Of a stretch of 64,000 bases of DNA, positions 1 to 64,000 are shown in pieces. This stretch comes from Lingula anatina (taxonomy: Eukaryota > Animalia > Brachiopoda). The DNA is taken from the NCBI GenBank assembly GCA_051362555.1, contig CM120640.1, positions 50,136,788-50,200,787 on the forward strand. The letters run 5' to 3'. The position numbers and the translations under genes were made by a program. The notes under the pieces are model-generated. The model had not been told where the DNA came from and did not search any database. It saw nothing but the letters and a program-made list of their open reading frames with translations. The first letter of the stretch is position 1. Each line of letters starts with the position of its first letter.

Positions 1-404
1 CATCTGTTTTTCAATGTCTCCTATTATCTGATGGGTCAAAAAATCCATGACAACATCATTAGTTAATATTGTGTCAAATGAAAACATAATTGTTTACTAC
101 TGACTTTTCAAACCTTTTATTGGAAATCATGTCATTACCTGTGGTAATTATATAAATAAATGCTTGTTATTTACTTAGCTCTAACTTTAATGTTAAAAAA
201 CATTGTTAAAACTTACAATTATTCACATACAACTTTCATCATCCAAATCCATTGATCAAGTGAATGTTCTATTTGAATCCAATCTTACATTTCTGGCATT
301 GTTGAGTATTGTGTTTACAATAATCTAGAATGGATTGTCCTGTCAGAGGAAGATGATTTTTATGTATTATAGCAAAAGTATCTCTGATGCCACTGTAGAA
401 TTTT

Positions 405-663
405 TATGTACAGACACATGTGTCTGTACATATTGCCATCACCTGCGTCTGTCGTCGCCGATGGCGATGGCGATGGCGATGCCGATGCCGATGCCGGCGC
501 CGTGCACTTTCCTTGTAAACACGATAAGTGGAGGGCAGTTTTACTTTTTGGCTTTATATTTACAGAGCTGATGAATATTCATAAAACGCAGGTCAAGTTC
601 GAAAATCAGTATGATTGGGCCATTATTGTAGAAGTTATGCTGTTTTTTCACTTTTCAGCATAT
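405..663 (+). mobile_element. Helentron/HINE (DINE-1-like) non-autonomous element fragment, copy 1
   Basis: T-run, perfect 28-bp palindrome TATGTACAGACACATGTGTCTGTACATA (405-432), GGCGAT/GCCGAT hexamer microsatellite (about 455-500), then a core nearly identical to 1375-1540. Family assignment rests on this architecture only. Confidence 0.7.
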
Positions 664-1316
664 TTTTCACATTTCCTCAGATTCAATTCTTAGGCATGTT
701 AACAGTCTCATTATTAAACTAATAAGATACATAAAAGTGTTTGTTTGACATTTCCTGCATCTTTACAACATTGTTAGTTGATTTTGTAAAAAAGATGGTA
801 AACTTGTTATCATGTATTGTGTAATAAAGTTTCAAAAATAGAAAAAAACTCATATCATTGCAGTTTGTCAGATTCAATCATTCACTATGTTCAGAATCTC
901 AGAATGGAAGAAATTGGACATTTAACACTGCTCTGTTGATATTTTTCCCATCTCATCAATTTTCTTAGTTGATCATATAAAAATGGCAGTAAACTGTTAA
1001 TTTTGTTTTATGTTAAAAATTGTTAAAAATGGAAAAAAAAACATTTCAGAACAGTGCTGTCTTGTTTACATTTTGGCATTTTCAAGTTGTGACTTTGAAG
1101 TTCCATGGGCCTGAAGACCTTTGCTAGTCACATTTTCTGAACATCCATGATACTAATATTTTATTATTAAAAATTGATGGTCATTATGCTGTTAAACATT
1201 ATGTAATATTGCATCAAAATTTGAAAAAAACCTATTTTGGGCACTGTTCCCATGATGACCATTTAAGAAAAAAACCATGTCAATTACTGTTCTTAAACAG
1301 TACAGTAAATATATAT

Positions 1317-1690
1317 AGATGTGTCTGTACATATTGACATCACCTGTGTCTGTCGTCGCCGTCATCGCCGTCGCCGTGCACTTTCATTGTAAGCACGATA
1401 AGTGGAAGGCAGTTTTACTTTTGGGCTTTATATTTACAGAGCTGATGAATATTCATAAAACACAGGTCAAGTTCAAAAATCAGCATGATCGGGCCTTTAT
1501 TGTAGAAGTTATGCTTTTTTTTTTTCACTTTTCAGCATATATGCAACACTGTAAACACATTTCAAGAAAAACCGATAGGCTTGTTGTCATGAAACTCACA
1601 GGAGTAATTGATCTTACTAAAACGCAAGTCAAGCATGCAGCCTGAGTTGGAAAAGCAGTCTAATTGGCTTCTTTTTCTGGAAGTTATACA
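1317..1690 (+). mobile_element. Helentron/HINE-like element fragment, copy 2, with a second diverged internal monomer
   Basis: Aligns by eye with 418-663 with few substitutions and a shorter microsatellite. 1549-1690 is a diverged second unit (tgtaaacac...taaaacgcaagtcaag...gaagttat). Confidence 0.7.
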
Positions 1691-1960
1691 TGTTCAAAGT
1701 GTGAACTTGAACTCCCATGGGCCTGAAGCCTTATGCTTGTTACACATTTTACTTACATTGGTATTACCTGTTGAGCATAATTAAAATTTGATGTTAAATT
1801 TGCAGTTTAACATAATGTACTTTTGCATCAGAATTGACATTAGCCTATTTTGTGCATAGTTATTTCCTGCTTTTTGTCTGTACATTTGACAGCTTTGCTG
1901 CCTTGTTTAACAAGCCATCAATAATGCAATATTGGCATTTTGGTCTACAAGAGAAAGCAT

Positions 1961-2121
1961 CAGGGGCGGATTTAGGTCGTCTTCTGGGTCTTCCGGAAGA
2001 CGGTCAGATTTTCAAGTTTACATTGTTGGGCATCTAATATTTTCTGTCAGAAGACGGTCAAAAATGGATCAACAAAGATAATTTGGAAGACTGTCAGAAA
2101 ATATCTCTGGATCCGCCCCTG
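1961..2121. mobile_element. 161-bp MITE
   Basis: 11-bp terminal inverted repeats CAGGGGCGGAT / ATCCGCCCCTG, flanking direct repeat AGCAT (1956-1960, 2122-2126), and an internal repeated GAAGAC(G/T)GTCA motif. Confidence 0.85.
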
Positions 2122-2208
2122 AGCATTATCATCTTTGCATGAATGTGATGCCCTATTGCAGGTGTGTCATGAAATAAATGTATATTAGTATAAATTGACA
2201 TTTTTCAG

Positions 2209-2284
2209 ACTGAGACTGGCACAGCACTGCATGAAGCAGCTTTGTTCTGCAAGGTCGGGGTTGTTAGACTTCTAGTTGACAGGG
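2209..2284 (+). CDS. ANKS1: ANKS1 exon, last ankyrin repeat ([26 protein letters not shown])
   Basis: tttttcag acceptor and gtaaga donor; ankyrin consensus G-T-ALH-AA...VV-LL--G, similar to recalled human [12 protein letters not shown]; phase 0 to 1. Confidence 0.93.
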
Positions 2285-5200
2285 GTAAGAACATCCAGCA
2301 CTGTATTTGTGAAGTGTTATCTGTTCAATATTTACCATATTTAAAGTTTTAATACCTGGTAATTAATGGATGTTTCAATTACATGTTTCAATAATTATGA
2401 CCATTGCCTGTTATAGCATTCACAGAACACAAAGTGTAGCAGATTATCCATGTACTTTGCACTTAAAAGCTTTTAAAGGACCAGCTTATTACATTGATTT
2501 TCACCTTAAAACCATTAAAATATTTCAGCAAGCCCGACTGTCCTGGTGTGAACAAATGATTAAAAAGGGCTGTTTAAGTATATATTGGTCACTCTGTCTC
2601 TTCATTTATTACTTGTATTTGATCAGGCATCAACCCTATGATCAAGAATCAAGAGCACAAGACTGCACTAGGTTTGTTCCATTCTCACAGGTCAGCCACC
2701 CAGGCCACATTGGACACAGTACATATCTTACAAGGTGAGCTTATACAATGGGATAAAATGAACTGTTGTGAGCTCTGAGATGACTTGGGGGCAATTTGGA
2801 CTTCTTTTAACAAGCTGATCTTTAATATGCCATTGCCACAGTTGATATGTCACATTTTGCTGGTGTGCTCTCTCTTTAATCGGAATGTCGGTGAATTTTG
2901 GCAACCATTGTGACTGGGTCTTGTTGGAAAAATAGTAATTATATATTATCCTTATCACTGAAAGTTGGTAAATAAGTGTCATGGATTTTGATGAATAATT
3001 CAGGATTGCTCATGCATTGTACAGTAAGCAGTTAAAAAAGCAATATTGGCAATCTTATTAAAAGGCACTCAGTATGGACATTTCATAGGCTGAAGCTGGT
3101 CCTAATGGATGTTCCTATACATTATTGTCTCCAATTGACCATAAAAGAAATGACTGTGCATTTGGATGGGATTGGAATGAGACATTTAGATGCAACAGCT
3201 ATTGATAAATCATTTGGTGGGTAGTGATTTGTTTTATCTTGTGCTTGCATCCCACTATTGCCCATGGATTATGGAGCGTCCAGCCTTCATGTCTGCTGTT
3301 TTCTATACATTGGGGATCATGATTTTATGAGAACCAGGTAGAAGACTTGGTATCATTGCTGAGTATTTATATTCCTAAGAGATCTCACTTTGTTTAATTT
3401 TTTACTAGCTATGTAAAAACTTACACCCAATATGATATGCTTCAGTTTGATAACCTTCTTACTTGGTACAACCACAATGTGATGTCTGACTTGTAATGTG
3501 AAGGGGGTAACAATCATAATTTTTCATGTTGGATGAACATTCACTGAGCTGAAACTGGGTCATAAAAGTTTTATCTCAAACCTGGGGAACATAGTCTACA
3601 TGTAAAAAAAGAAAACTGTTCCAATATTTCAGACAAAAGCCACCATAGTTTGTGTGTTATCCTTAGCCATGTGCTAATGGTTCATCTAATTGATTGTTGT
3701 GCATAATTAGCCAAAGCAATGTGGAGAACATGTCCTATATCCTTGCCACTTGGTATCTGCAGGTATATAATGTGCAGTTTACCTTAAGATTATGATACCA
3801 GAAATAATGATGGAGTATCTAGAGAGTAAGCATAATATAAGTCAAATAAAAGTCTCCTGAGGACATCATTTTTGTGGATATATTGAGCATTCAGTGCTTC
3901 ATATTTAGTTGGGTGCCTCTTCTCCAGATGATGTAATCCCCAAGATGATCAAGAATTTTATTTATTTTAGTATTAATTTTTGGCATTATGGAATGCAAGA
4001 GTGTGTCTGGAATAAAAGAAATAAAAAAGTGCCTTCTGTCCCATTCATACATGTAGCAAACTAGAAGTCATCGGGGAGCCATCAATTCCAGCATGTTGTT
4101 GGAAGCTAGGCAACCAAGAAACCAGGATGGCATTTCTCATCTAATTAACTTACTATTGATAAATAGCTGCCTTATCAACCCTTGTTGTCTGTTTATGAAT
4201 GTGTTGTCAGAATGCATAGAATGTTGCATTATTCTGTACATTAAATTACATGTATGTGATGGTAAGGAATGCCTCTTGATTATTTTGCATTAGTAACTGT
4301 AAGTACGGATATATGTAAGGCACAATTCTAGGCTTTTGTCTTGTTGGGCAGCTTGTCTTCATTTACAGCCATTAGTTCATATTTTCTGTGATGGTTAATT
4401 GTATACTTGTCACCTGTTAAAAAAAAAGAGGAAAAAATAGAATGTTGCAAATACAGTGAGTGAGCAGGCAACAGACAAAGTGCAACTTAAATGTCAATAT
4501 TGGAAGTTTGTTTCCATACAGAGAATTCTGGGCCATTAATCACCATTGTTGCATGCTGTCTAGAGGGTATTGCCAGTACAGTCTTCTCAGGTCTAAATTT
4601 CCCATTCTAATTTCCCATTTTGTACAAGATACGAGGCTCAGAGGGGATATTGACTCGTTTTCCTGATAGACTTCCCATCACTGATGTACATTTTAATCTT
4701 TTGGTGAATGTTATCTGCATAGAATAACAGTTGTGCAAAACCACACTGATCACTGGTTTTATGCTGACATTTTATCAATGGGTGAATATTTGTATGGGGA
4801 ATTATCCATTTTTACTTCAACACATGTTGCATGCTTTTGATATTTAAGTCTATTGATTGGAACATCTAGGGTTACATGTAAGTACTGGGTAATCCTTTAC
4901 ATGTACATCTGACACTACTGCAGAGTCCGCAAGGGACTGGGCAAATGGCGCCTTGCTGAAGATGTTTATAAATAATGCATGTACATCATGTACCTTACAA
5001 GTTAGATTAGGTCATGTATATTCTTGTTTGTTTAATATTATGTTTTAAAGCTAAGTATTCCTCACTTGCATTGCTTGTATATAGAGTTGCCGGACTATTA
5101 ATCTATGGTGTTTAAATTTTCTGATCTTTCTTGTAAGAAATATAATTGTTTAGGTTATTGTTTCATTACAGGGAATTGTTTTTAGAAACTTTAAAGTAAC

Positions 5201-8200
5201 TGTAAATGCCTCCAGGCAAAGAAAGGTCCCCCTGACTCCAGCACTGAAAAATAGTTATTGTCAGGGTGTATTATGCTGTAATTTGGTACCAAATGCACTA
5301 AAGGTACTTTTATTAGAATCATAACATATTTAATCTCATTACTTGCAGATTATATGAGAAGAAAGCAGCTACCCTTTGAGGAAATCCTTCCCACAGAAAA
5401 ACCTTCCCAGAAACCCACAAATCTGGAAGTTCCACCCTCAGCATCATTACTTCCTACTGACCCCACAATGATAAAGCGTGCAGCTTCAGCAAAACAACAG
5501 CCTCGGAGCAATATTTATGAACTAGTCCAAGCAGTTCAAGATGACAATAACACAGAGGCGATTTATCATGAACCTCCTCCTCCAGTTGAGGCAAATGGCA
5601 GCTCCATTTCCACCTTCCCAACAAATATGTCTTCCAGTGGAAAGCCAGCTTCAGAAGAAAGTGATGATAATGATGATGACACATATGCAGAACCACCACC
5701 ACCACGCCCCGTACCAAAGCCTCGCTCTGGGTCCAGTGTGTCTAAGGGAGAGGAGCCTCATTCAGGGTATGGGGAGGAGGTAACAGAGGAGAGGAAGTCA
5801 AACCTATATTCCAAGGTCAATAAAGATAAAAAAGCTGAAATTAAGCATGATAGGTAAGAACATATATTTTTTACTTTGATTTTTCTATCTGTTCATGTTA
5901 TTTTCTTTTAAAGGAGCCATGCTAGATTTTAATTGAGTTATTGCATCAGGATCACATGAATGAAGATGTGGAAAAGTCCGCAGAAATGGATATACAGACT
6001 AATTATAGGAATTTTGTAAATATCAAATTTAAGAACTCACGTTAAGAACATGTAAGTAATTGGTTCTTAGTATTTGTAAATTAGATAGCATTTGGCATTC
6101 TAAAAGTGTAAATTGGTTTTTTAATGCTAATAATATAATTAAATCTCAGCTTGAGGAAATGTGAACTGATAAGCAATTACATATTTTAGTCAATTCTGAT
6201 TAAATAAATAATAATATAATTAAATCTCAGCTTGAGGAAATGTGAACTGATAAGCAATTACATATTTTAGTCAATTCTGATTAAATAAAAAATAACCTAG
6301 TGCAGTGAAAGTATTTTATAAAACGTCACTTCTTTGTGGTACCTAGTTTAATTGCCATAATTTCATTCATGGATGCTGAATGCCCATCAGTTTCTTTGAT
6401 AAGTTAGCCAAGAGGATGGTCATGACTTTAAAATCTCATAATGGCCAATTGATCAAACCTCCCATATGGTCAATTAACTTTGATTAATAAATATGGACAT
6501 TACATATCCATTTACATTGACTTGGTATTAGAGGGGGATCTATTTTAATTACCTCATTAATTATGAGGGATGGTTAATTGGGGATGAAGATAAGTACTCC
6601 AACAATTAAAATGAATATCTGACCTCCATTAAGACAACCATCATTTAATAATCATTGATTATTTGTCCATGCAGTATAATGACTAAGGATGTGTACAGGA
6701 AAAAGAAAGGGCAATCTCTTTTTCATGGACAGTTATGTGTTGGCCACACAAACAGTTGGCTATAGGAGGCCCATCTTGACCATTATTGTTTCAATAAACA
6801 TGCATTTGTCATGCCCAGTATAGCTTGGTTACTGCTTTCCTCTAGAGAGGTAGGTGATCATATTGTCATAACTTGGGATGCAGTTCACTGAACACATTAT
6901 CACCACACATGAAGCTTGGTGATTTTCATGAGAAAGGCTGACTAGGCTTTAGCTAGAGTTAGAGAAAATCAGATTTACAAGTCCAGAAGCATACCATTAA
7001 TGAAATAAGCTTGTAGCTGTCACCAGTAGCTTTATTACATTAGTGGTGGGAAGAAGATGTGTCTAACTTACAGAAGAGAGCATTGCTGAAGAAAGAAACT
7101 GGGGGAGCCAATTATAATCTTCATTGGTTGTGATGTGAATGAAGCAATAAAATGCAGGCAACTGGCAGTGATATGATAAAGAAAATAAGATACATATAGC
7201 AAAAGAAATTACACTGCCATCATTATTTTGTTATGGGAGAACTAGTTTTGGAATGAAGGATTTGTTTGCCCAAATTATGTTTCATTTTCTACAGAGACAT
7301 ACGTCTTATTGCTTCAAAGATACCCTGATTATTTGTTCATTTAAAAAATTGAGTTAAGTAAAGAGTTATTTAAAGCTATTGTGATATAAATCACCGTGTG
7401 ATCAAGAAAATGTCTATTACCATCATGAGTAAGATCCATGTCTTTTCCATTATCAGTCTCTTACCTGGATTTAGTTTAAAATAAATTACAATGACAATGA
7501 CTTTGTAGGAGAAAGTGTTAACTTTAAAAGTTAAGCCAGCTTATTATTTTAAATTATACATTAATATGTATGATCATGTTTTCCCCAGACATGTAAAACA
7601 ACTGGTGCTCACTCTGAGCTGACCCATGTGCTATAGATGTCCATAGATTTTCTTTTCCCCACAAATGATCTGCTGCCTTCAGTACTTGGAGGAGCCATCA
7701 GTGACAATGCGAAACAAATTATTTGTAGCTGACAGCTGATAGAAGTCTGGATTATTGACCAGAAATAGAATAAAATAGATGCCAGGTATGAACTTGATCT
7801 GTGTGCACAAGCTTTAAGGCGACTGTGTTGGCTGAGAATTTGAGAGTTTTCTATGTCTGTTTGTCATCAGAGTAAGTGGAGATCTATGCTACCTGATTTT
7901 GACGGAAGGTTAGAATTGTTCCCAAATTGATTCCTTCAGTCTGTTAGGTACCTCTCCTGGGGAAAACAGTTTAATGAGATCTGAGGAACTCTCACTGTGC
8001 AACTGGAACAGTGCCTTGTTGATCACAAGTCCATGGTTTTATGAAAGATGAAGATTCTATGTATATAGCAGCTACTGGTAACTGGCCGACTTCAGATTCA
8101 AGCTGGGATGTGAAAAATGATTGTTGATATTGCCTAGGCTTATTGAATTTGCTATACAAAGAGAGGGACATTGCCTGTGAATTTCATTATGGATTTCTGA

Positions 8201-11200
8201 AAGCATACAGGAATGAGGAGTTTTCTGAAAGTGTTTTTATCATATGTAGTTCTTACTGGATAGAGAGGTATAGAGAGGTATGTATAAATTCATTCATTTT
8301 TACTGCACAATATAGTAATCTATTACATTTTTTGTTTTGGTCAAGAATTCAAAAAAAGCTGAATATTACAAAAATACACAAAACATAACAGTAAGTTGTT
8401 TTATCAAGTTGCTTTAGAGGGTTGATTATAGGTAGTCTTACATAAACCAGCTGACAAAAACTGAATATCACTGGGTCTGGAATGTATTTTGTTTGTTAGA
8501 TTTGGTTTCATAAGGAAAGAAAGTATCATTGATTCATTTGATAAGATCAACAGTTTAACCATGTTACAAGTCCCAAAACGGACACCCATTTTAGATATAT
8601 TGATGTTTTGTATGCATTCAGACTGACACGAGAGACTTCCTTTTCTGTTAATTAAATCTGTGTGCATCAAGGAAGATAGATAACATCAGAGACATGTTTT
8701 CACTTCAAAAATCTAACCTAAACATTAAGAAGATAGATAATTGCTTTCCATTTCGTTTATTATTTTATTATTCTTTTTTATTTTTATTTATTTTATTTTA
8801 TTTTTTCTTTTATTTATTTATTATTTTCTTTTTTGTACATAAAAGAATCACTGTTCTGTTTCCAGTGCCAGATGTCAAAATAATGGCTCTGTTGTGTGGC
8901 TGTCACTTCTTGCTCAGTCAGCTAGAGCTTGATGTGAAAGGTCTACCAATATTGAAATATTGGATTTGATCTTTGGTCATGTTTTGAAATTATAATGCAT
9001 ATAGATATCCTGTTACCCATGAACTTTCAGTGATTTCGTCAACTAAAAGCCTGATATCATGTTCATTGCAGTGATTTAAAAAGTAACTAATTGTATGGTT
9101 GTACCTTCAGTAACTTGCAGCAGTTCAAACAAATTGTTCTTTGTGGTTTGAAATGGTAAGGTTTTAGTTCCTGCTGAACTGGATATATATTCTGTCTAGT
9201 TAATGCAGTTTAGATGCACATTTCATGGTTATTTATCTTTCTGTGATGCAATAGAACCTGGGTAAAACTGCTTGGAAAAAGTAACAGTTTAAAAAGCATT
9301 AGAGCACGTAGAATGGTTAGACTAGACATATTTATATGGTACTGGGACTACTTTGAATCATGTGCCTTAGAGTTAAGTGGCACAGTAAGCTCTGAAAAAA
9401 GAAAGATTTTCCAACATATTGTCATGATTTAAATTCATATTTATTACAGAGCCCAGCCTCAGTACAACACAGAGATTTTTTAACTGAGCAAAAAAAAAAA
9501 AAAAATGGAACAATAAGGTTTGGAGAAGAATTTAGAGTGTAATATCAGTGTTTTTTTTATCACATTTGAATATTTCTATTTCTAGTGTGCTCAGTACCTG
9601 CAGCTCTGTAGATATTCCTGCAGTTCCTCCCAGAGATCTGTACCAGGAAGACACAGATGACCTGTATGACGTGCCATCTGCACTTCTTAGGAAAGGTAAG
9701 ATGATTTATAATAACACATTTCATCACTACCTTCACCACTTTTGGTCACCAGCCTGTTGTAAGATATTCATTTGTGTATGAATTGCTTATAACAGTTTCT
9801 ATATCAGGAACTATAATTCAGCTTTGAATCGATCATGTTTCTTTGGTTTTGACTGGCTACAGGCTTTTTATGAAATGTCATAAAATGGATAAGGTATCTG
9901 ACTGGCCTGCTCTGGAGATGATGTGATATCAAAGACATTTTAAGTGTACATCTGGTGCTTAGATTTTTCTACTTTGATCTTCAACTTAAAGGTACAAGAA
10001 AGTGTAATGGTTGGATTTCAACCAGTTCACATTCAAAACAGGGGTACGATCGACTTCCAGCAAAATTTATTGTACAGGGGTAATAAAGAGAGAAAAAAAA
10101 AACGGTTAATAGGAATCCCTGACATTTATGTGTTTGTGTAACATCTGGGAATGCAGGTGTATTGAGTACAGAGAATAATTAATTAGAACGTTAATGCAGT
10201 GCTTGGGTGAAGTGTGGCAAGCAGGCAGGCATCTTAAAGATGCCTCGTACAACTATATACGATAGACTGAAGAACCTCTAGGAATGAGACTACATTACTA
10301 AAATGATTAATGATATGCTGATTGAATGCACAGTTGCTTATTGAACAGTAAGTCTCCAAATGTATAATTACGATTATATTAGTCATATTTTCATTAAAGC
10401 AATAATAACTCTTCCTTTGAGATTCAAAAATCCGCATGAAATACATTGTAAACAACGCATGGAAATATATTCTATTGTATTTTACCACTAAAACGGCCGT
10501 TATTGTAGGAAAACTAAAATCTGTGCTTGTCAATAGGGCTTTCGCTCCCTTTTTTCCGGTCGACAAGTGCATTCGTTGCTAATGATGTAATGGTGTCACG
10601 CCGATTCTCGCGTTCATTCGAGACCAAAATAACATGGCGGGAAACCCTCAGACGTAAGTTGCGAGTTTTTGTACAGTGCGTCGGATAACGAAAAGCCCAG
10701 AATGGCACACATTGTGGATATAAATGCATTTTTAACAAAAAGACGAAAATATCTCATGAATCTTATATAGTGTTGTTGTTGTCTGCTTTTCCCACGGTTT
10801 TAAGTAGGTCACCAGTGACTTTGCAATGTCAGAGAGAGCTCCGTCAGTTAAAATCTCTTAAGAGATTTTAACAAAAAACCGTACGTTTAGGAAAAAAACC
10901 TGGATTAACTTTGAATGCAGGAATGGGGTCGTTGGCCATTGGTAAGTACGGGAAAATTGCCGTTTTTTCCAGGAAAATCCAATTTTTGGCCAAAACGAAG
11001 AGTTATTATGACTTTAAGAACATAGGGATATGCATAAAGTGACAGTTTTTTTTTTTTTTCCAAAATGACTGCCGTTTTATGCCAACTATTATATCCCACA
11101 GAACTCTCACTGAGTTTTTACTTTAGGTTTAGGAAAACAACTGGTCTTGGGTATCTGTAAAGAGGAATAAATTGAGGACATGTGCATATCTCCCACTTAC

Positions 11201-14200
11201 ACTTTTGTGATATCCTATAACTGCAGTCTAGCTTATTTATTGTATTGGGAAGAACACTCAGACATTGTAACAGCTAGTCCTAGTTTAATGTCAGATATGT
11301 GGCTGTTGTTGAAAGCTAAAATTGGTTATTTTGTTTAATTAAAATGGAGTGTATTTATCAGACAGAATGTTTTTCTTTGTTCTCAGTTTCCAAGCTTAGC
11401 ACCTATATCACTATGATGTGTTCAATAAGAGAGATAGATTAGAACTTGATTCTAGTGCACTAATACTAGACAGGGCAATGGGACTTGATTACAATAGCAA
11501 TAATGATGTTGGTACAATTTTGAGGAATGCTGCTGAACCAGTTAGAGTAAAGATAAGGAAAATTTTAAGTCTTGTCATTAAGTGCAAAGTCAGTTTTCAA
11601 AAAAAGAAAAGAGTTAAAATGTTTTTGAAAAATATACTTTGACTCGTTTTATTCATATGTTCATTTTGTTAAATTTAGTTTCCTAGTTAGTTTATGAAAC
11701 TACAGCTATGAACATTGAACAATGTAGACCATTTATCTTTTTCAAACCTTTCTGATAGCCAGAGAATCAGAGCAGTTTTATCATTTAATATCCTCCATGG
11801 CCAAATGCCAGACATCATTGCCTCAAACAACTAAAATATTCCAAGTAATTTGTTCTAGCTGCTCAGTCATCTTCATTGGCATTTATCAGAGATTATCGTG
11901 CATTATGTTGCATGGCATGGATCTGATGATTTGGTATTGACTTCTCAACAGCTGCTGTCCCTTCAGCCATGAGTGTAAAATGACTTGCATTTGTAAAATG
12001 TTATGAAAAGTTGAAGTGTGAAAAGACATGCTATATATATATATATATATATAAGGTTAGGCCTATTACCATTAGCTTTTCAAACAGCTGTGTGCTTTTA
12101 TTCATACTTTTGAGAGCCATGTGCTGATTATACATGATTTGTCATTTTTCCTGCCTCTCAGCAGACAGGGAAATACTTAATTGGCACTTAAAATCCTTGA
12201 AGCATATGAAAAAGATGTTAGAAAGTTGCTAAGACAGATGCTTTATCATAGTAACACAATTTTATTTTGAATATTCATTGTTAACATCAGTGATATGTGA
12301 CGATCTCAGGCATAGTTTAAAAATTCTGTGTAGACATATCACTTATTTCAGAGGTGAGGATTATGAAAGATTCATTGAAATTCAGTGGGGGTGGTGACAT
12401 TTAGCAGAGAGTTTCACAGCACTGATTTCCCAGATGTGGGAGCAATGATTTATCAATTCAATTTTAACCCTCAAGGGGAGCAAAATTAGCATGAAAGTGG
12501 AGATTATCTGTGAGTGCATCTTCACAGACAGATAGCATTTTTTCAGGCCCATTAATCCTGTTTAACATCCAATTCCAGAATTTTCTGCATATTAATTGTC
12601 ATTGCGAATACCCTAGTGCTTAAAAGTTTGCCATAAAAAGAAAGGTCTTGTTGCATGTTTTGTTTTGCATTGAATTTATTGTGTTATGTTGATTTATGCA
12701 TTTCAAAGATCTGTACAGCATCAGTCATTTTGATATTTTTCATGGAGGAGAAGTTACTGCCGTAACAGTGATATTATAATGTAAATTTTATATCCAGTTC
12801 CAGAACCAGAGTCAGCTCAGCTTCTTCCTCCCCCTCCCCAGCCTGGTGCCTGCAATACCTCCAGTTATATGAACATGGGGGGAATCCTATCTCAGCAGCA
12901 GAAAGAAACCACTAAGAAATCTGTAAGTATTTTCTCTTCTCTTCAAAGAAGTCTGTAAGGACTTTCTTTCTGTTCATGACACGGAAAATATCATGAATCA
13001 CTTGCAGGTGCCTTTTTTTTTTTTTTTTTTTGCTCTAGAGAAAAGGAAAGATAATGATTTATTCTGCTACAATGTATTGCAGAATTTAAATATAGATTGA
13101 TCATGATAATCAAGGGATTTTAATTTATTATTTATTCTCAGTCTGCAGTTCCTGCTAAACCACCAAGAAGGAGAACTCTTGAAAGAGGCCTTGATGGCAT
13201 AGAGGTAAAACTGTCATCTTCCCCTAAAATGACATTAGGGACATCACCAAGAGAGAGTTATGAAAATGTCAGCCTAGACACAGAAACCAGCATGGACATA
13301 ATTAAATCTGTTCAGATGCAAACATCAGAAAGAGACTCTGCTAGTCAGCCATTGGGAAGATCTTCAGTTGAGTTTTATGAGCTAATGAGTCCCAAAGCTG
13401 ATGAAAATTTGAACAAGAAACCTAACTACCCCCAGCGTAGCAAGCAACCTCAGCCTCAAGCAGAATTGTACACAAATGTTGAAACCGTAGCTTCTCACAG
13501 CAGTGCCACTGAGGTGCATCCTGTGCCTCTCAGTACCAGAGACTCCAAGAATGCAGTAGGTGAGACTTACGAAAATGTGTCTCCACAAAATATCAGCCAG
13601 ATGGGCTCAGGTGGTCAGGAGAGTGCAGAGGATGTGGGTGTTGTAGAAGGTAAGATATTCTGAATTGCAGGTCTTTTTGCTTTGGTTTATGATACCTTTA
13701 TTATACAAGCCAAGTGTAAGTCATGTGGGTTAAGCCTGAGGAAGTGATTAAGGGTTTGTATTATCTTTGATGCTGGTGGTGTCATTTATCAAAAAATTGG
13801 CTAAGACATGACTTTTGTCCATAATTGACATTTTATTATCGAACCAAGTTGCATATTTCATACCCTGACTTCCGTGCATGCCAGTAACCTCATATTTAAG
13901 CCTCCATATATGTGTGCTAATTAGACTCTGACATTCACTTAGATTGGAGTTAACTACGTCAGTCACAAAAAATGCATCTAGTCCTCTGGATTCTGTAGAA
14001 AGACATGATATAATTGATAGAGCCATCTGACATTTGTGATTGTTGTGGTAAACTAAATCAATTGCCATTGTAGTTTATTCATGACAAGAAAAATTGAAAA
14101 TGAAGAAGCTGGTCCACAATGGCTCAGAAACTCTGGTTGATATTTCACCTTCCATAACATTTCCCAGTTTTAACATTCAAAAAAATAGTATGATTTGCTA

Positions 14201-17200
14201 TGTTGCTTGCCTTATGATACTTGCAGTACAACTCTTCATGTAATTGTTCACAAGAAATCCTGCATGCTGTGAATTTACCAACAGTTCTTGGGTATAGGTT
14301 TAGATATATTAGAATGGAAGAACTAACAATCATAACTGTAATGTAGGAAGTACAGTACCCTGTGTACTAATGTTACAGCAGGTTAACTGACAAGTTAACC
14401 TGAGTAGCAGTAAAGTTTAAGGAGAAAATAGATTTATCGATTATAGTTTTATTTATTCTCGACATTTAATATCCACTCCAAACAAATTTGTCATTTGATT
14501 AATATTTTTTGTTCCCACTTCAATATAAATCTAATTACCATTATAAGAGGATGGAGTATAACTTGTCTTCACATAGGTCCTTAAATTTTTGTCAGATTGT
14601 CCCCAGGATTAAGCTGTATGTCAAACTCCTGCTTTCCATTTACCTTCATTCTCCTCCAGTGGCAAACCTGACAAATGGACAAAACTGTTCCAGTTAAGGA
14701 TCATCCAAGACACTATAAAGCTTTCTTTTCAGATCCTTGTCCAAACAAGCCACCACCAACCCTGGAGTTTACCAGGAGAAAGAAGCCTGAGCGTAATGTT
14801 CCACTCAGCCCCACAGGTTATGTACAACCCCCCACCCCTAACTTCCCACCACCCTCACCCCACACTGCAGAGCTGGGCATACATGAAAAGATCAACCCAC
14901 AGGTTGGTGACCTGGTCTGAACTTTTCCAAATATGAAAACCAGTCAAGGTTTTTATAAAGTTAAATTTATGTTTGGATCATATGTACATTGTTTGTTAGT
15001 ATTAGAAAACTAATTATAACACACATAATGGGTATGGAAGAATGTTTTATGATGGTGAAGGAGAACCCTGTTTAAGGTTGCTGGGTAAAGGTTGCATCCT
15101 CCAATGGGATATATATTTAGACAGTAGGAAGTGGTAGGATGGATTGTGACCACATTTATCAACCGACCCCTGGTTCTTAATAGTTCATGCTCTTTATTAA
15201 TTAACCTTACTTTACTTTTTAAGATTCAATGATTTTTTTATCTCTCTGAATATCATGTTACTACATTTTCATTGCAGGAGAAACGCCAGTCTAGAGATAT
15301 CGAAACTATAACAGAACCAGCATATCTCCAGGCCCTGGGGGAGAGCAGCAGTTCTGCAGAAAATAGTGCTGGGGCCACTACAGAAGAGGAAAAGAGTCTT
15401 CCAGAAGTTACTGACAAACAGCCTAAAAGTGAAGCTGCATCAAAACTGACAGGAGAGAATAAACAGATAAAAGTTGACAATGTTCAATTAAGTGAAGACC
15501 AAGACAAAGATAAAACTGAAAGTGAGAAAAATATTTCTGAATCAGAGAAAGTTACAAGAACTCAGAGTGTTAAAGATGCTGGGGAAGAAAAAGAAAATTT
15601 ACGACCAGAAGATAATGCTGAGAATGTAACTGTGATCAGAAGGAAAAAGGAAACTTCCCCAGATATTGTCAAGGCAGATGCAAATAACCCCTTTTCAGGT
15701 ATGATTGATTTAACAGAATTTTCTTCTCTTTTTTGGTACATTTGATATTATTTTATTGATTATGGGTAAATATCAAGACTTCTTGATATTTATATCCATC
15801 TGAATTGAAGTCGACTTAAACTTTGAAGCAAATGTGCTCTTCAGAATGAATGCTGTAAATAATACCTCTTAGTAATGTCATTTTTGCAGTTTTGGCCAGG
15901 TTTAATTTTAGATGCAGTAAATATTTGTGAGTATAACAATAATTTAAAGAGCCATAATCATTACATTTAAAAGGTCATAACTTAAGGGATAATTTGTATT
16001 CATTATGAACTTCTTAAAAGAAATTAGTCTGCTCCTTAAATAGCTATTAACTATGAAGTCGTGTGTAGCATTATTTGATGGGTATGCTGTGGCATGCAAA
16101 TATCAAATTTATGACTCACTTGTCATAAATTTTGTTGCATGATGGACAGAATTCAAAAAGGATGGAAACATTCCAAGCAGACTTTGCTGTTCAATCATAA
16201 TAAGTTCTGTGTTTTTTTCTATACCCACAGTGGATCTGAAACAGAGTAAGTGAATTTTGGTGTTGTAATGTGGTTTGAGAAATGATTTATTTTGTTCAAT
16301 TTTTGTATGATTGACAAAATTTTGCTTCAATTGCCAGTGTGTTGTTTGAATGTTTTTGTTGTGATTGCATTAGCTGTGTGATGTCTGCTGTACTGCAGTG
16401 ACTAATATAACTCATGATTCAGCTAGAATTAAAATTAAATTGATTAAAGTTGATTGTCAGAATTGGATGTAACATCCACTAACATGGTAGATAATGTGAC
16501 TCCAGTAAATTTAGTCATGTGTTCTTCCGTCATACTTGTGGCAGTCAGTGGTAAGGGACAGGCCAACAGAGTTCATTCCTGAAGCTCAATATTTCAAGAT
16601 AATTGCATTCCAACACTTGAAGAAGTTAATTGTGAGTAAAAATGGATCAAGCATCATCTCTGTCAACATCCTCAAATCTGGCTGTTAAGGGTAAGGATTT
16701 TATTAAGTAATGATTTAATGGGAAAGGGTTTGATAATTTGTTTGTAATTTGACCTGGTTTAGGAATGCGCAATGTATTTTCTTCTAATTTAGTTTTTGTT
16801 AATGGACTAAAGTTGCTTTGAAAGATGATTTTAATCATTATTTTTACAGATAAAGACTTTGATGAAAGCAACAGGGTTGTTGTTATGCTAAAAATACACT
16901 GGAATAATCTGTTGGTCACTAGAAATATTTTCGAACTATAATTTTATGAAGATGATATTTTTGGAGAACAATTTGTGTGAAAGTTTAAAAAATAGATAAA
17001 GGAATGTTAGAAAACTACCACCATGAATGTCTGTAGATCAGAAAATGCACAGTTATAGGATATTTAACTGTCTAATCTAAAAATATCTGTATTGTTTCCC
17101 AGTGTTGCATGTATCATATGTGTTATCATCTGCAGCTGCTCACCTGTTGCCAGAGAACTCAATGACACTAAGTATAAAACTAGCTGAACCTCAGGCAACC

Positions 17201-20200
17201 TGTGTAACATTTGTTTCTTGTCTGCTTTGCCTGCAGCCTTCAAAGCCACCAGTCCATGACCAAGAGCTCCCTCAGTCTAGAAGATGAAAGGTCTGGCTAG
17301 AACAATAGCCGTGTACATGACCTAGCATTACTTATGTGTTTATTTGTGAAGGTTAAAAAATGATCATGACAGGAATAGTTTTTAACTCCAGTTCACCGTG
17401 CAGTATAACTGGTTCTCCTATTGGCAGTTTGAGTTTTAGTTATACCCTCTGTAATGAAGTACTTAGCCATCAAGATGACGATATATAATCAGTTATTGAA
17501 GCACCTTGATTTCATTAAGATTTTTATCTTATGTACAAGGTCCATATTTAAAAGTAGTCCCCCCCCCCTTTTTTTTTTACTTGAAATGTGTTTTTTAATG
17601 ACTTGTAGACTTAAGAAACAGGTGCAATATCATTTACAAACTGGACATGACTGGTCACAGAATAGCTCTTGGTATGTTTTTAGTGAGGAAATAATCTCAA
17701 GGGAACAGATGTTATCACAGTGGATTTGCCTGTTTTGAAAGTTAATTAAATTATAACAAATCAAGAGTTCAGTGCTCAGTAAATTTTGGTGGTCTTTGCT
17801 GATAAGCATTCTGTCTTGATATTCTAGTATGGTGGTTAGTTGTAGGTGGTCTGTGGGGCTGTCATCCTACTGTTATTGCTATTGCTGATTGCTACATAAT
17901 GATGTGTATATTTTGTGTTAGGAGGGAGGGGATACTTCTCAAGCCAGCTGGACACAGCTTGATGACCTGTAGGTTAAGGAAGGACTAGGCTGATATACCA
18001 TCTGGACTTCAGATCAGGAAAGATACAGGCAATATTTTTAGATAGAAGTGATAATCACAGATACAGGAATATTTCATTTGGCATCAGTGTATTCCCCTGT
18101 AATGGCACATTGAATTTACGGAAACAGGTGTGCATAAAAATGATATGGAAATGTTTTTTCAACAAACAGGAAATGTAAAAAAGCTGAACAGTGATTGGAT
18201 GGCTGTCCGACTTAATGTCAATAATTTACGTTGAACTGTAACTGGTTATTTCCAAGCATCATAGTAATGGATGTTAGTACATGCATTTTATTTTAGGAGC
18301 TAACAGTGTTTGGGTGTATTTGGCAATGTTTGATTTTTGTTGCTGAGAAAAAGTGATGTCCATATTGAATTTACACTTTCAACTTCTTGCAGATTGAGCT
18401 TTGCAATTCTGTTTTGACCAGCTTCATTGTCATGGTAATGATGCTTTGACCAATTACTGTATGCAAATTACATACAGCCCAGATTGATTGCCAGTTTGAC
18501 TTTTACTGGCAGACGCGTGCCATCCAGGTGAGCTATGTGATGGTTGTATTTAATTTGCCAAATTTCTGGCAGACCGATGGAGTGTTAAGATGTGAAGATG
18601 CTCAGTTACAAAAGGAGGTCTATTAATGTCTCAGGTAAATCAACTGACCAGCTGGCTGCCTGGATACTTGAGGACTTTATTTGAGGCTTGCCAAAAGGAG
18701 ATTTGATAACAGCATTTACAGCCTGCGTAACTTCTTTATTTGGAGCCTGGAGTGCTCAGATGAAAACCAGGTGTCACTGGTGAGAGCAAATGTGCCAAAA
18801 TCTGAATTCGGTAAAAAAAGACCTTCCTTGAGAAATGGCAGTTAAAACTTAGGATTCTCTGCCACTTGCTGCCAAGCTATAATTTCTAAACTTGCCACTA
18901 GCTGGGATGACTATTCAGAAAAGGTGGATTTAGCTGTTTTTCATAGAGCCAGTATTGTATAGGAGAAGTGCTGCTGGTTAAATTGGCAAGGGTGCTTTTC
19001 AGGGAATTGTTGCCTCTGGATGAAATAAGTGTTCTGTGCATTGAATTTGGATGGAGTAGAAAAAGCTGGCCCTTTTTCCTCTGTCTTTTTAAGGCAAAGT
19101 TTAAGTCATAACAAACTGAATGGAAACTTAATCATTTCTGTGCATGCAGATGGATGATCAGCTGCTGGAAAACATGGATCAGTTCAACAGTGCCAAGGCT
19201 AAAATTCTTAATGCTTTCTGTTGCTGCAGAAGGACAGGTAATATACTTGTTTGATTAATATTTTCATTCATTCATTTATGCATTATCTCATTCATATTTG
19301 TAAACATATCCATATGTTTACCTAAAAAGGGAATGCTGTTATATGTGGAAAGTCATTAATAATATTTTAGAGTAATTTTGTATGAAGCTGGCACCAGTTG
19401 CTGTTTAGAGGTGCATACTTATATGTTTAAGTCTACATTCTTATCTGATTACTACAGTCAGTGTTGTCAGATGACACATGACACTGCTGTTTACATGCAG
19501 TTTTCACCCTCAGTCTAGTCCTGACAACACTGGCAAGGCACTAGTTGTACCAACCAACATCACGTATGTAGAAAAAAAGAAGAAAAAAGATGACAGTACG
19601 TTCTGGGCACATGTATATGTATATTGAGTCACAACATACTGTAGGTACAAACACACACAGTCAGGCACTGTTGTCTGGAGGAGTATTTTTACAAGGTCCT
19701 TAGGCTTTGTATGACTCATGAAAGTTGTCAAAATTACAGATTAAATTGCTGATGGTTAGGTGGCATTTTGATTACTCAAACCATGTCTTTTAGTCCCCCC
19801 CCCCCCTCCCTCATCTCCACCTGCTTGTGTAATTAAGTCTACAGCCTGGAAGGAAGTCATTGTGCATGGTTGTGATAAAGCCAGGTAAGTAACTATACAG
19901 ATAGTTGTACTTGTGGAGATGGCAGATAAGATAAAGTGGTGATGGAGATATTATACGGTGTTCATAGAGACAGCGTTTTTGCCACTCATATGTGTCACTG
20001 CCATTCCACAGTGTTTTTATGCAGCAAGATAACAAGAATAGGTTTCTGGGAAATGTGAAATACAGTTGCTGATTATTTTTTCATTTGAGCATATTTGAAA
20101 CTGACTCATAATACATTTTATATTTTATATTTAAAGTTCAGGGGAATATTCTTTCTCTACCAAACTGGTATGTAAATCAGTTAGCTACAGTAGTTAGTGA

Positions 20201-23200
20201 TGGAAAACGCAAAAGCATTCTGTTCTTTATTTTTATGAAACTGTTGCAGTTGCAAAAAATATCATTTTGTTCTAAAAAAGAATTCAAATTAAGGTCATGA
20301 GGAAATATTTTGCCCGCCATAACCTTACTTCCCGACTAAAGATTGAACTCGTTCAGAAATAACAAAGTGAATATTGGCATCTTGTGAATTATAAAAGCCA
20401 AATTGATATTTCTTCTTATGAAGCTAATTGGGATACATAAAATTAAGTTATTAATTAAACAGACATTTAAATGGAACTGATATATAAGAAAAGCCTGGTT
20501 TCACCCTCTGGACATGATTTCACATGAACTTTTACATGGATACTGATTAATTTGGATTTAATTGTCCTTGTCACAGTTGTAGTATGGACAGGGACCCACA
20601 GTGTTGTATGGTTGGCAATGGTCTGACTGAAGTATCTTTCCTCCTGAATTTTTATTGAAAGTTTTGGTTTCTTAAATCTTATCCTCCTTACGCACAGCTC
20701 CTTTTCTGTCTTATACACTTTTTCAGACTTGTTTGAAATTCTAACTGTTGTCAGCTATGATGTTATCAATAAGTTTGTAGATGGATATTCTACAGAATTG
20801 CCATAAAGAGTCAGTTTTTTATGCCCTTCAAAACAATTAGAGTATATGTAATGACTCTCAAAGGATGGCTATTATGTGCAGGAAAATAAGTACATGGATG
20901 ATATCAATAAACTTGCAAGGCATTGTGATAATATAATATCTTTTTTTTCTCATTTGTATTTAGCATTGAATGAAAAAATGCATAATGGTAAATGTTACCA
21001 ATAAAAACATACTAAACACATAGTGGCTTCTAATCCATGTAAATGTCATTTATGTATGGCTGTTCCACTCCAGTATAGCAGAGCTTACCAGTGAAAACTT
21101 TCAGTGTGGTTCAGCAGGGACAAGAAATCCCAAACCTTTCCCTTGGAATTATAGATAAAGATATCACTGGGCAGCAGTCAGCCTGCAGTCTCCCATTTCT
21201 CCTTGGAGGCAGGCCAGCAGCATTTAACACAACAGGGTCAGTGAGGAACATTAATACATATACCCTTAAAACAATAGGCTTACTCACTCATGGCTCTTCT
21301 CCATTGTTATCTGATAGAATACGAATGTGTTATTATTGACAACACTCTTATTAATCAAGTGAGTACAAGGGGGGACACTGGTGTCAGGAGCTGCCATAGT
21401 ACCACTTGTAAGGAGAACAATGTTTATGGGATGTTGTGATACGTAATTTGTATGAATGTTGAATGCTGTGGGATCTACACATGAATTTGATAGGACAGGT
21501 AAGATTTCTTGATGTATACGTGTATGATGTAATCTGTGTGACAATAATTCATTGGAAGATAGGTTGTTTCTATTACTACGGTACTATGTACCCCGTTTAT
21601 AAATCAGTTAAAGATAAGGGTGATCGTGTACTGTTTTTTATTTTTATTTTTAAACCAAAAAAGATGAATGCACCATATAATTATTTTCTCTTTCCCATTT
21701 GTTAAACACTTGTGGAGCTAACACATTACAGACAGCCATCTGGTTTTAAATCAAGAAAATGTTCCCAATTCTACTCAAAATTGCTAGTCTTGACTGCAAT
21801 TTAAAATATACTGTCAGCAATTAAGGCATTCCTGCTGACTAAGAAAACCAAATAATTAACCGAATTTAAGCTTTACTATGATATAAGAACCATTGGCAAG
21901 TTCTGTTCTTTCTGTGGATCATATTGATTGAAATTCTTCATGCAAGAAAATATTGATGGTCAATTAACATATCACACAGCTGACTTATCCCTGCTATAGA
22001 TAGTGCAGGCATGAGTGCATTTTATATCAAGCATAGATTTGAGGTTGTATTCATTTATTTTCAGAGATAAATAGATAACACAAACACTTAGTTTAACCAT
22101 GTTGTATTGATTGGTCTTCCAAACATGGATTATTAGATGACTGCAAAGAAAGGATCATGTATAAGTTGCTTACTACAAGTAAAACTGTTTGCTTTTGTTA
22201 ATTTTGCAGCATTTGGGATGTACATTTCCATCTACACCTGGGGCTTCTGTGATGTCGCAATATCCATATATCACTTCATTTTCCTCAGTCATAAATTATG
22301 CCTTCTGAGGAAGTTTTATATTGTGTAATGATTCCTTTATGAAATATCTTGCCCAGTTGTTATCTACTGACCATGCATGTTTATCCCCTGTGCCAAGTTA
22401 CATGGTCACAGGTGCAAATGTTTTACCTGCCCTGCGTGTATGTACTAGTTGTTTTTCCATGCTTTACACACCTTAGATATTGAACATTTTACAAGGGAAC
22501 AGATGGTCTGACTTCTCTGGCTGGCAGCTAAAGAAGGCTGTGGTTTTTCAAAGACTTAAAGAGTTGACTTTATAAAATTACAACACATTCTTAGAAAAAT
22601 CACAAAGCATCGTGGCTTTGATGTAGTAATTAAGCAGAATGAGGCTGGCAACAGATGGCCAGAGCCAGTCATGTGCAATTAGGAAAACCACTCTGACGTA
22701 CACTGCTCAAATGCTTCATGCACTGGGTATAAATCTGACAGAGCGCTCCATAATCAAAGTAATCAAGACGTTTGTTATGCCACATTTTTCAAGATTACAA
22801 CAGTGGAGCTTTTTATACCCGAGGTTGGTCCTGAGATATGGCTTGAAAATGGAGAAACGTTGAAAGATAGCGTGATATCTTTATGAGCATAGTATTACGG
22901 TATTTAGAGGCCAGTGGTGCTTATCTCAGAACAAAGCAAATTTAACATTCCATGCTATTGTTTAACAGTCCTTGAAATGGTACTGGTAGGTGTTGATGTT
23001 GTAGATGTTGTCTATATGAACACTGAATCTGTGAGTTATGTATCAGTGCAGTGTACAGCATTGTTAATGTCCAGTGACCCTGCCAAGTTGACATTTATTA
23101 CAGTCACCTGAAATAGTTTCACCTGTATCTTTCACATTTATGCCCACTTCTGTTATTTGGAAATAACACATGAAGGACTATCTGCTCCACAATATCTTCC

Positions 23201-26200
23201 ATAACAGTTGAATGGATATTGGCAAGGCTGGTGCAGAAGTGCACTGTACATGATAATAACTGTCTAAAGGGAAATTGGGAGAATTCCAGATTGGTACTTT
23301 TTGGATCAATATCTTGTTATATATAATTGAGATAAGTGCAGTAGGTACATGTACATGCATTGGTCTACAGGCAGTGGTTGTTTTACATGCTCTGAATGAA
23401 GTACTATTTAAGAGGACAGTTCTTTTGTGTAGAATTTTGAAGGTGAGTCTTTATACCATATTTGTAAGAATCTGGTGTGTACGGTGTTTGATTTTCCAAA
23501 AATTAAAAATAAATGTTGCAGTGATAACACACTTAATTCATGCAAAATTAGCTGTATTTCCACTTATTTGGATGATACATAGTAGTGTTTAGGCCAAAAG
23601 GTTTAAACAAGCAAAAAAAACAAAAAACAATATCTCTAGAAATTTTGATAATGAAGTGTTTGACATTTGTGAATTATTACCATATTTATAGTAAAAAAAG
23701 GCACATAGCAGAAATGTGTAATTTAGCCAGTCTCTCACAAAATTATTTTAGTTTCAATCGCCATATTTCATAAAGTGATTAAAATCGCCATCTCAACTGC
23801 ATTTTTTTAATTCAATCAAATCAAAAGATGATTAGCTAGTGCAGCTGCTAGCAAATTTAGCAATCAAAATTCACAATCTAATCACAGCCAAATGTAATTA
23901 CCTTAGACTAATTAATAGGGTTAGTCCTTGCTCCAGGTGGAGCACTATTTCACAATTATACCTTCATAATGTGTCAGTTTCAGCATATGTGAATAAACAT
24001 GAGGCAGGTGAGATCCCAAACAACATATCTATGCACAGGAAATTATATTTTCACAAGGAATTTACCATTAACCAAAATTGTTGATTTTGATAACTGCTCA
24101 TGTAAGAGTGTTGTTATTGTTCGACATTTTATCTTGTATTAGGATATTCCAGTGTGTCCTCAGCCTTAATCAGCATGCATGAAAGTGGCTAATCAATTCA
24201 TTTACCAATCACCTAGAGAAATTTTGGAACATTGATTGGCTGGTTACATGAGACAAAATCTAGTGTATTCCAAATTGGCAAGAAAGACCTGAAGGATAAA
24301 GTTGTAAATTTTAATATTGATCAACTATTTATGCTGTCTCTCTTTGACAGTGGTGTCTAGCTAGCTACCTAGCCAGCCAGTGCCAGAGTTAAAAGATGTA
24401 TGACACTGCATAAGGTGTGTGCCGTAGAAAGTTGAATGCTGGTTTGCATTAATGGATGTACAAGATCCTGTGGATACTTAATGAATGCTAAGTGTGTTCT
24501 GCTGGACCTTGACAAAGGGAGAGTGCAGGTTTGAGTCCTAAATGGCAGAGACATTTGCATTTCTTGCGACGATTTGGAAAGTTTTTAATTTTGCTGTCTT
24601 TCTTGGAGACTAGATCCTAGATGTGTGATTACTTGCTTAAGTATGCTGTGATGAATGTGGATATTATAAGATAGTCATGGAAATTATCCTCTGTGTCATC
24701 TCTGTCATGATTGATGTTTGTACGTCTATTTTAGATTATTGATTGACTTCCATCCTGGATATTACCATTCCAGGTCTAATCAGAGGCTCCATACCAGGAG
24801 GACAACGTAAGGTGGTATCCCAGATCTATGAAAATGTCTACATACAGCCAGGAGGACTGAGGAAGCCATCAAAAAGAAGATCGGCTCCAGGAAGTACGTA
24901 TCTTGCATATGAAGCACTGAAGAAGAAGGACTCTGAGAAATCAAAAGGAATGGGGGACTCCATAAGTGAGGAAAAAGAGGGAGAGAGGACAGCAGAAGAA
25001 GAACAGGAAGAAGATGAAAATTCCATTGATGAAACAGAAGAGTGGGCACAGGTGAGATAAAAGTCACACATAGAGCTTAAATGCTAAAAAATTTAACAAG
25101 TTTGTGATTAATTCAGTATTTTTATTTAACAAATTTTGGAGTATTTCTCTTTATCTAGTTACATTGATATAAAAAGAAAGATTGAATTACTGTAAAATTG
25201 AATAACATACTTCTTTAATATAAATTAATTCTCTGTATCACAGTCAAGAATTAGAATTAATTTGGTAACAGGTTCGTGTCTTATTTCATATATTTCAACC
25301 AATGTTATTAATGACAGTAATAAGTGAAAAGTGGTCTACATTTCTCCAAAGTTCCCATTCCCATGCATTATACAACTGTTGCAGACATTTTACTGGAAAT
25401 GTCTTGTCCAATTATCCCATACAGCTTTATTATTATTATCTCAAGTGGTTTGAGCTACACTGTTCAAATATGTGGCATAGGATATTGATTTTTGCTTACC
25501 AGCACATCTCTGCATTAAATAAGCTTCAAAATATCAACTTATAAACCTTCAGTGTATTGGAGTTTAGTATACCTTGTCCTATACTCAGAAACTGTGTTGT
25601 TGGTTCTCTGGCATTTTTTGAATTGGCATTCTAGATGCCCCCAAAATTGATTAAGTTGAAAATTAAGTTCATTGGGAAATACTGGAAATTGAAGAACAGA
25701 TGTTTGTATAGGATTGGTAAAAAATTAGCAAATACTCTAAATGTCATGACAAAATCATTTAAAACAAGTGGTTTGCATTTAAATTGCATTGTTACTAATG
25801 AAAACGGCGAAAACGGTCTGTTTGCTCCTGAAGGAGAACGAGATTGTTGTTTTCATCTCTTTTGTTTTTATTAGATTCTTATTTGTTCAGCAATAGGTCT
25901 GTGTAGCCCTGTGGTTAAGTGGATTGAAAAGCATGTAAATTCAGAGTATAAAAGTAAAACACATCAATGATAATAACATCTTTTTATAATTTTTTTTTTT
26001 TTATTTATAAATTGGAAAACTGTAGATTATAATGTGTAGAGAATTGGCGTTTGACTACTTGAATTAGTTGTAACTGTTGTCTGATATGTAACCAGCACTG
26101 TGTGTGTGAATACTAATTGTTTAATTGACTGGAGTTGATGCAGAGGAAGTCATAGATTCTGTTTTATTTGCAGATGAGCAGGAATGGCAGACGTGAATGT

Positions 26201-29200
26201 GGTAGAGGTGCATTCATCAATCTCTTCTCACTGCCTTATATCAGTATATCTATTTCTCTATACAGGTGCCTCAGCAGTGCTTGGCCTCAATGCAGCATGG
26301 TTGATATGGAAGACCTGGCTTTTACTGTCATGGCAAATAGATTGATATATTACTGTCATCTTTTTTGGTTCCCAGTTATTTCATATATGTATGTTTCTCT
26401 TGTTTGATACAATTGTAATGTTACAGATTGCAGATGTGCTAAAAAGCTATGGCGGCAAGCTCAGCATATCAGATGATGGGGACTGTGCTTTCTTCGAGTT
26501 TGACAATGAACTTGCTTCCCTCATGTCTCAGCAAGGTAGCTTTTTGTATGTGGTTAGAATAGTTCTAACCTCTTTTGATTTGTACATCTACTTGTAACTT
26601 CTACCCCATGGCTTACAATAAAGACATGGTCAGGGGATCCATAACGGTCTGCACTTTTGTCATTTGTTATTTTGAAATGGAAATCATAACGTTGTTTAGA
26701 TAAATGACTACTAACTAAAAAATTTTATATGATTTTTTTCATTGAATGAAATACATTGCCATTGGTACTTTGATAGTCTAAAAACTTAACAACAATAAAA
26801 AACTTAACATCTGTAAAATATAATATTTTACGGAAATGTTAGTGAAATCCAATTTTGCATCACTATTCAATAAACATTATTCAATAAGAAAATGTCAAGA
26901 GATACCTTAAAATTATTTTCTTTAATTCACCTTATAATGACTTTCTGTATAAGTGATTTCCATTTCATTAGGAAAGCATGTCTGATTCTGTATTATATAG
27001 CTTTGTTCTTCACCATGGATCTTTATCCTGCATGTTTCCTGCTTCTTTGCCTAGGACCACCTGCAGTAGAAGGTGACACCCCTAAAATCTTCTTGTAGCT
27101 GCTTCCTGCATGGTGGATGTTGTTTACTTATTTAGCATGGTTTATATTTGGCTTGATTTGTAGGGTGGTGTACCACTAGATCACCAAGCAGAACCTGGGA
27201 ACCGTAAGGAGTTCGGTGCTCATCTTTTTTAAAATTGTCACAAATTGTTATAAAGAGAAAAGAGCCTGGTAGCAACCTGGACTGTGCTTCCATGTATGTC
27301 ACATGGTATATGCATGACAGACAGACTTGTTGATTAATCCTCTGCTTTATGCCTAATCAGATTGCCAACATCATGGCTTCATTTGGAAGTGGCATCGCTC
27401 GGGAATCAGTATTCATACGAGACTTTGAAGCACAATTTGCACAGCTGCTGGCAGGTAACGCACATGATATGCAACAAAGGCCAAGGTTCACATTTGGTCC
27501 AATATATACACTTAGTTTATCACTAAACACAAACATCATTTTACATACACTCTCTCCCCACCTAGCACAAAATTGCTGTTATTTAAGATAATGAGATATA
27601 CACTGTAGACACCAAACATTGCTGTAATGTATTTGTGGAGATTTATAAAGTTAATTAATAGTTTGTCAATTCAAATCTAATAACAGTTAAGTAAAGGTTG
27701 ATATCACTTGTACATTTATACATTAACAAAGATCTGTACTGAAAAGGTGTCATTCCAAAGTGTATTTGCTTCTATATTGTTGCTATTAAACAATATAAGG
27801 CGGCTGGGAATGCTATAACTTCATCATATAATATGGTCTGCCAATGCTTTCAGAAGTCATCACACATATTCTCTCAAAGTATAAGTGGAGCAAATTTCCT
27901 TAAAAGAAAACAAGAAAATAGGATCCTTTATTAAAGTATTCAGTTCATTAATTTGTTCCTTTTTAATTTTTAAATGTGAGTAATGGTATGCTGGGTTATA
28001 GATTGTGTTAGAGAATTTTGCAGTAGCAGTCAATTGAGTTATCTTAAACTTCCTTCTTTCTTCAATTTTTGATGTTGTTATTTTTCTACTGAATTTCTTA
28101 TCTATATGGTGTTGTACATCTTTTTTAATTTATTCTACTAATTTTTTCTCTTGATTTATCTGAAATCATAAGTTCTATTTCCGCTGTAGCTGAGCAGAAG
28201 ATTCAAAGCGTAGGTGACTGGTTACAGGACATGGGACTAGGGCAGTATGAAAATACAATGGTGGCCAATGGTTTTGATGATATGGATTTTTTGGTAAGAA
28301 AACTTTATGTTGACCACTTCATGGTAAAGGGGTCATTTTTGTATTGTGATTTTGGTATGCAATGTTTAAAAGATTTTGATTTCTTTTGTAGAATTTCCAG
28401 ATCTCACAGGAGGCTTATAATGGCAGCAGTTGATACTGAATTTTGACTGTAATGGCCAGGATGTAAAAAATGATCAATTAAAAAATGTGGGATTTCAAAA
28501 TTTTGAATACATGTATGAAGCAAAAGAAGATTTGAAAGCATGATCACAATCTTCTTCATGGATATTCCATGACAATAATTACCTATACCCTGCAAATAAA
28601 AGTAACGCAGCATTATGTTCTCATTTTATTTCTGATAAATAGATATGGAATAAACAAAGATGGTTTTACTTACATGTTAATGAATTTTGTCATTTCTAAA
28701 ATATCTTTTGTTAAAATCAATTTTTTATTTTTGTTATGAAAAAATATTATTAACCAACAAAAAGAAATTAATTTTTTTAAATATTTTTATTGTGTTTTAC
28801 TAGGGTGGCACAATTATTGAGGACCAGGACCTTATTGAGATTGGGATCACCAACCAAGAACACAGAGATAGAATTGTAGAAGCAGCTAAAACTTTAACTC
28901 CAATCCGACCTATAGGTAACACTGAGCTTTTTGGTACAAGCATATAGTCACTTCAAAATATGGTTAATGGATACATGTAATTACAATGGTCTTCTGCCAA
29001 AGAGAGATTCTAGTATTGATTGAGACTTCACTTGTTATTCAGACTTTCATATTAAAGAAATGTTTTATTGTTGAGGAAAGATTCCTGTATAGGTAAAGCT
29101 ACTTTTAAATCTTTGATTTGAAGGCAGCAAAAAATTGCCCTTATCAGTGGAAGAATGGTTGTCATCCTTACGGCTTCAAGAGTATACTGAAACATTCCTG

Positions 29201-30630
29201 AATAATGGGTTCACAAGCATGGACAGAGTGCGGAAGATATGGGTATTAGAATTAGATACGGTAGGTGAAACATCACCTGTTTAGTGAAGAAGCTTTGTAT
29301 GTGTTATTGATCAGAAACAATATTGTGGTAAATATGCCAAAAATGGTTTTAATTTGGTGCCAAAAAAATGTGAAATGGTGAAAATTCATTATTTTAAAAA
29401 GAAAACTGTTCATAAATTTTTTTTTCATTTGGTAAAATTTATCACCCCAATGCTTCACTTTCTGCATTTTTTCTTCAGGTACTTGGTATTACCACTCTAG
29501 GACACAGGAAAAGAATTCTAGCATCTCTTGGAGAACGGCCAGAGGAAGAAAAAATCATATCGGATGATTCAGTGAGTTAAATGTGTATAACACAAGCTAT
29601 GAAACTTTGAAATAGCTGATACCACTTATTTTAGGGAAACAAGAAGCATTTTTTACCAAACTTGTGATATATGTTTGATAAGAATGTTATACCTTTTAAT
29701 TTTGGACAGTTTGACATTCTTATGGAGCTAAATGACGTAATTGTGTTAGTTGAGAAATGGGTAACAATTGTTATGCATTGAACTAATCAGCAAAATAAAA
29801 TTAATATTTTCACATTGTTTTTGTAGTTATTTTCCCTAAATAACCTTAGTGTATTTTTATATTATAATTAAAAACCAAGCTGTCTCAATTTTACAGAAAT
29901 GGAATCTCAGTCCATTAACAGGAGACAAGACTTCCATCCCAGATGAGTACCTGACCACAAAACAAGCCACAGATATTAACCTTTATAAAGACTACACAAG
30001 TGTGAAACCTAATTATCAGGGCCAACACTTTGAACCAGAATCAACAGAGCACATTCCACTGAATCCAAATAAGAAGGACACGACAGAAGGGTCTGATCCG
30101 GTAAAGACTGTCATAAAGACACACTGTTGGCATTTTCTAGAGTTTGTTAAAGATGCTGTCTTCCTTCATGTTAACATTAAGCAGTATTTTAATATATCTA
30201 TATTAATCTTCAAGAATCAAAGCAAAATTCAAATGCAGACATTTGTATTGAGTTTTGTTTTGGTTGACTGTTTTTTAATTACAGGTGTTTTCAAATCATA
30301 CTTGAGAATATTGATAGGTTTGTGTGCACAACTTCAATTGGGATCTTTGTGTTATTCAGTATCTTGTAATTAATTGTAAGTCAGTTAGTTCTTTGATTGA
30401 TGGCATATGCAACTGTAAGGATTGCCATTTCATCATCATTCTAGTTTTGAGTTTGATACATGTATCTCTTGAACACAGCAGGTTGGATTAAGAGATGATG
30501 CTATCAACATCCGCCCCCCACACCTTGCTCACACACAGAGTCCAGTGAAGAAGTGGCGACATAGGCCTGAGGTGCTCATTAAGGGATGTTGCAATTATAC
30601 AGCTCAGGTACACAGAAGACCCGTGTGTGA

Positions 30631-30665
<35 letters not shown>

Positions 30666-33600
30666 TGTGTGCATGGGTGTGTATTATGTGCCTTAATATG
30701 TATTTATGTAGTTGTTTGTTGGAGTTGGGAAAGTGTTTTACTTTGATTTATGACCACTTGGATTCATTCAGGAGACCATGTATGACAAAATTGTTTTTGT
30801 ATTGAAACATAACTATGTTGAAAATTATTCTAAATTTAATCACATTATTCTTGCTTTTACAGTACCTTGGTTCATGTCTTGTTAAAGATCTTCAAGGAAT
30901 AGACTCAACAAAAGAAGGGATTTTAAAAATGAAAGTAAGTATGAGAAATACATACCAAATTTCCAAAAGCCACTTAAGGGCATACATAAGACATGAAGCT
31001 GGAACTTAAATCCAGGTGGCTGATTACTTAGTAAAATGAAAATATGTTGCCATCTGATGTAGAGCACGGAGTCATGGTTTCTGAAAGCAAGAAGATATCT
31101 CCTCTGTCCCATGTTTGCATGATGTCAGGCAATGTAAGGTTTGGCAGGATGGTTCAAGTGTCAGTTTGGAAATTAATCTGTGTTGGTGATGGTGTGATAT
31201 ATTGTTCAATTCAAGAGACCATGATATTATAAGAGTTGCTAATGATAATGAATGCCTTGAGCTGAAGTTCTTGCATCAAGAAGCATGGAATAGACCTGTG
31301 CAAACCCCACCAGAGTTGTATGCTGAGGTTGCACACTACAGGCTTTTATCTGAACAGAATCATTTTTTAGATGGCATGAGGTGTGCTCTCTCCCTCCTTT
31401 CAAAACGTAATTGAAACTAATTGTCAAGTGTTAGGTAGCATCAGTTTCAAGATATGCTATATGTTAAACAACTGCTTTAGTAATATTTATTAAATTGGGG
31501 AATTGCTCTTACTTGTTTTTTGTTAATCAGCTTCTTTACACATTTAAAACCAACAGCCCTTGTTACATCAACTATCATAGAAAGTAAGTAGTTGTATATC
31601 TGGCAAAAAGAATTTGAGAACACAAAAACTTTGAATGAATTGTAACTTACTAATAAACTTGATTGATCCACATCTGAGCTGTGATAATTGGATGTTATAT
31701 GAATGTTTTCTTAATTAATTTCTGTAAATCATTTCAAATTATTTATTTAGATATATTTTGGAATGAACTGTTTTTAATCTCTTTAATCTCTCTCCATTGC
31801 ATTACCAAAATTATTTTGAATTTTAAGAAAATGGAATATATATGAATATGTGCATTTCAGTTTTATGCTTGGCATGCTTTCTTAGTACAGTTACATCTCT
31901 GCTACCTAAGTGCTATTACCGATTTGTATTGCATTATGTCATTTTATTTAAGATTTAGTACACAGCAATTTAGATGAGATGTTTACTTTGCATGCAAAAT
32001 GTAATATATATTTATGGTTGATTGAAAATGGCAACATGAGTATAGAATGGCTGCATAAGAAAGTTTGATAGCTGCTCTCAGCAGCAAAGAAACGCTTCGA
32101 AAACGCATTTCGGGGAACACTTTATTGCGTTTCGATAATCGATTTTCATGTTTGTTCGTAAGGTTAACACGAAGTTAGCTACGCACTGACCTTAAAACCT
32201 GTGTGACTTTGCTTTAACACAAATTAAGTCACTTGTAAACTACAGGAAAATCACAGGTGATTTATTTCAAATGTCACATAAAAAACATTAGTGTGCGCTA
32301 ACTTTGACCAATACAATAAAAATTGCCATTGAAAGAGAATCAAGACACTCTTATATGTTTAAACAGACACGCTTAGCTTGACTTAGTGTGAAAAAAGGAT
32401 AATATTTGCCAGAGGTCTCCCTTTTCAACTTGAATATTTGTATTTATCAGGTGTATTTAATAACAGTGAAAGGCTGCATGCTGACTGGTTGAGTGAACAA
32501 AATGAGGCGTATCAGTCCGTTCCAGCAGACTGCCCTGGATGCAACCTAACACGGCTTATTCATGCAGAACATTGAGTTTAATAATCTGTAAAACGATAGA
32601 GTTTGGCTCAATTGACTGTCTGGGAGTGAAATACAAACACTTATGCTGTATTGTTTATTTCCATTTTTTTATCAAACACATTTCATCCCCCAGTGCACAA
32701 GAAGTGTGAGTGTGTGTATAATCTTAGACAGTCTTGGGTAATATATGTCTGGAATTCTACTAGGGTATATGTAGGAATGTGGTGTTGACACGGTACCTGA
32801 TTTCCTATTTAATTGCATGTGTGAATTCATGATGCATTCACAGAAAAGCGTGTAGTTTAGACCCTGCGCAGTCGTGTGTCTGGTGCACGGCGCATGTCTG
32901 TGCCCCCTCCTGACCCCCCCCAGGTACAGAGATTTCAGACCAAAATAATTTAGTTTATTTTTTCAAAAGTCTGATCTTTATCAAATATCCTGGGGATGTG
33001 AAAGCACTATTTCAATATGATAGAAGTGATTGGCATGAGTGGATAGATAGTCAAGTAGTATTCTGCTACATGAGTGTTATGTTTCACTTGACGCTTGATG
33101 GAAAAGCAGTAAAGTGGAAAATTTGTGTGCAGCTCACCATGACTGTAGAATCAACGGACTGCATACGCTCAAATAAAGACGCATTCGTTAACAACTGCAT
33201 ACTGTACAGTATACAGACGGTAGTCGGTATTCGAGCACCAGACATTTGTAGACATTATGAAGCACTGCGCATTGCATGGATCGCTGTTGAAATGTTCTAA
33301 GAGAACGTTGGTCTTTGTTACTATTGACAGAATGAATGGAACAACAGTGATTGAAAGGTGTTGCTGATCTGGTGAGCTCGACTGAAAATTATTGCGTGTC
33401 TGTGGCATCGATGTCAGACGAGGTGTGGGATTTTAACGCTTGCGAAGTCATTTTGTGAGGAGTCAAAATGGTTGATAGTCGACTTGTTTTAACTTACTTT
33501 TCAGGTATATTGTCAAGTCAGTCTGTAAGGTTAGGCTGCACAAAGTCTTTAAGGTTAGGTATCAAGATTTCATGGTTTCTGTTCAGTAATATAAGAAATA

Positions 33601-35611
33601 TGATACGAAGCTTTTGTTTAACAGACAAAGAAGTGAAAGCTAGTGGTTGGTCATATTGCAGTAAGGTTCTAGGATGATTACATGGTAATGTTTCTTTTTT
33701 TCCAGAAATCAACAGACTCCATAGCTAAAGTGCCAACCATACAATTATCCATATCCTATAAGGGAGTGAAGTTCATTGATGCCAAGTCCAGGGTATGTGA
33801 TCATTGCACAGCTGTTAAAAAGAATTGCCATTTTAGAATATACAAACATTTTCCAAGATATATTATGAAGTGAACAAGGATCTTGTATTTAAAAATCATG
33901 ATTTTCAGTGGGATTCACAAGTTACCCTAATCGTCTATAAAAATTGGTTTTATGAACATATAAATTTAAATATGATAAATATTAAATGCTCAGCATCACT
34001 AAATAATAGAATATTAGGATATTTGTGCACCTGTTACACCACACATTAAGCACAACGAGACAGCTAAATAATTAATTATCCTAATTAAATGTTCTGTACA
34101 AATTAGTAGAAACTATCAAAGCAGAACAAGTTAATCTTGATAGTTTAAGCATTTAACTAGGAGGTAGTTATATTGTTGAAACATTTTCTTTTTTTTCCCC
34201 TATTTTTTGGAACTCCATTCATAATTGACTTAAATCTAAATTAGTATTTTTACACAGCCCCCTTTCATAATTTTGTTGCACTTCTTGTAATTTTTCTATG
34301 ATTTTTTAAAAATCCTAATGATTGTCAAGTCAAGTCACAGAATCGGGGTTTGTTAGGTTTTAATAATGGTTTATGCTTTTACAGATAAAATGAAAACCAT
34401 TTTACTTTTTGTGTTCAAACTTTCAAAACTGATAAATATTGATAAAATACAGGTCTAGTTCGAAAATAAGCCTGATGGGACCATTTTTTTCCAAAAGTTA
34501 TGCAATATTTTTTTTTCTTTTTATGTACAGACACAGATGTGTCTGTACATATAGCCATTACCTGCATCTGTTTAAAAAATTAGAGAAAATGCAGGCTTTG
34601 ACTTTTCAGATATTGAATTTTATTACAGTTCAATTAGATCAAGGAAGTCCTTAATTAGATCAGATGTTACCCTGAGCTCCACATCTGATGCATCCCCATT
34701 TAAAAATCCCAGTATGTGTATGCCAATACTTTGACCCGCATCCAATCACTAACACCACATAACTCTCTGGATTTGGTAGTTCTGACGAAGGGCGTGATGT
34801 AGTTTTCAGACCCTCGATTGGTGTGGTAATCTTCAGTCACCTTAAGCTGAAATACAGTTATGACAAGCAGGCAGGTTTGAAATTAAAAATAAATAATAAT
34901 AATAATCTGGTCCACAACTGCTCTGAATCTGGGTCTAGCTAAAGGTAAACACTTCTGTGAAAAATTTTCAATTTAATTTAACTATGTAGCTGTAAACTAG
35001 TTATCAGTTTTAAGGTTTCTGTTAGGCCCTATCATAAAAGTTTCAGGGATTGTGGTGCACATATTTTAACTAATAGTAAACATGTTATTAATGTAAGACG
35101 ACCAGTATAAGATGTCCCCACAAATGACTCAAACTTAACAAATTTTCCTTGGGTAAACAGTATTTTTTTCTGACTAACCAACCTTTGGTCCAGCTTTTCT
35201 GACACTCACCATAATGATAAAAATCTGGAAAAATTAAAGTACCCTTAACCCATGGAGGGTATCAAGAGGTGGTAGATTTTTTTCCAATATTAATTCATGG
35301 CATTTACCTGCTGAAAATGATCAAAAAGTATTTCCCGCACTCAGATATGTCCAGCAAAAAGTGGTTAATGTACTTAATCTGTGTTTAAAATCTGTAAATT
35401 TGGCTCTTTAAGCATTAATCCTTAACTTTTGCAAGAAAACATGTCCAATGTCAAGATATCTATTTTGATTACCGTTTATTTATTTAGATAAATAGTTATT
35501 TAGATATTGTACCAGTACCACAAACAGTAACCGCACCATTTGGGGATTATGTTAACAATTGACCTTAAACACATAATATAGAGTGGAATAATACTAAAAT
35601 TACTAAGTAGT

Positions 35612-35665
<54 letters not shown>

Positions 35666-38600
35666 AATATACTGCCAACCTGAGCAATATATGCCAGAAA
35701 ACCTCAAGCCTCGTGTGAGGGTGGAAGTGTACTACTATTTTAAGAGGGAAAAATACTCACATTTCACCAAAAACACCCCTAAAACTGAATATATCATGTA
35801 CACTTACTTAACATCTCTAAGGAAGTATATCTGCACGTCCATGATACTGAATATCAACATTAGGACATGGGCATCAAAATTTCAACATGGTGCCGATCTT
35901 GTGAGCACGCTTTTCGCTTAGAATATGTATAGTATTTTGGAAAATGTAAGATTAAACACATACCCAAATTATCAGGAAGGGGTACACCTAACTTCACAGG
36001 GTTGGGAAAGAATGCTGCGATCCTGAACTGGCGGTTAAACAGAGGTGACATGAAGTCGTTTCTTGTGCACAAGCGTTCCACTTAGAATATGTATCGTATT
36101 TTGCTTTGTATTCATAAATTTTGTAAATGTAAAATTAAACGCATATAAAAATTATCAGTGAAGAGTACACTTAACTTCATAGAGTTGGGAAAGCATGCTG
36201 TGTGATCCTGAATCAGCAGTTAAACAGCGATGACATAAAATCATTTTTTGTGAATTACACACTAAAAAGTGGGTACTGGATATAGCTAATTTAATTAGTC
36301 TCATTTAATATTCATGTGACCAGGTCATTACATTATCAGTGGAAATCTCCACTATTTACACTAAGTGTCTGTGTCTAATCTGAATTGGGAAAAGAAACTA
36401 AATGTAACTGTAACTAATTAATTAGCATAGAGTCATGGTTTCTCTTTGTAAAAACAAAAAAGGCTTCATTTTTGTCTTCATATGTTACAGTGTCTGCAGT
36501 GGCCAAGAATTAACATTGCTTCATTTGTCTCTGTAGGTGAATGGATTCTAAAATTAATATCCCATATATTTTACCTCTTAAAAGATTATGACAAAGAACA
36601 CACTTAAAAAAGAAAAACAATAGACTAACTTTGAATGTCAGAACAGATTTATTGGTCATTGGTAAGCATGGGAAGATCATCACTTACCCCAGGAAATTCC
36701 TTTTTAAGGCACTTTTCTCACCAAATTGAAGTTTTTATCCCTTAAACTACTTGTATCTCATTAAGAACTTGTGGCGTATGACTGCCTAAAGTTAGCTTAA
36801 ACCAAGTTTGCCACATTAGCAAACATGGTATAATTTGTGACTTTTATGAGAGCAGTTGATTATTCTCTTTATTTCAGAAAGTAATTTGCGAACATGAAGT
36901 GAGCAACATCTTCTGTGCCTGTCAGGATGCAGACAACCTCAACTATTTTGCCTACATCACCAAGGACCTTCAGGCGGGGAAACACTACTGTCATGTCTTC
37001 AGTGTGGGAAGTACCGTATGTATACACAGCTTGATAAAGCTGCCATTTTTCTTATACAATTGCTTGATATTAGATAAATGTTATTTGAAAAAACAGATGT
37101 TAAAGATTACTGTAACATTGGTTTTATGTTTAAAGATGCATTGCGGTTATATGGCTAATACAAAGACTGTAAAATGAGCCAAATAGAGAGTCACGGTATA
37201 CTTATTGTGATTTTACAGAAATATGTCGTAGAAGTATTGATGTTAAATATTTTGAAAGAAGTTCTTATATATTGTTCATAATTGTTGTTAGATTGTTTAT
37301 GTTAAGTAATGTGTTTTAGTGATAATGATCATATCACTTACTTTGGAACATTAATATGTCCACAAGTCACTGGAAGTTGGTCAATCACAGGTCAACCAAA
37401 TTCCAACAACTTGTAGGCATTCAAACTGATGATGTTCTTGTGGCAAGAGTGAAAGTTAGCTGTTTGGTTAACTTTTTTGTTCTAAAATAAGTTATTACAG
37501 GGATGAAATATTTTCATCTATTGGCAGATTTCCCACTTTTGGGAGCCAAAAATATCATAAGGCCCCTGGACCCCACGATATATTTTCCAACTTTTTAGCT
37601 AAATGGCATTTTCATCCTTGTTATCATTATCACTTAAAAACCTCTCTGAAATTTAATAAATATAGTTTTCATTTGTTCATCTTTTATAACAACACAGCTA
37701 AATGATGCAGACATACTGCCATTATACAGGATATTCTCAGAGTCTTTGTACACACAAGTCAGAAACCTGTATTAAAGATGTGTAGAGACCTTTTGAATAC
37801 CCTGTATATTAGCATTGGGTACAGTTACACCAGAAAGTGTTGGTCAGGTTGGATTACAGCAAAGTATATATCAGTTTATTTCTTTAGGCTATGATATGGA
37901 AGAAAACCTGAGACTGAGGTGGATGTTTAACTGGTACCAGGTTGATGCAGATAGTTCTCACAGATATATGCTTTCCAGAATTCATCAGATTTTGCTGGCA
38001 GCCAGATTCTGAGATTCTAGATCATTTTCTTATTACAGATTTCATTGTTGTCTAACAGGTTTCATTTTTCATGTTTCATTTGGAAAGTCAGTAGCATGTG
38101 TGCTTGAATGTTCCAGTGATGTCACAGTGAACTTCTCTGAAAGGCACTGTGAATCCCAGCAACTGACTCTTTGTTGAACTTGTGAAATGTACTTGTAGGT
38201 TGAAATTAAACAAAATGTTGAATTAAGGAAACACAGTTAATACTCATTTTAAAAAAATGCTCCACTGAATTATCAAGCCTTACAGATTAGCGAGTATAGG
38301 TATTAATTGTAAAGTAGTTCCTAATGTTTTTGTCCACAGCTAGTCATGCCAAAGATGACCAGTAGTACCTACAATGCCTTTTTTATGATGTTGGTGAAGA
38401 TTTATGGGAGAGGGGGGGGGGTCACGTTGGAGCCACCAACCTATGATTACTATATGTTCAGTTGCCAGTATTGAGTATAAGCATTACTTACTACTACCCT
38501 GCTATTTTCTTGAACTAGTATACTGAACATTGAGATGAATGACGGTATAACTGGTTTTACCAATTCACTTCACCTTTTCCCTAACAAGAAAAATAAATAC

Positions 38601-41600
38601 ATAAATGTAAGTTGAAATGCTAAGCTACAAAAAATTAATCTTTTTCAATCTATTTGGTTTTGGAGATCAAATAAGTCTGGTTTCTATTGAATGATTTTAT
38701 TGACTGATCACAGACAAGCTGTACTGCTAAGACCTAAACCATTATCAACTAAATGTTGTATCACACTGAGAGAACAAATCTGGGAGCTCAGACCATTAAC
38801 CCTCCTGTGATAGATTTTCTGTTTCCATAAAGTCTTTGTAAAAATTGCACTTATATTTTTTCTGTCAATTTATAGATTCGCTGATACCTTTCCTCAGTAG
38901 AAGAAATGGATTTCTCTGAAAATCCATCAAAAGAACCTTTTCCAAGTCGTATATAAAAGTTCTGGCAATCTAGCAATTTCACCTATATAACCTTATATAT
39001 GCATGCTTAAATAGCAGTCGTTTTGTATTTGAATTATATCAGTTTTATATCAATTTCCCCATAATTTTCTTAGTTTGAATATTCCTTATAACAGAGTATG
39101 CCCGACTCTGCTGTCAGACACCTCACTGCTTTATAACCACAATACCCAGCTCAATGTATTCACTATACAACTCTGTACACATTTTAGGTCAAGACAGCTG
39201 CTGGTGAATACATATCTCCATGGTCATAGCAATGTTGGGAGTATAGTCTTTAACTTCCTTTTTTTTTTCTTTTGTGTGTCATTTTTCTTTTTTGTTCTTT
39301 TCTCTTTTAAGGTTTTTCCACCTCTGTATTATCTACACTTTCTACTGTGTTGCTGTACCTATCCATCCAGAATACCAGCAGATCTCACACCATTTCTGCC
39401 CTGTCTGTATATGTTGCTTTGTTCACTAAGATAATTATTCCTTTCCACCATTGTTCAGTTTAGATAGATACTAGCTATTCGTCAATTGATTACACAAAAG
39501 AATCAATATTTATCCTCTATTTAAACGTATTTCCTTGGCATGTCTTAATTTGTAAATTTCCCCATTCAAGAGAATTCTGTCGATGTCTTTGAACTTCCAC
39601 CTTGACTTTGCTGTCTTATAAAGTGCTTTTATATTTAACAATCTTTCTTAATTATCAGGTGACAACTGTTCTAAAACATTAATTGTATGTACTCAGAAAA
39701 TACTTAGAAATTTTTCATAGAAAGTCAAAAGCTGAAAATGAACACTTTTTGTGGCTCTGTAGTATTTATCTGTACCTGTCCTGTTAGACCATATGTACTG
39801 TGATCAGCCTGTTGAGATGACAATTAAAACATGGAAATAATGTGAACTTGCCTATAAATAAAGAATATTTTTGTGCCCAAAGTGCAGATAAAAAAAGGAA
39901 AAGGTTAAGGAAAAATTTAGGTCAGCTGAGGTGAACCAACATGTGAATAAAATACCTTCAGCATCTTTTAACAAGTCTGTATTAATGTAAACCAGTGTCA
40001 GACTTGATCAAATAATTATGTAAGGTTCAGTAACTTGTGAAAACAGTCAGGAAGGACTTGTTTTGGCCTATCACCAAAACCCTTTTATAATGCAGACATA
40101 TTTTATGCATTATTTCATTGGTAGGTTTCTTAGTCAATTTAAAGGATGCATCGATCGCAATGTTGGTGCAAAAACAGTAAATGCCCTTGGCAATTTTTTG
40201 TGGTGCATTTCACAAATGATGCAACTCACTCAAGTGTTTCGTTAATTCCTTAATTGTTCCCTATGTGTTTGACTTCAGTTTGCAGCTTGCTGTTGAAATG
40301 TGAAGATCAGAGGCTCTATTGTAGCTAATAGGATGAGCAGATAGAGAGATGTTATCAGTTTGACAATGGGTTTAATGTGGATTTCCACCTTGCCTCGAAA
40401 AAAATTTAATCGACTTTGTTACTTGGAACAAATTTATGTTTCACATTTGAAAAAATCGAATTCGAATTATTCGAGATTTCCAGTCTTCATTTCGATGCGG
40501 TAAGTTGCTTATAAAATTTTTAAGATGTTGAAAATATCTCTTATGCAAGGTGACTCGATTAATAATCTGGATGCTAGTGTTCCTTATGTCCCTACAAGCA
40601 TGCGTCAAAACAATTTGTCAGCTTGGATCAAGTGTGGCGGCCATCTTTAAAACGATGGCGCTAGTGTTCTTGCATGGCCGTCTGGGTCACGCTTAGTGCC
40701 ACGTCAAGTAAGTGCATTAGCATATGCCAGACGCGGGTCAAATAGTTGATTGAAAGGTTATGGATTTAATCTAAGGCGGCTTGCTTTAATGTATGATCGT
40801 TTCAAATTTTTGTCCAATCAGATAGCTTTTTCTATTTTTCTTGTCACGGTGTCAGAAGCTCCCTGTTGACTTAAGCCTGTGCAATAGAAAGTGTGGATCT
40901 GTACTATTTATTCAGAAAGGACATGTTCTTTATTAATCATTGCGTTAAGAAAGCCTTTTTTCGCTGCAGGAGATCGTATATGAAGAAATCAGATCACCGT
41001 ATTTTAAGGAAATTATTGCGATGGACAATAGCATTTTATTTGCCTTTTTGAGCTTGTCATATCACTGCCGTCACTTTTACCAGTCAGATCTTTGTCTCTC
41101 TAATCCTTCATAATTGAGTGATTGAGACATCTATAAATATTGTACTGTCCAGGGCAGATGGGGTCATGTCAATTGACGACACATGTCAATATGGCCGTTT
41201 TAATCTCAATGTTTATGGAAGCCTTTAGTACACCATTGCAAGATCAAAAGCAATGGGCGTCAATGTGAGGTGCGGTACCATGGTCATTCAGAAAAATTAA
41301 ATAACAGGTCAGATTAAGGGCAGCTAGTACAGATTAAGTCGCCTATTTCTTTTACTTGGGTCACATCCGCTGAGGGGCGCTCTTGTCGCATCATCACTGT
41401 TCATAGCGATCGATCTTGCATCAAATTTAGAAAAACTTTAGATAGCAATAAAGCAAATTTTATTTTAGTCTAACCATATGGGAATAGGGATTTGTCAGAG
41501 TACATCTCAGGATTATGATTGAGGAGTGATTGTGTATGAGGTTAAAAAAGTACTCCAGGGCAGATTTGGGTGTTCATTAGAGCAGTAAGGGGCGGATTAA

Positions 41601-44600
41601 CTCACCAGAAGGGAAGGGTTCTTCAGGCCCAGTGCAAATAAAAATTATGTGCATTGTACCAGTGCTAAATGTCTGTCAGGTTCAGGAAATTGTTTTTGTG
41701 AGGTAGCGAGTATTTTTTTTCCACAAAACGACGATAGCGCGGACTGATCGATCGCAGTAGAGTTTAATTGGTCATTACAGAAGGGTTCAAATATAATGAA
41801 ATATTAGGTCTCCAATTTGAACTAAGTTGTTATTGATGGTTAAACCATTTGAAGAATTTGGGCCAGATCATTGGAAAAAAAAATGTCAGACCAATGGGCT
41901 CATCCAGTAGCCATTTTGTATGTCCGCCATCTTGGCTCTACTGGGGTCTTGAGCTAGTGATTGGTTAGGTAATCTGAGCGGTCAGGGGGTCAGCTTCACA
42001 ATAAGTGTAATTTGTGCATGTGAAATGAAAACAGAACTGTGTTTATATCACACTTGATCTTGAATCTTTCCCTAACAAAAGACTGGTGTATGATGCATTT
42101 TTATGAAAGATTTACACAAATATTTGCTTTTGCTGTTGAGGCTAGTAGGTTTTTGTGGAATGGAAGAATCTTTACTTTACTTCCCATCTATTGAGAAAAA
42201 ATGCAATGTCAGCTTGGAGGTCATAGATTTTTTCTTATAGGATTTTGGAAAAATTCCTAAATAAAATATGTCACAATGATCTCATTGTGTGCAATTTGCT
42301 ATTTGTAACTGTCGTATCTTGAAGAATATTCAGTATATCATATTATCTTGTTAATTCCACGTTTAAGATTATCCCATTTTTTTTAAAACGTAACTTTCAT
42401 AGTTTGTTTAGAAATGACAAATTTAAGAAAAAATAATCACGTTCTTTCATATTATACAACTAGGTCAGTGTTTGCAAAATTGGCCTCGAGCTGAAAAATA
42501 CCAGGTTCGTTGGCCGTTAAGTCTCATTGTCTTAGAAAATTCCACAAGATGGCGATGTGAATAGGTGGAGGTCAAGAGTGAAACATGGTCCACATCAAAG
42601 TCTTCAGTTAAAAGCCGCATTGTTAGTCACCATCTTTTTTTTTTCCACATTTCAACTAAATAACCTTTCAAAAATGGAGTTCATCTAGTTGAAGTACCCA
42701 GTATGTAGAACATGCATTCATCCTGTTGTAATCACGCTAACAAGAAAGATGCTTAAAGCGTGCAGCTTGCCTGAGCATTACAAATTTGTACGCTTACAGT
42801 TTTAATTTTGTTAGGGTGGTATATTCAACATCTGTTGATGTTAGTGTTAAGGAAATGTCGCATCAGATCATAAGCCTCAGTGGACATGGGACATGGCTTG
42901 TACCAATTGACATTACAGTACAGGATGCACTTACAACATTGCACACAAGAGTCTGCAGTCCCTGCAGGGGGAGATTATAGGGGGTCCTCAATGGCTGACA
43001 CATGACCCTCACTCTCTTCAAATAACTCAATATCAACTTGTTTTGTTCAGTGAAAACCTTTTGGCAATTTTTTTATACTTTCGCACTCACCCTTGTATAG
43101 TCCACTTTGCTAGAATTATTTGTGTCCGTGATCAAGATCTGGTCTACCTGTTAGATAATTTTATTTGATTTTTAATTAATTTAGGGAAGTATGGCTTGTT
43201 ACTGTTAAATTTTTATGAAGTATTTTAAGATGTAAAGTAGTGAAAGGAAAATTAAGAAGAAGAAGAACCTGAACGTTCCATGATTCCATGCAGTTATCAT
43301 ATACATGAAACTTCTTAGTCTTGTAAGATTGCCAATAATAACATTATGATTCATATATTTAGAGTGCTTCCTACCTAAACTACGAGTATATACTATGTAG
43401 AAATAATCTGACTGGTCTGGTGGTCAGTCTAATCCCTGTCTGGACAATTAATCCTCTGTTTGTTGTGATCATTGTGGTTCATTGATTTCTAGAGTACTAA
43501 GTGAGCCAATAAGGTAATGGGATTGTGGTGGGTCATCCATTGGCTATTACACTTAGGGACAGCTTAAATGGTGGACCAGAGCATGGACAGTACTTGTAGT
43601 AATGAAAAAATCTCCAGGTATATAACAGCTTTAAACTGAGGAGATTACTTCGGTTAAAGAGATCTCATTCAAGTACTTCAGAGACCACTGCCTGGCTGGA
43701 TGCCCATGTGAACCAGGTGCTCTAGTGCTAGAAAATATTACTTGAAGATAAATAGATCCTTTTCAGTTGATATAATAAATATGTAGAAGAAATAGCTTTT
43801 GGTAGATATTATTTTAATTTTTAAGTTTTTATTGTAACTTTAAATCAAATAGCAGGGGGAAGGAAAAAAGTAGCAAAACAAAAGAAAAAACATGCAGATG
43901 TTTATATGAACAAGATGGTTTAACATGAATGGACTCAACTATATCTTGTATGTTGTTTATCTTTTCACATGCGTAAACTTCAGCAAAAGCAGGGCCTCTC
44001 CACAATGAGTGTCAGTGTCACTTGTCCCCTAGCTGTGTGGGGGTCTAGCAGTGGCATGGAGGTGCTTGCAATTTGTTCTCAGAATAAAAACCCTCATCAA
44101 AATGTTCACTGAACTTTGCATCTGCTCCTTTATCGACACCTTTCTCTTCCCTGGACAACAGAAGGAATTCTAATTTCTCATTGCCTTTTTGATTGTAGAT
44201 TGAATTTGTTTAACCCTTGTTCAGCTCCTGTTGGCCTGGGGCAGTGGTTGTTTTAAAAAAGAGAGGTGCCCAGGTATTTTCTGTGTGTTACCAAGCTCGT
44301 TTAATTGAGTAATGTCACTAGGTCTCCTGTCCATTGAGACACAGGATTTGGTGTGTGTTGAAACCTTGGTTTTTTAGGTTCAGTACCATAACAATAATAT
44401 TTGAGGTTCTTTGCTTGATATTTGTAGAGTTCAACCACAGAATTGTATTTTATGTGTGCTTGGGCAGTGATCCAGGAAAGTTGTTTATTCTTCATAAAAG
44501 TATTTTAAATGCTGACAGAAAAGAAGTGTGAAATGTGGGTATTTGAGGTGGAGAGTGCTGTATTTGTCAACACTGACTGGGTACTACTGTATCTTTATTA

Positions 44601-47600
44601 AGATCAGTAAGTAGCTTACCAGTAGTATACAGTATTGGTATATTTTGAATTTTCATCCAAGAGAAATCTGCTAAACATTACTGTGCATTTTCCAATTTTT
44701 TTTTTTTTTTTTTCAAAATTGAAAAAAAAGTACAATGATAATAATCAAGTACTTCCCTTAAATTTATTGGGTAAAAAAGACAATGCAAAGAAATGAAAAT
44801 TGCATGCATCTGACTTTTGTGAGATGTAATTTTCATCTTTAGTGCATTTTTCACCGCCGTGCTGGCGCATGTTCACGTGACTACCGTGCAAAGACATACA
44901 ATTAAATATAATGACGTACAAGCTGCATAGGATCAGGGGTCATCAGTGCTGCTGCATCCTTGCATATTTAATCTGCGCTTGCCAGATTGACAGTTAAATT
45001 GTCAGTTAATCCTCTTGGTTTACCAAGTCTCAGTGAGGATTTTTCTTAATAGTACCTGATTTTTGTTCTGATCAGATAAAAGGGGTCTTCATTAAGTAGT
45101 GCCGCTGGCATGAACTCTACGACAATAAATCTTGTAATGAAATTTTCTCAATTTTTTACCGAATAACCCAGATAATCTCACTAAGGCACTTAAAACGAAC
45201 AATTAACATACTTTAATTTTTATGTGTAATGCATGCCAGCTGTCAAGCCTTGATCATCCTTTTTTAAAAAACACTACAGCACATATTATCACTGTGATGC
45301 ACATTTTTATTTCACAATTGCTGATATTTGCCAGAAATGTTAAAGACTTCAGTAGCAGAGTAATGTTGAAGGAATAAAATGGTAAATTTATTTTTTTTTC
45401 CATTTTTTATTTTATTTGTTTATTTATTTATTTTTTATTTTATTATTATTATTATTTTTTATTATTATTATTATTTTTTTTTATTTTATTTTTTTTTTTG
45501 CAAAATTTCTGCTCAAATGATTTAATAGGTAAAATGTAAATTATTTTTTCCACTTGTTGAAAAACAGCTCAAAATGTGTCAATTAAAACAGAGTTAATGA
45601 TTAAATTGTATGCCATGGTGTATGTTCAGACATATCCCTGAAATGAAAAAAATGTACTTAATTAGCAAATGTCCCTTTAAAATTGTTTTTGTTGCAAGCA
45701 GTGAGTGAGTGGTGTCCATATTGCTTGTCCCCATGATGTGATTAAGCCAGCTATTACAGCCAACAGCATGGTTGCATGAATAGCACCAATTGCTGAATAT
45801 TCTTTGCAGCAAATTGTATGAATAAACAAGTTATGGATCAATAATTGTATGAATGCTTCAACCTGCGCAACCTATTTACTGTTCTTGCAGGTCTTTGCCG
45901 CATTGCCTGATGTCTATTGTTGACTTCAAAGTTCAGAGAAATGAATGTCATCACCCAAGGAAATTATACCACATTCTGGCATAACACATTGCAGTTATGT
46001 TTCAAGAAATAATTGATGACAACCTTTAAATCAAACTGTCCTCAGGTTCCCTCGGGTTGTTTAATAATGTACAGTAATTGCAAGATTGAAGTGTTACAAT
46101 TAGTTGTATTTCTGTTAATAATTTTGTTGTCGTTCCATCACTTCGTTGATATTTTCATGGTGGGTGAATTCTTCTAATAGCAGGTGCAGGTCATTGGGTA
46201 AACTCATGTCACATGACCCTCAATTATTGAATCAAGCCTACATAGCCATGCTTGAGTGGATGGCATCGTGAAACTTAGTATTGATCTTTGTGTACTGGTT
46301 AAAAGTGAACCATGTCAAGCATGAATTTTCCCTTTAACATGAGCAACACATCAATGAAAAAAGTACAATTGAAATTCTTTGCAGTGATAGTGTCAAGCTA
46401 AACATATTTGTAGAAGCTTACGAAACATGGAAGGGAGTTGACTCCATCTTTCATTAAGCCATGAATAGCAACGAGAATGTGCTTCTGCATTTAATTGAAA
46501 CCAGTGAAACATCAAAGTCGCAGATTTATGTTGTTTTTTTATCTAATTGAACACTTTTTATTTGGCTTCTTTCCTGTCAGCACTTTGGGAAAAGAAAAGA
46601 TCTTTTTTCTCATCACCTGGAATAAATAGATGTAATTAAGAGAAAGCTTTGCTTGAGAAAATGACTCAAATGGTAGTCCTGGGGCTATTTGGTCAACCAA
46701 CACACACCCCTAAGATGTGGCAGGGCAGCTCCATTGTGTAAGCCTCCTGATGCCTACCCCTGTGACTGCAGCACAGAGGTGGAGACCCAAGGGTCAGTGA
46801 GAACTAATATTTGCTGATAGCTGAACAAGGCCTGTTTACAGTGCTGTGTATACTGTCCCATCTTTGGCTGTCACACATGGATAGCACGTCTATTGTCTTG
46901 GGCTCAATCTCTTGGGGCAGTTTACTTTGATGGGTGCAAACTTTTACGGTGTGTGGTATCTTGGGGGTGGGGACTGAGACCGGTAATGTAGAAACATTGA
47001 CATCATCTTTTCTCTGATGATTTCAAGTTCAGAAGAAAGGGTATTGGTTCCCTCACCTCTGTGTTGACTGTTTGACTGGGGGGTGCTCAATGTTAATGAC
47101 ATTACTGCTGATTGGTATTTCAGTAATGAAAAAAGTGATTGGTTGGCTGGTTTGAAATGTGAATGTGAGTTTTAGCTCATTTACTGTAACCAATGGAAAT
47201 TTTTCCTTTTGTCAATATTTTATGTAACCAATGAAAAACTTTGTCTGTGTCGATTTGTCTGCTCCTCTACAGGAAAATGCTGACCCAAGAATATTATTTC
47301 AGAGAAGGCCCCTTCATTATTCTGTTTTATGTTTTGAAACTCACTTAACAAATTAATGGATACCTTGCCCCTATTCTTTCCTTTAATTTATTTCTATGAT
47401 AGATCTGAAATCTGGAGGGCAAGTAGGCTAAAGTGCCCTGGAACTCAAAATTAACTGTAGCTCATTAATCTCTTTCTTTACATTGCATACTAATTGACTA
47501 AGGTGTTGTCAATTCATTCTGGGCTAGCACCCTTTTACAAATATGTGTTATTAATGGTAAATGTATTTTGTTAAAACATTCTATTATTCAAAACCAGTCT

Positions 47601-50021
47601 TATTTCTTGCTCAATTGATTTATCAAAAACCAGATCATGGGGAGGCAATTTAAATCAATCTCTAACAAGGGCATCTTTGTGCTTTTGTTTATATAGGTGT
47701 GGTATCCATTGATTACATTACACAGTTGAAGAATGCTACATTTAAGTGAACAACAGACTTTTTAATAACACACACACACACGTCACAATTTTTAAAAAAT
47801 CAAAATGGCCTCCAATGCCATTTAATTAAGGAGAGTAAAATAAACACGACATTGCAGTGCTGTCTAAAAGGTTTACCTGAAAGGATAACAACTGTTCATT
47901 TTCACCAAAAATGGATTTTCCTGGCCTAAACGATAATTTTCACATACTTACCAATAGTGAAGTTAGTCAATGGTTATTAAAAAAAGGTTTGGTTTTTGTA
48001 ATAATCTCTGAAGAAAATACTACAGAGGGAAGCCATCTATGAAGGTCACATGGTCCGATGGCAAACACAGATTCCAGAATGATTGTGATAACTGCTATTT
48101 TCGTGATAGAATAGAATTTAAAATATGGGTTGTTTACAATGTATTTATTATAAAATATGAGTCTCATACAGTTGTTACCCTTTTGATTCTTTGTCAGAAT
48201 GTATTTTTCAAGGCTCAATGACACAGTAAGATTTAAAAAGTACATCAAACTTTTGAATGGCCATTATGGTTCCCCAAAAGTGATTCTCTTTTTGGCAGAT
48301 GTAATTTTGAACTGGTAATACAGTATTATCAGACCCATTTCATGCAAGTCATGCACGGACTTACAATAGCAAGATAGTGCAATTGAAATTTTATAGATAG
48401 CTCCTCTGGAATGTAAAATAAAAAAAGAGAGAAATCGGTTTATTATGTATAATCATTGGATTATTTGAAGCTGTGAGTAGTTTCTTTATGTCAAATTTTG
48501 AATCCTCAGTGTGCTCTGATTGCCATAACAATGTATTACGGTAAAAGAGGGATTTCCATTGAATAACCATTATGTGAGTCATGTGACTGAGTCTTTTGCA
48601 TAAGATCTTATTTGCCTGTCTTGCAGAAAACCAAAATTGTGTACTTACTTGTCCAGGGAAAGGTCCCAAGGGCAACATGTGTATTTGGGACAGGTTGAAG
48701 TTTTATCTTTTAAATATAAACTGGTCCATTAGACCAGTTTTACCACCAAATATGAAATCCCCATGAAATTGATTGAAAGCTTTTTTAGAAACACAAAGCA
48801 TAATGCCAGAATTTGTTGTAATAAATGTGTATTGATCTCAAATTAAAAGCAAAGTTTGTCAATAACTTTGTACTTAGTTCATACACCAGTTGCACAGAAA
48901 ATATTGGTTTATGTATTTCTTATGTGAACCGTATCCGTTTGGGTTCTGTACCAAAGAAGCCATCATGGTACATCTGCAAGAAATCACAGATTAAAGGCAA
49001 TATTGATGTCAAATGTGAATTACAGAAAGAACGAGCCACTCAAATTCCAATTACGAAAAATGTGTAGATACTTAGCACACAATTACATACAATATTGTCC
49101 TTTCAGAAGAAGACATGAGTGATAAATTTTTTTAATATCAACAAATGGCATTACTTTATTTTCGAAATTGTTGAGAGATTTGATCTGTTGCACCCAAAGA
49201 AAGATTGAAGATTCCACATTATGAATTGGTGAAATAACACTGTACAAAGACTGATTTCACTGCCCTGCCCACCCACTGTGACCATTGTTAAGCATTGAGA
49301 TTTTAAAAAAAACACTGTGCAAACACCCATTCTGCAAAAATTACAATTGTTTAAGTCTTAATTTTTTAACAAATTCCTGTTTTTAGCTGAAACATTACCC
49401 ATGAAGATAAAGCCTGCTGCCAGAGCCCAGAACATTTGACAGATTATAACAACAAGAAGTGGAATAGATACTTATGATTATTTCAAATCTTCGATAAAAT
49501 CCTGCAGAATTTGCACATAAAATTTATTTGATACTCAAAATGTCTTCTTAGGTATTAAAACCATTTTACTTTTCAGAAATATTTTGTATCTTACAGACCT
49601 TCCTTTTTTCTCTTAGATTTGTTTTGTCTTTTTATGTACAAGTTTACAATTGATCCAGATGTTTACTTAGTATTTTGTAGCTTTTTAACACAAAATGCTC
49701 ATTTGAGCATACGAGCGTCCTGTTGAGGCCTTTGGGGTGTTATTCCTATTGATTCCTTTCAGTCCTATTTCGTCCTGTACGAAAAAAACAAGTAGCCATA
49801 TTGGAACCTACTCGCAGATGAGATGTGAGGACTTGTGAGCTGTCAGGTAGGACACTATCTCTTATCTATTTTTAATTGTCGATTTCTTTCAGGAGTTAGG
49901 AACAGAAATTATCTTGACCTTGGGTGAAGCATTTGAAGTAGCATATCAAGTGGCAATGAAGGAAAAGGCCGAAGAATCTGCTGCCCAATTCGAAGAAGGG
50001 TTGTGGATAGGATCCCAGTAG
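2209..50021 (+). CDS. ANKS1: ANKS1-family (ANKS1A/Odin, ANKS1B/AIDA-1-like) ankyrin-SAM-SAM-PTB adaptor gene, 5'-partial, 20-exon model
   Basis: Join of 2209-2284, 2627-2734, 5349-5853, 9586-9695, 12798-12922, 13142-13649, 14733-14902, 15278-15698, 24774-25051, 27361-27454, 28190-28293, 28804-28915, 29124-29260, 29479-29571, 29897-30100, 30479-30607, 30863-30934, 33706-33792, 36878-37015, 49893-50021. All introns are GT-AG with matching phases; total 3600 nt open to TAG. The ANK, SAM, SAM, PTB order is diagnostic of ANKS1 rather than Caskin. Earlier ankyrin exons lie upstream of the window. Confidence 0.95.
2627..2734 (+). CDS. ANKS1: ANKS1 exon, ankyrin C-cap ([36 protein letters not shown])
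   Basis: gatcag acceptor and gtgagc donor; ankyrin hairpin-like I-N---TAL; phase 1 to 1. Confidence 0.9.
5349..5853 (+). CDS. ANKS1: ANKS1 linker exon, Pro/Tyr-rich ([28 protein letters not shown])
   Basis: Corresponds to ORF 5354-5857; cttgcag acceptor and gtaaga donor; phase 1 to 2. Confidence 0.9.
6128..6289. repeat. Perfect 81-bp tandem duplication (2 copies)
   Basis: taataatataattaaatctcagcttgagg...ctgattaaataaa at 6128-6208 and 6209-6289. Confidence 0.95.
9586..9695 (+). CDS. ANKS1: ANKS1 linker exon ([37 protein letters not shown])
   Basis: tatttctag acceptor and gtaaga donor; phase 2 to 1 bridges the neighbouring exons exactly. Confidence 0.88.
10240..11085. mobile_element. CpG-rich intronic insertion, probable non-autonomous DNA transposon (boundaries approximate)
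   Basis: CpG-dense block in a CpG-poor intron; imperfect inverted repeats near 10489-10520 (taaaacggccgttattgtaggaaaa) and 11055-11080 (ttttccaaaatgactgccgtttta); perfect 26-bp palindrome at 10847-10872. Confidence 0.55.
12032..12053. repeat. (TA)11 microsatellite
   Basis: Read directly from the sequence. Confidence 0.95.
12798..12922 (+). CDS. ANKS1: ANKS1 linker exon ([42 protein letters not shown])
   Basis: tatccag acceptor and gtaagt donor; phase 1 to 0; too short for the ORF track but required to keep the frame. Confidence 0.88.
13142..13649 (+). CDS. ANKS1: ANKS1 linker exon (PAKPPRR, YENV x2, YELM, YTNV)
   Basis: ttattctcag acceptor and gtaaga donor; contains most of ORF 13229-13663; phase 0 to 1. 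Confidence 0.9.
14733..14902 (+). CDS. ANKS1: ANKS1 linker exon ([20 protein letters not shown]); 5' boundary could also be 14694
   Basis: ctttcttttcag acceptor and gttggt donor; phase 1 to 0; lies within ORF 14675-14920. Confidence 0.85.
15278..15698 (+). CDS. ANKS1: ANKS1 linker exon, acidic, ending NNPFS
   Basis: cattgcag acceptor and gtatga donor; phase 0 to 1. The junction NPFSG|LIRGS resembles the recalled vertebrate motif QFAGLLHGSS. Confidence 0.9.
19150..19237 (+). CDS. ANKS1: Candidate alternative first coding exon ([29 protein letters not shown])
   Basis: ATG-initiated 88 nt ending CAG|gtaaat in phase 1, in frame with the 24774 acceptor; a second in-frame ATG at 19144 and an in-frame stop at 19129. 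Confidence 0.6.
24774..25051 (+). CDS. ANKS1: ANKS1 linker exon (GLIRGS...IYENV...DETEEWAQ)
   Basis: ccattccag acceptor and gtgaga donor; phase 1 to 0; lies within ORF 24743-25060. Confidence 0.92.
26427..26535 (+). CDS. ANKS1: Alternative exon A ([36 protein letters not shown]), paralogue of 27361-27454
   Basis: gttacag acceptor and gtagct donor; 109 nt, phase 0 to 1; protein-level similarity to exon B. Confidence 0.72.
27055..27072 (+). CDS. ANKS1: Candidate 18-nt microexon (GPPAVE)
   Basis: Long pyrimidine tract tttcctgcttctttgcctag, donor AAG|gtgaca, phase 1 to 1; in frame only after exon A. Confidence 0.45.
27361..27454 (+). CDS. ANKS1: Alternative exon B ([31 protein letters not shown])
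   Basis: cctaatcag acceptor and gtaacg donor; 94 nt, phase 0 to 1. EEWAQ|[12 protein letters not shown] matches the recalled vertebrate pre-SAM motif EW-EI-KIMSSI--GI. Confidence 0.88.
28190..28293 (+). CDS. ANKS1: SAM1 first half ([30 protein letters not shown])
   Basis: SAM consensus V--WL---GL-QY; gctgtag acceptor and gtaaga donor. Confidence 0.96.
28804..28915 (+). CDS. ANKS1: SAM1 second half ([37 protein letters not shown])
   Basis: SAM motif DL-EIGI----HR-RI; ttactag acceptor and gtaaca donor. Confidence 0.96.
29124..29260 (+). CDS. ANKS1: SAM2 first half ([40 protein letters not shown])
   Basis: SAM consensus; AAG acceptor required by frame; gtaggt donor. Confidence 0.95.
29479..29571 (+). 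CDS. ANKS1: SAM2 second half ([31 protein letters not shown])
   Basis: [11 protein letters not shown] is the characteristic ANKS1 SAM2 helix; ttcttcag acceptor and gtgagt donor. Confidence 0.97.
29897..30100 (+). CDS. ANKS1: SAM-PTB linker exon (KWNLSPLTG...EGSDP)
   Basis: ttttacag acceptor and gtaaag donor; 204 nt, phase 0 to 0. Confidence 0.85.
30479..30607 (+). CDS. ANKS1: PTB start ([32 protein letters not shown]); NAGNAG acceptor at 30479/30482
   Basis: W-H-PE-LI motif that precedes the ANKS1/Numb-class PTB; acceptor cagcag; donor gtacac. Confidence 0.94.
30624..30682. repeat. Interrupted (TG)n microsatellite
   Basis: Read directly from the sequence; lies just after the 30607 donor. 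Confidence 0.95.
30863..30934 (+). CDS. ANKS1: PTB exon ([24 protein letters not shown])
   Basis: PTB YLGS motif; ttttacag acceptor and gtaagt donor. Confidence 0.97.
32861..32923 (+). CDS. ANKS1: Candidate 63-nt cassette exon inside the PTB domain ([21 protein letters not shown])
   Basis: GC-rich island bounded by gtttag and CAG|gtacag; phase 0 to 0, stop-free in the host frame. The acceptor is weak. Confidence 0.58.
33706..33792 (+). CDS. ANKS1: PTB exon ([29 protein letters not shown])
   Basis: Closely matches recalled ANKS1 [19 protein letters not shown]; ttttccag acceptor and gtatgt donor. Confidence 0.97.
34522..34571 (+). mobile_element. Truncated 5' end of the same HINE-like family, copy 3
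   Basis: T-run, then hairpin TATGTACAGACACA-GA-TGTGTCTGTACATA and tagccattacctgcatctgt, matching 405-452. Confidence 0.75.
35610..35662. repeat. (TG)n microsatellite
   Basis: Read directly from the sequence. Confidence 0.95.
35917..36254. repeat. Imperfect tandem repeat, two units of about 164-174 bp
   Basis: Units start cttagaatatgtat at 35917 and 36081 and share ...gtacac(c/t)taacttca...gttgggaaag...gatcctgaa...gttaaacag...tgacat. Confidence 0.88.
36878..37015 (+). CDS. ANKS1: PTB exon ([46 protein letters not shown])
   Basis: FAYITKD...HYCHVF is the ANKS1 PTB signature; atttcag acceptor and gtatgt donor. Confidence 0.97.
45390..45499. repeat. (TTA)n/(TTTA)n low-complexity tract
   Basis: Read directly; similar tracts at about 8755-8835 and, as an A-rich form, 62725-62800. 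Confidence 0.9.
49893..50021 (+). CDS. ANKS1: Last coding exon, PTB C-terminal helix ([42 protein letters not shown])
   Basis: EIILTLG-AFEVAYQ matches the ANKS1 PTB helix; tttctttcag acceptor; TAG at 50019-50021; missed by the ORF track. Confidence 0.95.
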   Translation, partial: ELGTEIILTLGEAFEVAYQVAMKEKAEESAAQFEEGLWIGSQ

Positions 50022-52782
50022 GAACGTAAGTATATAGTCTTCATTTAGTTGGTATGCTAATGTCAGATAAATTATGTTCAAGGTTTAAGATATAGTACCA
50101 TAGGTTACAAGGTAGTGTGATTTCAAATTCTTGAAACAAAAGCAAAAATCCAGGAAAGTCTGAATTCTTTTTGATGTTTGAGTCTTTTTTTTTTCTGATA
50201 TTGTTAAGAAAGTAAAAAGTATAACAAAATGCCAAAATTGACAAAAACACTTAAACCGTATCAGTTGTGCGGCATGCAAATCGTTGGATTAAATTTCTTT
50301 AGTCTCTTTATGCCGATCGATAAAACTGCGACGAGTTGTACGTGACTGTCTGGATCTGTAACTGTACCTGATGACGCTTTAGACAAAAATCTTTATCCTG
50401 GACAAATGATTATATTTATGCAAATTCAGTATTTCATCATCAAAAGATATGAATTGCCGTAAAGAATAATTTACACTTATTCGCCACTCTTATAAACAGC
50501 TTTGTTTCAAATTAGCTCAGTCTTCCATTGTGAGATAATAAACAATCTCATATTGTTTAAGTTTATCCCATCGTTCCATTTCCAGCGGCAATTCAAAGTC
50601 AAGGCGCAGTTTTTTTGTATGTATTTAAGTCTGAAGAGATCTAACAATTTAACCTTTTTTCTACTTCAAAGGCTGCCAGATCTAGTTTTTTTTTTCTTCT
50701 TCTTCATTTACGCAAAACCTTTCTCTCAGTGGGCGTACATTGCACGAAGCGCAATGAGTCGAACCTCTGCAGATGGTACGTTGATTGGTAGCAGAAGGTC
50801 CTTTAAAAAGAAATTGCAATCATCCATTCTTAATCAGATAATGAGAAGGTTCTGCAGAACGATGTTCTTATCAGAAACGTCATGCGGTTTTCGTTCAACA
50901 AAAAGGTTACATTTACTAAAAAACATGAAAATCTCCCCTGCAGGCCAACCTTTTTGCAGCTGAATTAATTATTGATTGGGTAATGCTTTTATAAGTTATA
51001 AATTGAGTCATTTGTGAAGTGACAAATGATATATGACTTAACAAGTTCAGTTTGGCTGCCATCTTTCCAGCTGCAAATCACAGCAGTGCCTTTCGTAGGT
51101 CTAGGGTTCTTTGTTTGCCCTACTTTTGTGACCTAGAGTTTGAACCCTGAATAAAAACTCGCAAAATAACCTATTCTGATTTTGATAAAGATCTCTTTCA
51201 GCTCAGCGTTGTCAACATTTCGCATGCAAATATGTTATGTCTTTGTTATGTAAAACTGCCCAACCTGCTGAGAAGTATTTCAAAATGGTGGCCCTCACCT
51301 TCCTGCACAACTACAGTGGGTCACTTTAATTTTGCTGTCAGAAAATCCTTGCAATATAGATGAAATGAATAGGATTCTAACTGATTGAATTCATGCAATT
51401 TTTATTCTTGTAAGGCAATTTGGTAAACATTCTCTCTCTATTTTTTTCACGTATTTGAACGTAATCTTTAGATTAATTGGACTGGATTACACAAGATAAC
51501 AAGTTATTGTGCAAGAGTAATCCTTCTCTAAGGGGATCTTCCATCGAAATATTTCAAGCTATAAGATTTTAAAACGTAACACCACCATTTTTTGTTTAAA
51601 AATAATTCTTCGATGAAAGAAATTGGCAGGAGAACGAGCGCTAATATACGAAAAAGCACTTTCAATTTATCTTTTATCTTCATCAGCTTCGTGAAACCTT
51701 GTTGGTATTTTTATGTTGGTAGTCTTCAAAATAGAAGCTAAAAAAATGTCCAATATGGCGGACTGAAAAGCGCTGTAGATGCTGATCATTGCTCCAGTTC
51801 ACAACTTCGTGCCGTGTGTTACAGAAAAAAAGGCTTGACATTTAGACACAGCAAATATTTAATCTCAGCATCAAAAATGTTTGCATGTGCTCATTATGAT
51901 CGCTACCAATCGATAGCGCTGTCATCAAGCACATGGGATGGAATTTAGACTGACTGCTGTTCAACGTAATATGATGCAGTGTGAATAAGAAGGCACAGCG
52001 GTTGCCCCAAGTTCTTTTTCCACTACGCAAGTTTCTTTTATCTTCCAGTGAATGTTAGGGCAGAAAGATAATGACAAATCAGTATTATGCCTTCATGCCC
52101 CCAAGCTCTATCCTGTTATCACATCTGCTTTTTAATGATTCAGGATAATCAAATCTTGCCTTGGAGCCTATGTTGTGTCTAATTTTTTTTAGACATTTTT
52201 TTTCGTCTAATTATAAATCCACAAGTTATAAGCATAGGTTATAGCATTTTCATAAAAATGTCATCGTAAATAATCGCACGATAAATTTATACTAATTTCC
52301 TCTATTTTGCCTACAGGTTTAATTTTCAATGAGGCCTTGTAAAAAAACTTTTCAGTGGTTTGATAAGTCTTTAGTATGTGCTTAGACAAAACAATGTATT
52401 TAAAAATTGACATGGTTTTAAGGTGAACCGCCATTTTGGTTATTTAGTATGCATGCATGGGTCACAGCTGCAGTGATGTTAACCCAGCATGTGCCCACAG
52501 CCTCCATGTCTAATCCTTTTCTATGATTTGGAGAAACCTCTTTATACAGTCTTTCATTTGTAAATAAAGAATGGATTTTTGTGGTTTGCTGTTTAGACGG
52601 GGCATAATTTATATGGTATCTTCAGTCTTGTGCCCACAGTAATAGGTTGAAGACGTAATTGAGCTTTTAGGAACATGACAATTTATTTCAATATTTCTCA
52701 CAAACTAATGGATTTGTATAATTCCAATTAAATATTTGAGCATAAATTATACATAACTGAATTATGTTTCCCTTATTTTTAG

Positions 52783-54360
52783 TGACAGGAAAGTCTGATC
52801 ACAGTACACTTGAAATCGTCACCTCCAGCTGTCAACATTGTGTGAGGGGGTTACCAAGGACAGGACGCCATTTTGATATCCACCAAGTATTGTCATGATC
52901 ATTGAATAATGTACCCAGAAGCTGGCTTTACATATATTAATCATCCCATGGTCAACATGGGGCCTTGAATCTAGTTATTAGAATGGTGGGCCCTGCTCAC
53001 CTCCTGAGGTCATTAGATCATCCTCATCATATCCATCGAGGAGGAGAAGATTATATGCTAATAATGATGAATAAAGTTCACCCTATCCTTTGTCACTCCA
53101 TTCTGTGCAGGGAAAACCAAAGCAGCTTAGTCTTCCTGTTACTTTTTTACTGTCAGTTTTGCTTCTCTTATATTTGTGGAACAAGCTAAATATTTTATCA
53201 TTGTAAAAAACATTAATTGAATTGTATGTCAACACATGTGGTGCCATGGTTTCCAGCCTCTGTCTGCTGCATACATGTAATCAAAATGTTTTGGACTCTT
53301 TTTGAAGAGAACTAGTGAATGATGGCTAATATTTTACAGCTTGGTGCTTGCTACTCCTAATTTTTTGTGATGTCATTTAGATATTGCATGCCCCAGTAAG
53401 AATTAATTTTTGAAAATGATACATCCAACAATGCTAGTTCTGGAAGCAATTGTAATTGGTTCTGTTTTGCAAGAGCATTAATGGACGAGAGACTGCTTTG
53501 TCTGTAGAAGCAGAATTTGAAGTATCATCTCGGCTTTCATGTTGTCACATGTTTTCATGCCTGGGTGACTAGACATGCAACCATTGACTATGGGTTGAAA
53601 GGTTTCAGCAGAATTTAATCAGATGCAAGTATTGAATCCCAAGAACTGTATGTTTTGATGATATCAAAGTCAATATGGTAGTGTCACTCACTGACAGACA
53701 ATGGCTAGATTGTTTTTTATCTTCTCAAATAGAAAGATTTGTGACTTAGAACCTGCTATGCTATTCCAAACACAACTGATAGTATTGTTTTGTAAGTTAC
53801 ATGTATGAATTGGGTCTTCTGTAAACAAATCCTCTGGTGCCCTTATGTGACCCAAAAACACCAGACACCTTCACACCTGATGAAGTGAAAACAATTCTGG
53901 AACTGGTTAATTTTTATCTGTTAGAACTAATTGGCAGATTTTCACCTGGGCTGAACTGAGAAAGATGATCTGTTGGGTGTAAATATATTGCTACCACTTA
54001 AGATTGGTATATCTCTCCGATTTAGATAGTATTATATGTTAAAATATTTACAGCCATTTTTATTGTAACAATATTTTGATTAATGAGTTCATTTCTGTTA
54101 ATAATCTTGTAAATATTTCATCTGTAAAGAATTGAAGGTGCACTAATTGAATTGAAAAAGAAATATTTATGTAAAACATTTATCAAGTGCTGTTACTGCT
54201 CCGCAGAGTATGTGTTAATGACCATGTTTAAATGATTCGCATCGTTTATACTGTAATGTTTTTATTGACTATGTACAACATGATAAGTATCAGAACAAGA
54301 TATAATATATGAAGTAACTATTGTAAATAGAATGATCAATAAATATGAATGAGACTACTG
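52783..54360 (+). other. ANKS1: Probable terminal 3'UTR exon of ANKS1
   Basis: Consensus donor gtaagt at 50026; strong acceptor tttcccttatttttag ending 52782; AU-rich distal part with three TGTAAATA motifs; AATAAA at 54338-54343. Confidence 0.55.
54338..54343 (+). terminator. Candidate polyadenylation signal AATAAA
   Basis: Ends the AU-rich, TGTA-rich block and is followed by T-rich sequence. An earlier AATAAA also occurs near 53070. Confidence 0.45.
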
Positions 54361-56454
54361 CATAATTCTTATATCTCCCTGTTTTGAAATTGGCTGAAGT
54401 GTGGAGAAAAAGCAATTTTAAGGATTATTTTTATTATCATTATCAAATATGCTGGACTTTCTATATGACGATGTCACAGTTTCAGAAATATCAGTTTTCA
54501 AAACATTTTGATGATTTTCAACAAAAGATACAGATTAGTAAAATGTGATTTATTTGACCTAACATTTGTTTAGCTCTTTCATCAAATTGATAGTCAACAT
54601 AAGGGGAAAGAATTTGGCATTAATTACTATAAAAAAATGGGTCGTATTTAAGCAATTTTCTCATATGAAAGGTGACTTTCACCGCCAGAAGTGGTCTAAA
54701 AACAAGTACAACGATGCCGGTAAATACGTGAAACATGTTGCAAACAAGTTGATACAAGTTTGATTTACAGAAATATTTTGCCAATTTCTCGAACTAAACC
54801 ATGTTTCCCCATGAAGTACAGGGTTCGCTTAGACACCCTTTTGTCTTCATTCCTTATGTTGGCAAAAGTAAGCGTTTTTGTGGGACGCAATGCCCTTGTA
54901 ACCTGTGATAAGAATTAACATAAATATTAATATCAATCAAAAGGTCATTGTATTCGGGACTTGCATTGTCCGAGCATAGACGTCCCAAGTTGAAGCCCTG
55001 GGCAATCTACATGTCTGCTACTTATGTCGTGATGAGACTGTGGAGCAGTCCTGGTGATAACATGTTCCGGTTTGTCGGTTTTAATTACTATTCTAACTAT
55101 AACCAATAAATTAAGTTATCAGAATGTCGATTTAAAAGTACTGACTGTGAAGAAAGAACCCTTGGCTTTTGTTATTGATTGTAAAATTCCTGGCAGCTGT
55201 GACCATTGCAAGTCATCTCCCCCGTGCGAGTGAAACAAGGCGGAAAATGTTAACAGATGCCCACCTTGGCTTGCTCACGGTAGCACGCAAAATGGGGTTA
55301 GGTGTGCGCGCGTGCAACTTGAGCCCAGCCTCTGCTGATTGTTTGCATGATATTTCATTAATGCGATGATGTCTTTGTTCATTCTCTAGAACGAAACTTA
55401 AAAATCGACAAGGTATGTTATTTTGAACAGTAGTTGACATGGGCCTCTGGTACCCGAACGTTAAATTCTGCAACCAGCGCATTTAATCATTGTTCTCTTA
55501 ACCGAATAAAATTGAAGTATTTCTCATTTCGTTAATTCTATACGTTATTTTCTCGCTATAATGCCGCATCTTTCACCTCATTTCATCTGGGAGGATAAAG
55601 CAATCATATTTCACAGAAAAAAGAAACAGGGTAGTTTTAAAGTAATGCGTCTTTTAGTATAAGAAAGCAAGTTAAGAACACCACATAGACAAAAGGATGC
55701 AAGTCTTGAACCCACGACATCTTTGGAAAATTTAGGATCTACTTGTTGCATTAAGCTGTGTGTCGACGGTAAGTGCACGTTTTCTCCTCCTTCTTCATTA
55801 GAGCCTAACAATGGGAAAGAGATTCATCACTTCTCCCTGACAATTTTTTTACCAGATGGTTTGCTCAACTTCTATGAAAGTGAACCCTTCATTTCCACCC
55901 GGCTGACTGAAGCGTGCCCGGTGATGCATGGTTACTTTTGATACTCTAAACGTGCGCTTAAATTTCGTATTTAATTCGTCCGTTTTGTTAGGGAGCGAAT
56001 TTGATTGAGTGAGAACTATCGATCTCAAAGAGTCCATGAACGCGTTTTCTGTTGAGTGACAGTGAGGGAACACTGGCACGCGCGACCCACGCCTCACTGA
56101 GAATCATCAAATGTTCACGCATGGCGACGTGACTTTGTCACCCCAAGCGTACACACTTGAATAATTTGTTTATTTCACCACGGTCTAAGAAGTGTGGGCC
56201 GTTGTTTTTATATGTATCTCTTCCTAACAAAATACTCTCCTAACACAGCTTGAAATCCACCTTGAAATAATAAATACTGGATTTGTCTGCTTTTTATTGC
56301 ATTTTTGCGAAGTTCAAGACACGATTAATTTTGTGACAGGGAGAAACTAAATACCGGTTTTTATGTATTTAGTCTTATTTTGTTTCACCCTTTAGTGAGC
56401 ATTGTTAAATCGTACCTGCAGTTTATAATCAAATGATTTAGTCATTGACTTTTG

Positions 56455-56600
56455 TCAACAAAAAAGTCGAAGGGCATAACTCTCCTGAAGATTTTGGTCA
56501 GGAATATGACTTAAGCCATTTTAATAAAACGTTCTTTTATCCCTTCTGGTATACCCCATGCTTTGCTATGATTCAAATGTGCATTTGTTTTAGGAGGAAA
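56455..56600 (-). repeat. Possible isolated Helentron-type satellite monomer remnant
   Basis: aagggcataactct is the reverse complement of agagttatgccctt, resembling the gaagttatgc unit end of the repeats at 631 and 1506. Short match only. Confidence 0.3.
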
Positions 56601-59600
56601 CGCATAAAATCGGTTAATAAATCGATTGTCACTCGTTAGTCAAAGTGTAAAAGAAGATAAAATCACTAAAGATAAAAAAAACTTGAGGGTAAAACGATTG
56701 TTTTAAAGGGTGCAACAGACATGTTTTTAGTAGTCAAATAAGTTCAGCAACAAAACTGGAAATCTTAAACTACAAACAAAATTGAATATCTTAAACTGCC
56801 AAGCTTTAGAATAATCAGCTAATAATACAGAGAATTTCACGTTGGGGGACAGTATCGTATACATTGAATATGCCACATGTTAAAGGGCTTATACAGCGTT
56901 TATTCGGTATTAAATGTTGATATTTTCTCTGTTGTAAGCCTATGTCAAAAGCATATTAAATGCATTTAGACTGATAGAGTTTATAACTCGATCCACAAGT
57001 CGTATTTTTATGGGGACTCAAAGAGCAATGAATACATGTAACTTTTCACTATGGTTATGCTTAGTAAAGAAAAAGGATGCCTTAAACATATTTTTATCAA
57101 GTATTACCGGAATTGAAACCAGTTCGGTTAACACCAGAATATTGTTTAGGACGTCATGAAATTCGTTGATTTGATTTTTTTTTAAATTTTTGTGCCAATT
57201 TTCATTTTATCATTTAGAAGCAGCACAACATTATTCCACTTTTAAAAGTACTATTAACAAACGGAATATTCAAAAACGAATGCACTTTAGGCCAATAAAG
57301 GTCCCATGGTACGATACAAGTTACAAACATCACCTTGCCTTGAGACGAAATTTATTCTAACAATTTCTTATCGATAAATACACATAATTAGAAACATATC
57401 ATTTCAGTAGGTCTGATTCAAGAAAACCGATTTATGGGCTTCTTCATAAAGTTGTAATCGTCAAGGGAACACAACCTCGTCTTTGGGAATTCGGTTGTTC
57501 TTCTAACCAATCCGTGTGCAAAAAGATTGCGTGTTATATTTCTGAAAAAATAGATGGAAGTGCTAATTCTACAAATGGTGATATGTGCGTGCAGATTATA
57601 TATGGCTAAGTCACGATTGACGCTGTTGGTCGTGATATATTCTCTTTTCTTACGAATCTTTCGATGAAATCAGTCTCTCTAAATGCACATTTTCTTCCCT
57701 GTATTTCAACTTGGCAGGGATGTATATATAAATATGTGAGTCAACAGTGGACTAATGTTGCTGTGGTGTTCATTTAATGAAAATGTCTCAGGATTATGCA
57801 AAAGTAATCAATGTTTGATATAAATATGAATATAATTTCTTATAGATCCATTTTCATATATAACGTGTTTATTAGATCCAAAATACATTTGGTTATTAGT
57901 TTACAGTATCTAAAATGATCAACTGTGAATCGAATAACATTCGTATGTCGCTGCCAAGGTCATTAAAGATTCAGGATTCCCAGCAAATCGCCTGCCTCAT
58001 GCTATTACATTTTCGTTAACTTTAAAATCTGCTCTTCACGAGTGAGATAATATTTGATACAGAAAGTAAGTATGATGCTTGTCAGATAATACAAGGCTGT
58101 ACATTGGTCGCAGACTTTAGTGGAACGACTTCACAAAGACGTTTTTGATACTTTATTTAGCCTGCTAGATATGTACTATCCTCGCATAAAAATACATCTA
58201 TAAGATGAACATTTAAAGCTTAAATGTTATAAATCATCCATCTTCACTTCAGTCAGTCGATTTTCATCTACGACTTTTTGGCCTCTTCAGCTTCTTTTTG
58301 TACTTACAGTCTTCCAGTTTCTTTTCTGACTCCTTCATTTCCCCTATTGTTTGATTTTCGACTCTTTTGTTTAATGCATTCATCTCTTGCCTTTTTCATA
58401 TTTACATAATCTGCTTTCTAACTTAAGCTTTCTCTTTTTACCTTATTTGCGCCCCCTGTTATGGAAAAAGCCTAGTATTTTGGCTGTTGTATAAACTGGA
58501 TTTTTTTTCTATTTTATGTGCATAATTTTTTTAATGAAACTCTTCTTTACATTTTCATTTTCAATTTAAAATCTTTTAAATCTGAAAACGAAATACACTT
58601 CAACATTTTCCGTAATTACGAATGCAATGCTAATGGTGGAACATTAATTTCAGAATGTTTGAATCGTGATGAAAATATTCAGCGTAATTTTGCAATATTA
58701 GAAAACGTTTGAATTAGAATAAATGATTTCCTTAAATTTTTTTCTGTCTCAAAAAATATGAAAAGAAAAAAGAAAGAGAGAGAAGATATGACAGAATGTG
58801 CAAGAAAATTCTGTTAGGTTAGTGGATAAATAGTTTGAACAGGAAGACGATGAACAGTACAATACATATTGCAGATATATTCAAGAAAAATGCTGAATAA
58901 CACCGTAAATAACAAGTGAATTTTGGATGATTTCAATTTCCATTATTTATTGAAATCGAATTTAAAGAGATTTTTCTAAATCGATATTTAATATGGGTTA
59001 ACAAACATTTTGTAAAATTTCTACGATGATGTTTTCACTTTTAAAATATGAAGTCTAGAAGTTATTTATAATTTTTTTTTTTTTTTTTTTTTGGCTTATT
59101 GGTTCATTTTCCTTTGGTCATTAGAATTGGTGCATAACAATACCATGCACATTCTCGTTTCTTTTCATCTAAAATATTCACACGTATTTAAAACTTATGT
59201 ATACAGACTATGAGTTGAATGAGACAATCTCAATATCCGTTGGTTTCCAATGTACTTTGATAGGGCCTAAGTCTAGCACACATTCGTGCGAATCAAAACT
59301 TATTTCTATTATCTTTTTTAAAAAATTGGTTTTTATTTTATTTATTTATTTTTTTGTTTATTTTAAGTCAGAAGATTTGCCGTAATTTAGATGAATATTT
59401 CCCTAGTAATTTTTTACATTTATTTGTGAGACTAAATCTGTAATTTTCAAAGTGTATGTTGCAATCTATCAGTTAAATAGAATGTTCAATTTTGACCCAT
59501 TTGACCCAGTCTTAGCACATCAAATTAGAAGAGCCTGTGCTTTAAGGTCAAATAATTGATAAATTGACATTACATTTTTATCACTGTAAGGTTTTTCATT

Positions 59601-62600
59601 GATATAATTGATCACGATCAATCACAAATAACGTCCTTACAAAAGCAAAAAAAAAATGAATATGCATCTGTAAGGAAAAAAAACGTTGTTGCTAAAGTTA
59701 AATAAAAATAATATTTGAAGGGGAACATTTATTTGCTCTGTGAAACAGTGCATTTTACTTTTTGTGTGCTGCCGATAAACTATGAACGATTATACCTCCG
59801 TTTTTTTACCTTTGAGGTAATTCAAAATTTTATTGTAACTCGACACTTTCCACCCTTGTAAAACATTTTATATTTCTTTTCATGTGGTTAATTTAAAAAA
59901 CATTCCTTTGAATACGGTGTCATCTAATTTTTAATTTGCAAATAGTAAATAGCTGAGACAATTTAGTTGCGTGTAAATAATTTTTATTGCTAGAAAAAAT
60001 CTTTACTGCCTTCTTTGATTACCATAAACTGAGACAATTAAAATATTCCACGGTGACAATTCCTGAACTGCTTTTTCCAAACAAAATAAATATTTTTTGA
60101 ATATTTTTCAGAGTTGAAAATTTGATTTTATACGTGGTAAAAATTATACTGAAAAACGAAGAAATATTTTACAAAAGTTCAGAGATAAAATTATCAAACG
60201 GAATTCGATACACTCTGAAATGAGGAAAACTTCCATTATTAAATGACATGTTAGTATTTTAGCTACCAGCCCTTTGCTGTCATACGTCTCTCTTATTCAT
60301 GAGCAAATATTCTTCAAAATACTACTAATGTTATATTCCAATCTCAATAATACCACTATGTGACATATCGAACTAAAAAAAAATGACGTCCCAAAGTGCA
60401 TTGTGCCGAAGTACTGAAATATTTATATTTGAAAGCTAAGTAAGGCCATTCTAAATTTAGAGGTTAACGTTTTACTATTTATCTTTTAAATTTTCTCTAG
60501 CAAATTTATTTCTTGAAGTAATTTAAGTTTTGCTCAAAATGATTCAAATATAAAACTCAGTCAAATGTGGTCTCAAATGCGGAAAATAACCTTCAATTTA
60601 GATTGAAAAAGTTAATTTTATTTTGAAAATTGAACTAACGCACGATAAACCGTTGAGTCAGATTAAGTGCAGTGCCCGTTGAAATCCATTTAAATCAGTC
60701 TGGAAAGATGAGTTGTGGATTAGATCGACTATCACAATGACAGGCAGCTTCCAGATGTTTTGGTAGTTTGCTTGACCTACTCACTTATATTTCAGAGTAA
60801 AAACAATTTATGCACCAAATCACCCGGTATCAGTTTTCATGGATCTATAAAGCTTCTTGTTAATCCCTGCAACAAACCAGACTGGTAAAGGTCGCAGAGG
60901 TTATGGGACGGGGCGTGAGTAAAAAGGTACATCAAGTCACATTTGGGTCATTTTTGTCCTAAATGTTTACAAGCTGTTGAAATTTAATGATCGACCAAAT
61001 ATTGTAACTGAGAAGACCTTTTATTTAAGCACAACTATATTTTCTCATAGTTTTCAGAGTTTTTAATATAGGATCAGTAGTCCACTCCATCGGTAAAGCA
61101 TGACATTAACATGTTGTGCAATTTTAGCAACTTACAAAAGTTATAAAGACAAATTCAATGTTGACATGATGGGTCGTTTTCCTAAATTTGACTCTCATTC
61201 AATAATCATGAAATGAAGTAAGCCTTTTAACGGTATCTAACAGCTGTACGTTGTCGAAAATTCATTCCTTATAAATAAGCCAATAAAACCGAGCAAATTA
61301 AAATGATACGTCGAAGTGCAATTCAGGTTTACGGAGTGCAAGAAGTTTGCAAACTTGGAACCAGCCGAGTAGACGAAAGGATTTTAACAATAATTGGATT
61401 ACTTGGTGACGCCATGATGACTTAGGTTCAATTTATACTCTTACCAGTGTTCTCTTTTTATGGCATATCTCTGAGATTTAATCATCCCATTGTCTACGTC
61501 ACAGAAATATGATAGTAATTGGGAGGGAAATTATAGATATGATGTTTCATTATTGGCTTTGTTTTTATTGCGTGCATTTGCAGGAAAGACCGTAATAGGT
61601 CTTGATAAGAACGATGCAATTGCTCGGCGCCATTAGATCAGAAAGTGGGTAATTTCATTATCTGGATTTGCAGTTAAGCTTAGAAAAGTTTGAGATGGAA
61701 TGAGCACTTGACGTCCTGAGTAGCTTTGTGTTGGAGTCACTGCTGTGAACCCCTGAAAATGCCGATCATCTTGTTCCAAAGAAAGTCTGTGCAATTTGGT
61801 AGTTTATGGTTCTGGTCCAATTAAAAAAAGGCTCAAAGTACTATCAAATCCCATCTAAACACTTGTGAATGCATGGTATTTGAAATTTTAGCACTTTTTT
61901 TTCAGAAAAAAAATGATAGTTAATTAGAAAAGTTCACAGCGTACATTTTTCGTGACCTCTTCGGAAACGAAAGATCAGTCCATGAAAGAAGCACATTTTC
62001 AAAAATGTAAGATAAACTTCAAGACAGACACCGTTTGGGTGCAGGTCCTAAGGTTTCACAAAAGAGTGCTTACGGTAGCGTGAAACTACAGAAATCTTTA
62101 AAAAAGAATCTTGAAATGCTATTTCTTTTAAGCTTTATTTCCATGATGTTGTTGATTTTTCAGTCGAGTGAATTTCGCCGCGCTCGATCGACCCCCATTT
62201 CAATCTTAGAGAATAAAGTGCAACCGAAATAAATTAACAAATTGAAAAACGCGTGCACAAAAAAAGGTGAAGAATATCTTATGTTGGAGCCGTGAAAACA
62301 AACCCCACGTTGAGTGGGTGAAAAGAGGTTTTTTCATTCAGTTTCCTTTATAGAAAACTAAGGTTTCCTTATTGAATGAAAGACAAAAGGTTGTCCAAAA
62401 TTAACCTATTTTTAATCTAAATCAGGTGCTAGGTTATACAAGTCCACGAGCAGCATGTGTCGTCTGCCAAATACTCTCAGGACAACAGAGGTCGTTTGGT
62501 GCGCCTAAATTGTTCATTAAACGTTTCAATGTGATAAAAATATTAAATGTACATATTACTTGATCACGTTGGGATGACAATATTTGTTCAAAGGAGAAAA

Positions 62601-64000
62601 ATCTTGTTGGCATTTGTTGATATATATATACGAAAATATCAACCATTAAAAACGAAGTATGGGCTTCAACTAAAATATTATTATAAATATTTTTACAATG
62701 ACGTTTTATATACATTTTAGCATACGCAAAAAAAAAAATAAAAAGGAAAATAACTACAATAAACAAAAAGTAAAAAATAAAAAATAAAAAAATTAAAATA
62801 AAACGCCAAAAAGAGAATTGCAATATACTTACTTTAGAATAAATTGCATATATTTATTTTATCGAAATTTAGTTTTCCTCTACGAAACTGAATGTAAGCG
62901 CATAGATCAATTTAAGATTTGATTTCAACCTTTTTCACTTATACGTTGTTTGAGTAGACCCAGCTTCACTCATTCCTCCAAGGTTTTTTGTATAAAACAT
63001 CGATTTGTGTCAGTGAGAAATGAAGAAATATGAACAAACTTTCTGGCATACAAGTTTTAAAAATCTTATCACAAAAAAAGGAAAAAGAAAAAGATTACAT
63101 GTATTATAATATTTTCGTTGAGAGTTGGTTTTAATGGAGCCTTTAACCAGGTAGGAACTTTTTCTAAGAGTTTACTCAGGAAAATGACTTAAGCAAATAA
63201 TAAAAGAACACCATTCGGGAAATTTTATTGTGTGTTATTCATAAGAAGAACAGACTAGGAAATACTGGAAATCGATGTGTAAGACGGTATAGTACTGTAG
63301 AGAAAAAATGTGAGTTGTAAGTATAGGTCAGATGTGGAAGACTTCCTCGAGGGTAAGAACCCATGAGAGCTCTAGAATTCTTCATGTTCGTTTACTCACC
63401 CAACAATACCCCACCCACCGTAAAAGGTCAGAACAGTTTGAAACAACATGGGACTCACCAATGAGAAAGCGTCTTTTATAAATAGAAATAAAAACTTTGA
63501 ATAACAGGGACTGTTATTCCAGTGCCAGGGCTATAATTAGGCCAGGCCGAACCTGGGGGTTAAATCGTAAACATGTTGTAAACTTTAGGTAGCTTTGAAT
63601 CATCCACATGTTCATGACAGAATTTTATACTATATAGTCCGCTAATCCTACCAAATAAGTTTTATACGTGTGTCTTCAATATAATAATCATTTAAATTAA
63701 ACAATGTGTTTGATTGTAGAACTTATTTAAACAATTCAGTTCTGTCAATTATCATCTATAAATTTGAATTTGCGGGATTTTGGAGAAAAGAAAAAATTAA
63801 AACTTCTTCTTTGGTAAAAAAAAAATCGAATGCATAGGACTCAAAAATTCTTTTGAAAAAAATGGTTATCAATTCAATTGATTATTTACTTGACATAGGT
63901 CAAGAGACAGGTAACACGAATTGTTTTTATTTTAATTCACGATTAGTGTACGAAATTATTATTCAAAAAGTATGGATCTTTTAAAAAGGAAAAAGGTCTA

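Follow-up and report, generated by a model that had tools for sequence, protein, structure and literature searches.

Mutually exclusive exons upstream of the first SAM domain of ANKS1 in Lingula anatina, a pair of likely lophotrochozoan-stem origin

The ANKS1 locus and its alternative exons

The window (the whole stretch of 64,000 nucleotides of Lingula anatina DNA that was analysed) carries ANKS1, the ANK-SAM-SAM-PTB scaffold of this brachiopod. The exons for residue 216 onward map from 2206 to 50018 on the + strand, and the peptide of the SAM2 exon (29123-29260) is 100% identical to an L. anatina RefSeq protein, ANKS1B isoform X2 by name. Pfam assigns ankyrin repeats, a pair of SAM domains and a PTB domain to the encoded protein. 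Structure matches were found to the SAM tandem and the PTB domain of AIDA-1 (PDB 2kiv, 8ym2), and the Foldseek matches of the protein were to SAM and PTB only. A tree of the SAM-PTB core (33 rows) agrees with the species tree and places 22 lophotrochozoan rows on a 98/92 branch. By domain content and by orthology the gene thus belongs to the ANKS1 family. The last intron of the gene (37016-49892, ~12.9 kb) contains a T-rich tandem array at 45386-45499. The region in front of SAM1 is organised as follows:

24774..25051, + strand: constitutive upstream exon, ending in ...EEWAQ, phase 0, donor CAG/GTGAGA; read depth and junctions in all runs, present in RefSeq isoforms
26174..26207, + strand: exon C, 34 nt, phase 0 to 1, non-homologous; in RefSeq isoform X5 only (P0005)
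26427..26535, + strand: exon A, 109 nt, ACAG/ATT ... AAG/GTAGCT, the derived duplicate, lacking the RES motif; RefSeq isoforms X1, X2 and X4
26536..27360, + strand: A-B intron, 825 nt, GT-AG, ordinary donors
26976..27316, + strand: GCATG cluster 5' of exon B, five GCATG of which three are TGCATG; candidate RBFOX sites
27361..27454, + strand: exon B, 94 nt, TCAG/ATT ... CAG/GTAACG, of the ancestral type and with the R-E-S-V-F motif; RefSeq isoform X3
28190..28293, + strand: constitutive downstream exon, start of SAM1, phase 1; junctions in RNA reads, Pfam SAM, PDB 2kiv and 5zry

Exons A and B have the same phases and are both 1 mod 3 in length (109 and 94 nt). In the frame table, either exon alone leaves the reading frame open through into SAM1, and inclusion of both or of neither leads to a stop. 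An earlier sequence-only reading of this DNA had described A and B as a duplicated pair with exactly this frame behaviour. Its coordinates, lengths and phases agree with the splice sites in the window and the 825-nt intron between the exons, and its frame claim with the stops in the frame table. It was right about A and B and missed exon C, the third exon, used in RefSeq isoform X5. When exon C is the sole exon included, the frame is kept, with the phases of A and B, and the whole motif is lost. The combinations C+A, C+B and C+A+B each run into a stop, hence exon C does not rescue co-inclusion and is not the frame-restoring exon that the sequence-only reading had named as a threat to mutual exclusion. 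Across 8 RNA runs no junction of exon C was listed, and it is probably a rare or noisy exon.

Junction reads were counted in 8 of 9 raw RNA runs of the same species, using 6-30% of each run; a junction was listed only at ≥ 3 reads from 2 starts, and rarer products may escape. All four junctions that the sequence-only reading had singled out for counting were present. Summed over the 8 runs, 22 reads lead into exon A (25051>26427) and 19 out of it (26535>28190, plus 2 carrying one changed letter), while 46 lead into exon B (25051>27361) and 84 out of it (27454>28190). This gives totals of 41 reads for A and 130 for B (171 overall); a lack of reads including exon A, which would have spoken against the pair, was not encountered. 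None of the 8 runs yielded a listed A>B or skipping junction at the 3-read threshold. Each exon is therefore joined to both neighbours, bridging the other, and no A-to-B reads were listed, a join that would in any case shift the frame; this agrees with the junction criteria for mutually exclusive exons as taken from the available text of PMC5740500. Mutual exclusion, claimed before from the frame, is in this way supported by single-inclusion junctions.

The ratio of the two exons differed between samples. Junction reads for A/B were 0/53 in run X1, 0/31 in run X2, 3/0 in run X4, 1/0 in run X5, 0/4 in run X6, 9/23 in run X7, 11/10 in run X8 and 17/9 in run X9, exon A thus making up the majority in two runs of study P3. 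The difference between runs X1+X2 (0 A, 84 B) and X7-X9 (37 A, 42 B) gave a Fisher p-value of 8e-15, but it lies between studies: reads of study P3 depart from the window sequence at many positions, so that population differences may account for part of such ratios. Within study P3, run X7 (9/23) differs from run X9 (17/9) with p 0.008; for all these read-based p-values, reads are not independent samples and the tissues of the runs are not labelled. That A and B are spliced between the same flanks in a sample-dependent ratio, with other combinations breaking the frame, and that the pair is annotated in brachiopod, molluscs and nemertean (see below), we regard as practically certain.

Further variation was seen at the locus. 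Reads of runs X1 and X2 carry an A>G change at window position 27408 in exon B, which falls on the third position of the codon for the RES serine and is silent. A 15-nt microexon (16231-16245, + strand, ACAG/.../GTAAGT) lies between the exons ending at 15698 and starting at 24774; it is present in RefSeq isoforms X1-3 and X5 and skipped in X4. In run X9, which is also the run richest in exon A, 7 inclusion reads stand against 16 direct junctions, and inclusion was not listed in other runs. A conserved motif, P-F-x-G-L-x-R/K-G, is split by the microexon; isoforms of Lineus and of Ostrea may or may not carry an insert at this position. A tandem acceptor at 30478-30483 (+ strand) puts one glutamine in or out and sets RefSeq isoforms X1 and X2 apart; loose read ends at 30100 and 30102 are compatible with both forms.

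The segment exchanged before SAM1

Homologues were surveyed in sets of 76 and 37 sequences and in 20 isoform clusters with up to 15 members listed for each cluster, and all counts given are among the members listed. The types are distinguished by the R-E-S-hydrophobic-aromatic motif of B (RES), which is present in 15/15 B rows and 10/10 invertebrate outgroup rows and in 0/18 A rows; vertebrate rows also do not have it. All 39 B-type rows agree in G, R, E, S and an F further on. B segments are on average 51% identical to one another and A segments 40%, compared with 25% for A against B within one species, and the A segment ranges in length from 25 to 47 residues. A first helix (W-x-x-I...) is common to A and B and is also found in cnidarian and vertebrate rows, there without RES. 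The W of this helix is encoded by the constitutive upstream exon 24774..25051, not by A or B.

Modelled with AlphaFold2, the B and A isoforms of Haliotis each have two helices before SAM1, with a pLDDT of 63-70 versus 90+ for SAM; the RES stretch of the B isoform is under 50. The swapped segment is accordingly modelled as a motif in a predicted disordered linker, outside the SAM fold. The single, probably helical element next to SAM1 that had been proposed before is consequently recovered as helical in both isoforms, though the models give two helices apart from each other, predicted with moderate confidence, which lie in a disordered linker and not in SAM1. Likewise, the proposed match of exon B to a vertebrate motif holds for the helix, which vertebrates do have; this helix is common to A, its W lies upstream, and RES is absent there.

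Vertebrate ANKS1A (Odin) and ANKS1B (AIDA-1) share with Lingula the ANK-SAM-SAM-PTB order and the W-x-x-I helix before SAM1. They differ in having one segment, without RES or second helix, and a duplicated pair was not seen in them. An S-P-S-F stretch directly precedes the same helix in vertebrate rows, and this presumably holds Ser-663. Three vertebrate-like rows have an isoform break at the same W-x-x/I boundary. Phosphorylation of Anks1a at Ser-647/663, residues that bind 14-3-3, controls where the protein localises at the ER and its role there, according to the available text of PMC5027278. The short isoforms AIDA-1C/D are without ankyrin repeats (PMC6684583, text as available). In short ANKS1B isoforms of the eel group (P0250, P0252-P0254) another N-terminus is joined just before SAM1 and replaces the pre-SAM helix, which is a parallel route to removing the pre-SAM element.

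No Pfam family, solved structure or known partner of the pre-SAM element was found in the searches made. A PDB sequence search with exon B and an Rfam search returned 0 hits each, an atlas search with the segment came back blank, and the accessible parts of PMC10252437 and PMC4699217 contain nothing on this segment. A talin/paxillin-type LD motif was considered for the first helix and found no support in the literature searched.

In the mechanism proposed here, the choice between A and B swaps the predicted two-helix linker element before SAM1. The RES serine stands in a basic-x-S-hydrophobic context and is a candidate phosphorylation or contact site. On balance we lean towards the element being a short binding motif which becomes folded on contact with a partner, with the RES serine as a phosphorylation or contact site that A isoforms would escape. 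The partner might instead be the protein's own ankyrin repeats, clamped in an autoinhibited state, with exon choice setting whether phosphorylation can release them. This is unlikely, because the motif persists in models without listed ankyrin families (P0020, P0036, P0234, P0237), which are possibly partial or short isoforms. A model of the complex between the ANK domain (1-283) and the B segment (976-1024), computed without alignment, scored 0.00, an outcome that speaks neither for nor against contact.

Control of the choice between A and B

As far as the available texts of PMC5740500 and PMC4165533 describe them, known homologous mutually exclusive exons are, like A and B, adjacent, of the same phase and similar length and included singly, with non-3n lengths such that errors shift the frame. 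According to the same text of PMC5740500, 60% of human mutually exclusive exon clusters are non-3n, and frame-based nonsense-mediated decay clears errors in 14/19 non-3n clusters of C. elegans in that of PMC4165533. Leaky transcripts with A+B or with both skipped would probably be cleared by nonsense-mediated decay in Lingula as well.

The A-B intron with its 825 nt, GT-AG ends and ordinary donors differs from the arrangements that exclude by steric hindrance (< 50 nt from donor to branch point) or by mixed U2-U12 sites; steric block and U12 incompatibility are therefore unlikely. Exclusion by competing pre-mRNA pairings, as with the docking site and selectors of Dscam, in place of protein factors and decay, would fit the finding that an A>B junction was not listed even in runs using both exons, but decay alone would hide this junction. 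Moreover, the inverted repeats found in the three introns are AT-rich and of small size, with a complementarity of ≤ 84%, and in a docking/selector search of the exon flanks against 30-nt tiles the best duplexes reached -19 to -25 kcal/mol (raw), were bulged and had no shared docking site. We consider such pairing improbable.

Protein factors and decay remain the preferred explanation, and one cluster of candidate sites was found. The A-B intron contains 5 GCATG versus 1.0 expected, a number reached by 0.9% of 825-nt windows (post hoc comparison). The five sit 45-385 nt upstream of exon B, and the three TGCATG among them are the only ones on the + strand between 24182 and 30669. RBFOX bound upstream of an exon usually represses that exon, so the cluster would favour A. 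It is conceivable, and we propose it tentatively, that tissue splicing factors pick the exon and that an RBFOX-type protein on the GCAUG cluster represses B and favours A. The pairs egl-15 5B/5A and unc-32 7a/7b of C. elegans are RBFOX-regulated, with UGCAUG in the introns flanking the pair (PMC4165533, available text). The Lingula pair resembles them in having UGCAUG elements in a flanking intron, here as candidate sites recognised from sequence alone.

Homology, distribution and age of the pair

The global alignment score of the A and B peptides was reached by 3 of 10000 shuffles, the local score, less clear than the global one, by 124 of 10000, and the DNA score by 29 of 3000. A profile of the A family matches the profile of the B family with a probability of 95.3% (E 2.2e-8). 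When 2977 six-frame segments were searched with an A profile built without Lingula, exon A ranked first (E 3.3e-6) and exon B second (E 0.077); the B profile matches exon B at E 1.6e-20. A third homologous copy was found neither among 44 candidate in-frame exons of the three introns nor by six-frame profile search. The exons thus have the frame, the similar length and the sequence homology of homologous mutually exclusive exons, a class to which the myosin heavy chain clusters belong. A and B differ from other members in being only 25% identical within a species. A further difference is that 87% of human mutually exclusive exon regions with structures are embedded in secondary structure (PMC5740500, available text), while A and B encode a motif in a predicted disordered linker.

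Both types are annotated in 13 of the 15 lophotrochozoan species with at least two isoforms among the members listed, namely Lingula, Liolophura, Pomacea, Biomphalaria glabrata, Physella, Haliotis, Ostrea, Saccostrea, Argopecten, Mytilus trossulus, Dreissena, Mya and the nemertean Lineus. Isoforms of these species always diverge directly after W-x-x. Only B was seen in Gigantopelta and Bradybaena (3/3 isoforms each, members listed). In all 13 species A scores higher against the A of other species than against their B, and B the reverse. These distinct types and the profile match bear out the old duplication that the sequence-only reading had suggested, and exon A, which it had allowed might prove disrupted or absent in relatives, is annotated throughout the 13.

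For the annelid Owenia one model of B type was present, and both types in one annelid species were not seen among the sequences listed. In the SAM-PTB tree, A-type rows group with Owenia (two rows, 91/89) and with Octopus (one row, 100/100), so annelids and cephalopods probably have A too. A hypothetical Pinctada model (P0033, residues 1154-1221; 1 of 361 proteins) contains A and then B in tandem with extra residues between them. It is likely a gene-model join and has the order A then B in a bivalve, as in Lingula. In the chiton, a third alternative of different, unrelated sequence is used at this boundary; like exon C, it is read as noise.

Outside Lophotrochozoa, 86 arthropod, echinoderm and amphioxus sequences (10 sets, members listed) were inspected; 8 are without SAM1 and the other 78 are all of B type. 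In the segment tree 18 A rows and a long-branch cnidarian fall on one side of a 98/95 branch and 26 B and outgroup rows on the other, the tree resting on 36 columns with an unsettled bootstrap. The duplication could predate Lophotrochozoa and go back to the bilaterian ancestor, with A lost or unannotated in arthropods and deuterostomes. For this speak several arthropod-clade rows without RES whose start resembles A (two score A 18.0 / B 17.5 and A 12.9 / B 5.8), the cnidarian row without RES among the A rows, and an outgroup comparison based on protein annotation and not on introns. RES is absent in vertebrate, cnidarian and some arthropod-clade rows, hence it is dispensable in some lineages, and its presence does not fix the age of the duplication. 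Against the greater age stand the uniform B type of the 78 segments and the scores of the RES-less arthropod-clade rows on the A profile, ≤ 18.0 versus ≥ 23.7 for lophotrochozoan A rows; we hold it for rather improbable.

Exon A could be a leftover that is tolerated because it keeps the frame, doing nothing that B does not do. It is more variable than B in sequence and length, the A row of the cephalopod clade is short and degenerate, and two gastropods are annotated with B only. We nevertheless consider this reading very unlikely: annotation in 13 species of three phyla shows exon A undamaged and in the right phase, its consensus differs from that of B, and it accounts for 41/171 junction reads, with the majority in two runs of study P3.

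A and B thus likely go back to one ancient tandem duplication on the lophotrochozoan stem, as judged from comparison of the sequences. The brachiopod and mollusc lineages were already distinct by the early Cambrian; a pair common to both is therefore more than 500 million years old. The overall reading, that A and B are a mutually exclusive pair, likely from a tandem duplication on the lophotrochozoan stem, and that using B or A likely switches a conserved R-E-S motif, regulatory or for binding, on or off respectively, is given a probability of about 80%.

The mutually exclusive exon mechanism is a well-known class; this pair is expressed, sample-variable and ancient. No description of the A/B event or of the motif was found in the literature searched, most subscription papers being beyond its reach, and ANKS1 was not found in the available main text and 10 supplement files of PMC5740500. 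Splicing databases such as MetazExp may include the event. The former statement that no exclusive splicing is described at this site therefore stands for this literature but not for annotation, as the automated RefSeq annotation already models A isoforms (X1, X2, X4) and a B isoform (X3).

The pair is a phylum-spanning mark of Lophotrochozoa which targets a linear motif in a disordered linker and not a folded domain. It exposes a conserved, little-studied element of ANKS1, and the two natural variants make this element directly testable. ANKS1B deletions lead to a neurodevelopmental syndrome (PMC6684583, available text). One might speculate, with considerable doubt, that for more than 500 million years A and B have formed an on/off switch for a phosphorylatable motif of a regulatory ANKS1 helix, controlled by RBFOX-type factors and probably in a neural setting. 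If true, the helix, which lies near the regulatory serines of human ANKS1A and is lost by alternative starts in short ANKS1B, would be an unrecognised control element of the family, and A versus B a natural probe pair for finding its partner.

A second optional element was seen in the PTB domain, where chiton, Lineus and Ostrea isoforms (P0088, P0106, P0115) have a basic insert of 6-8 residues at the position of the Lingula intron 30936-33706. No convincing microexon matching this mollusc/nemertean insert was found in the Lingula intron, which contains 10 GCATG.
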